DNA of 64,000 nt from Selaginella moellendorffii. Lineage: Eukaryota; Plantae; Lycopodiophyta. The translations under genes and the position numbers were made by a program. A model generated the notes under the pieces. That model was not told where the DNA came from, searched no databases, and saw nothing but the letters and a program-made list of their open reading frames with translations. Within the stretch, counting starts at the first letter, position 1; the number at the start of each line of letters is the position of its first letter. This document shows, piece by piece, positions 1 to 64,000 of the stretch. The stretch covers positions 124,001-188,000 of the forward strand of contig NW_003314320.1 of NCBI RefSeq assembly GCF_000143415.4, given 5' to 3'.

Positions 1-1640
1 AATTATAGTATGCATATAGACCATCCATTTAAAATTGAATATGATCCATCCAATTTTGTATATAAGTAAGGGCCTGAATCCCAATTAAAATACTTAATCT
101 TTTATATTGAGCACTCATATTGGGGTGTAAAGTTTGTAAATACATGAATGTATATACATGTATTACCTTGCCTAGATAATACATTAATTATAATATTAAA
201 ACATATAGACTGTCCATTTGGGATTAAATTTGGTCCATCTATTCTTGTATATAAGCAAGGGCATAAACCCTAATTAAGATATCTATTGCTATAGTAACAT
301 TATTTTATATTTGAGAATGTTATGATAAATTAATTTGTAAAAATTATTAATTTTATTATTTAAGAAATTTAAAAGATCTGTATAATTCATTTTAAATCAC
401 TTAAAAATTTAAAAATTTAGTTTTAAGAAGATAATTTTATTACTTCCAGACGGCATATAAATAATTTTAACACTAAAAGGCCTCAAACTTTTTATCTTTC
501 CTCTTTTATTTTAATAAACTCAATAACTGTCATTTCAAGATTATTAGCCCTGGTATAAATTTGCTAGATTAGTTAAGAGAAACTAAATGTTTTTATATGC
601 CACAATTGATAATTTATTAGCTTTTTTAAAAAATTTATATTCCATTTTTGGGAATATTAGTACTCTTAAAAAATCAATTGTTGAGTCTTATCATGTTTTC
701 TAATGTATGATACTATATATTATTCTTGTGAAACAAACATAATAGATCTTTATTGTTTAACTTGTGCACCAGCCATTCCACATTTGCTCTTTGGCACCAG
801 AAATCCCAATAATTCCATCCATTGCTGTAGATTCATTAAATTAGTTCTGAAGAGGTAGTGATAAGAGGGGTACATGTGGGGGGTATGTAAGAAAATTCTG
901 AGTCCTATTTTTATATGCCCTTTTCAGGCAATTGGGGCCAGTCGACCTATCCTCAGGAGGAGCCTAGGCCGTACACATGGAAAAAAAGACAAATGTTAGA
1001 GATAAGATAGGTGGGTACTTAAGGCAAATTAGGGTGAACTACGGCCTTTTAACTTAAAGCACTCTTAAATTCTCACCAACTAACAAAGGTGCTCAAATGA
1101 GTTTTATGATAGTTGCTTCTACTTACCCCTTGGATGATCATGTTAAAAAGCTTGGCAGCATTTAACTTTCCGCAAATACTAAATTCCATACAGTTTGTCA
1201 ACCAAAAAGTAGTGCAGTTGGAAAGAAGTTCTTAAACTCAAAGTTTTTTTCAGCATCTTAACTTTTACTGGATAAAAGTAAAAGAATATTTCTATGCTGC
1301 AATGTCGATTAGTTTTTGAAAGTTTAACTCTGTACATATTGTAGCAAGAAATAAACTGTAGAAAAGACCAAGATCAAATTTCAAGCATTAATCATTTAGG
1401 AATCATAGTTTGAAAATATTAGGGGAAGATAGATGAAGCACTTCAAGTCAGTTCAAAAGAATGTTAAAAATTGGTCAAATTGCAATTAAAATTGATGCAA
1501 CTAAAGACACAACATGCTAATGCCATGTAAAACCTCAAAGGTGTTTGGAATAAATGTATTTTTTTATTTGTCATCACACTTTTAGATCATGAACACAGCA
1601 AACAATAGCAAACAGTAGAATCCAATCATTGGTTTTGTTT

Positions 1641-1900
1641 GTGACCATAAGCAATGGAAGATATCATAGCGTGGAGCACTGGGCAGTGGTAAACAAGGAG
1701 AAGCTCCGGATTTCAGTCGCGACGCTCATGGGCCCAGCCAAATCGTTGCCGATTGCTCCTTCCCCCCAGCTCGTCCACATCCAGCTCTCTACAAACCCGT
1801 CGTCTTCAAGGACTATTTGCTCAATTACACCAAGCTCGGCCTAAACACGCGTGGAGCGCTTCAAACTATCGCCACTGCAAAAACAGAAGCCCAGATCTAG
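1641..1900 (+). pseudogene. Orphan terminal-exon fragment of a 2-oxoglutarate/Fe(II) dioxygenase
   Basis: Translates ISNGRYHSVEHWAVVNKEKLRISVA (distal His and RxS motif; canonical HRAVVN is HWAVVN here), then frameshifts into HPALYKPVVFKDYL...EAQI*. No upstream exon with the HxD motif is visible. Confidence 0.8.
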
Positions 1901-2121
1901 AAAACTAAGTGGTTTTCTTAAGGCACATCAAATGCCCATATATAGCATCTACTATACATGCATACCATTTAGCATTTTTCGGTGATGGATTCATGCAGTG
2001 ATAGGTTCATGTGGAAAAGATTGTCGATGTTCCATGGAAGAATCCAATCCTCCACAAAGCGATAAGGCCCCGCGGCATTGACACGCCAAGTTGGTCTCAG
2101 TTCGAAAGTTTATTCTGACAC

Positions 2122-2229
2122 GTCATTATCCAGCCCTACGTGGTCCTAAGTGGCGTTGTGATCCAAATCAATATGGTCATTATCCAGCCCTACGTGGTCC
2201 TACGTGGCGTTATGATCCAAATCAATATG
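2122..2229. repeat. Two-copy 54-bp tandem duplication
   Basis: GTCATTATCCAGCCCTACGTGGTCCTA...CCAAATCAATATG at 2122-2175 and 2176-2229, two mismatches. Confidence 0.9.
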
Positions 2230-2249
2230 GGACGTCATGCTTGCGGCAT

Positions 2250-2940
2250 ACTTTCGAAACATAAGAGGAATCTCGTCTCGTGGAACGCGATGCTCGCGGC
2301 ATATGCCAAACCAGGGCTCGTCACAGAGGCCAAAAGCCTGTTTCACAAAATGCATTTAGAGTTTTTCGGACATCGGTTATGCTTAAAGCAAATGCCCAAC
2401 ACGGGCATTCTGAAAAAGTAAACACCATCTTTGACCATGGAGCGCGTTGCCCAGCGTTTATGCGAAGTACGGCAGCAACCCTTTACATCAGCGTAAGGAA
2501 GTTTTCTACAAAATACCGTGTTGGAACCTTGTGTCTTGGAATGCGGGCACTGGTGCCAAAGCTGCGAAGAATTGCAAAACATGGCCTCGTCAACGAAGCA
2601 AACGATGTCTTCTCACAAATGCCCGTTTGTGATCAAGTCTCGTGGAACTCAGCGTTTCACGAAAAAAGGCTTGGGCTTGGACGATCATGCTGCAGCGTTG
2701 AAGAAGCCAAAATTATGTGCCGCTCAAGAGCTTTATCTCCACAAACCTCCTGCTCTTCGTGCTTGACCAACCCCGAAGAAGCTCGAACGTCCCTTGACAA
2801 AAGTGCTGCCGAGCATAGCTTAGCTTCGTGGACGATGGTTTCGCCCGCAATGCTCTCTGCAAATGCCACTTCCGGGCACATACATCGAGCAAAGAGGCTG
2901 TTCGATGCGAAGAGCCCGAGAGCAAGATCTCCGAGGAACG
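2250..2940 (+). pseudogene. Degenerate PPR gene fragment (short S-type motifs)
   Basis: Motifs RNLVSWNAMLAAYAK, PCWNLVSWNA, DQVSWNS and MLSANATSGHIHRAKRLFD are scattered over several frames; same style as the 44518-47340 PPR. Confidence 0.75.
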
Positions 2941-3479
2941 CCCTTGCTTTCTGTGATTGGAAATACATCAAGCTTCGCTTGTGGACCATCTCTATGTTTG
3001 TAACAAAGTGGGAGTCTTGCTGTTTCTGTTTGCTTCGCGCATTCTTGTCTGTAAAGCTGATATAAATTCCTAGATGAGCCTGTAAACGACTGAAAAAGCA
3101 AAGACAGACCTTACTGCGTTCACACCAAACATCCTCAAAAGTGCAACAGGGCCAGGTCTTCCTGGCACCCACTCTTTCTCGCTTTCGCCAATCACATAGT
3201 CAATCTTGATTTGCTTAAAAGCAGACTGAAGATTTGCTGAAAAGTGTTAAATTATTTCTATGCCTTAAAAATGATAAAATTATCTCCTTAAAACTATTTT
3301 TCCATTTTTAATTAATTTAAAACACATTTTATATACCTTCTAAATTATTTACAGAAACAATTTCAATATATAATTTATCATAACGTTCTCAAATACAAAG
3401 GAATATTATTATTATGTATCATTATTATGCATCTAATATATGACTACATCAATTGAACTTTATTTTAATTTTTTTTATC

Positions 3480-4110
3480 AAATTATATAAGTTCTTATGG
3501 TATTTAATTTAATTAATAAAAAACATTACTTTTTTATAAGTAAAATGATCTTCTACCTATGTATCAATCAAGTAGTATAAAACATAAAATTTCATGATTT
3601 TATTTTTTATTATTATTACTTTTTTTTATTAAATTGGCCATATTGGCAGAAAACTAAATTACATTATAGATTATAATGATTTTATCATAGAGTTACATAT
3701 AAAATTTCTAATGAATATTATTTTCTTCATGTTGTTTATAGTAATAATTAACAAAGCCATAAAAATGTTATTTATCATTATTCAAAGTAATGACATCCTC
3801 ATTTTTGCAAATCTTTTTTAAATTTATCTCAGCTAAAATGAATTTAATAAAAAAATTGATGAAAAGAACATATAATTATGTTCTTACTTCAAAAGATTAA
3901 TATTTAGTGAGAGTTATACGTTGCTTTGTGATAAAAGGCATCAAAATCTATGATGCAATTTAGTTTTTAACAATATGGATTAATTTAGCAAGAAAATTAT
4001 AAAATTCTATGTTATATATTACTTGATTGATGCATAAATAAAGGATTTTTTAATTTATAGTTATTTATAATTTTTTAATTAATTAAATTAAATACTATAA
4101 ATTTATATTT
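3480..4110. repeat. AT-rich foldback/MITE-like inverted repeat pair
   Basis: About 120-bp imperfect inverted repeats at ~3480-3600 and ~3990-4110 (e.g. ATCAATCAAGTA / TACTTGATTGAT). Confidence 0.55.
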
Positions 4111-4240
4111 TTGTGAGTGCTCAAAATATAAGAATAGTTATATTAATTAGTTATACAAAAATGGATGGAATAGATTCAATCCTAAATGGATAGTCCATAT
4201 ACTTTAGTACTATAATTAATATATTACATAGATAGAGTAA

Positions 4241-4485
4241 TATATATATATATATATATATACATACATACATATATATACATATATATACATATATATA
4301 CATATATATACATATATATACATATATATACATATATATACATATATATACATATATATACATATATATACATATATACACATATATACATATATATACA
4401 TATATACATATATATATGTATATACATATATATACATATATACATATATATACATATATATATGTATATACATATATACATATAT
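4241..4485. repeat. (TA)n / (CATATATATA)n microsatellite
   Basis: Directly visible; runs into the assembly gap. Confidence 0.97.
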
Positions 4486-5219
4486 NNNNNNNNNNNNNNN
4501 NNNNNNNNNNNNNNNNNNNNNNNNNNNNNNNNNNNNNNNNNNNNNNNNNNNNNNNNNNNNNNNNNNNNNNNNNNNNNNNNNNNNNNNNNNNNNNNNNNNN
4601 NNNNNNNNNNNNNNNNNNNNNNNNNNNNNNNNNNNNNNNNNNNNNNNNNNNNNNNNNNNNNNNNNNNNNNNNNNNNNNNNNNNNNNNNNNNNNNNNNNNN
4701 NNNNNNNNNNNNNNNNNNNNNNNNNNNNNNNNNNNNNNNNNNNNNNNNNNNNNNNNNNNNNNNNNNNNNNNNNNNNNNNNNNNNNNNNNNNNNNNNNNNN
4801 NNNNNNNNNNNNNNNNNNNNNNNNNNNNNNNNNNNNNNNNNNNNNNNNNNNNNNNNNNNNNNNNNNNNNNNNNNNNNNNNNNNNNNNNNNNNNNNNNNNN
4901 NNNNNNNNNNNNNNNNNNNNNNNNNNNNNNNNNNNNNNNNNNNNNNNNNNNNNNNNNNNNNNNNNNNNNNNNNNNNNNNNNNNNNNNNNNNNNNNNNNNN
5001 NNNNNNNNNNNNNNNNNNNNNNNNNNNNNNNNNNNNNNNNNNNNNNNNNNNNNNNNNNNNNNNNNNNNNNNNNNNNNNNNNNNNNNNNNNNNNNNNNNNN
5101 NNNNNNNNNNNNNNNNNNNNNNNNNNNNNNNNNNNNNNNNNNNNNNNNNNNNNNNNNNNNNNNNNNNNNNNNNNNNNNNNNNNNNNNNNNNNNNNNNNNN
5201 NNNNNNNNNNNNNNNNNNN
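4486..5219. other. Assembly gap (N run)
   Basis: Continuous n characters. Confidence 1.
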
Positions 5220-6007
5220 TTGGATGGACATTTGGAGTTTATGCTAGAAGATTATAAACTACTAAAAGAATTTGAAGCTCCCACAAAACTATCAATAAAG
5301 TTGTTGATAACCATGGCTAAAACAAAACTCAGAGCCATAATATAAATATCAGTTAATTATGAAATTCTAATAAATCAATTGCAATTTTGTGTGCAATTGC
5401 AAAACATTTAAACCAACCTTGAAATCATAATTTTAAACCAAAGAAAGGAACTTAGAAAACCACTGTAATTCATGAAATGCCATTATAACAATTAATACCA
5501 AATGTATCACATGTCATTGTCAAAGATAAAACATTAGTATCCTAATTTCAATATGAAATTTTTTTTGTGTTTCCTTTTAGTTTACAAAGTTTCCTGGACT
5601 TGTGCTTCAATGAAGAAAATATTGTAGTAGATTTGATGGTGGCAAAAATGCATGGATCTACATCAAAAGAGGTCATAATAGTATTTTTTATCTAAACATT
5701 GTATTATTGTATAAGATATGATAATGTTTTATAAATATTTTAATTTTTAAAATATATATTATACTATTTTTTAAAGAAAAATTATTAACTAAATTTTAAG
5801 CATTTTGTAATTTAAAACTTAATATTAAATGTTTTCTAATGTTTTTCAAGAAATATGAAATTCTATACTATATACTACTTGTTTAATACATATTTAGAGC
5901 ATAAGTTTTATCATGGAAAAGTACATTTTTAATTAATTAAATTAAATGCTATAAAAATTGTATAGTTTATTAAAACTAGTTCCAAAATAAATTTGAAATT
6001 GATGTAA

Positions 6008-7151
6008 TGTCGCGAATGTGACTTCAGGTATCGAAAGTTACCTGTCGGCTAGTCCTTTCGGATATTCTTTCCTTACTGCCACGATGGCAGGAGGTTGGTA
6101 TTGCTAGACCCGTTATCAATTTTCCACTTGAGCTAGTTGAAAAACTGATCAATGACCATGTATTTAGATTGGATAAACATAAAGTAGAAACCCTATGTGT
6201 TTCTTGCTGAGCATACTCAGCCTGGTTTGAGAAACTTGAGTCATTGGCTTGCACTTGCTAGTATCAAGAACCCCCGCGATATTGAGATTGGTCCCTCAAC
6301 ATCGCTAGATGATAGCTTACCATGTCTGCCAAACACCCTCGCTATCATGCCCTTTGCATTAGTCTCATTTCGGTCCCAAATACTATTTATGGAAAGTGTC
6401 CAGATTTGCTCATTTGGCATATCTACGGAATGTAGAGATTGTTCTGAACACAATGGTGTTCGTCCCATGTCCAAATTCGCAATCTAAGGACATTCCATAT
6501 TTAGTAAGTTTCGAGCTTGTCCCAGAGACTAACTCCTGATACTAAGGGAGGCTTGGGGTGAAAGCCCAAAGCGTGTATTCCTCAAAGGGGGGGGGCTGTG
6601 GGGGGTTCCAAATGTATAGTAAGGATAGTGGGTAGGTTGGGCATGGCCAACCAACCTAAGGTATAGTCTAACTCCCGCTTATGTGCCTGTCCTTGTTCTG
6701 CGTCCGGCTTGGGTCTAAACCCAAGTTCCATTCCATGCTAGCTAGTGGAGTACCTATATCCTCACGTTAGGCCACCGGTATGCCGAAATAGCGCCAAACT
6801 CCGTTTGGCTCCGTTTTACGTACTAGTCCTGGCATTGGGAAGCTGGTTGCTCCAGGACTGTTCCAAGTCGCTCTGGGCTCCTGTCCCTTCACTCCATGGG
6901 CTATATGCTCAAGAGTTGCTCCGTGGTTCGGTTCTATCACCCCTTGGCTCCACGTTTGGGAGTTTGGCACCGTTCCTTCGTTCAGTGGCCCAAGGCCCTG
7001 AACCTTGAGTTCCGCACCACATTCCTTTGGACATGTGGTATGTGACATGTGGCATCTGTAACGTGGCACAAAGAGGGTTTAGGTTCCGCTTCGTGGTGTT
7101 ATCCTATGGTAAATCACCATAGGATAAAGGGTCAAAACCACGTGCACTACA
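6008..7151 (+). repeat. 5' LTR
   Basis: TGTCGCGAAT...CACTACA; direct repeat of 10914-12057 with about 50 substitutions by eye. Confidence 0.95.
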
Positions 7152-7153
7152 TT

Positions 7154-7164
7154 TGGTATCAGAG
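7154..7164 (+). promoter_or_regulatory. Primer-binding site (tRNA-iMet)
   Basis: TGGTATCAGAG, 2 nt after the 5' LTR. Confidence 0.92.
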
Positions 7165-10100
7165 GATGAGTCTTAGCGAGTACTATTCAATGAGATTGGG
7201 CAACTAGTCTCATTGCATATGCAGAGATGAAAATGATAATCCGAGTGGGTACACGTTTGGGTGCTAAAACTTGGCAATCGTTCCTTGGGTATGGATTTGG
7301 TTACCGTTTTGTACCATATTATATGAGCTTGCTCTTGGGCTCATAGGAAGGATTGAGTTGTTCCAGAAGCATGAGTTTGCACTTGGGCTCATGAGTGAGG
7401 CACATTAGCAACTCAAGGTTACACTTTGAGTTGGTAGGATTAATATTAGCCTATTGGTGGTTCCATGAGTGGTTCTAGTGGTTCCATGAGTTATTCCTTG
7501 TACCATAGGTGAAAGCAAACCTCTCTGGGTTTGCTATGAGTGGCAAATAGGCTGGTCCGTAACTGTTTAGCATGGCACTAGTGGATCCTTCCTAGATATG
7601 ATTATAAGTGAATCAATCAAAACTGTAGGGATTAGTCTATTGGTTCAAGTAGTCATTGCCATACTCTCTCATAAACTTTTCTTGGATTGGACTGAAGGCA
7701 GTGCGAAAGCAAGCTTGAGGTTTGGTCAAAAATGAGACCGAAAAGAGAGTCATCAGAGACGAAGGATCAAACACGTAAATCATTTTCTTTTCTTAGAGAG
7801 ATGATTTGCAACAAGGTGTTAACTCATTGCTCGTGTTCACATCATGCAAACAAAAGTCCCTATCTTGATGCATGTTAGAAATGATGGTCTTACAATGGTG
7901 AGTTATGGGATGGATAGCAGTGAAGCGCTATACCATTTTGTCTAGGCTTGCTATTGGAAGACTTGGGTTGCAATACTCAATTCTTTTCCGGGGAACCTTG
8001 TTATTGCTCCTTGAGTAGCTTGGTGTTGGATTAGTGTTGAGTTTGGTCGGAAAGAGAGTGGCATGAGTTTGTTCGTGTTGTGAACAAAAATTAGTGGTGT
8101 TAAGTGTTGTAAATTTCTATTGATGGGGTGTGGCATTTATGTTGCATTTTGTCGAATCGAGTTGGCACTTGATATTCACATAAACCTTTGCAGTAGTGAT
8201 ATGGGCATTGCTCATAGTGTTACTCAATTGATGATCAAGTCATTGTGATACTTACATCATATCCATGTGATAATGAGCAATGTGTTTACGAAGTTGTTTG
8301 GTTAAATGATGATCAACCCCAAAGTGGTTGATGGAGAAGCTAGTCTACTTGTACGAAGTAGCATTGTAGTAGCTTTGACTAGATTTTCAATGGTGGTCCA
8401 TTATGCTAAGCTTAAGCAGGTACCTTGTTTCATAGAGTTCGCCCATTAAAGTGTTGGAAAAAGGTTATAGCATTCGTTTGTTATAACTTGTCGGTTGACC
8501 CGTTAACACTTAGAGTAAATTGTTGGATGGAGAAAATGTGTAGTTGGGGCATTGACATCACTAGCACTTGTGCTAGTGGGGATGACATTGTTATGTTGAG
8601 TGACGAGGAGTTTTTTTTTCCTTAAGCTTGATTTTTCATGTCATTTTTCTTGTTAGTGTTTTGGCTTCACATTGGATCTTGAAGGTGATTGAAGAAAAGT
8701 GTTAGTGCAATGTGAATATCCGAAGATGTGGTTTTCGTGATCAAGCATTGGATGTTCATTTTGCACTTTGCGGATGTCGGTGTTGGATATCGGTTAAATG
8801 GGCAAAGATGTTCGATACTTAAGCATATTGATGGATCATGAGAATTTGTGTCAAGATGAACCTATGTGAAGTTGTTTGTAAGAGGAAGTTGGTTGAGTCT
8901 TGAAAGTTTGTATTCCTGGACTGAGAGCCATTCTTTCTCTAGGATGGAAATTTTTCCATAAATTTTTTTAGGCTTTTCCAATGGCTAATCTGTTGGTCAC
9001 TTTGCTCGAAAACCATTCCGTTTTCGTAAGCTAGTACAAACTAGTGAAATGGTTGGAGTTGACTTTGGTTGGCTTAGACCTTAGTAAATAGTTTGTATGA
9101 TGCAGCCCGGAAGGGATGTTGACTTTTGGGGCTAAGACAATTGAGTTGGATAGAGTCTAGAGTTAGTGTAGAAAAGTGGCTGTGCATTTTTCTTAGAAAG
9201 GTGTCCCTTGTACCTTTCTTTTGTAGTGTTATGCTTGGTGGCAGGTTGCACCTTGCATTACGTTAGACTCTATGAGAGTAGTGAGTTTTCACTGATCTTG
9301 ACTTAGTCTTGGTGGCCCTGCGCCTTGGCTGAGGATTGTGATGTCCAACTTAGTTGTTTGAGGTTGAGATGTTGATACCTGTACTATAGCTATGTCTATA
9401 AGGAGGTTGTTGTACCGATATGAGTCCATCTCATGGTCTTCACTTTAGTTTCGACTGAGTGTTGATCATATAGCTAGTCTCTTCAAGGCATGCTCAGAGC
9501 TATTGACTAAATGCATTAGTGAGCTTATTGTGGTTGAGTTGGATTCGAGTGGTCATTTAGTTTGTGCTTGTCTATAAACTTTTATCTCGTACCTGGGGTA
9601 TTGTGTTCATGTTAGACAAGTATGTGACTCGATAACATGATTTTTTTAACTGTGTTGATGTTCAAACGAACTGAGTGGCAAGTTGAGTTAGTTGTGTTCT
9701 AGACGAGATTATTTAGTAGAGGGTTGAACTTTAGCTTTTCCTTGAAAAGTGATTTAGTTGTGGACTATGCTAACTCTACGAGAGGAAGAGTTAGTGATCG
9801 ATATTAGAATGTTGAGTCCTTGTTAGATTTGAGTTCGGGATATAGCGATCATTAATGATTTTTTTTGGGCTTGTTATGAAGTGAGTTATGTCTTACATTG
9901 CTAACACTTACTTAAGCAACTCTGGTTCCTTGGTATTATTGACCGGGATCTATTCAAATTAACTTATGCGATGGTTGGCATGACTAAGTGTTTGTTGGTC
10001 TTACCACATTCATTCTATTCTGTTGATTGTTGTTAGAGTTAGTTCTAATAGATTAGGATGTTATTTCCTTTGGGTGATACATTCGCGAGCATTGTGCTTG

Positions 10101-10901
10101 TCGGTTAAGGATACTTTGTGTTATTTGAGTTATCTTTCATAAGTGGTTTGGCATACTATCTACAATCTTTGGTAGTTAAGTTTTCTCATTGAGTGTACTT
10201 GATGATATACTTGCTATTGAATTTTGTTGGATGGTGAATCTTATATTTTCCAATGATAGTGATCTTGGTGGTTCCTATACTGTAATCCTAGTTTATCGGA
10301 TGATAACTTACTTGGAATACTTTTGTGTTCTAACCTAAGATATATTCACTGATAATTAAGTCTCTAAGATATCATTGTTTATGACTTTGATATTGTCCAT
10401 CTATTGATCTTTGAGTTTGGGCCAGTATAGGTAGATTGGCTTCAGCACTTCGTGTGCATGTTGAAATCTCTAATCATGGGATAGCTACTGTCGACTGGTC
10501 ACATAACCCACCTCTCTGTTGATGTTCCTTTTTCGTTGAAAGGGCGTGACCGTGTAAACAACTCTAACTGCCTATTTACAGTAGTCTATCTAAACCTTAC
10601 CGACGGGTTTGGTTTCTTTGCTTAGGAGGGTTGGGGCATCTGGCTTCTCTTTCTATGTCTCTGCGGGCAGGGGCATATCACACTTTTGTAAGTTAGGTGA
10701 CTCCTAGAGCAGCAAGGGTGGCTAACTCTGTTGGTCATTTCCTTGTCGGCGACGGCCGGAAGGTGTTTGAGTTGGTAGTGCATCCGCGTTAAACAAAGAG
10801 GTTACCCCTTAACTCATTTAAGTTGGTGCATTTTTCTGGAGTTGTTTCCTTGGCGGTATTCTAGACTCGAGTATGCATCGACGAGGACATTGATCTTCCC
10901 T

Positions 10902-10913
10902 AGGGGGGGAGAG
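10902..10913 (+). promoter_or_regulatory. Polypurine tract
   Basis: AGGGGGGGAGAG immediately before the TG of the 3' LTR. Confidence 0.92.
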
Positions 10914-12057
10914 TGTCGCGAATGTGACTTCAGGTATTGAAAGTTACCTGTTGGCTAGTCCTTTTGGATATTCTTTCCTTACTACCACGATGGCAGAAGG
11001 TCGGTATTGCTAGACCCGTTATCAGTTTCCCACTTGAGCTAGTTGAGAAACTGGTCAATGACCATGCATTTAGATTGGATAAACATAAAGTAGGAACCCT
11101 ATGTGTTTCTTGCTGAGCATACTCGGCCTGGTTTGAGAAACTTGAGTCATTGGCTTGCACTTGCTAGTATCAAGAACCCCCGCGATATTGAGATTGGTCC
11201 CTCAACATCGCTAGATGATAGCTTACCATGTCTGCCAAACACCCTCGCTATCATGCCCTTTGCGTTAGTCTCATTTCGGTCCTAAATGCTATTTATGGAA
11301 AGTGTCCAGATTTGCTCATTTGGCATATCTATGGAATGTAGAGATTGTTCTGAACACAATGGTGTTCATCCCATGTCCAAATTCGCAATCTAAGGACATT
11401 CCATATTTAGTAAGTTTCGAGCTTGTCCCAGAGACTAACTCTTGATACTAAGGGAGGCTTGGGGTGAAAGCCCAAAGCGTGTGTTCCTCAAAGGGGGGGG
11501 GTTGTGGGGGGTTCCAAATGTATAGTAGGGATAGTGGGTAGGTCGGGCATGGCTAACCAACTTGAGGCATAGTCTAACTCCCGCTTGTGTGCCTGTCTTT
11601 GTTCTGCATCCGGCTTGGGTCTAAGCCCAAGTTCCATTCCATGCTAGCTAGTGGAGTACCTATATCCTCACGTTAGGCCACCGGTATGCCGAAATAGCGC
11701 CAAACTCCGTTTGGCTTCGTTTTGCGTACTGATCCTGGCATTGGGAAGCTGGTTGCTCCAGGACTGTTCCAAGTCGCTCCGGGCTCCTATCCCTTCACTC
11801 CTTGGGCTATATGCTCAAGAGTTGCTCCGTGGTTCGGTTCTATCACTCCTTGGCTCTACGTTTGGGAGTTTGGCACCGTTCCTTCGTTCAGTGGCCCAAG
11901 GTCCTGAACCTTGAGTTCCGCACCATGTTCCTTTGGACACATGGCATGTGACACATGGCATCTGTCACGTGGCACAAAGAGGGTTTAGGTTCCGCTTCGT
12001 GGTGTTATCCTATGGTAAATCACCATAGGATAAAGGGTCAAAACCACATGTGCTACA
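10914..12057 (+). repeat. 3' LTR
   Basis: TGTCGCGAAT...GCTACA followed by TSD TGTAA. Confidence 0.95.
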
Positions 12058-12850
12058 TGTAATCATAGATATTGTTTTGTATTTGAGAAGGTTGTGGTAA
12101 ATTTTTTATTTAAAATAAAAAACTCAAAAACTATTATTTCAATATTGTTAGCACTTATTTAAATTTGTTAGATTAATTAAGAAAGGCTTATACTGGGGAT
12201 GATAATATTGTGGCTGCAACCTTAAAAGTACATTTATATATGTCATTTTTCTTTAGTTCATCACATGAGCTGGTGAAAAAGCTTTTAGAGTTATTGAAAA
12301 AGAAGAATAAACTTGAGTTAACAAAAAAGTTGCCTAAATATTTGAAAAAGCAAAAGCAAATAAGCCAAATAAACTGGAGTTGAAAATATTATTAATGCTC
12401 CTCTTTTTGTTCTTCTACTACTTATTTTAACTCTTTTCTCAACCTCATTCTTTGTTAACTCACTGGAAAACACCATTAACTTCTCTTAGTCCACTAAGTA
12501 AATTTTTTAACTTCTAATTACTAACCACTTCTCAACTCGTTATTCTAAACTACTCTGGTATAACCACTTAATACCGGCTGCCTAAAGTTTTGTGGTATAA
12601 GGTTTAGAGGTACATGATAACATGGAGGATCAGATCATGGGTTATGAAGGATGACAATGTAAGTAGTACATAAGCAAGTGTTCGAGAATTTGTAACATAC
12701 CTATGTCTATCTGTGTTTGAGTTGAGATTTTTCTGTGTTTCAGAGTGTGAAGTGGAGAGGCTTGAAGCTTGCAACATCCTGTGCAAGCACCTTGAGCTGA
12801 GTCACTGTAGTGTAAGAGTTCCAATGTTTTTTCCTTGGCATGTGCGGAAT

Positions 12851-13786
12851 CCCGAGGAGGAAAAGCTCGTCGTGGAAATGCAAGCCAAGCTCGGCAAAGT
12901 GGGCCAAGATCGATGCCTGGCGCACTGACAACGATGTCAAAGACTTGTGGAGTAACAGGCAGAAGAGGCAGAAGAGGGCACTGCAGCGGCAAAGGCGACT
13001 GCTCCGGCCTCGACTTGCACGACATGAACAAGGAGCCCCTCGACGAGTTCTCTGCATTCCAGGTAAGAAGAAAAGCCACACTTGTAACTTAATCTTCCAG
13101 CCATCTCGCAAGCCTGTAGAGCTGAAACGAAACTAACGAAACAGATAGAAAGAGAATGCTACGCACTGTAAGGAAATCCCCCCTCCAAGAAGGGACCAAA
13201 GAACACGCAGAGATGCGAGAAAACCCTGACAGGTTGACTGGAAAAACAAAATAAAGAGCGTGCCTCGTTCATTGTTCACAGCCACAGTTGTTTTCTCGAC
13301 CGCACAGGTTCCGAGTCCTGCACGCTGCTGTCGTCGCCCTTCCAGAGCTTCGCCCGGCGTCTCTGTTTCGGGAACGAGGAGGAGGGCGACACCTTCCGGG
13401 AGCAGTCCAAGGAGTGGAAACCTACCAGGCAGAGCTTGCAGGCCTTCAGTGACTTGGAAGACATGGAAGTCGTCTGGATCACTGCAAAGTTGCCGGACAC
13501 GGATTTCTCAAACTCGAATGCCGCGGCAGCAGAAGTGGCAGCAGCGCAGCCACGACTGGAACCCCTGCAGCTCAACACCAACATCACCCAAGCCAGCAAA
13601 ATCAGCAGCAGCAGCAAGGTGGTGGTACCTTTAGAGAGCGGACTCTTCCTCTTTCATGGACGCATCTGGATGAAGGCACAAGAGCGGCAGCTTCTCCCAT
13701 TGCGGTGGACTGCCAGCAAACTGGCTGATACGTTGGATTCGCTCAGTCCTGCTAAGTTCGTCAGTATGTTTAGTCTAGTCGAGTGA
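12851..13786 (+). pseudogene. R2R3-MYB pseudogene, DUO1-like (R3 repeat and C-terminal region)
   Basis: Across small deletions it reads PEEEKLVVEMQAKLG/KWAKI/MPG/RTDNDVKDLWSNRQKRQKR; RTDNDVK...WS.RQKR matches DUO1-clade R3. No R2 repeat visible. Probable intron ~13063-13307, then a low-complexity exon. Confidence 0.7.
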
Positions 13787-14094
13787 TTTTCTTCTCCGAT
13801 ATAGCAGCTAGAGGCTTTTACCTGGTAGCCTTGTAGCGGTAGTAGCAATTTTGTTACATAGAGAGCAAAACTCTCTTCACCTAGAACAGCTAGAAGAACA
13901 GCACGATTCGATAGAGCTCAAACGTGGAGGAATGCCGAGAATGCGGCAAAAGGATCTAGCTAAGATTCGTCGCGGCGATTACCTTGGAAAGCGCGCTTAG
14001 CCGGCCTCGAAATACTTCGGGCCCTCCGACGTCCAAGAGCCCTAATCTGCCCAAGGCGCTAGGGTTTGTCACGCGCATTGGTCGCGCCTCCCCA

Positions 14095-15883
14095 ATGGCG
14101 GACGAATTCTCCTCGCCGGTAGCGCCCACCGCCAGCTCCAGCTTCACCAGCACCATCGGGATCGATCCAATGAGTAAGTGTCGTTCGCTCTTTCCAGCGC
14201 TCTCATCGATCTCGCGCTCGCTCGAAATTTCGAGCTCTTAGACACCGATTTCCTTCTTTTTTTCTTTTTTCACTTCGTTCCTTCCAGAACGGTTGAAGAG
14301 GATGCATACCAGACAACGCGAGCAGCTCGTTCTCACGAAGCAGCCGCTCACGACCACGAAATTCTTCCTGCTGGCCATGCTCCAACATCTGGGACGGATT
14401 TGGATCTACGCTGCGAGGCACAGATTCACGTTTCTCTTGTTCCTTTTTCTCTGCTTCGCGTCGGGATGCACACTGCTGGTGGTCGGAGGGTATGAGAAGG
14501 TATTTATTTCTCTTCTCCCATTCAAGCCTGCTCTTCATGAAAGCTCGATTCTTCTCTCGCAGGTAATGGAGGAAGCCTGGCTATATTTTCGTTTCGCTGT
14601 ATGGTGGATCGGCCTTGGAGTGGCTTCTTCGATCGGACTCGGTAAAGTTCCTGGATTTTTTTAAAAGGTTTCTCTCTTAAAGTCTTACGCGTTTCTCCAG
14701 GCTCGGGACTACACACGTTCGTGCTCTACCTTGGTCCTCACATTGCCATGTTTACGCTCAAAGCCACCCTCTGTGGACGCGACGACTTAAAGTCCGCGCC
14801 ATACGACACACCATATTTTGGAACGAGTGCCTCATGGGCGGACAAGGACTGTACGAGCATTGGAGCTCCCCAGTTTCCCCGGCTTGCATCCGAGCACGAG
14901 AGTTACATGGTCCCGCTCTACAATGTCTTGGTACAAGTCCAGCCCGAGGCAGTCTTGTGGGGGATTGGGACGGCCCTTGGAGAGCTTCCGCCTTACTTTG
15001 TTTCTAGAGCAGGTATCCTCATTTCATTTGCTTTTAAGTTTCGTGTCACTGACTTAGAAGGTCCGCAGCTCGGTTGTCTGGCGAGCGTCTAAAGGCTCTT
15101 GACGACATCGAGAACGAGTCCGCCACAAAGGATTCCTTGCTGACGCGAGTAAGGCAGTGGATGGTGACGAAAATCCAGCGGTTTGGATTTTTCACGATCT
15201 TGATTTGTGCTTCGGTATGTCTATATTATTTCTTTTTAGTGTTGCTTTTTGGCACGACTCACGCTCCGTTCCGCAGGTGCCGAATCCGTTGTTCGATTTA
15301 GCGGGAATGATGTGTGGGCATTTTCTTGTTCCTTTCTGGAAGTTTTTCCTGGCCACCTTATTGGGGAAGGCAGTCATCAAGACGCACATACAGGTACTGT
15401 ATCTTGACAGTAACAGAAAATCTCATTTGTGCACTGTTTGGCAGACGATTTTCATCATCTTGGCTTGCAACGCGCACTTGGTAGAGCTCATATTGGACTC
15501 GCTAACCTGGAGCTTATCTAAGGTGCCTACGTTCTCCTTCATCTTGCCGAGAATCAGGACCACTCTACAAGGTGCCCAGGAGAGCTTTCGTCACGGCCAG
15601 CAAGCGAAAGTAAGTAGTCTCTCCAAGATCCTTGGTACTGACAAGATTGAAGACGCAAAATCTAGTCTTGTTCCTCGGTACTGATGGATGTTGCTTTCAG
15701 TCCGGGCAGCCAAACATGGTCGCGTTCGCCTGGAACACCTTCGTGATGGTCATACTCATGGGATTCCTGGCTTCCATCGTGAATTCCACGGCGCAGGGCT
15801 ATCTCATGCAACGCCAGCTGCGAGAAATGGAGACGGTCGAGAAGCAAGAGGAGCAACAACAACAAGCTCCTCGTCAGGATTGA
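14095..15883 (+). CDS. VMP1: Vacuole membrane protein 1 (VMP1/KMS1-like), multi-exon
   Basis: [63 protein letters not shown]; GT-AG introns; stop at 15881-15883. Confidence 0.93.
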
Positions 15884-16578
15884 GTCCCAAGAACTCACTC
15901 ACTGACCCTTCTCCTCGAATTTTTTTCTCTCTCTCTTTCTTTTTCTCTGTTCTCCTTTTGGGAAGCTAACCAGCAGGCAGACTAGAAGAGGCAGTACCGC
16001 CAAGATCACTACTCTCTCCTTGATTCCTCGATTCCTTCGAACGACAACGATGACAATATCATAGCCATAGCAATTGTACATGAACACCACGATTCTTCTT
16101 ACTCGAACGATTCAATCAAAACGTTGACTTAGTTGACTAAGTCAACGAAAAACATTGACTCTAATGGTCAATGGACAATCGTGCGTTCGCATTGTATATT
16201 GTTGGGTCAACAGCACTGCCACGTGACCGTGGACCCACGAGGAAGCATTAAAATAGCACACTTCACATGACGGTCACATGGCAAATTATCCGTTAGCAAG
16301 CCTGGCCGTTGGATGGCGCGACAGCAGTCTCGGTTCGACGGTGGACGGGAGTTGCTTAGAAACCACGCCGCATTGCATATCGCTTTCGCCGCGTGCCGCG
16401 ACTTCAAGCGTTGGATGCGGGCTCGCGACGGTTGAGATGTGAATGACATGCTGACGGTTGATGGGTGCCGATCAACGGCACAGCTTTGCTTTCCACGATT
16501 TCCACGAACAGCAAAGAGCGGCAGTGTTTTAAAGAAGGAAGAAGGAAATCTCTTGTGATTTCCAGTTTGATCCTCGCT

Positions 16579-17078
16579 ATGAGCGCGCGCAGGCCGCCGG
16601 AAGAGACAATCTCCAGCTCCTACATTTTCAAGGTAGCAATTTGACTTAAAAATTTTGGAGCAGCCTTTTACTTGGATTTGTAGGTGCATTACTTGATCGA
16701 GAGATGCCTGCTGCTACATATGGATCAAGAAGAAACCATCGAAGCTCTGGCACAAGCGAATGTAGACCCAGCCATTGCTGAAATAGGTACCTCGAAAATC
16801 CATGAATAGTTTGATGATAATCCTCTTTTCTTTTCTTGTTCTTGCTTGGATCGCTAGTTTGGAATGAGCTCGTCAAGGCCAACACCGAGTTCTTCGCGCA
16901 CTACTTTCGAGCGAGAGAGGCCAAGCGCAGCAGCAGCAGACCCGCCGATTCTTCTTCCAGCCGGAGCAGCAGCCCAACACCGTGGAGCTCGAGTTTATCC
17001 GTACCAAACTTCTGTAAGGATCAAGGCTGCTTTAGTTCGGATACCTCTTCGGAGAAGCTTAGGAAGAATCGCGAATAA
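16579..17078 (+). CDS. A_thal_3526 (plant protein 1589) family protein, 3 exons
   Basis: Spliced MSARRPPEETISSSYIFK|VHYLIERCLLLHMDQEETIEALAQANVDPAIAEI|VWNELVKANTEFFAHY matches the family pattern V..LIE.CL...M...E...VW..L...N.EFF..Y. Confidence 0.85.
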
Positions 17079-17470
17079 AGACGATCTTTTTCGCGCTCCA
17101 GGCCTATAAAACCGCACGAATCCCCGTACCTGCTTGCGAGCATACTTTCCAGAGAGGAAAGAAATTTGTCTTTTGCCTGCATTAAAACGGGTAGAACAAA
17201 AAAAGGAAGTCGAATTTAAGAACCTACTTGGTCCCATTGCAGAGCAAAAACTGGCACATGTTCGAGAACGACTATTGTCCTGCACTCACAAACAAACTCG
17301 TGAATCACGAAGCGAAAGTAGCAATCGGTTCTCTTTTCTGATACTTGTACATGAGATTTACGCTTGGTCTGCAACACCACCATGGTTGTCATCAATATCA
17401 GCTTATTGTCACACACCTTTCGCTTTTTGCTAAATTATTCCAAGAGTCTCTTCGAGTTCTTGATCCCACC

Positions 17471-18575
17471 TCACGCATCCATTTGCGAGAGGGACTCGAG
17501 CAAAACCTTCTCGATCTGCACTATTCTCTTGCCGATGGACATGTCCACGAGCTTGTCCCCGACCTCCACGATACAGCCCCCTATGATGTCCTCGTTGATC
17601 TAAGCCCAAAAAAGTAGCTAACCGGTAAGAGCGCATTAGCAAGAGGGAATCGCGCATACCTTTGTCTCAATGATCGCAGTTTGTCCAGGCTCTAGCATCG
17701 TGTCCACCACATTCTTCTTTATGTAATCCAAATCGGAGGATGAGGGCTCCTGAAAGAGGAGAGAAACGAAAAACCACGCAAATGTTAATGCCAGCAACCA
17801 GGCTTCACTAGTACGTACATCTGCTGTGGTAATAAGCGTTCGTATACGCCCCCTGTGAGCGTCCATCACCTCGGCAAACGATTTCGCGATCCTTGGAAAG
17901 AGTTTGAACTGGCCATCCTCAGCTAAGATTGCTGCTCAAACAACCACAATCAGAAAAGACGAGAGAAAAAAAGGCAAACTTACTTAGAAAGTTCATGGTG
18001 ATCGTATGTAGATTGGAGTCACCAAAGACTTTCTTCACGGTCTCAATGCGGTCTTCCCTCTTCATGAAGATATCCTCCGCGAAAGCTTGAAACTCGGGGG
18101 ACTGCGCGACCGCGGCTGCGATCGCCCGCATTTCAGAGTCCACTTGGTCGGTAGCCTCGGCCCTCACAGCCGTCACATACAAGGAAGCAGCGTAGTTGCC
18201 ATGAACACCACTCAAGAGTTTCGGCATCTACAAGAAAGAAAAAAAGAAAAACACCATCCCTTCATGCAAGCCCAAAAGAGAGAGAAAAAAAATCTTCCTT
18301 ACCTTCACAGGAGGAGGTAGAGGAGGCAAATCCTCCTTGGCTTTATCAGCGAAATCCCTCGCATCCTAGCAATCGCAACCTACATTAGCTCGAGGAGCGG
18401 CAAGAAAGAAAAGGTAGCCTACCCGGCGAGAGAAAAGGAGTGCCGGACGAACAAGAGGCGATCTGTTGACACTCGCGACCTGCGACAAGAATCGAGTCAC
18501 TAGAGGCGCTGCTCGCTCCTCCTGCCGCGCGAGAATCGCCCACGCCCCGCGCAGCGCTCCCGCCGCTCGCCGCAT
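17471..18575 (-). CDS. ATP5: Mitochondrial ATP synthase OSCP (delta/O) subunit, multi-exon
   Basis: Basic transit peptide; GVHGNYAASLY; NFL|ILAEDG; last exon INEDIIGGCIVEVGDKLVDMSI...MDA*. Confidence 0.9.
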
Positions 18576-18792
18576 TGGATCGCTGTAGGTAGAAGAAACC
18601 CTAGCTCAGTTCTAGCTAGGGCAAAGTGAAATATTTCGAGCGGAGACGATGAATCCATGCGCGCCAGTGGTGGTAAGTAGCAAATCTCTCCCCTCTCCCA
18701 GCTCCTCCACCGATCTCACAATTCGTGCGTGGGATTCTTCCCAGGAATGATCGCGCCTCTCCCAAAATCTCTCGCGAGCGCAAAGATTTTCC

Positions 18793-19167
18793 ATGGAAGC
18801 CGACGCATCGTCGGCGCCAGCAAAGGCGCCGCCAGTGGACAGGAAGATGTGGGCGGCGTTCGAGCGGGGATTTAGCCAGGTCCAATTCCTGCTCGATCAC
18901 AACCGGCTCCTCATCAACGAGATCAACCAGAACCAGGAATCCAAGGTCCCCGAGAGCCTGTCCAGGAACGTGGTGCTCATCAAGGAGCTCAACAAGAACA
19001 TCGGCCAGGTCGTGAGCTTGTACTCCACCATCTCCTCCTCGTTCGTCAAGTCTTTCGAGAATTCGCAAGAGGGCGATTCCATCCCAGCGCCAGGGACCGC
19101 GAAAGCCATGGATTCTCCCGCCGCTGCCGCTGGAGCGGTGGGTCACAAGAGAGTTCGATCGTCATAG
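18793..19167 (+). CDS. ELF4-like: EARLY FLOWERING 4-like protein (DUF1313)
   Basis: Intronless; FSQVQFLLDHNRLLINEINQNQESKVPESLSRNVVLIKELNKNIGQVVSLY and C-terminal GHKRVR. Confidence 0.93.
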   Translation: MEADASSAPAKAPPVDRKMWAAFERGFSQVQFLLDHNRLLINEINQNQESKVPESLSRNVVLIKELNKNIGQVVSLYSTISSSFVKSFENSQEGDSIPAPGTAKAMDSPAAAAGAVGHKRVRSS

Positions 19168-19410
19168 CGAAGCAGCACTCTGGAAGAGCTGTGGAAGGAA
19201 CTTCTTTGATTCTTTTCCTCGCTGGGAGGAAGTTTTATACCAAAAGGAAAAGCTATGTTTGTAGCGATGCTGTGGAGTTTAAAAGGTTTTCTTTGTAGCT
19301 ATAATGATAAGAGGAAAAAATCCAACACCAGGAACTTCTACGCCTTCAAGTATAGTTTTCACACAATCCCCAACGAATTCGTTCTTCTCGCCTTGTGATT
19401 CCGATTTCTC

Positions 19411-20817
19411 TCAGAGGAAAACGTCGTTTTGCAAGAGCTGGACGATCTCGTCCTGATTGTTGAGCTTGGCAACGTCCATTGGAGTTTTGCTGTCCATGTT
19501 TCTTACAGTCCTATTGGAACAAGGAAAAGTTAGTCCAATCCAAGCGCGAAAGAACGAAGAGGCTTTCGAGACACTTACACGGCCGCTCCGTTCTTCAATA
19601 GCAGCTCCACGCATTCCTTCCGGCCGTAGCCACCAGCGTAATGCAATGGAGTGTTGTTGTTCTTGTCCACCGAGTCCACGAACGCCCCAGCCTCGAGAAG
19701 AGCTTCCGCGCATTTCAACTGGAAAGAGATGACAGATGAGTCGTGGAGGAGGAAATCAACTCAATCTATTTGCTTACCTCTCCGTATCCACAAGCAAAAT
19801 GAAGTGCTGTTCTCCCTTCCGAGTCTTTCTCATCCTTGTTTGCACCGTCTGCTAGAAGAACTTTCAACCCCTGGGTATGAAGAGCATGAGAAAAACAAAA
19901 TTATATAGAGAAAACTCAGGTACCTCAATGTCGCCAGTGCTAGCGGTGTGATGAAGGGTCAGTTCCTCCTCTTCCTCGCCCTCGGCTTCCGCTTCTTCGA
20001 CTTCCTCCCTTGGCAAGCCAAAGTGCTGCGGACCCCCTACTCCCATTGCCCGTCCTAGCTTGTTAAGAACATCGGGATCATTCCAGTACCTGGCAAAAGT
20101 TCACATCACAAAAGTCAGTCACTTGCACGAGTGAGAGAGAATAAGGAAAAGAGGATCGTACTTCATCATAGCTGCTGGGCCTCCTTGCTCGATCTCGTCG
20201 AGAACTGGCTTCAAAGCGGGATCCTCTCTGATTTGCGACATGCGTGCCTCGAGTTGCTCCTTATGAGCTGGATTAGTCATGTTCTGGAGCATTGCTGCCA
20301 TGGATGGATCCTGGAAAACAGAGAAACAAGAGCTTGAGACAATAGAGCTTCCAAACACTACCTGCATGAGAGCATTGCCAAGGCGCTCCGCCATGCTCAT
20401 GAACTGTGGGTTTTGCATAACTTGCTGCATTGCCTGGAAGTATTGATTCGTGTCGAGCTGTGGAACACCGTCTCCGGCGGTCTGGACGCTCTCGGATAGT
20501 TGCTGTGCCATGCGATTGAATGCCGGATCCTTGGCAATTTGCTCCGCCATGTCTTTGATGCTTGGATCCTGGCAAAAAAAAAGAAAAAGAGTGCAGTTCA
20601 AGAAAATTTCTAGCAAAACAGTATCTAGAAAGAACTAAAGCTTACATTCAACAAGCTCGTCATCGCCGACATGTCGAAAGCGTTGAAATCCGCCTGCGAT
20701 GAGGAGGACTCGGATTTCTTGTCATCCGCGGCCTTTTCTGCGAATCGCAAAGCAATGCCGAGTGAGAAATTGACCTAATCTATGCGCGAAACCCCGACCT
20801 GCTGGAGCCGACGCCAT
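19411..20817 (-). CDS. AKR2: Ankyrin repeat domain-containing protein 2 (AKR2-like), multi-exon
   Basis: [25 protein letters not shown]|YWNDPDVL, ankyrin repeats ([19 protein letters not shown]), end LLQNDVFL*. Confidence 0.92.
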
Positions 20818-21038
20818 GGCGCCGCGATAGAGACGATCCCCGAATTCGTGAGAAACAATCCCCGCCCTGCGAATCGCGCAACCCTAGCACTGCTCTCCCC
20901 GACGAAGCGGATAAGCCGGAGCCTCCAATCAACCCTAGAACAATGAAATCATATTGGGTAAAAGTAGTAAATAAATCTACCAAGAAATGTACCTGGGGTT
21001 AAAACTACTCCAAGCTTGCTGTCACTCACAGCCACACC

Positions 21039-21586
21039 ATGGCCATATCTTATCCCTTCCAAGGAGAGGATATTCGCCTCTTCGTGTCGTGTCACGAGGA
21101 AGAAATATGCCAGTTCCAGCAAATCTATCGATACGTCTTCGTTGCTTGCTTTGACAACGAGGTTCTTTTTTAATTTACAGCTTTTTACTAATTGACTTCT
21201 GCCTTTGATAGAAAAGAATTAAGAATATTCGGAATTGTTAAAATGTTTACTTGATTTATGTAAACTGCATCAACTAAAGCCAAAAGGACCGTCCTTTGTT
21301 TAGCGAACCTTTTGATTGCTTTACTATAAAGGTAGAACTAAGTTCTAGGGTTTACTTACACATGGAAAAGTCTCCAAGCCAAAAGCAAAAGAAAGAGTGG
21401 CGGACGAACGCATATTTCTATGCTTCCAAGGGCCAATACGTGAGGGCGATGATCTACGCCGAGCTGCTAGGGCAGCCTCCAGATATGATGGAGATCATGG
21501 ATCTCATCGCGCCAACCGAGCCGGACTTCTTCAAGAAGCAGTTCGAGCTATGCAAACACCCCCCGCTACCATATACCTACCCATGA
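21039..21586 (+). CDS. Hypothetical two-exon protein of about 125 aa
   Basis: Exon 1 MAISYPFQG...CFDNE joins in phase 0 through a GT-AG intron to VELSSRVYLHMEKSP...PLPYTYP*; no family recognised. Confidence 0.45.
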
Positions 21587-21588
21587 TT

Positions 21589-21770
21589 AAATCTATCATC
21601 CTTTGTAACTTCAAGTATAGACTATAGTCTGTTTCCAAAATCTATCACCTTCAGCCATGTTATAGTTTGTTTTCAAATCTATCATCCTTTGTACCTTCAA
21701 CTATGTTATAATTTCTTTTCAAATCTATCATCCTTTGTACCTTCAGCTATGTTGTAATCCATCATCTTGT
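21589..21770. repeat. Minisatellite of ~45-bp units, about 4 copies
   Basis: Repeated AAATCTATCATCCTTTGTACCTTCA.CTATGTTATA..T.TTTTC. Confidence 0.8.
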
Positions 21771-21943
21771 TTTAAAAATATATACTATTCCACGTGGCAA
21801 ACCATACAGGTGGAAAACGGTGGCCGGCTCAAGCAGCAAGCGCGCGCAAATTTTCCATCATTGTTCTCCTCCTTTTTTCTTGGGTTCACTCTCTCTCATT
21901 CTCAATCTCCATCTCTATTGTCTTGCAAAAGAGATTTCTAGCC

Positions 21944-23718
21944 ATGGCCTGGGACAATTGGGGAGCTCCTCCGCCAAAGAAGCGCTACTCCAAGAAGGAG
22001 CGCTTCCCAGTTCCATGGAGAAAGGTGGAGATCCCACGCAAGAAGGAGAGGAGGCGGCCCGCTTCGCCGCTGGACGACCACCTGGATCAAGCCAAGGTGA
22101 AGAAATACCGCAAGAACAAGAAGAAGCGGCTCCCGCACGACCCTCCCGTTGTGCCGGGGGAGATCTCGCCATGCAAGCCACTCTCGTATATCGGGTTCTT
22201 CCGCCCAAAGTTGGCCAAGCAAGCGGATGAAGAGGAGGAGCCAAATCCCCAAGGCCAGATCACCATGACCAAGCCTGATGCATTTCTGGATTTCTTCAAA
22301 CCCCTGCGCTGGATCCGAGGCTGTCCCGCACCCAGGAGTGTTGTTCATGCTCCAAAGCCGCCGCCGGATCCAAAGCTGGTTCCTCGGGTCAGGAAGAAAC
22401 GTGTAAGCCTCGATCTTAGGATTTTACATAAGAATTGATACGTGATCATCCATGCAGAGGAAATATAAGGTTCGTGGCTACAAAGTTAGGCGAGGATGGT
22501 ATTGCGAGCAAGTCGGATACAAGCTCAGGAACACACCTGTTGAGAATTTCCTGTGCTACTCATCCGAGGAGAAGGAGGTTGGAACCTAAATCTTTCTTGT
22601 GAGAATGTTTCTAAGGTAAACTCTTCTGAAGTTGCTCTCGCGAGATTGTTTGGCTGATTGCTTGCGTTGTTTTTCCCTGGAAAAGCTGGTCGAGAGGATC
22701 AAGGAGCGCAAGAGGAGGAAAGACGAGATCAAGTTTGAAAAGATGTATCGATCGTATTCCAGAGGCGCGGAGTACAAAAAGGGACACATACTGCGGCAAA
22801 TGGGCGATATGATCGAGCTGGTTGACGAGAAGCATGTCAAGAAGCTTGGGATCTTGTATGAGAAGTGGAGAATGCAAGTTTTCGAGCCCATACAGAGGCA
22901 GATCGAGGACGAGCTGAATAGAATGTCTCCGGATTACATCAAGGACAAGCTCAGTAAGAAATCTTAGACTTTCAGTTAATTCATTCATTTGCCAATTTGC
23001 AGGATGGTACCAGTATCAATACTGTTCGATAGCCAACAAGCAGATGATTTTGCGAGATTTTCCACGTCCAGATTATAATCCTTTCGAGCCCCTGGAGCAT
23101 ACAATTAAGTACAGCCTCAAGGATGTGGTCGATCCTTGCAAGCATGACATACGAAAGGTTGGTCTCCTTATTAGAATTTTATGGAGTTTTTCTTATTATT
23201 TGATATTAATTAAATTTCTGATCAGGAAAACAATGAGAAGAGATTCATGGGCATTCCCGTGTCCGAGACTCCGGTGACGAGATTTACACTGGGATTGGAA
23301 CATTATCCAGCATATCACTTTAGAGGTACTGTTTGGGGACATATTGAAGCCGATGAAGAAGATGGCTCAGAGATCGTCATCAAGCAACCAGAGTACGAGT
23401 TTAAGTTTTTAAATCGCAGATATGCTCTGATTTGTTTTTTCGTTTTTCAGGAAATATTATTCTCACGATTTGCTCTGGAACCAGAAGTTTGTTGGTCACG
23501 ATTACGTGAAAGCAGAGTTCCCACTCGGGCGATATGTAAGTTTTAGTAGAAGTTCTTTCTAACTTCTAATACTTTGCTGCTTCTATCTTTCCCAGATGAA
23601 TCCTTGCAAGGGAGTGTTGCCAGAGACACAGAAATTCAGGGAAAAACCTCAGGGTTTAGGCATGGTTTGGGACGTCGAGTGCCAAACTCAACCAAAACTC
23701 CGACTGTACTACAACTAA
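21944..23718 (+). CDS. Basic multi-exon protein, FAM228-like
   Basis: Exons splice in frame. Segments LYEKWRMQVFEPIQRQI, DYNPFEPLEHTIKY...DPCK and AEFPLGR resemble FAM228-family proteins (recalled, not searched). Confidence 0.55.
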
Positions 23719-23796
23719 ACTTCGTGTGTCCAAACTTAGTAATCTACTTCCAAAACTGCTGCTTGAATTTATCTATAAGATGAGAATCTCTTTTCT

Positions 23797-25419
23797 TTAC
23801 AAGGCATACGTTGTGTTAAGATACTTGATAATCTCCGAGCTTTCAAACATCTCCACACCGGTGTTGGGGTCTTCTAAGAAAGGAACCTGGGAAACAAAAG
23901 AGTGATTCCAACACCATTGTATCGAATTTATGAGTACCTGATAAATTCCAGTCCGTTCCAAGAGATAATTTCGTTTGGGACTTCCACGAGCGGCACTGGA
24001 CAGTGTAAAGTAGAGACTTAAAAAAGAGCTCTCGAGAGAAGAAAACACAAACTAGAGACTTACTTGTAGTAAACGTGAGGGAGCTCCAATTCAACCAGCC
24101 TTTCTCGTACGATCTTACAGAAAGGCGAAAGCTGCTCACAAAATCCAGCTTTAAGATATAGCTCTCTCTTTCTTTTTTGAGTTTTCAATTCACCTCGTAC
24201 GCCCAGATCTTTAGAGGCTTGTCTGGTTTTCTCGCAGGAACGTATTGGGATCCCTGGTTTGAAAACAAAAACCTGGTTTGTATCGTCAAAGTGAAAGACG
24301 TAAAAGTTTACCTTGCCTGCACGCCCAAGCATTGCTAATCCTGCTGTTAGAGTCTGTTATAATTTGATAGCAAATGAAAAGCCGGTGGAAAAAATATATA
24401 CACAATACATTACCGTGAAGAAACCCAGTGACAGCATAAAAGGCACCTTCCCATTCCCTGGAAAAACAATCGACGACAAACTAACAAGTCTATGGTATTT
24501 GAAAACAATTTACCGTATTTATCTACAAGGTACTTGATGATTTCATCCGATTCGTACATTGCAACATCCGTGTTGGGATCTACCTGACGAAAAAACAAAA
24601 CAAAAACGAGCATTTGATAGAAAGCTTAAAGTTTGCAAAGCTTACCATGTAAGGGAATTGCTTTTTACCACCAAGTTCGATAGCTTTGGGACGATAGGTT
24701 GGACCGTCTTTAGGACAGGGATAAAACAAGATGTCGAGATCCAGGATCGTAGCAGCTTCTCTGACCTATGAAATCAAACACACTTTTCTTCAGGCCTTTC
24801 CAATCGCTTGCAATCTGAGTTACCTTACGACAAAATGGACAACTAAGGAAAAAAAGAAACCATCAGTAAGCGATGAAAGAACGAAAGAAGAAAAAACGAA
24901 AGATTACCCTTCGAATTCATAGATTTGTATGGGCTGTTGTGGTCGAGCTCCTAGCACTGCAGTCTCCACGAGCTTCTGTCCTGATTTATTACCAAACTCT
25001 CTACAGATTATAAGAAAAAAAAAAAACTTTTTACCTCCAAAATCAAAGAGCGAGTACTGCGACGGTGGAACTTGCTCCTTGGGAACAAAGGATGCCTTGT
25101 AGCTATATCCAAGCATAGAAAATCAAATTAGAGAGTTTTTTTTTTCTTTCTCATACCCTTGGACGAGAGCTCCTGTTCCCAGACGAAGCGGCACTGCCAA
25201 GGAAGCGCCCAATATGTCGAACATTTTGTCATTCTCCACATGGTATCTCCTTGCCTGAAATTCTTTCTTGACAACGTCGATCGCGGAAGAAGCTTCTTCT
25301 TGAATTGCTACTCTGGAATCATCCTCGGACGCAGCGGCCACGAATCTGTGCCTGGATCTTCGCGATAATGTAAGACCACTTGGGATTCTGCCACTGCACG
25401 ATGCCATAGCCATCGCCAT
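23797..25419 (-). CDS. Plastid-targeted thioredoxin-fold / GST-N double-domain protein
   Basis: Transit peptide; IQIYEFEG|CPFCRKVRE; FPYMVDPNTDVAMYESDEIIKYL; second domain SPFCKIVRERLVELELPH and VPFLEDPNTGVEMFESSEII. Confidence 0.88.
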
Positions 25420-25462
25420 TGATAAAGATCTTCCTTTTTTCATTAGAGAAAAACTTATATAT

Positions 25463-27130
25463 CTATGGTTTGTGAAAGTGTGATTTTTCTTTGGCCGAGA
25501 GATTCATCGGCTCAAACGTGAAATTGAGTAGGATCATCGCAAGGATGATCTTCGTCTCGATCATGGCGAAGCTCTGTTCCACGCAAGTTCGCGGCCCCAC
25601 GGAGAACGGTAAGAACGGCCTTTGCTGTTGGGCGACGAACCTATTTGGATTGAAGCTCTTGGCATCTTCTCCCCAGAGCTTCTCGCTGTAGTTTGTGACA
25701 ATCAGAGGCAAGAGTAGCAGAGTTCCTTTTGGGGTGGCTAGTTCTTTGAGCTTGACCTGGTTGTGGTTGTTTGCGTAGCGATTTAGCAAAGGAACCGGGA
25801 TCACCATTGTCATCTGGAGCAAAAGAAAGAAAGAGTTTTACAAAAGAAAAGAGGAATGGAAAAGCTTACGGATTTGAGATTGCCCAGCATCTCCAAAGAG
25901 TTTGGAGCGGAGACTTCTCCACAAACTTCACGAACTTCGTGACGTAGTCGAGTCTGCCATTCGGGATTGAGTGCCAAAAGCAGCATCGTCCACGCTAGTA
26001 GAGCTGCCGACGTTTCTTGGCTAGTGAAAAAGAAAGTCTTGCACTCGTCGATCACGTCCTGCATCGTCACCTGGATTTCCAGCTTCTTACCGTTGTTAAA
26101 ATCCAAAACTCCTTCGTTTGCAGCCAGCATCAATCCCAAGAGATCCTTCCCGTATGATCCACTGACACTCGACTCCTTCAATCGGCCACCTGCGTCGATT
26201 GGTGGACGTTGGAAGAAATCTAATAAGTTTATCAGGAAAGCGAAGAAAACGAAAAGAAAAGAGACAAAAACCGCACCTAAAACCTGGGAGATGAACTTGA
26301 CCTTGCCACTCCAAGTGAATGTATTGCTGCTCGATTTTCTTCTGGAAAACTTCCTTCCCTGCAGTGTAGCTCGTCCCAAAAGCCGTCCGGCACAAAACAT
26401 CCCGTGTGATGTCTCGGAGCTTTAACGCAAGATCCACCGGTCCATCGGTGGTCTTCCACTGCTTGAGGTTCTCCTCGACACAAGCTACCATAGCATCGAT
26501 CATCAACTGAGGGAAAACAAGAAGGAAAACATTCAGAAGCTGAAGAAACTAAAAGTTTTGAAACCTTGAGCTTCTCGCTGTGGAAAGCCAAAGAGACCAT
26601 CTCTTATTCATAGTCAGCAACGCAATCCCATCTCCAAACAAATCCCTGGCGGCATGCTGGCCGGGTTCTCTGTCAAAGCTCCCACTTTTGTCGCAAAGCA
26701 CTTCTTTCATCAGCTCTGGATCGCTTATCATCAGCCTTGGCTGTGATCCCCGCCAAACGAAAAACGTTTCACCTGTTCAAAGATTCATCGAGCTTCAATC
26801 ATCACGAACGATTCCACGAAGACTGGGAAAAGATCGATCTCGTACCGCATGATCTGGACCACGCTGCATAGTAGGGAAGAACTTTCGCCACAACGCCAGC
26901 ATGATGGTCGTTGCTAATCTCGCCAGTGGAACTCTTGGCAACTTCTACTGCCATGAGCTCGCGCATTTGATCCAAGTTTCCGAGGAACAAGCGTGGGATC
27001 GGTCCCAAGACGCCTTGCTGCTTGAAAGCCTGGAGGAGGAGCCGAGGCCTCCACAGGAAGTCGTGAGCCCATTGCCAAACACATATCGTTGCCGCCAGAG
27101 AGATCCCTGCTGTGACAACATTCCAGATTC
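25463..27130 (-). pseudogene. Cytochrome P450 (CYP72 clan) pseudogene, tandem copy of 27865-29688
   Basis: Near-identical to the intact gene but lacks the ATG, has lost the K-helix EALRMYP (ExxR), has further deletions and frameshifts, heme motif GPRTCVEQ, and a truncated C-terminus. Confidence 0.9.
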
Positions 27131-27427
27131 GTAGAAACGAAAGAGGAGAGAATTAAAACTAAAAAGTCTGATGTTGGCTTGTTCAAAGCCTTCTAAAGAG
27201 AGAAATAGAATAAAAGAAACGTATCTGCGTGATGGGAAGTCGCAAGCAACGAGGATCTCGTACAAAAGAAAGGTAGTGCCGTGGACTTCAAAGACAGATG
27301 GGCCCCATTGAGCTGAATTTTCTATGATCCGGAAAACGACGCGCCAAAGAGTAGAGGGTCCTCATTCCCGCCAATAGCTTTCGAAATTTAGGGCTCTTGG
27401 AGGCGGGGGCGGGTTTTAGGAATTACC

Positions 27428-27660
27428 ATGGCTGCTAGAACATCTCCATTTATTGATCATGAATATGTCATGGAGGCCAAGAGCTCGGTGGAATGATTGT
27501 TAAGAAGTAATATGCTCAGATTATAGGCTAGTGTGAGCTAATATAAAGGATGTTATTTAATCTTGATTTGTTTTTCAAAGAGAAGAAAATAAACTATGCA
27601 GATCTTTACCAGATTTTCATTTGAAATAAAAAGTTAAAATAAATGTATGGCTCATCTATA
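27428..27660 (+). pseudogene. Ascorbate peroxidase 5' fragment (duplicate of 30122-30580)
   Basis: ATGGCTGCT...TTGATCATGAATATGTCATGGA...CAAGAGCTC.GTGGAATGATTGTT and CTATGCAGATCTTTACCAG match APX exons 1 and 3, with deletions. Confidence 0.85.
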
Positions 27661-27864
27661 ATTTTGCATACAGCAAAAGGTAAAGGATGGAAATGAATTT
27701 TATTTTTCCTTTTGCCCCCTTTTCTTATAATCTTCCTTTCTTCTAATCGATTATTGAAAAGATAACCTTGATTCGTTAAAAGGTAACACAAATTTATATT
27801 TCTTTAACGGTGTATATATACTGTTCGTCATAGTTTGGAAAATGTTATTGTTCTTTGAAGACTT

Positions 27865-29688
27865 TCACTGGTTTGCCAGGAGATTCATCGGCATGCCAAA
27901 CTTTGGCTGCAAAGTTAGCACCTGAAATGGCGAGTGGACGTAAGTTTCCGAGAGCTCAAACTTGAACTTGCGTAGGATCATCGCAAGGATGATCTTCGTC
28001 TCGATCATGGCGAAGCTCTGTCCCACGCAAGTTCGCGGCCCCACGGAGAACGGCAAGAACGGCCTTTGCTGTTGGGAGACGAACCTATCTGGATTGAAGC
28101 TCTTGGCATCTACCCCCCAGAACTTCTCGTTGTAGTTTATGACGATCAGAGGCACGAGTAGCAGAGTTCCTTTTGGGATGACGAGTTCTTTGAGCTTGAC
28201 CTTGTTGTGTGTGTAGCGATTTAGCAAAGGAACCGGGGGATACATTCTAAGAGCCTCGTTGATCACCATTGTCATCTGGAGCAAAAGAAAGAAAGAGTTT
28301 TACAAAATTACAAGATAATAGAGGAATGGCAAGTTTACGGATTTGAGATTGCCGAGCATCTCCAAAGTGTTTGGAGCGGAGACTTGTCCACAAACTTGAC
28401 AAACTTCTTGACGTAGCCGAGTCTGCCAGTCGGGATTGAGTGCCAAAAGCAGCATCGTCCACGCTAGTAGAGCTGCGGACGTTTCTTGTCCCGTGAAAAA
28501 GAAAGTTTTGCACTCGTCGATCACGTCCTGCATCGTCACCTGGATGTCCAGCTTCTTACCGTTGTTAAAATCCAAAACTCCATCTTTTGCAGCCAGCATC
28601 AATCCCAAGAGATCCTTCCCGTATGATCCACTGACACTCGACTCCTTCAATCGGTTTACGACGATTTTTCGAAGCTTGCTGTCGATTTGTTGCTTTAAAG
28701 TCCACCTGCGTCGATTGGCGGACGTTGGAAGAAATCTAAAGAAGCGCTTACGTTTATCAAGAAGGCGTATAGAACGAAAAGAAAAGAGACAAAAACCGCA
28801 CCTAAAACCAGGCAGATGAACTTGACCTTGCCACTCCAAGTGAATGTATTGCTGCTCGATTTGCATCTCGAAAACTTCCTTTCCTGCCGCGTAGCTCGTC
28901 CCAAAAGCCGTCCGGCACAAAACATCCTGTGTGATGTCTCGGAGCTTTGACGCAACATCCACCGGTCCCTCGGTGGTTTTCCACTGCTTGAGGTTCTCCT
29001 CGACGCAAGCTACCATAGCATCGATCATCAACTGCAAATGAAAACATTTAGAAGCTTGGTGGAGAAAGAAAAATGAAAACTTTCGAAATAGAGAGAGTTA
29101 ATCACCTTCAGCTTCTCGTTGTGGAAAGCCAAAGAGACCATCTTTCGCTTTTGGGACCATCTCTCGTTCATAGTCAGCAACGCAATCCCATCCCCAAACA
29201 AATCCCTGGCGGCATGCTGGCCGGGATCCCTGTCAAGACTCCCACTTTTGTCGCAAAGCACTTCTTTCATCAGCTCTGGATCGCTTATCATCAGCCTTGG
29301 CTGTGATCCCCACCACACCAAAAACGTTTCACCTGTGTACACATTCCGCGAGCTTCAATCATCCACAAAAACTGGGAAAAAAGATCGATCTCGTACCGTA
29401 TGATCTGGACCACGCTGCATAGTAAGGAAGGACTTTCGCCACAACGCCACCATGATTGTCGTCTCTAATTTCGCCAGTGGAACTCTTGACAACTTCGACT
29501 GCCATGAGCTCGCGTACTTGATCCAAGTTCCCGAGGAACAAGCGTGGAACCGGTCCCAGGACGCCTTGCTGCTTGAAAGCCTGGAGGAGCCGCCGAGGCC
29601 TCCAAAGGAAATCGCGAGCCAGTTGCCACACACATATCGTTGCTATCAGAGAGACCCCTGCTGTGACAACATTCCAGATGAGATCCAT
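27865..29688 (-). CDS. Cytochrome P450, CYP72 clan, 5 exons
   Basis: N-terminal anchor, FLWRPRRL...GPVPRLFLGN, I-helix TFFFTGQETSA, EALRMYPP, FNPDRF, heme motif PFSVGPRTCVGQ. Confidence 0.93.
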
Positions 29689-30121
29689 TCCTCCGCGAGA
29701 AGAAAAAAAAAATAAATTTTCTTCTACGCCTTCTACCGCGGGAATAGGAAGAAAAAAGAAACAGTACCAGTCCTTACATTTCTCTGCGTGATGGAAGTCG
29801 CAAGGAGCAGGGATCTCGTACATAAAAAAGGTAGTGCTGTGGACTTATATGGGCCCCTTGTGAGCTGAATTTTCTATGCCACGGAAAACGACGTGCCACC
29901 GTGTTGGATTAAATAGCAGGCAGCGGGCAGCGATTGAAGCACCGATCCATCTTACCAGCCAGCCATAAAGCGAAACTTTAGGATCTTCGATTTCCCGCCA
30001 ATAGAAATTTAGGGCTCTTTGGAAACTTGGTTTAAACACTTGGGATATCTTTGGGTGGTTTCCAAGGTAAGGAAGTGATCCTCTCTGGTATAAAACTTTG
30101 GGGGCGGGATTCCAAAACACC

Positions 30122-31463
30122 ATGGCTGCTGAAGTTCCCCTTGTTGATCATGAATATGTCATGGAAATCGAGAAGGCCAGGCAAGAGCTCCGTGGAATGA
30201 TTGTTGAGAAGCAATGTGCTCCGATCATGCTAAGGCTAGCGTAAGTGAATATATGGAGGTTGGTTTATTTGTATGATCTTGAAACATTTTTTTCTTTAAG
30301 GTGGCACGATGCAGGAACCTATGATCGGGAAACAAAAACAGGAGGTCCAAATGGATCAATTCGACTAGAGGGTGAATATAATCATATTGCAAATAGGGGC
30401 ATTAAGGCTGCTATTGATCTTTGTGGTGAGTAGAGTTTACTTTTGGCTGAATTCTGCAGTAATCATGATTTATTTTTTCTAGAGGAAATCAAAGAGAAGT
30501 GCCCCAAAATAAGCTATGCAGATCTTTACCAGGTTTGCATTTTGAAATAAAAAGACAAATAATGTATCTGGCTCACATATATGTTGTTTGGATAATTAGC
30601 TAGCAGGAGTTACAGCAGTGGAAGTCACTGGAGGACCAACAATCAGTTTTGTTTCAGGAAGGAAAGTATGGTAAAACATTAATCTTTGAACACCATGCAT
30701 TTTCTTTTTTTTCTTACAGGATTCTTCAGTAATACCCCCTGAAGGACGTTTACCAGATGCTTCTCAAGGTCATTGATAATTTCTATATACTTTTCTTACT
30801 GATATGATAATTTTCCTTTATGATCTCTAAATTTGCAATTTAGGTGCAAATCACTTGAGAGATGTTTTTGGTAGGATGGGCTTAAATGACAAAGATATAG
30901 TTGCATTATCTGGTGGTCATACACTGGTGAGACCTTTGGGATTTATAAAGTTTTTTTTAAAGACATTTTTGGCAGGGAAGAGCTCACAAGGACAGATCAG
31001 GATTTGATGGACCATGGACATCAAATCCTCTGATCTTTGACAATTCTTATTTCATGTATAAGTCTTTCTTCCTGTTCAAGTCTTTTTTTTTACCATTTTT
31101 TTTTCTTCTATTCCATGTGAACAGTGAGCTGATTGAAGGAGAAAAAACTGGACTTTTAAAGCTACCAACAGATACGTGTTTGATGGAAGACAAAGTATTT
31201 CGTCAATATGTTGAAACTTATGCCAAGGTAATCGATCACAAGGTTTGTGGAGATGATTATAATAATTTCGAGAGCAGGATAAAGACACATTTTTCCGTGA
31301 TTACGCGTGGTCTCATAAGAAATTATCTGAGCTCGGTTTCATCGATCACCCAGATGAAACCCAAGAGAACACATATGATAGCTCATTCACATCAATCACC
31401 ATATTAATTGGAGTGGTGATCACAGCAGCAGCAGTGGGTTTAGTTGCAATGATATGGTCATGA
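30122..31463 (+). CDS. APX: L-ascorbate peroxidase with C-terminal transmembrane anchor (APX3-like)
   Basis: APIMLRLA|[27 protein letters not shown]|[22 protein letters not shown], then hydrophobic [22 protein letters not shown]. Confidence 0.93.
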
Positions 31464-31555
31464 AATAAACTAGTATAATGTTTCGCATTAGTATAGATTT
31501 GTGTTTGTATGGATGGATGGTTTTCTGATCCTCGTTTTGATGATTCTTTCTATGG

Positions 31556-34500
31556 TCAACTAGATGGAACTCTCGAGTGATGATCCATCGTCTTAATTCT
31601 TCTTCGTATTTCGTGGCTTTCTTTCCACATTCCAGCCGCGGCATACGTGTTTGCCATGAGCGAGTAAGCTGCCGAATCCTCGCTGTCTAGCTCCACCACT
31701 GCCTCAAACGCGATCCTGGCCACTTCCACATCCTTCCACTTCCGAGCGGCCGCTAGCACAGTCATCCATATCACCCTGTCCGCTCTAATAGGCATCGCTT
31801 CCACCAAAGCCAGCGCTTCCCGGAGATGGTTCTTCCTCCCGAGAAGATCGACCATGCAAGTGTAGTGCCCAAGTCCGGGAGCCACTCCAAAGCTGCTAGA
31901 CGAGGAGCGCATCTTCTCAAATATCTCCTTCCCTTTGTCGACGAGCCCCGCGTGGTTGCATGCGTTGAGCACGCAGAGAAGCGTCACTCCATCTGGTTGC
32001 AGGGAACTAGAAGCTTGCATCCTCTCGAACTGGGAGAAAACTTTCCCGGTGTCGCCGTGGTAGCCATAGCCTGCGATGAGAGCGTTCCACGCCACCAAGT
32101 TCTTTCGAGACATGGCTTCGAAGACTTGCTCGCTCTCGGCCATGCTCCCACACTTCGCATAGAAATCCACCAGAGAACTCGCGACAAGCTCGTCACTCTC
32201 GAGTCCCGCCTTGCGACTTTCAGCATGGATTTCTCTCCCGGTTTCCAGTGCCGCGAGAGTGGTGCAAGCCTTCACCACCGCGGCGTAAGTTCTAGCATCC
32301 GGCAGTAGCGATCGTTGCTCTTTCATTCTGGAGAAAAGCTCGAGAGCGAAGCTTGCTTCGTCACGACTCTGAGCATAACCTGTTATCACCAAGTTCCAAG
32401 CTGCCAAGTCGGGTTGCTTCATCCTGTTGAAAACTTTGAGAGCGTCTCCCACACTCCCACACTTCACGTACATCTCGAGCAGACCATTTGCAACAAAGAG
32501 ATCGTCCTCGTGCCCGCCTTGCAGAACTTGAGCGTGGAGAGCAGCACCTTTGTCCAAGCACCAAGCTCTCAAAGAAGCATCAATCTTCTCCTTCTCGGCC
32601 ATTTTCTCTCCACTTCCACTCACAGCCTCGGAGCAAGCCTTGAGAGCAGCAACAAAAGTTCTAGCATCCGGTTCCAGTCTTTCTTCGCTTTGCATGCGCT
32701 CAAAGAGCTCCAATGCAAGCTCGCTCTTCCCACTCTTCGCGTATCCCAGAATCAATGCCGTCCACGAGATGAGATCTCGCTGCTTCATCCTGTCAAACAC
32801 CCTCTTCGCGTCGTCCATCCTTCCAAAGTTAGCGTACATATCCACTAGAGCGTTTGCCACCAAAGTTTGCGATTCATAGTCCCCAAGCCGAGAGTGTATC
32901 GCCGTTCCAGCGCTCACAAACTTTGCCTGCTCCTCCGGTTTAGCTCGAAAACCAGCACAGCAGGCCTTTATCCCTGCAACGTAAGCTCGAGCGTCGGGTT
33001 TCAAAGCATCTTCTTCTTGCATCCGAGCGAAACATTCCAACGCTAGATTTGTTTCTCCACTGTGAACATATCCCAGAATCAGAGCACTCCATGAGATCAC
33101 ATCCCTGTTCTTCATTCTTTCGAGGACCTGGCGAGCTTCTTCCGGCCTCCCACACTTTGCAAATATATCCACGAGCGAGCTGCCGATAAAAGCATCGCAA
33201 GAAAAATCATCCTTCTCGGCTTGCGATTGAATTTCTCGGGCCTTTTCTAGACACCTGTTCCTGTTTTGTAAATCCACTCCTTCGTCTCCTTCTCTTTGGT
33301 GGCTTCCACAAGAAAGCTCAGCGCAAGCCTTGAGTGCCGCAACGTAAGTTCGAGAATTTGCTTTCAAGCCTTGTTCTTGTTTTTCTTCTCGTTGTTTGAG
33401 CCTGTCAAAGAGCTCCAAAGCATGTCCCGGATCACTGCTCGAAGCATACTTCAGAATCATGATGTTCCACGAAACGATATCACGCTGTGGCATTCTATCG
33501 AAAACCTGTCGAGCTTCCGGCAAGCTCCCACACTCTCCATACATGTCGATCAGCGCGTTTGCAACGAAGATATCCGACTCGAATCCACCCGTTACTGCCT
33601 CCGAGTGGATCGCCCGACCTTTTTCCAAGCCAAGTTCCTTCTCGTTTTCTCTTGCAAGTTGAGTGCAAGCCTTCGCAGCAGCAATCATCGTTCTCGCGTT
33701 TGGTCTTAGCTTCTCGGCCTTCATTCGTTCGTAGAGCTCTAGCGCCAAGCCAGCTTCACCGTTTTGAGCGTATCCGGATATGAGCGTAGTCCATGAAACA
33801 ACGTCGCGATTCGGGATTTTCTCAAACACCTTGCGTGCGCTGGCCAAGCTTCCACACTTCACGTAAGTGTCCACCAGAGCGTTCAACACGGCAGTGTCCG
33901 ACTTGTGTGGAGACTTGAAGATAAGATCAGCTACGTGCTTGCATTCTTCCAAGCATTTTCTTCTCCCTGCAAGAGCAGCACAAGCCTTTAGCACCGATTG
34001 AAAAGTTTTCGAGTTTGGAACCAAACCGTCCTTTCGCATCTCGCCGAAGAGCTCCAGTGCAAGCTCGCCATCGCCACCCTGAGAAGCTCCCATGATCATG
34101 GAGTTCCACAAAACCACGTCCCGCTTCTCAACACTCCGAAAGGCCCTGTAAGAGTCCTCCAAGCTTCCACACTTGGAGTACATCTCCACCAGGCTACTCG
34201 CAACGAAAACGTCCGAGCCGAGGTCCTTCTGACCAACCCGAGAGTGTAGAAACATCCCTTTCTCCAAGGACACCGGCTTCACAAGTTTCCCGCTAAGTTC
34301 CATGGAGTTTTCTTTCGCAGCAGTATCGGCACAGGCTCTCAAAGCCGCCACGAAAGTCCGAGCGTTGGGAGTGAGGCCTTGTTCTTCTTGCAGGAACGCG
34401 AAGAGCTCCAAAGCGAGCTCTCCATTTCCAGTTTGCACGTATCCCGACATGAGAGAAGTCCAGGAGATCACATCACGTCGCGGCATTCGATCGAAGACTC

Positions 34501-34884
34501 TCTGTGCTTCCAGCATGCTCCCACACTTGGCGTACATGTCTACGAGCGAGTTTGCCACGAAAACCTCCAGCTCTTCATCACTGTTCTTTGACTGATCGGC
34601 GTGGATGATCCGGCCAGCTCGCAAGTTTCTGGTTTTGCTGCATGCCTTGAGTGCTGCGAGAACGATTGAAATGCTCGGCTTCTCGCCCTTGTCACGCATT
34701 TTCGTGTAGATCCTGAGGACTTGGTAGTCTTTGTCTTTGGCTTCATGGCTCCTTCACAATGCATCCAAGGTGAGAAAAGAGAAAGAGCAACAGAATGAGA
34801 TAGAAAGAGAGAAGAATACCTTGTTGATGGAAGGTCTTGCAATGGCGAAATTCTTCTTTGGTTTGGGAAGAACCTTACAGCCAT
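31556..34884 (-). CDS. PLS-class pentatricopeptide repeat protein with E domain, no DYW
   Basis: 1047-aa ORF of P-L-S triplets ending HYTCMVDLLGR...AYSLMANTYAAAGMWKE. An in-frame upstream exon 34820-34884 joins through a 68-bp GT-AG intron (34752-34819). Confidence 0.93.
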
Positions 34885-35045
34885 GTGGTTTGATCGAGAT
34901 CACCGGGGAATACCATAGCGATGGAGCAAAGAAATCCCATGGATTCAGAGAATGAAAATGCTGCCAAGCGATTGCTCTCTCGCCTTGTTCTAGTGCTCCA
35001 TCCAGCCCTAGAAATTTTTTGCTCGTTTTCTAGGGTTTTTGGTAA

Positions 35046-36560
35046 ATGGAATTGGAAGAGGTTGTAAGCGAGACGTACAAGACGCCCGAGGCGATGGCGC
35101 TGCTCAACGTGGCGGAAATTCGCGAGAAAATCCGGGCGCTGGGGCCGCGGCCCGATCCCCAGGAGGTGGAGGATGCGCGCCAGGCGCTCGCCGCGTCGAA
35201 TGCGTCGCTCGCGCAAGCTTTGGAGTCGATCGCCTTGGAAGATCTTGAGGCTAAGGTATTGTATTTCCTCCAGGGACAAGGGCAAAATTCTTTGTTTCGA
35301 TCGATCAGGCTGAGGAGGAGAAGGCCGCGCGGGACGCCGCGGAGCGAGAGAGATTGCCGTTGAGGGCGATTCTCCAGCTTGATGAGCTCCATCGCTTGTA
35401 CGGGAATTTGCTCAAGGATGCCGAGGCTCTTCTCGAGAAGAATTCTTCGGTTCCAGTGAAGGAAGAGGGGCAAGGGCAGAATCTTGCGGCAAGCCGGCTG
35501 CTAGACGAGGCCGCGGAGAAAAAATTGTCCGAGCTAAATCTTTGCAACCAGTCCCTCCAGTTGGTCCCGGAATCCATTGGGAGGATTTCTTCGCTGGTGG
35601 ATCTCAACTTATCCACGAACCAGGTCGAGGTAGAAGTTTCAGCTATTTTTTTGCCTTGGTTCTAGCTTAAGTTGTTTTGTTTTTTTCAGGTACTTCCAGA
35701 TGCTATTGCTGGCCTGGCGAATCTCGAAAGGCTCCAGGTGCAGTCCAACCGTCTTCGAATTCTTCCAGACTCTATTGGCTTGATGAAGAACCTCAAGTAC
35801 TTGAACTGCTCCAGGAACCAGCTAAAGCAGCTTCCAGAGAGCATTTCTGGATGCAGGTAAGCTTTTTTCTTGTGTTTTAGATCGAATGACTAAGTTGGCG
35901 AGTTTCCGTTCTGCCAGTGCGCTGATCGAGCTCAATGCCGACTTTAACAAGCTCGAGTATCTTCCATCGAGGTTTGGACGAGGCATGGACTCCTTGGAGC
36001 GACTCTCTCTCCAACTCAACTCTCTCACGTACCTTCCACCGACGCTGTGCGAGGCACAAACTCTCAAACACCTCGACCTTCACTTCAACAAGCTCAGATC
36101 ACTCCCAAGAGCCATCGGCAACTTAACCCGCCTGGAAACTCTCGACGCCAGCAGTAACTTCAGCGATCTCACCGCTCTTCCAGAATCCATGGCCGACTTG
36201 GTCTCGCTCACACACCTCGACCTCCGCTACAACCAGATCCGCGAGCTCCCGCTCTCCTTCGGCAGGCTGACCAACATCAAAACACTGGAGCTGGACGAGA
36301 ACCCACTCGTGGATCCGCCGCTGGAGATCGTCCAGCAGGGAACTCCAGCCACGATGAAGTACCTGGCCTATCGATTGGAAGCGAGCTTGCTCAAGGCCAT
36401 CGAGGAGGAGAAGTTGCGAAGCTCCCAGCAGCCAAGCTCTCCTTCGTGGATTCCAGCGGCGGCGCAAGGATGGGTCTCTGGAGTTTACTCCAACATCTCG
36501 AGCTATCTTACCAGTCCCAAAGCTAGCGGCAAAGAGGACTACCTGGAGCAGCAACTATGA
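35046..36560 (+). CDS. PIRL: Plant intracellular Ras-group-related LRR protein (PIRL)
   Basis: N-terminal LGPRPDPQEVEDAR, AILQLDELHRLY, LRRs, DASSNFSDL, NPLVDPPLEIV and C-terminal YLEQQL*. Confidence 0.9.
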
Positions 36561-36776
36561 TGTAGCTACACTTACATTGGCTTATATATTGACTTTCGTT
36601 TACTTTGACTTTTCAGTGACTGAGTTTTCATTGACTTCTATTTAAAGTTATGGCGGGAGATGAAGGATTAGGGTTTATGGCGTCTATCAAAAGGCAGAGG
36701 CCGCGCAGGGCGGCCGCGGAAGGCCCGTCTCAGGTGAGCGATTGAGTGTACTGTTCGCGAAATCTCATGTCACGCC

Positions 36777-38372
36777 ATGGCTAGCCAGGAATTTCGCTTG
36801 GATTGTGGAGAGGGCAGCACCCACAGCTTCTGGGGGCAGCAAGTCGAGCTTCCTGCTGGATCGCACAACGAAATGGGGAAGCAGCCATCCAATATCGTCG
36901 AGATTGCGCTTCCGCCCGATGTGAAGATCCCGCTGCACGAGATGACGCGCAGGTGCGAGCTGATCTTCAAGATGGTGGATGGCAGGCTTGTGATCCGCAG
37001 GCCGTGTATGTTTTCGTTTTCCCAGCTCGTCAGTGAGCTACTCGCGTATTCCAGGCGCAGCCGGTGCTGTTCGTGCGACTACTGCGTGTCAAGCTCCTTT
37101 ACTTGGTTCCGGTGTAGTGACGGACAGCTGCTAGGCCCTGAGATCGCCATCTCCGAGAAACGCAGCTTTGATACGAGCAGTGAGTCGGCCATGAGCTCCG
37201 GCAAGATGGCTCTTGAGGGTGTGGACATTCTCGTCCTCATCCAGTTCTACGAGTCGGAAGAGGATGCCGAGCGTGCAGTTGCCTGGCAAGCCGAGCTCAC
37301 GAAAGCTGCTACGTTCGGGTTTGTGGTACCGGGCTCGGTTGTTCTGGTGGCATACTTGGATCATGAACAGGGGGCAGTAAAGATGGACAGGCTTGAAGGT
37401 CCCAGGTTCTTAGACATGACGGCTTACTCTCCGCGGTTGAGTGGCATGAGGTTCTATCCTGCGCACTTCCTCGGTAGTCTCTGGGCGGACCCTTTGCATG
37501 ATCCAGCGCTGCTGGTAGCTCGAACGGATGAGCTACGAACTCGGCTGGTGGAAAGTATCAGTGAGGGGAGAACGCAAGTCGCGTATGAGATTGTGGTTCT
37601 GCTGGATAGTCTTGACTTTGTCGACCCTGTTCATGGCAACACTCCGCTGCTGGCTGCTTTGCAGTCCCAGGCTCCTGATCTCGACTTGGTCAAGTTTCTG
37701 GTGGACAATGGTGCCAACGCCACGGGCAGAGGTATTCTTCCCAAAGTTGTTCAAAGACATACATGGTAGTAATGTTTTTCTCTTTTTCCAGCGAGAAGTG
37801 GAGTGTGGGCTTACCTCTACGCGGTGGTGAATGGCATGGAAGCTGTAGTGGATGCCTTGGATGATAACGGCAATTCCCAGACCCATCTCAACAGTTTGGC
37901 ACCCAAGGAGCTGTGCGAAACAGAGAATCCGGAGCTGCTCGAGATGCTTTTACGTCTCGGCTTATCTCCGAACAAGGCGTATGAAGGTATACTACCCCTC
38001 AACAATGCGCTATCTGGAAGGAACTGTATGGAGAGGCTGCAGCTCCTGGTGAAAGCTGGAGCAGATCCGACACTGCAAGATGGCCAGGGGAATTGTGCCT
38101 TGGGCCTTGTTGTGGACGACCAGCCTCCGGAGATTGTCCGCCTAGTGGCTCGTGTGTGCCAAGAGCGGAGCGTGATCGACACCAAAGTGGATCCCGTGAA
38201 CACTGCTCTTGGTGTAGCGTGCCTGTTCGACGAGCCAGTGACTTGCAGTGTGCTGATGGAGTGTGGAGCTTCTCCCTTTGGTACATACTGCTATCCTCCA
38301 CATGATCTGCAGACTGGCCTCAAGATGCTGTTTGCTCTCACAGACACACCACTGCCAGATTGTCTTAAGTAA
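36777..38372 (+). CDS. Ankyrin-repeat protein with an unrecognised N-terminal region
   Basis: HGNTPLLAAL...LVKFLVDNGA, LQLLVKAGADPTLQDGQGNCAL, NTALGVAC; intron ~37732-37791. Confidence 0.75.
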
Positions 38373-39579
38373 TATATTTGGTTATACCCTGCTTCAATTA
38401 TCACGATATTATGCTACCAACGTTGTTTTCATCCAACGATATGGAATTTTTTTTGGACATTTTATATAAATGTCAATTGTGAACTGACCATATCAATCTC
38501 CATTGATCAATCCCAATTTCAAGCACAAAACATAATTCTTACTTACTAGATGTTTTGTATACTTTGACACTCCATCCAATATTTGAAATCCCGGTTTATC
38601 ACATAAACAAATCTATATATAGAATTTCATTATATAAAACTTGATGCTTCTTTATAATATGGTATAATGTTATAATCTATTTAAAAATATATTGAAATCT
38701 CAAAAAAAAAATTCTAAATATCTAAGTAAAAAATGCTGAAATAAGTTATTTTAAAAGTATTAATTATATATTATTGGTACATATAATACACTTCATTTCT
38801 CTCTTTTCAAGCTAAAAAGGTAATTTTTAATAAAAAAAAGGGATTTTCATGGCAAAAGGAAAAGGAAATATATTAAACTTCTCATAAACTAAATTTAATC
38901 TAATTTTTTATATAATTTAAATTAGAAAGGCTGGTAAATAATTTATTTCATAAATTTCTAAGGACCTGTTTTTAGAAATATTTTTAATATATTTGTAAAA
39001 ATCAAAGTACATTAAATGATTTTATTTTAATAATAATTTTTTTATTGATATGTTAAAAAAATATGAAAATGCATGTAGAGTTATGAAGGTAAAATACTTT
39101 TATTTATTTATTAATTTTAATTCAGTTGAATTTTTCTACAAATATTAAAAATTCTTTTTAATTCATGAAACATCTGAATATCGAGATATGTTATTTTACT
39201 TTATAGTTTTGAACTCACAAAAAATATTACTATATAGAAAATTTCTTTATAAATGGTTGACTTTTTACTTTAATTCAAACATGGAAATCAATAATTACAT
39301 TTAGAGATCTAGACAAAACTTGACAATGTAATATGACAACATGGCATTAAAGTTCACATTTTTCATTTTAGAATTCAAATTAAAGTTTTTAATCTTAACT
39401 CATTTTCTTGGGCAAATTTTCTTATAAAAGTTTGCCCTGGCAGTCTCTTCGTCTCAAGTAGAAATTAGTTTGCTCTTTGTCTTCTCCCGGTAAAATTTGG
39501 TTCTTCCTAGAGGACAAGATCTTCCATCACATTTCTTTCGTTTTGTTCTTCTTCTTTCTCTCCTTTCCAAATCTGGATC

Positions 39580-42500
39580 ATGAGCTTCGACGGATGCACT
39601 CCCAGATGCTCGCCTCTGTCATCGCCGTGGCGCCGGCTTGGGGAAGAAGAGGAAGGAACTTCTTATCTGGAGCGATGGAGGGTAAGCTCAATTCCTCCAG
39701 TTGGCAGGAGCTTTCTTCACGTTTTTCTTTTCTTCTCGGGACAGCAAGCAACGCTGGTGATAAACGCCATCCAGCGCTTCAAATGCAATTCAGAGCAGTG
39801 TGTCCAGATGACCTCTCAAAGCTCGCCGAACTCTCCATCCAGAAAATTCAGGCTTGGAACGAATGCCATCAGAGTAAGCCTGTCATCATTTTGACCTTGG
39901 CAATGTGCTCTCGTCACATGAACATGCTCAGGCTATATTTCGTTTTAAAGAAGCAGGCAAGTTAGCTGGAATCGACAGGAAAGAGTTAGTCACGCTTGTT
40001 GCTGATCACAACTTAGAGCTGCTAGAGCAGCTGGGAGGAGTAAGACAGATAGTCAACTCAGCTTGATTCTCATTTTACTCCCCAGGTTGATGGATTGGCG
40101 AAAGCTCTTTCGACCAGCACAAAGAATGGGATCGAAGACGAGGTTCCAAAGATCGAAAGAAGGCGACTGTTGTATGGGAGCAACACTTATCCTCAGCAGT
40201 CGCCAAAAGGCTTCCTGGTATTGCTTGTTGATCTTATCTGAATGCGCAGGAGATCAATGTTTTGTTTTGCAGGCTTTTCTATGGGAGGCATGCCAAGATT
40301 TGACACTCGTTATTCTAGGTGTTTGTGCAGTCGTCTCGCTGGCTCTTGCCTTGGCTACAAAGGTAAAGTTTGTTCAAAGTTTAGCAACTAGTTTCCATTC
40401 GCGGCTTTTGTTACGCTGTGTAGGCATCTTGGTACGATGGTGCAAGCATCGCTTTTACTGTGATTCTTGTCGTCTGCGTTACCGGTACAAGTGTTAAGTT
40501 GATACTATGTCGTCTTACATTATGCTCCTACCAGCTTGCAGTGATTACAAGCAATCGTTACAGTTCCAGCGCTTAAATGCCGAAAAACGGAAAATACACG
40601 TCGAGGTGAGGTGATCCAATTTGTTGTCTTACTTAGGGCTTTTACGCAGGTCTTGAGAGGAGGACGAAGGATTGGAGTCTCCATTTTTGAGCTTGTAGTG
40701 GGCGATGTTGTACCGCTCAAAACTGGTGATCAAATACCTGCTGACGGCGTTCTGGTTGATGGGTATTCGCTGGTGGTGGACGAGTCGAGCTTGACAGGCG
40801 AAAGCGACCCTGTAAGTGTCATTTGATTTGCTTTGAATCCAGTCAAAGCAATTTGCTACCTTTTGTAGATGCCCAAAGGACTTGATCATCCATTTTTTAT
40901 GTCTGGATGTAAAGTTGTGGATGGATACGGCACTATACTGGTAAAGCATTCTTGATCAGCTCTCCTTATATATATATATTGCAATGTAGATCACTAGCGT
41001 TGGAATAAACACTGAATGGGGTCGAGCAATGGCAGCACTTACGGACGATATCAGTGACGAAGAAACGCCTTTACAAGTGAGTGATTTTCGACGTCAATAG
41101 GCACTTGTATTTGAAAAACTCTCGTATAGATGAGGCTTGCTGGAGCAGCGACTGTTATTGGAGCGATTGGTTTGGCGGTAGCAATCATTTGTTTCTCCAT
41201 GCTGTTCATAAGGTTCGCAACTATTACTCAGTGTCATTCTTTCTGAACGTTTCAAGCAATGACAGGTACTTCGTTGAAGACTACAAGAAAGATAAGAAAG
41301 CTGTAGCGGTTTTCAAAAGAAATGTCAACATCCTCTCGGTTGCTGTAAGTGGTTGTTTACACACTCCTCGATTTCCATGACCACTTTCTTGCTGTTTTAT
41401 CAATCGACACCTATCAACTTTGCATGGTTTTAATTGTTTTGGTTGTGATAGGTAACTATTCTAGTCGTTGCTGTTCCAGAAGGCCTTCCACTTGCCGTTA
41501 CTCTGAGGTGAGTGCCTTTCATCGCTATCCTTGTTTTGATTTTCTATGTGGTGGATGTCTAGTCTTGCTTACTCTATGCGCAAGTTGATGACCCATAAAT
41601 CGCTAGTACGCCATTTGGCTGCTTGCGAGACAATGGGATCCGCGACCACTATCTGTAGTGACAAGACAGGCACGCTTACGATGAACCAGGTATTTTTTAT
41701 ACCTGGTTTTTTCCACTAAGTCATATGATACCGATTCTAGATGACTGTAATCGAGTCCTGGGTTGCCGGGCAAACAAGAAGCTTCCACGAGATAAGAGGC
41801 CTTCCAGATGCAGTCACAAGCGTGATCTTTGACGGGGTTGCACACAATTCTGCTGGAAGTGTTTACTATACACTGGACGTAAGTTTTCCTGACATTTTTT
41901 TAGTCAACTGGAGTTGCTGACATCGGGGACAGAGAAATGGAGTTCCTGAGGTTGCCGGAAGTCCCACAGAAAAAGCTCTTCTTTCTTGGGGATTACAGGT
42001 ATAGACAATGAGTACAAACGATTTATCTGATATGGTGATATGTGTGTTTGTGTTTTCTTAACAAAAGCTTGGCATGGACTATTCAACTGTTAGAGCTGCA
42101 TCTTCTATAATAGCTGTTGAACCATTCAACTCAACGAAGAAAATGGCAGGAGTTGCAATTAAGGTATCAACAGTCATCTTGTTTATCTGATTCATAAGCC
42201 CATGCAGCGAAATAATGGAACGCTGTGTGCCCTCTGGAAAGGAGCAGCTGAGATTATTTTGGATCTTTGTGAGAACTGGCTGGATGGAGAAGGAACAGAG
42301 AAGGTATTATCTAGCGAGATGGTAAGCACATACGTAGATTGTGTACTCTCTAAAACCTTTTGCACAGGTAAGCTCAATCCACGGGACGTTAACTCATATG
42401 GCTGCTTCCAGCTTGCGCTGTCTCGCATTCGCAATTAAAACATATAACTCCATGGATGGGAGGCCAATTCCAACGGCTGGCCTCACGTTTGTCGCCTTAG

Positions 42501-44351
42501 TCGGCATTAAGGTGACTCATATTCTTTCATTCATATACTAATATTTACAGCATAAGACCAATGTACTAACGAAGTGGATTCTATGCATCACCTTTTTGTA
42601 GGATCCTTGCCGGCCTGGTGTGCGAGAAGCTGTTCGAAAATGTCAAGACGCAGGAGTGAAAGTATATTAATCTATCCTTTTACCAACTTTCATTTTGGTT
42701 CTGATGTTGTCTTCAAGGTTCGAATGGTTACTGGTGACAATGTTTTGACGGCCAGGGCCATCGCGAGCGAGTGTGGCATCCTCATGCCTGGTGGATTAGT
42801 CTGCGAGGGGAGTTTTTTCAGAAACCTTACCGACAATGAAAGATTTCAAATTGTCCCAAAGATAGATGTAAGATCTGATGCTTACTTCCAATTGTGTTCA
42901 CTGTGCCGGACGTCCTACGCAGGTTCTTGCGAGATCAACTCCATCCGATAAGCTTCTCCTGGTCAAAACCTTAAAGTCTCTCAATGAAATCGTTGCTGTC
43001 ACGGGCGATGGCACAAACGATGCTCCTGCATTGCGCGAGGTTTGAGAAATATGATACTTCCTTTCATGCTCGTGTTGCTGATTTGTTTGTTCTAGGCACA
43101 TATTGGGCTATCCATGGGAATTGTAGGCACTGAAGTCGCAAAGGAAAGCTCAGACATTATTATTCTGGATGATAACTTTGCATCAGTTGTCAAAGTAAGC
43201 TCTTTGTGTTTTTTTTTATATCTTACAAGTTACACATTTTATAAATGTGTAGGTGGTGCACTGGGGTCGTAGTGTTTACGAGAATATCCAAAAGTTTATA
43301 CAGTTTCAACTCACAGTTAACCTTGCTGCCCTTTCGACTAATTTGGTAGCTGCTGGGAGATCTGAAAATGTACCACTTAACACTGTACAGGTTTGAAAAT
43401 TTACTCAATTTTTTTCTTACAACCTTTTGACACTGTTTATTAATCAGTTGCTATGGGTGAACCTGATAATGGACACGCTTGGGGCTTTAGCACTAGCAAC
43501 AGAGCCTCCAACAGAAGAAATGATGGAAAGAGCTCCTATCGGATTAAGGTACAAAGCAAGCTTTGGAAGTCCGCACGTTTTGCTCAATTCTTGATGTTTT
43601 CAAGCGAGCCGTTGGTCACAAATGTCATGTGGAGAAACATCTTTGGCCAGGTTGCATTCTCGAACTCAAGTAGCTTCTTTTCGGTTAAATCCTTACACTA
43701 TTTTCGGCAGGCTGCATATCAGGTTGCCGTGCTGCTGGTGCTGTATTTCAGAGGCGATCAGATCTTACATTTGAAGGGAAGCCCGGCTCAAAAGAACGTA
43801 CTACGAAACACGATCATTTTCAACTCTTTTGTGTTATGCCAGGTAGTTTAAAAATCCTCTATTCAGAGATGTTGATTTTGTGGATGCCAGGTTTTTAACG
43901 AGATCAACGCAAGGAAGCTCCAGAAACTCAATGTGCTCAAGGGAGTCTTTCAGAGTTATCTGTTTTGCACCGTCATAGGCGTTACTTCTGTGATCCAGGT
44001 TTTTTGTTGTGAAGCGTTTGCTATTGACTCAAAGGAGCAATGTTGATTGTAGATTGTGATCATCGAGTTCCTCGGCAAGTACTTCAAGACAACCCGACTT
44101 GCTACTCAGTACTGGCTCCTGTGTGTTGGTATTGGCTTTCTAAGGTTCGTCATCGCGAAATATTACGAAGTTCCCAATTTTTTGTTGTGCTTTTCCTTTG
44201 TTGTCTCAGCATCCCTCTCGCTTGCCTCATGAAGCTTGTGCATGTCCCGAAGAAACCGATTTTCAATGCGAACTGGTCACGGCGACGTCGCAGACCACAA
44301 CATCCAGGTAAAAAAACTCTCCCGTGGAATGGATCTTATAAGCTCGTTTGA
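39580..44351 (+). CDS. ACA: Autoinhibited P2B-type Ca2+-ATPase (ACA8/9/10-like), many exons
   Basis: CaM-binding RWR|[81 protein letters not shown]. Confidence 0.94.
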
Positions 44352-44517
44352 ATCAGGGTCCGATACCAATGGAACTTGCTGGGAGTGGAAGAAATGGAAT
44401 AAGAATCAAAGCAGCGGATTTGAGCATGTTGTACAAGTAGAGCAGTAGTAAGGTAAAGCTGGCTTCCAAGGGAAAGCTGTTCTTCTCATTCAGGAAAGAT
44501 GGCGAAGTCATAGATCT

Positions 44518-47340
44518 ATGGTTCCAGTTAAGTCGGGAAAGAACTCACAGGCAAAGAACGATGAGCAGTTCAAGAGATACCTCGAGCTCATCGAGTCGTC
44601 CAAGAGCTTGTCAAAGGCTTTGGCTGCGCACGCTCACATCGGCGCGACCAAGGATACATTCCTCTCAAACAAGCTCATCCAAATGTATGGAAGGTGCGGT
44701 GGCCCAGACCAGGCTCGCAAGATCTTCGACACTTTGGGACTTCGGAGAAACACCTTTTCTTGGGAACTTATGTTCGCTGCTTATACCAAGAACAGGCGCC
44801 TGGGAGAAGCCAGAGAGCTCTTCGATCGAATGGAGAGACGGGACATAGTTTCGTGGACGACGCTCGTCACAGCTTATGCCCAGAACGGGCACGTCGATGA
44901 TGCAAAGTTGGTGCTGGAAGCGATGCCTCGCCATGACACCGTTGTCTGGAACGTAGTTCTCGGCAGCTACGTCCAGAGCGATCGCATGGACGAGGCACTA
45001 GAAATCTTTGACAGGATGGGCGATGACCGAGACATTCTCTCCTGGAACGCGATGCTCGCGGGGTATTCGCGGAATGGAGAGGTGGAGATGGCCGAAGAGA
45101 TCTTCGCCCGGATGCCACTGCGGAATAACAGGTCCTGGAACACGATGCTGGCTCTCTATTCCCAGGCCGGGTTTATAGAAGAACTTGAACTCCTTTTCTC
45201 GATCATGCCGGACAGTGACATGGTTTCTTACTCCACTGCAGTAGCAGCGTATTCACAGATGAGACTCGTGAAAGAAGCTAGCGCTCTCTTCCGGAAAATG
45301 CCAGTGTGGGATCTTGTCTCGTGGAACTCGGTGCTGTCGGCCTATGCTCAGAACGATCATATGGAAGAAGCCAGGGAGTTCTTCCGGTTGGAGCTCCCGG
45401 AATGGGATTTGATCTCGTGGAACACGCTGCTCTGCGGGGCTTCTCGATCCGGACGCTCCGAGCTCGCTGTTGCGATCTTCCGCGAGATGCCGAGCCACAG
45501 TGTCGTCAGCTGGAACGCTCTCCTCGGCTGCTGCGAAGAACTGGAAGCCGCGAGGAAGATTTTCGAGACAATGATGCCGCAGTGGAGTGGGACCTCGGTG
45601 ACGAGCATGGTGGCTGTTCTTATCCGGAGTGGCTGCTTCGAACAGGTACTGGAGCTCCTCGAGAAGATCCCGGAGAAGAGCTTAGTGGTGTGGAACTCGG
45701 TGCTAGCAATGCTCCGGGAAGATGGAAAGCTGAGAGAAGCCGAGATGGTGTTTGAGGAGATGGCGTGTGGGAACGTTTTCTCCTTCACGGCAATGGTGGC
45801 GGCCTATGCCGAGTCGGGGCATATCACTCAAGCGCAGCGGCTTTTCGAGGATCATATGCTCGAGCACGACTTCGTCTCGAGCTCCCTGATGATCGGTTCT
45901 CTCTCGCAAGCCGGGGACTTGGGCGCTGCCGAGAAGATCTTCGCGGGGATGCCGCTGCTCGACTCGGTAACTTGGAATGAGATGCTGGCCGCGTATGTTC
46001 ATCATGGGCATGTCGAGAAGTCACGAGAGATCTTCAGCCAAGTGCCGCGAAAGGATCTTTGTTGCTGGAACTCGATGCTATCTATCCTCCACAACTGCGA
46101 CGAGGCCATGGATTTCTTCGAGAACTCAATGCCGGCGAGGGATATGGTCTCTTGGAACACGCTTCTGGCGGCCTATGCCCGCGCTGGGAATACCAAAGAG
46201 GCAATACGAGTCTTCGAAGACATTCCGGAATGGAATCTCGTGTCCTGGAACTCGATCCTGGCCGTCCATCCCGATGCCCACAGGCTGTTTGTGCGGGAGG
46301 TTCCAGAGTATAATCTCGCCACCTTTAGCACCATGCTGACGTGGTATGCCCGGTCCGGGCATGTTGTCTCTGCGGTTGATCTCTTCCAGAAAATGCCCGA
46401 GAGAGATTTAACGGCGTGTAACAACATGGTGGCTGTGTACTCACAAGAAGGCCATGCGGAGGAGGCCCAGGAAATCTTTGATTCCATGCCATGTCACAGC
46501 TTAGCATCTTGGGCCGGCATTGGGAATATTTACGATTTCAGGAGAGCCAAGAAACTATACGAGAATATCCCAGAGCTAGATGTGTGCTTGTCCACAAGAC
46601 TCTTTTCTTTATATGCTCTATGCAATGAGTTTGGTGAGCTTGAGATGCTCTTTGAGAGGTTCTTACAAAAGAGTTTGGCTCTCTGGACTTCATTGTTAGT
46701 GGCAGTTTCTCAAGTTGGTGATTTGGATAGATGCGTGGGAATCTTTGCCAGAATGCCCGAGTGGGACTTGGTATCATCAACAGTCATGCTTGTGCTTTAT
46801 GCCCAGAAAGGTTATCTTGAGGACGCTCTGGGTTTGTTTGCTTCTATGCCTGAGAAAGATACTGTGTGCCACACTGCAATGCTCTCCGCATATGCCCAAC
46901 AAGATTGCATTGCGGAGGCCTGGCAAATCTTCTGGGATATTCCCCAGAGGAACTTAGTATCTTGGTGTGCGATGCTAGCAGTTTATTCTCAGAATGGGAA
47001 TCTTGAACAAGCGTTCCATCTGTTTCAAATGATGCCAGAGCAAAACACTGTTTCTTGGAGTGCAATGTTGGGTGCACATGCCCAGGGTGGCCATTCATCT
47101 CAAGCTTTTCAGTTGTTTTATGAGATGAATTTGAGTGAAATGCCATCAGAGTCATGCTTTGTGTCTCTTCTTCTAGCATGTAGCCATACAGGCAAACAAA
47201 GCTTTGCCAAGCATTATATTGTATCCATGGCTGATGATTTTGGAATACAAGTTGGAGATAATGCTAAATGTTGCTTGATGGATCTCTTAGCTAGAAGTGG
47301 GAATTCAATGAGTACAAGCATTTGGTCTTTGCAGCAATGA
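44518..47340 (+). CDS. PPR protein dominated by short ~31-aa motifs, ending after a partial E-like region
   Basis: 940-aa intronless ORF of tandem D/N.VSWN.ML.AY...G....A..F..MP units. Confidence 0.9.
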   Translation: MVPVKSGKNSQAKNDEQFKRYLELIESSKSLSKALAAHAHIGATKDTFLSNKLIQMYGRCGGPDQARKIFDTLGLRRNTFSWELMFAAYTKNRRLGEARELFDRMERRDIVSWTTLVTAYAQNGHVDDAKLVLEAMPRHDTVVWNVVLGSYVQSDRMDEALEIFDRMGDDRDILSWNAMLAGYSRNGEVEMAEEIFARMPLRNNRSWNTMLALYSQAGFIEELELLFSIMPDSDMVSYSTAVAAYSQMRLVKEASALFRKMPVWDLVSWNSVLSAYAQNDHMEEAREFFRLELPEWDLISWNTLLCGASRSGRSELAVAIFREMPSHSVVSWNALLGCCEELEAARKIFETMMPQWSGTSVTSMVAVLIRSGCFEQVLELLEKIPEKSLVVWNSVLAMLREDGKLREAEMVFEEMACGNVFSFTAMVAAYAESGHITQAQRLFEDHMLEHDFVSSSLMIGSLSQAGDLGAAEKIFAGMPLLDSVTWNEMLAAYVHHGHVEKSREIFSQVPRKDLCCWNSMLSILHNCDEAMDFFENSMPARDMVSWNTLLAAYARAGNTKEAIRVFEDIPEWNLVSWNSILAVHPDAHRLFVREVPEYNLATFSTMLTWYARSGHVVSAVDLFQKMPERDLTACNNMVAVYSQEGHAEEAQEIFDSMPCHSLASWAGIGNIYDFRRAKKLYENIPELDVCLSTRLFSLYALCNEFGELEMLFERFLQKSLALWTSLLVAVSQVGDLDRCVGIFARMPEWDLVSSTVMLVLYAQKGYLEDALGLFASMPEKDTVCHTAMLSAYAQQDCIAEAWQIFWDIPQRNLVSWCAMLAVYSQNGNLEQAFHLFQMMPEQNTVSWSAMLGAHAQGGHSSQAFQLFYEMNLSEMPSESCFVSLLLACSHTGKQSFAKHYIVSMADDFGIQVGDNAKCCLMDLLARSGNSMSTSIWSLQQ

Positions 47341-48278
47341 AGTGTTGTCTATTGAGTGACTAAAAGATGATGATACAATCTACAGAAATTATGTTTGTCC
47401 CAATCACAAGAATGAGATTGCATAATATTGATAAGAGGTATAAATTTCAATAGTTTATATACAGAAATTTATCAAACTAGCTTTTACAACGTTTTTTAAT
47501 TAATGTTATTTTAAAAGTATAACATGAACAAAGTCTTGTTACTCAATATTGTAATCTATAGTAATATGAATAAAATGTTGTTGCTAAAGATAGTAAGTAA
47601 ACAAAAATATAGAAAGAATTAGTATATAAATTATGGTGAATAGAATGGATAATTCATTAAAATAGTGCAATAATTCCTTTCTAGTTCTATTCTTTGGGAC
47701 TATCTCATAATAGCTTTACCATTCATAACATATTATTTTTATTTATCATTTAAAAAACTTGAGCTAAAAATACACTCTCCAAAACTAAATCAAAGTAAAT
47801 TTTAAACATGACAGATTTCTATAATCCATTAACTTGGGTTGAGTTTGTAGTAACAATTATCAATCTCCCCCCTGCCCTCCCCCCCAGACACAAAAAAAAA
47901 TAAAAAATAAAAAAATGTAGTATTTATGTATATATATTATCATCTATATAAGAATAAAATATTCATATGTAACAAAACATAAATTTATAATGGTCCCTTA
48001 TCTAAAAATATTTGATTAATTTACTTATTTTATAAACAAATATTTAAATTTTCATTAAGCATACATTTAGGACATAAAAGACATTAAAAAAATGAATTTT
48101 TTATCATCTTTGCCTTTAAAAGAATTTATAGTTAATTTCTAAAGTTTTGAATAAAAAATTAATAGAAGAATAGATAGAGTAGATTTATTTAATTATTTCA
48201 TAAAACAATATTCAAAAATTATAGTGGTTTATTTTTATTATGATATGAAAATCATATACAAAATTGCTTTGATATTAA

Positions 48279-48280
<2 letters not shown>

Positions 48281-48340
<60 letters not shown>

Positions 48341-48355
48341 ATATATATATGTATG

Positions 48356-48389
<34 letters not shown>

Positions 48390-48423
48390 TGTATGTATGT
48401 ATGTATGTATGTATATATGTATG

Positions 48424-48456
<33 letters not shown>

Positions 48457-48459
48457 GTG

Positions 48460-48514
<55 letters not shown>

Positions 48515-48517
48515 GTG

Positions 48518-48571
<54 letters not shown>

Positions 48572-48576
48572 TATAT
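48281..48576. repeat. (TA)n/(TATG)n compound microsatellite
   Basis: Directly visible. Confidence 0.97.
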
Positions 48577-48661
48577 CATATAGTGTTGATGAGGAAATAT
48601 AAATAATTTGATATGTTACCCTAAATTATTAGAATTTCAGTAAAATTAATATTTAAATTTC

Positions 48662-49000
48662 CAGATCTTCATTCATCCTGATCATTGAGATCTTATGGCC
48701 TTCTGGACACCTTGGGGCCTCTTCGCTTTCAACGTCCTCCCGTTTGGCTTGTGTAATGCCGGAGCTACCTTTTAGTGCTTTATGACCCATGCCTTTCATG
48801 ACTTGATTGGAGGCACCTTGAGGGTGTATATGAATGATTTGTGCATGACCTCTGACTCCTTTGAGGACCACTTTGTGCACTTGGAGCAGATCTTCACTCG
48901 TTGCCAACAACACAAGTTTTCATTGAACCCGAGAAAGTGAAAATTCGGGGTGATTGAAGGCCGGTTGCTAGGCTTTGATGTTTCACAGGACGGGATTAGT
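48662..49000 (+). mobile_element. Ty3/Gypsy reverse-transcriptase fragment
   Basis: QIFIHPDH*DLMAFWTPWGLFAFNVLPFGLCNAGATF*...VYMNDL...LNPRK*KFG...LLGFDVSQDGI; three stops; the YxDD motif reads YMND. Confidence 0.9.
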
Positions 49001-49209
49001 CATTCTTTTTGGTTGTTTACACAATACTCAGCTATAAATAGCACATCATCAAGAAGTGAATTATCATATTTTAAACTCAAAACACTATAGACTGAATATA
49101 GGGTTTTATTTCTATCATGATTGTTAGCAACTATGCTATTAATTCTATAGGAACTTCAATTTTTTAGAGCAGTTTATAGTCACTCAATAAAAGAGCTCTA
49201 TCACATACA

Positions 49210-51720
49210 GAAATAACCCTAAAAACCCTAGCTTATATATAGTAACAAGTGGTCCAAATCAAAACCAATCTAATTGCTATTAAAAATTCATGATGCTAAT
49301 ATTAATATATGATATTATAGCCATACAATTGGACATCATATCATCCTCTCTTCTTAAAAGGGTGGAATGTAGTCAGGTTCTCTGGTTGATGGGCTAGGAT
49401 TTAGAAGAATATCAGGAAGAGGTATCAATTGATTTATAAGCGGTGTTAGTTGTTCATGATCCCTTTATACGAAGCATTTTAGTTGTTGCATATTCATAAT
49501 TTATGGGGGATTGGCTTATTGAATGTTATATTAAACTTCATAAACTTATAGTCTAACTTGCCGTAACACTTAATATAGTTCCTTCCACTGAGCAAGGAGC
49601 CCTTTAGACAAACCACATACCATAAGATTCACAAAATACCAAGTCATTCACTTTGTACTCCGCAAGTGGATAATAATGGAAATTTTCCATCTTTGTCTCA
49701 TTTATATGTGGCCCAAGTGTTTAGCAAAAGTTTACTTGAACTAGTGAAAGGATACTTATCAAATATTGATCCCAAGGCCTAGTATCAGTAGCTCATGGGA
49801 AACATAAAGGTAAATTTAACTCCAATAGCAATATCTAATCATGACTATATAAGAGTTTTTATAGTGAAGTATCAATAAAACTCTATACTGTTTTTATATA
49901 TGTATACAGAAGAGACAACAAATAACCATTGTAATCTGAATGCTAAAATTTCACATACTTCACGATCATACTTTTGAAGGTCTAAATGAGTTGTTCCATA
50001 AAACTATCTATTTATGGATGATAAGCACTTGTGAAAGTGTGGCATATCCTCAGCTGAGATATTAAAATATGAAATGTCTCATCCATAAATGCGGGAGCAC
50101 TATCTGAGAGAATTCACTCCAGACAAAAATGTTGGAACACCATTCAATTAAAGAGGAAGTTGTAAGCTCTTGAGAGAAATTGTTCTGGACAAAACTATTG
50201 GAACACTATTCAATTGAAGAGGAAGTTATAAGTTTTTGAATTTGGACTTCTTGGAAATTCATCTAACCCAATACTATTCAAACCTAAGGACATTTAACCT
50301 AAAGTATCATAAAACCCTTAATTGACTAGAAAATAGATTGCACTCTTATTCATGGGCCTTTTCTGTATATATTTAAACCTATATGAATCGTGTCTTGAGT
50401 TGTTTTCTTTGGTTATTTATAATCCACCACACTTCCCTACAAGTTCACGTGAGAGCTGTAACTTTCCCGAGAGCTTTGCTCTCTTGACACCTTACCCCTT
50501 GGGTCGAGCCCAATCAAAGGAAAACTAAATTTACTAAATGTCAATTTCAACATATAGTATAATTCCTTTAACCAACTAATAAAGTTAGACCCAAGACCCA
50601 AATGTAACCTCATTAATTTGGACTTCCTTGGAGGTCATCTAACCCAATATTATTCAAACCCAATAACATTTAATGCCAAGTATCCCAAGACCCTTAATCA
50701 ATTTGAAAAAGGGGTGTGCTCTCGTTCATAGGCTCTTTCTCTTTATATTTAAATATATTTAAATATGTGGATCATCTCTCGAATTGTTCTCTTTAGTTGC
50801 TTATAGAAGTATTTAATATCAATTATAGATGCACTAGCAAGATCACTAACTTTCACTTAATGAGTCAAATAGTCAAAAATAATAATAATATACTCATTGC
50901 CAGTAGTTGGAAAGGGCCTTATCAAATCAAATGCCACCAACTCAAACAAATAGAACACTGCATTTGAGTTTAACTATCTTTCCATAACATAAGGGGGAGT
51001 ATTATGAGTTTGGCACTAAACGCAGCTATGCATATAGATAACATCATATCACATCTCTAACCAATAAAAAAACTAACATAATTTTTCAATCACACAACGA
51101 TATCTTATAAGCTTATATAGAATGGGAGAATCATAGTAGGCATGGAGAAAGCATGGAATAAAAATTAAAGGCACCACCAATTATAAATGGTCATTAAAAT
51201 CCATCCCTATAAAATAAAGAATGTCATCTTTAAAATAATATTGAGAATGTAAATGCTGAAATAACAAGTTATCAGCAAGTGATGTAGGAATCTCAAATCC
51301 ATCGTGTAGCTTTCAGATACATAACTCAACTTTTTGAGCCTCACGAACCTCGTCAGAAAAAGGTAAATCTTGCTCTATACCTTGTAGATACTGAATATCA
51401 AATACAATAACCATCGATAGCACAAAATCCTCATCTAGAAAATTTATAAATGCTAAAACAATAGACTTGTCAAAAATAGGAGAAAGAATGAAAAACAGAA
51501 AGAAGCTTAAGAAAGGGCATTAAAACTCTTTAGGTCATGAACAACTTCAAAATTATATATCTTAAGCTTCAGGGGATATCGAGTAGTATGACCAACTAAA
51601 TTCTTTTGCTTCAATAACGAAGTAACCATAACATTATCACCTTTTAGTAATATTTGAGAACCATGTAAATATGCATGAAACTTTTTGAAATCACTATTGC
51701 TAAACACTCATTCTCTATCG
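49210..51720 (-). mobile_element. Decayed Gypsy element: integrase and RNase H remnants
   Basis: Minus strand TFTSAYHP (~50030), LSKGLLAQWKELY (~49590), RNase H FHAYLHG...LLKQKNL...YNFEVVH (51507-51707); PPT-like AAGAAGAGAGGA beside an LTR-like segment at 49210-49343 that resembles ~56135-56262. Confidence 0.7.
50105..50805. repeat. Internal direct repeats (~66 bp x2 and ~185 bp x2)
   Basis: 50105-50238 is a tandem pair; 50239-50420 is repeated, diverged, at ~50616-50805. Confidence 0.7.
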
Positions 51721-51844
51721 TGGAATACTTCATCTCTACTAATTGTAATATACAACTGATGTATATAATAGGATGATGTTAACCAAACACAATCATGATT
51801 TGTTGCATCAACCTCTATCAACATCCTAACCCAAGACTACCACA

Positions 51845-54616
51845 TGTTGGACAACTCACATAGATTTGTTGATCTTGAGCAATCCTCGCTACAATGCATT
51901 CGTTAAACACCTACCATTGCATTGTCAACCTCTGCTCCATTCATTGTAAGGCTGTTGAACCAAGAACCTTTTTTTTTATTTCACTCCATTCACTTTTACA
52001 CATATGTTATGTCTAGAAAACAATTGTCCACCCTCTTGTCAACTTCTGCACCAAAAGGCACACCAACTTCCAACCAAATATTCCTTTAATTCCCCCACTA
52101 TAGCCAAAAGAAGAAGGAAAAACTCCTAACTTTGACTAAGTCTTATTCTTGAGCTAGCTCTAGCCTTTGACATCACCCCAGTGATAATTATACTCCATCT
52201 TTAGAGCACTCCTTTCCAAATGGAACATGATAGCACCATAATTGAGCTCCATTCACAAGTGTGGGCAAAAGATTACTAGCAAATCCTCCAATTTGACTGA
52301 GCCATTGATATTCACAGCCTTCATGCAATATGGTCTAATCCAGTGGATTTTAAGCTTGCTTAGATGCCTCTAATACTTGCTCTTGTACAGCAACACGAGA
52401 TCTCCTACCTAAAAACTTTTAGCCCATAAATGATGATCATACCACTTCTTGCATTGACGTTGGACAGCTTTATGAGCTTGGAAAGCAAGGAGATGAATCT
52501 CATCCAACTTCTCCAACTGCTCTAGCTGCTACTAAATAACTTTGTCCCAATCATAATTGCAAGCTACTACTATCCACAAAGAAGGAATTTTTAGCTCGAG
52601 AGGAAGGATTGCTTCTTAGCCATAAATCAATTGGAATGGTGAGAACCATGTAGTTACCTTGTAGGCAACTTTGTAAGTCCATAGTGCATCAAGAAGCCTG
52701 GTATCCTAGTCATTGGCACTTGCATTGCAAGGCTTGGTCACGGTGTCACATAGTGTTTTATTGGTTTAGGCTTATTGATTTCCTAGCTTGTAAAAACAAT
52801 TTTCCGAGTGATGATTAGTTCACCAACAATACTGACACTCCTCTTGATTCACCACTGGTTGTGGACTCATTTGGGTATTGTCTATAATTGTTACATCACA
52901 CACACTAGATGTTTTTTAGTTGCCACATGGGTTGTGGCCTACTTTGTGCCCTCAATTGCAAGTCACTCATCTTTTTTGTCATGGCTTCCACCATGTCTTC
53001 CTTTATTTTCTTCATCTCTATTTGGATGTCCACTATAGTTGGCATTGAATTTGGAATTGCACTTGTTGAAGCTTGTCATTATTGTTGTTGTTAGCGACTA
53101 TAGTCCATCATCCCAAGGCTTATTCCAAATACTCCAAAAGGCTGTTGTTCAATAGGCATTAGTTGCTACAACATACTTCCAAGTCCTCCCATCATGGGAT
53201 TCATCATTACATCACCAAAAGTTCCCAATCTAGGATTACTATGATGGTGTTTTATCTTGAGTTGCTCTTGCTCTCATGTTCCCGTAAAATGAATTGCATC
53301 AACCAAAGTTTACGGATTATGGTATGAGACATGAAAGCTAATCATATGAGGCAAGCCATTTATGTAGTATGATACTTGCTCCTCTTTTGTTGGTTGTGGC
53401 TACTTCTTGAGGATCAATCCCTTGAACATGAATGTATAGCTTTGTAAACTCTTGCCTGGCAATAGTTGGAAATAACTTAGATCACTCATGAGCTACTGTG
53501 AAAAGCCTACCAACCTGAAGGTAGCTAAAATGAATGCCTGTAACAATGCCCAATCTATCGTTGTTGGAACTTAAGCCATCCATTCTATAGCTACACCTTG
53601 TTTCCAAAGATCTACTACATTTGCCTCGTTATTTGCTATACATGTATTCTCAAATGCTCTCGCATGTGCATCTAGATCTCCCATACCATTGAAGATGGTA
53701 TACTTCATCATTATCATTGTCATATTCTTTGTTTGTTGCTGCCAAGGTTGTTGTACTTGTTGGATTGATGGCTAATGCCACTACTCTACTAGTTGTTGTT
53801 GTGGTGGTGACAACTATAACTCTTGCCACTTGTTTTCTTATTCTTGATCATTCTTCTACTTGTTGACAGAAATGTTTGGCTGAGGATTTGCACTCCTTGC
53901 TTTTGGACTCTCGGGATCATAAATTAGTGGTAGATTTCCCACAAGAATTCTTGCCTCTCTCTCACATCATTGCTTTGCTCATCTTTCCTCTCACTTTTGC
54001 ACTTCTACAAGTCTCACCAAGTACTCTTGACTTCTTTGGCTCATACACCAAGAAGGAACAGCCTTGATCTAGTGAAGGCAACCTGACTTCTCTTGGTGCT
54101 CACCATTCCACCACAATCTCTATACTCGTTTTGTTTCTTGGGTAGTGCACCAAAAGATGTTGCTCCTTGCAATGACACACTAGCAAAGTGGAGAATAACT
54201 GCTGCCTAGCCTCATCACTAGCTTTATTAGTGACCTCTACTAGAATCTCTGCTAACAAGGTTGCCTATAAGTTAGACAACTCACATAGATTTATTGATCT
54301 TGAGTAATCCTTGCTATGATGTGCTCCTCAAACACCTGTAATTGCTATTGCACCACCAACTTCCGCTCCATGAGCTCCAAAACTATTGGACGAGGCATCC
54401 TTTTAAAAACCTTTTCTTTTATTCCACTCCTTTCATTTTTACACACATCCTATGCTTAGAAAATAGCTATCCTCCCTCTCATCAACCTCTAGCACCAAGG
54501 GATGCACCCCATTCTAGCCAAATATTTCTTTAATTCCCCCACTATAACCAAAAGAAGAAGGAAAAACTCTTGACATTGACTAAGTCTTATTCTTGAGTTA
54601 GCTCTAGCCCTTGATA
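51845..54616 (-). mobile_element. Small decayed LTR element with a gag-like interior and no pol
   Basis: Diverged direct repeats of ~330-345 bp at 51845-52172 (TGTT...GACA) and 54270-54616; minus-strand interior reads MKYTIFNGMGDLDAHARAFENTC, which is gag-like. Confidence 0.65.
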
Positions 54617-57600
54617 GTCACACTTCCTTACAAAAAGTAAAATCCTCAAAAAAAATCCAATCTATACCAAAGATTAAGTAAAAAATTTGACTTAACACCA
54701 CTTGCATGATTGAAGTTCAAGCTCGAGATCTCTAAAATGCATAACTAGGTATACCTCATCCCATAAACATATATGTATATAACTATTGCTATAAAGAATG
54801 AAGACTAGCTCTATTGTACAACACAATTGTAAATGATAACATGTGGCAATAGACCGAGTAATAAAAGATAAACTCAATTCTATATCAACCAATATAGAGA
54901 TAATAATAAAAGACCTTTTGTTATAAAAATAAGCTTGAAAAGTGAATAAGATAAACTAGTGTCAAGTGAACCTCTTGATAGTACTCTGAAATGGTTACCA
55001 ACTTATTCACGCAAGAACCCTCTATAACTCGTATAACTCTTTATTTCTTAAAAGAATCTTTATGTCAAAACCTTTCATTGCAACAACACCAACAACACGT
55101 TGTTGATGCTAAAGCCTCTATCCAAGAAATAAAGGATTTCAATTTGGAAAATACCAACAATACCGATATGTGTGACTAACCTCATCATATACCTAACAAT
55201 AGACATCATGGCCACAACTATATCCTCTCCTTTATCCTTAAACACAAGTAATAGTAACATCAACCCCCTCTAGAACATGGCCATTTCCATATTAAGTAGA
55301 GATGGATGTGTAACAAGAAGTGGAAGAGATAATATTTTATAATGTTGTGTTAGTCAAAGAATATTGTCAATGTGGTTGGAGCAAATGTATGCTCAAGTCT
55401 TGCAAAATTTTAATAAAGTGCTAACCATAACATTCCCAACTTAATATGTTTTGACATATTTAACTCCACACGAAGCAAAAGGCTTTAGAAATGGATGTTA
55501 AATTATATCACTAATTTAGATGGCTTTTGTCGAGGATGATACAATTGTTGGAAAATATCATTATAATTGTCAACATGTTCAAATGCTCACTTAAAGATAT
55601 CTAAGAGAATAGTTCAATTCACATGAGTGGCTACATTAAAACTATTATACTATTACAATGCTGTACCTTGGAGATATGTGGGAAACTCATGCAAACATCA
55701 AATATCATCCCAAAAATGATAGGTAACAATCACTATAAAGTGATTGAATTAATGGTGCATATCATCCCCAAGATTCCCACAAAAGAATTGTAACTGGATA
55801 TGAGAATTAGTAGTAAGAGCAAGAGAGATTATACACATATTGTAAATGTTACAATCAATTGAGTTTAATTATTAAATTACAATGTATAACATTAAGCAAT
55901 TGCACCAATTGTTGTTCTAGAGTCAAAACTACTTTGCCATGTAAAAAATAAAAAAGAAATAAAAAAGAAGAAATTGAAAAAACTACAAGAAAAGTAAGAT
56001 TTAGACAATACAAAAACTAGATCTAAATTAAAATCCAGAATCCAAACACTCTTCATGGACCAAAATTGCCTCTCATCTTCACCAATGTGAGTGCATAGAA
56101 CATAGAAATGAAATATAGAAATGTGTATATAAATTAGCTTAAAAACCTTAACTTATATACAAGAATGAGTGGTCCAGATCAAAATTAATTCGATGGCTAT
56201 CAAAATCCAACTATGCTAATATTAATATATGGCATCGTAGCTGTACATTTAAACCTCACATAGAGTAAAGAATATATTAAAATTTTATGAAATGAAGATT
56301 GATTATCTATGGATTTTTTTCACATTATTTTGTGATTCATAAAGGTTTATTTTTTGCATTTCAACCCTGGTCATTATTTGTGTTAATGCTACAAAACTTT
56401 TCTTAAATATTTTTTTCTCTACTGTAATTTATAAATTATTGTTTTTCTAATTTTATACAAGAGGACAAGATAATTTTTATGAGATAAAAGTTTCTAGTAT
56501 TTACAAGTGTTATTTATTTCATATGAAAAATTTATTTGAAGTTTATCAAGAAAATATGAAAATTTTTCTTTGTTATATCATGTCTAATTTAAAACTAACC
56601 AAAAAATTAGCATTATTGTCCTTATCACATTGCAATTGATCTAACTAACTTATCAGCATTTAAGCTCCAGAAATTACTATATATAACTCTTATTAATTTA
56701 TGTAAAATTAGTAGAATAATTTGCTGATGAGGGTGGAAACTGGAGTGTGGGGCTGTGAAAGAAATACAAATATTTTATTCAGTTAGTTTAGAAAACAGTT
56801 GGCCCTCACCTGTTAAATTAGTTAAACTGTCTATGGCCATTTGATTGAAAAATGTGCACGCCTATTAATTACAAGAATGGTCTCACTAAACTTGCACCCA
56901 TTCGGCAATAATAGGATGGCACAAGTCCTTAACCTCTTTTTTACGAGTTAGAAAGCTTAAGTTATATTGATCACATGAAGAGTTTCCCAATGCTATGAAA
57001 AATTGCCAGCTTAGTAATTAAATCGAATTAATGCAAAGGAAAAGCATATTACTTTCAGCTGGTTCCTTGAGCAATTATTTTGTGTACCAGCGTTTGGCTA
57101 CCTTTTTCATAGCTCATGAAAACTAGGTTAATTCTTTGTCACTTTTCTAGAATGAGTGATCTCACGAAAAGAAGGAAGAACAACGAGAAATAACGTTGGG
57201 AGGATCTCAACTTATGCCACGAATCTGATCGAGGTAAAAGCTTCAGTTTTTTTTGGTTTTAGCTTAACTATTTGGTTGCCATCCAAGATGCCAGGCGAAT
57301 TTCTAAAGGCTTTATGTGCAGTCCAACCACCTTCTGCTTGATGGAGAAAGATTATGAAAGAACGAAGATCAAATAACTACAAACAATAGCCCAAGAAAAA
57401 TCAATTGCACGCTCTAAAGAAGTAGAGCACGGTACCTTAATCTTACTCTTGAGCTATGTTCCTAGGGCAGGAGTGAGATGAACTCCCAGCTGATGTTGTT
57501 CGGGGCCACCAGCTGTTTTTCAGAGAGAAGTAGACACAGTGGCCCCTAAAATCGATTCGTTGCCACATATCAAATGCGAGATTAGAATCCAGACAAGTAG

Positions 57601-57979
57601 GAGAGATAGAAGAGAAACCAAAACCCGTGCTCAAGAGAAAGATAAGAGGGAAAAGTAAAAACGGTCGCTTGAGAGAGTCCGGCCGCGATTTTCCTGCAAA
57701 GAAGAGAAAAAGAAAAACAAGGACTTGTTACAAGGCTCACGCCTTGTACAGCTTCATTCCCACCTCCATTCTCGCGAGCTGCGACCTTCTTCTCCTGTGC
57801 AACCTTTGATCATGCTCTCGCCGATGCGACCAAGGCCACTCCAAACCCGAAACCCAGAGCATCAGCAATGCGTTCCTGCCTCCACCCAGAGCACTGCGAG
57901 ATCCAAAGAACTTCCCAGTGCCGCAGCCATACTTCCACGGCACCATTTTCAAGCGACCTATTTTTTGATTTTGAAAAAG

Positions 57980-58002
57980 AAAAAAAAAAAAAAATTGCAA
58001 AA
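57980..58002 (-). terminator. Pol III oligo-T terminator
   Basis: Minus strand TTTT-GCAA-T15 immediately after the RNA stem. Confidence 0.65.
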
Positions 58003-58080
58003 CTTAGTGGGTCGGAGTATGACTTATACTTCGAGACACACAGACGGGTCATCAGACGCATACTCTACAACCCAATAAGT
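57999..58080 (-). ncRNA. Candidate Pol III small RNA (82 nt, end-paired bulged stem-loop), family unrecognised
   Basis: Lies downstream of a USE+TATA with Pol III spacing; 5' ACUUAUUGGGUUGUAGAGUAUG pairs with 3' CAUACUCCGACCCACUAAGU; ends at T4 followed by a long T-tract. Confidence 0.65.
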
Positions 58081-58102
58081 AACTGTTATCATAATTCAGG
58101 GC

Positions 58103-58144
58103 TTTTTAAAGAGAAGAATCACAACTGCGTTTGGGCATGTGGGA
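58103..58144 (-). promoter_or_regulatory. Type-3 Pol III promoter (USE + TATA-like box)
   Basis: TCCCACATGC (58144-58135), 24-bp spacer, TTTAAAAA (58110-58103), predicted +1 A 22 bp further on; same geometry as plant U6 promoters. Confidence 0.7.
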
Positions 58145-58292
58145 TGTTTGTACTTTGCCCTAGACCTTGCGTTTAGGGCAGACTACGGCAAGTTATAATG
58201 ATGATTAAAGTTATGGGAAATCATTTGGACTGTTCCGCAAAGATTTAAGGGTTAGGGTTCTTGCAAGCAGATAGAATAGACATTTAGATAGA

Positions 58293-59073
58293 TCAAAGTT
58301 TTACTTCGACGTCAACGCCAGCCGGGATGTCCAGTTGCATGAGCGCATCGATTGTTCGTGGGTTTGGATTCTTGATATCGATCAGTCTCTTGTGGGTTTT
58401 GATCTGGAAGTGTTCTCGCGAATCCTTGTCGACGTGAGGCGATCGAAGCACGCAAAAGATCTTTCGCTCCGTGGGGAGTGGCACCGGACCCATGACCCCA
58501 GCTCCGGTGTTCTTGACGGCCTCCACGATCATCTTGGCAGCCTCCTCGATGTATTCCCCAAAGTAGGCCCGGAGCTTCACTCTAATCTTTTGCTGTGGCA
58601 GTGCCTGAAAAGACAAAAGAGAGATCAATCGTGAGCTTTGTCAGAGAGATTGGGGTCCGATCATTCTCTATCGGATGACCATCGTGAGAAGAAAACCAAG
58701 ACATCTCATCACCCAAGCTCAACTCTGGAAAGAAATTTCACCGATTTCACTCACCAGTGTTGCAGGCGCGGCTGCTTCTTCCGCGACTGGCGTTGCGATT
58801 GAAGGCTCTGCGTCAATGCTGCTCTCCTCAACTGGCTCTTCTACGGCCGATGTCGCGCGCGCTGGAAATCTCGATCGAGAAAGCTTCGTTGTGATCTAAA
58901 ATCCAATTCCAAGAACCTTGAGAGCCCGCGTTCTCTCGCGAGAGATAGAGATTTACCTGCATTTGAGGTAACAGCCGCGGGCGCATCGATGCCGCCAGAC
59001 ACCGTGACGAGAGAGCGCCATTATCGACGCACATTCTCATCGGCAGCGTAGAACAAGACGCTGCCATAGCCAT
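58293..59073 (-). CDS. RPS10: Plastid 30S ribosomal protein S10 (nuclear-encoded, transit peptide), multi-exon
   Basis: [62 protein letters not shown]. Confidence 0.93.
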
Positions 59074-59158
59074 CGTCTTGTATAAACCCTAAAATCTCTC
59101 TCATATCCGCAAAGAGTATATTCCCCTTTCGGGGTTTTAGGGTATTCACAGAGCAGTG

Positions 59159-62100
59159 ATGGCGCTTGCTCAGTCCGGCGCCAAGAAGGACGACGATCGG
59201 GAAGATGATGGTAAGATCTAGTGCCTGAGCTCGTAGATCTTGCGCTGCCGGTTGATTTAGGTCTTGTAGTCCTGCCAGATCTGTGGATCTGAATTCTCGA
59301 GTGTGATTTTTTATTTGCAGCGGAGTACTCTCCTTTCTATGGAATCGAGAAGGCGTCGGTTCTCCAGGAAGCTCGTGTCTTCAATGATCCTCAGCTCGAC
59401 ACGAGGAGATGTGCGCAGGTGACTCTCCATCGTCTATTTTTCCAATGTTGCTTAAGAAGTTCTCTTTGAAGGTCATCACAAAGCTTCTCTACTTGCTCAA
59501 TCAAGGGGAAACGTTCACAAAGGTGATCTATCCAGTGGTTTTCTTCTGTTCCTTTAATCCTTTGCTTGTTCTTACAGACGGAAGCGACCGAGGTTTTCTT
59601 CGCGGTCACTAAGCTCTTCCAGTCGAAAGACGTTCCTTTGAGGCGAATGGTTTATTTGATGATCAAGGAAGTCACTCCATCGTCCGACGAGGTAAGCTCG
59701 TGGAAACGCCTTTGGAAAGGTTTTTTAAGACATAGCTTTGCTGACAGGTTATCATAGTCACAAGCTCGCTGATGAAGGACATGAGCTCTAAGACGGATCT
59801 CTACCGAGCAAATGCAATAAGGGTGCTTTGTAGGATTACAGATGGTGCTCTCCTGGGTCAGATCGAGAGATACCTCAAGCAGGCCGTGGTTGATAAGAAT
59901 CCGGTTGTTGCTAGTGCTGCTATTGTCAGTGGCATTCATCTTCTACAGGTGTGGCTGCATTCTTCCCAGGTTCATTTGGATTTAAGTTTTCTTTCAGACG
60001 AATCCGGAGATCGTAAGAAGATGGAGCAACGAAGTGCAAGAGGCCGTTCAGTCCAAGAACCCTCTAGTCCAGTTCCATGCTTTGGCACTTCTGCGCCAGG
60101 TAATTACTATATTTGTTTCTGGTAATGGAAATTCTGGATCTTTATGCAGATTAAACAAAACGATCGTCTTGCTGTTAGTAAACTCGTGACTAGCCTGATT
60201 CGTGGGACGGTTCGCTCTCCTCTCGCACAATGCCTTCTTGTGCGCTACACGAGCCAGGTATTTAAATCAAAATTATAGCCGTCGGTTGTATACTGAATTA
60301 GTGATGGTCTGTAGGTGATCAAGGATTCGGCTGGAAATGCTCCCGGTGGAGATCGACCCTACTATGAATACTTGGAGACCTGTTTGCGTCATAAATCAGA
60401 AATGACACAATATGAAGCTGCGAGAATCATAACCAATTCGAGTACAGTCACCGGTCGGGAGTTGATGCCAGCCATCACGATGCTGCAAATGCTGTTAACG
60501 TCGTCGAAGCCTGTCCATCGCTTTGCTGCCGCAAGAACATTGAACAAAGTAAGTGGCATCAACAAGTCGAATTTTTGTTTGATGATCCTTTGGTTCTTTT
60601 TTCCAAACAGGTGGCCATGAGCCATCCCCTTGCAGTCACCAACTGCAATATCGACATGGAAAGCTTGATCAATGATCAAAACCGCAGCATCGCAACACTG
60701 GCCATTACGACGCTGTTGAAAACGGGAAATGAAGGTGGCGTTGATCGTTTGATGAAGCAAATTACGAGCTTTATGTCCGACATCGCGGACGAGTTCAAAA
60801 TCGTTGTTGTGGAAGCAATTCGGTCGCTTTGCCTAAAGTTTCCACAAAAATATCGGTCTTTGTAAGTGTCCTTTCCCTTTCGCTCATTTGCTGATACCGT
60901 AACTTTCCAGGATGAACTTCCTTAGCGGCATTCTTAGAGAAGAGGGAGGATTCGACTATAAAAAGGCAATCGTTGACTCGATCCTAATTCTGATCAACGA
61001 AATTCCAGACGCCAAAGAAAGCGGGCTCGTGCATCTTTGTGAGTTTATTGAAGACTGCGAGTTTACGTACCTTTCTACACAGGTTGTGCCCATTGCTATC
61101 TTGAAACAGGATGTCTTTTATCAAGATTGTTTTTCAGATATTGCATCTTCTTGGGGAAGAGGGACCAAAGACCTCCGATGCTAGCAAGTACATTCGCTAC
61201 ATCTACAATCGTGTAATATTGGAAAATGCTACTGTTCGAGCAAGCGCCGTCAGCTCGTTAGCGAAATTTGGACTTGCGGTTGACTCTCTTCGGGTAAGTG
61301 GTTGTGCAAAGTTTCTTTAGATGCTTACGCGTGTTCGCTGCAGCCGCGAATCGTCATATTGCTCAGGCGCTGCGTATATGATAACGATGATGAGGTAACA
61401 ATTCAACATTGTTTGGTTCAAAATAAACAAGGGTTGAGATTCAGGTGCGTGACCGTGCAACTATGTACTTGACTGCACTTGAAGGGGACCAAGCCGAAAG
61501 AGAAGAAGCGAAGCATTCTCTTTTTGATCCACTAAAGATACCTCTAGCCAACTTGGAAGCGAGTCTGCAGTCTTATGTAAGCAACACAGTGTCCAGTTTG
61601 TACCATCAATAACATTTTTACGCAGGATCCAAGCGAATCGCCATTCGACATACACTCAGTGTCAGTGGATGTTAAAGCACAGCCAGTCGTGGACAATAAG
61701 ATGAAGAAAACTGGAAGAGACTCTGCTCCTTCCGTTCCTGAAACCAACAGCGCGGTTGTTGCTCCAACAGTTTCTCATGAAAAAAGATTGAGCTCCATCC
61801 CGGGATTTTCTGGTTTTGGAAAACTTCTCACGGTAATTTTTCTTTCTGGACTTTGTTATTGTATATGGTCATTAATTATATACGTTGTTCTTGCAGTCGT
61901 CGCAACCTACTGAGCTAACTGAGCCGGAGACTGAGTATTCTGTGAATGCTGTAAAACACATATACGCCGAGCATGTTGTGTTTGAATTCAATTGCACGAA
62001 CACAGTAGCGGAACAAGTTCTAGAAAAGGTGAGAAACTGCGACAATCAATTAACAAGTTTTTGACGCGCTATTACTGCAGGTTACTGTGGTGGTCGACGG

Positions 62101-62800
62101 CTCAGAAGCAGAAGATTTCCAGGAGCTTCTTTCTCGCTCAATCCCATCTCTACCATATGGATCGCCCGGCCAAGCCTACGTGGTTTTCCAAAAGCCAGAA
62201 GGCGTCTCCACTGGGAAATTTGCAAACACCATGAAGTTCGTCTTGAAAGAGGTAACACTTAACACCTTGTCCCAGTACGAGCGTAACTCCTGTGACTTTC
62301 TTTTCAGGTGGATCCAACGACAAACCAGCCAGAGGATGAAGGCTACGACGATGAGTACCAGCTCGAGGATCTCCAGGTAAACCGAGCTTGTGCGTTTGGC
62401 GACTCGGTGGAAAACTCTTTCTTTTTTTCTTTCAACACAGGTGACAGCCGCGGACTACTTCGTGAAGACGAGCGTGGTGAGCTTCAAAAGCACCTGGGAG
62501 AGCCTCCAGAGCGAGTTCGAGGCCGAGTATGGGCTGGGTCCGCGCGAGAGCGTCCAAGAGGCAGTCCAGGCGGTGATTGGCATCCTCGGAATGCAGCCGT
62601 GCGAGGGGAGCGAGGTGGTGGCCGCCAACGCGAGATCTCACGTCTGCTTCCTGGCCGCAAAGTTTCTGGGAGAGATCCAGGTGTTGGTGAAGCTCGCATT
62701 TGGAATGGACGCGAAGAAGGCCGTAATGATGAAACTCACGGCGCGCTCCGACGACGAGGGAGTGTGCTCCATCGTTCACGACATTATCGGCAATGCTTGA
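59159..62800 (+). CDS. COPG: Coatomer subunit gamma (gamma-COP/SEC21), multi-exon
   Basis: KKDDDRED|[81 protein letters not shown]. Confidence 0.95.
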
Positions 62801-63255
62801 TTTTTTGGTTGATTAATCCATATCCAGAATATTCTTATTCTAGGGTCTTAGAACCCTAAACCTCCAATCATCATATGAGAGATGAGTGGCTACAAATGGG
62901 AATTCTGGCTTGTAAATGTACTAAATCATGAGGATCTAGACAAGTATAGACAATGGACTACATCGATAATAAGGGGTTGAGTAGCTATGACATTTAGCTT
63001 TGCAAAGATTTGGTTTGCTAATGACTGTTTTCTTTGGATTATTCTGGGTAACATGTCACACAACACTTCAAAAGTGTTGGAGAGATAATGAGGAACAAAA
63101 TAGAAGGCTAAGAGACAAACTACCATTATAATGACAAAATTGAGAGGTTATCTAGAGGTTTATTTCACCTTTGTACTTACATGGAAAATCTTTTATTTAT
63201 ATTATATTACTATAATTAAGAAATTCTACTTTACTCTTCTGGAAGATGAAAAGCG

Positions 63256-63361
63256 ATGTGATAGAGCTCTCTTATTGAGTGACTATAAACTGCTCTAAAA
63301 AATTGAAGTTCCTATAGAATTAATAGCATAGTTGCTAACAATTATGATAGAAATAAAACCC
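63256..63361. repeat. Dispersed repeat, inverted copy of 49101-49206
   Basis: About 105 bp, near-identical reverse complement (GAGCTCTATCAC / GTGATAGAGCTC). Confidence 0.85.
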
Positions 63362-64000
63362 AAAGTCATGATATAACAATTAATTAATTACAAAATATTG
63401 ATAAACTAATTAAAACTTTGCATATAATTACCAAATGCTCAAACCAACTTTAAATTTATTATTTTGAGATTTTAAAAGTCCACAAAATGACTTTGCAACA
63501 AATAATATATTTTATCTCTAAATTTTCTTATTAGCTACAACTATTAATTTAGATTTACAACCATCAATAAAACTTACTTTTGCATTTTCTCTTCAGTCAA
63601 CTTCTGAAATTTATGTTATCTAACACATATAATATTTGTCCACACATGAAAGGTTAAACTCACTTTATTTATTTTCCACATTTTCCTTGTCCTCTTCTCA
63701 AAGTTTTTTTTTTTTAAAGCATTAGCTTAGTTCAAACTTATTGCATTTATCCTCACTTTGCCATATATATTCCATTATCATATTTTTTGGTTTTATTATA
63801 TTAGGGCTAACATTGGGACCACATTTTATTTAAACTTATTTTCACTTATCTTTTGTTTACACTTATCATCACTCCATCATCAAAACTAAACTTCTATTTA
63901 TCTCCTTTACCCCCTCCAAAGAAGAAAAAAGTTTTGAAGTATTAGGGTAAAAAGGAGAAAGTAAGAAAAATTGAGAAAACAATATTATAGAAGAAAAAAC

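Follow-up and report, generated by a model that had tools for sequence, protein, structure and literature searches.

The question raised by this locus is whether a short, end-paired unit behind a ribosomal protein gene of Selaginella moellendorffii is an RNA gene, and what kind of RNA it would make. [quoted passage not shown] We analysed a window of 64,000 nt, meaning the whole stretch of DNA under study, in which the unit occupies about 181,999-182,080 of scaffold GL377624.1 on the minus strand (window offset +124,000) and starts 213 bp past the stop codon of the gene for plastid RPS10. A sequence-only reading of the window had proposed an unrecognised type-3 Pol III gene at this position, with the layout USE, 24 bp, TATA box, 22 bp, 82-nt unit, GCAA and T15, and every element of that layout was found in its place. 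The coordinates of the features are collected in Table 1.

Table 1. Features of the putative Pol III gene and of the adjoining RPS10 exon, in window coordinates
Feature	Position	Strand	Remarks
Last exon of nuclear-encoded plastid RPS10 (XP_002983739.2)	58293..58604	-	RPS10 stop 147 bp upstream of USE
USE (putative SNAPc site) ATCCCACATGC	58135..58145	-	-65 to -55; identical in haplotype 2
TATA box TTTAAAAA	58103..58110	-	-30 to -23; 24 bp after USE, 22 bp before RNA unit
Predicted 82-nt RNA, +1 = A58080	57999..58080	-	Paralog similarity breaks at 58080/58081; allele contrast
End stem, 5' arm, nt 1-22	58059..58080	-	U6 mismatch and U14-A15 bulge
Apical domain, nt 23-59, 37 nt, weakly structured	58022..58058	-	One haplotype change, G24A
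CUGAUGA (nt 26-32) and CGAAG (nt 48-52), box-C / kink-turn-like pair, lead only	58029..58055	-	
End stem, 3' arm, nt 60-79	58002..58021	-	C74U in haplotype 2, still mismatched
T4 Pol III terminator (predicted)	57999..58002	-	Leaves UUU 3' overhang; followed by GCAA, then T15
T15 backup terminator (predicted)	57980..57994	-	T run interrupted in haplotype 2

Spliced genes of the neighbourhood were searched exon by exon. RPS10 (58293-59073, minus strand) and the gene for coatomer gamma (59159-62800, plus strand) stand head-to-head with ~85 bp between their start codons, so that the bidirectional promoter is very compact. The window also carries two long single-exon PPR genes, at 44518-47340 (plus strand) and 31556-34699 (minus strand), the former of which has no Pfam match on record, yet is clearly built of PPR-like repeats. 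Further repeats comprise a segment duplicated in tandem (25500-27130 and 27950-29680; period ~2.5 kb, 91-94% identity) and a pair of direct repeats 4.9 kb apart (6008-6307 and 10914-11213, 96% identity), which lie around G-skewed DNA and are possibly the LTRs of a retroelement.

The plant USE has the consensus RTCCCACATCG and lies near -70, with the TATA box at -28 to -30 (PMC9845283). In Arabidopsis, a spacing of 23-24 bp between USE and TATA box marks Pol III genes, and one of 32-34 bp marks Pol II genes (PMC8287931). The proposal of a plant USE held for the spacing, which at 24 bp is that of Pol III, and less well for the element itself, as ATCCCACATGC departs from RTCCCACATCG in its last two bases, although this consensus is that of Arabidopsis and may not be S. 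moellendorffii's own. The window has one USE core with a TATA box 22-30 bp behind it, where 0.01 would be expected. Loose USE matches alone (up to two mismatches) are at chance level in the window, with 32 seen and 33 expected, and an end-paired stem before a T4 was found in 34 of 11,101 trial segments, at 11 other sites. Because each of these features also occurs elsewhere, the weight of the case rests on promoter, stem and terminator coinciding. Two further words lie upstream on the minus strand: a 7-bp inverted repeat around a CCCTAAA word just before the USE (58180-58156), and a telo-box-like AACCCTA 110 bp upstream (58259-58253).

The predicted fold agrees with the pairing that the sequence-only reading had drawn. 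The two ends of the RNA are joined by 19 bp with pair probabilities of 0.75-1.0, running from A1-U79 to A5-U75, across a U6.C74 mismatch, from U7-A73 to G13-C67, past a UA bulge and from G16-C66 to G22-C60. The fold of the 82-nt unit has a z-score of -3.27, and none of 200 shuffled sequences was equally stable. The stem closes a loop of the proposed length of 37 nt that is, however, not fully open, with five pairs predicted inside it (C26-G52, U27-A51, G31-C46, A32-U45 and C33-G44). An alternative pairing of nt 1-6 (58080-58075) with nt 54-59 (58027-58022), which near-repeat nt 74-79, is perfect and more than 12 kcal/mol weaker.

The sequence-only reading had treated the locus as a single gene and overlooked that it belongs to a family, which came to light in the contigs of an independent DNA run of 2024 from the same organism, probably a Hi-C library since GATC junctions are present. 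These contigs pile up on 58027-58087, where their depths sum to 2,890; the corresponding figure for RPS10 is about 300, and the difference is to be read as a sign of several copies and not as a copy number. Two contig sets break at 58080 and 58081, at the predicted +1, and continue into unrelated DNA. On the minus strand, one of these unrelated flanks has TTAAATA at -30 to -24 and the other TTTATATA at -30 to -23, and the probability of finding TATA boxes at -30/-31 in two unrelated flanks by chance is ~3e-5 in the AT-rich DNA of the window. A third paralog contig can be aligned from nt 54 through the USE to 58167, where it diverges, and all nine of its listed changes fall in the 22 bp before +1. 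The end of its similarity lies inside the 7-bp inverted repeat.

At least four flank types thus appear to exist, since two break at +1 and a third is alignable past the USE, in addition to the locus in the window. The paralog contigs span part of the loop as well as an arm, so that the bodies of the paralogs are read in part; 57962-58005 was left out of the contig comparison as repeat, and the predicted 3' boundary of the family falls outside the compared segment. No second copy was found within the window, and no paralog attached to RPS10 was found among the contigs of the 2024 run. Judging from these contigs and from the allele described below, S. moellendorffii very probably has a multi-copy family of type-3 Pol III genes with this RNA. 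Transcription of at least some of the copies is likely.

The copy of haplotype 2 (GL377674.1; L017, 10994-11075) keeps the USE, the TATA box, the T4 and all 19 pairs. It differs at two of the 82 positions inside the unit (G24A and C74U), both unpaired, and at six of the 22 bases before +1, with changes reaching as far as -2 (Fisher p = 0.001). Only one of the 37 loop sites is changed between the haplotypes. No covariation was seen, as is expected of two allele rows that are nearly identical. The allele's retention of the signals, the paralog flanks that keep a TATA box where similarity ends at +1, and the blank Rfam result given below bear out the proposal of an unrecognised type-3 Pol III gene.

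The surroundings of the two haplotypes differ in other respects. The PPR gene and RPS10 are separated by AT-rich DNA (47400-57400, compared with L017 10800-15400) whose length is about 10.9 kb in the window and about 4.6 kb in haplotype 2. In parts of it the haplotypes share only 75-85% identity, a strong divergence, against 97.6% for the small RNA gene. Past the terminator lies a GC-rich, coding-like remnant (57690-57950, minus strand; L017 11140-11450), in which the haplotypes differ by an 83-bp indel and by changes that break the frame; it is probably a pseudogene fragment.

We considered whether there is an RNA gene at all. The unit could be a very small MITE, bounded by terminal inverted repeats, or else a hairpin of the RPS10 3' UTR, accompanied by chance look-alikes of a promoter; its arms are indeed imperfect inverted repeats, copies stand in unrelated flanks, and it lies close behind the RPS10 stop. 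Such an origin is highly improbable given that a TA/TAA or longer target-site duplication is absent, that a TATA box recurs at a fixed distance in unrelated flanks, that the combination of USE and TATA box far exceeds its expected frequency, and that the paralogs are not attached to RPS10. A MITE or SINE was rejected on the absence of target-site duplications, the absence by inspection of A and B boxes, and the fixed place of the TATA box.

A related possibility is that the family is a selfish or neutral Pol III cassette, transcribed and copied together with its promoter by duplication or as the passenger of a retroelement, with no function for the host. Multiple copies would be expected of such a cassette, as would its restriction to the species: blastn and a covariance model found no homologue in the RPS10 neighbourhoods of Sphagnum, Riccia and four other plants, in a homologue search that outside S. 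moellendorffii covered species from other genera than Selaginella. Retrocopies would nevertheless lose the upstream promoter, yet the divergent flanks keep a TATA box at -30/-31. A and B boxes and a target-site duplication were both missing by inspection, and the body of the unit is better kept than its flanks. We regard a functionless cassette as distinctly unlikely.

Searches for a known identity gave little. The Rfam check that the sequence-only reading had proposed returned no known family on the unit, either for the window at gathering level or for stretches of 701 and 111 bases at E values up to 10, and ARAGORN gave no match. Searches of metagenome, viral and prokaryotic genome collections for exact words, and of phages with blastn, yielded chance matches or none, and the sequence strings of the unit occur in none of the papers searched. 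No RNA runs containing the stretch are on record, a blank that carries little weight because poly(A) and 18-26-nt libraries lose short structured Pol III RNAs. All four runs compared with the stretch are contigs, and three of these, at depth 2, have no bearing on expression. A tRNA, a vault RNA and a tRNA-derived SINE were rejected, with ARAGORN and Rfam blank and no A or B box seen by inspection.

The plant type-3 Pol III genes (U6, U6atac, U3, 7SL/SRP, MRP and telomerase RNA) share with this locus the USE and TATA box at 24 bp, a purine at +1 after a TATA box at -30, and the T-run. Their RNAs are unlike the 82-nt RNA, which has no Rfam match to any of them and no telomere template; SRP, MRP and telomerase RNA are also much longer. 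An SRP Alu domain was rejected, given that the UGUAG (UGUNR-like) of the unit is buried in the end stem, that no Alu helices form and that no SRP model matches. On sequence grounds, then, the promoter class is known and the RNA family is undescribed.

In architecture the RNA resembles the Y RNAs of vertebrates and the stem-bulge RNAs (sbRNAs) of nematodes, a comparison that the sequence-only reading had drawn. These are small Pol III families whose ends are paired in a two-part bulged stem with a central loop and a short U tail. Three features define them, namely a bulged C in the lower stem, the motif A/GUG-CAC/U in the upper stem and UUA(U/C)C in the loop (PMC4450293; PMC4030889). The likeness stands for the architecture, and A20-U21-G22 facing C60-A61-U62 fits the upper-stem motif. 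The defining details depart from it: the bulged C, which is the Ro60 site, is missing, and in its place are a UA bulge and a U.C mismatch (U.U in haplotype 2, where C74 is U); the loop opens with CGUCUG and not with UUAUC; UG-CA lies at the top of the upper stem, whereas in Y RNAs and sbRNAs it lies in the centre; and the Y_RNA and sbRNA models of Rfam do not match. By motif, the predicted 82-nt RNA is not a Y RNA orthologue.

A true Y RNA that binds a plant Ro60 might still be argued from a length of 82 nt against 83-112 nt, the type-3 promoter, the two-part bulged stem with AUG-CAU in its upper part and the U tail, and Ro60 has been described or assumed in Chlamydomonas (PMC4030889). However, our literature searches found no paper linking Selaginella with Ro60, and together with the missing motifs this leaves orthology with the barest of chances. 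The Class I RNAs of Dictyostelium offer a second parallel: they are multi-gene and lineage-restricted, have an snRNA-type element at about -60 and stem-joined ends, and are likely to be Pol III products (PMC7919456). They differ in their length of 42-65 nt, short stem, 11-nt motif and unrelated lineage, and the 82-nt RNA has no Rfam match to them. No such end-paired Pol III RNA family was found for land plants in the literature searched.

The apical domain contains motifs that invite other identifications. Within the loop, CU-GAU-GA faces GA-AG in what is predicted to be a kink-turn geometry. Among shuffled loops, 6.5% had kink-turn-like geometry, 3.4% contained UGAUGA and 0.26% contained CUGANGA followed by GAA, weak statistics that refer to motifs chosen post hoc. 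It is conceivable that the RNA is an orphan box C/D-like or kink-turn guide, in which CUGAUGA would be box C, UCGA or CUCGA a degenerate box D, Snu13 the bound protein and nt 33-46 antisense to rRNA or snRNA. The scarcity of UGAUGA and of the tandem GA geometry among the shuffles favours such a guide, as does the prediction of G31-C46, A32-U45 and C33-G44 at 0.89, and U3, itself a C/D RNA, is made by Pol III in plants (PMC8287931). It is nonetheless very unlikely: a true CUGA box D is missing from the vicinity of the 3' end, box C would lie 26 nt inside the RNA (UGAUGA at nt 27-32), the putative guide would form a loop that is short and closed, and none of the snoRNA families in Rfam matches.

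The same stretch recalls the type I hammerheads of Selaginella Penelope-like elements, which are canonical (PMC4209133), with CUGAUGA, GAA and GUC present here in hammerhead order. In the 82-nt RNA, unlike in a hammerhead, C33 stands opposite C48, so that there is no helix II; G replaces A15.1, helix III is missing, helix I is not adjacent to the core, and no Rfam model matches. We rejected a type I hammerhead, since helices II and III cannot form and GAAG is found instead of GAAA.

The strongest of the alternatives is that the unit encodes a natural Pol III short hairpin RNA, equivalent to a miRNA precursor, from which a Dicer-like enzyme would cut ~21-22 nt from the open end and pass the arm duplexes (nt 1-21/22 and 60-81) to Argonaute. 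The stem begins at +1, covers nt 1-22 with two imperfections and ends in a UUU 3' overhang, and with 19 bp over nt 1-22 and 60-79 the hairpin would be able to give a 21-22-nt duplex. A Pol III route independent of Microprocessor is known in animals; the Dicer-dependent mir-1829 family of Caenorhabditis elegans likewise consists of stand-alone Pol III hairpins whose stem is roughly one Dicer measure long (PMC12487709). Lycophytes have homologues of DCL1, HEN1 and AGO1 (PMC5569507). Against this, neither arm is among the listed S. moellendorffii miRNAs in the supplements of You et al. 2017, which are those similar to annotated families, no complementary target for the arms was found in the window, and no plant precedent emerged from the literature searches. 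The loop is conserved between the alleles and at least partly among the paralogs, and a conserved 37-nt apical domain of this kind sets the RNA apart from mir-1829. We consider a Dicer substrate unlikely, and an RNA that stays uncut fits better because the paralog contigs extend beyond the arm into the loop, part of which they cover.

The explanation that we favour, with a probability of roughly 0.45, is that the transcript escapes cutting and functions as a small, stable RNA in complex with protein, in which the stem would give protection and the loop would be the working surface. The almost intact loop of haplotype 2, the absence of the arms from the listed miRNAs and a layout that matches Y RNAs, sbRNAs and Class I RNAs all point in this direction, as far as sequence comparison can indicate. 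From the established biology of plant Pol III, SNAPc and TFIIIB would load the polymerase, which would start at A58080 and stop in the T4 to release an RNA of ~80-82 nt. This product would begin with a 5' triphosphate and end in UUU-OH, to which La could bind. Like Y RNAs, nematode stem-bulge RNAs or the Class I RNAs of Dictyostelium, it may then persist as an uncut RNP, its end-to-end stem shielding both termini and providing a grip for export or for a binding protein. A protein or RNA partner may bind to the apical domain, where the CUGAUGA and GA tandem motifs could form a kink-turn-like site.

A wider reading is more tentative, and we put it forward as a possibility with the odds against it. 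The family could be an expressed class of land-plant RNAs with an snRNA promoter and a function of its own, conserved across Selaginella or more widely, and as such either the first plant counterpart of the Y RNAs and sbRNAs or the first natural Pol III shRNA family that feeds Dicer. If real, a multi-copy family of 82-nt end-paired RNAs would lengthen the short list of USE-TATA Pol III genes in plants; its layout has precedents in animals, nematodes and amoebae, and none in land plants in the papers searched. The family makes it testable whether plants have RNPs similar to those of Y RNAs and sbRNAs, and whether natural shRNAs are among their Pol III products. Its Pol III promoters, being native to a lycophyte, could also serve to express guide RNAs.
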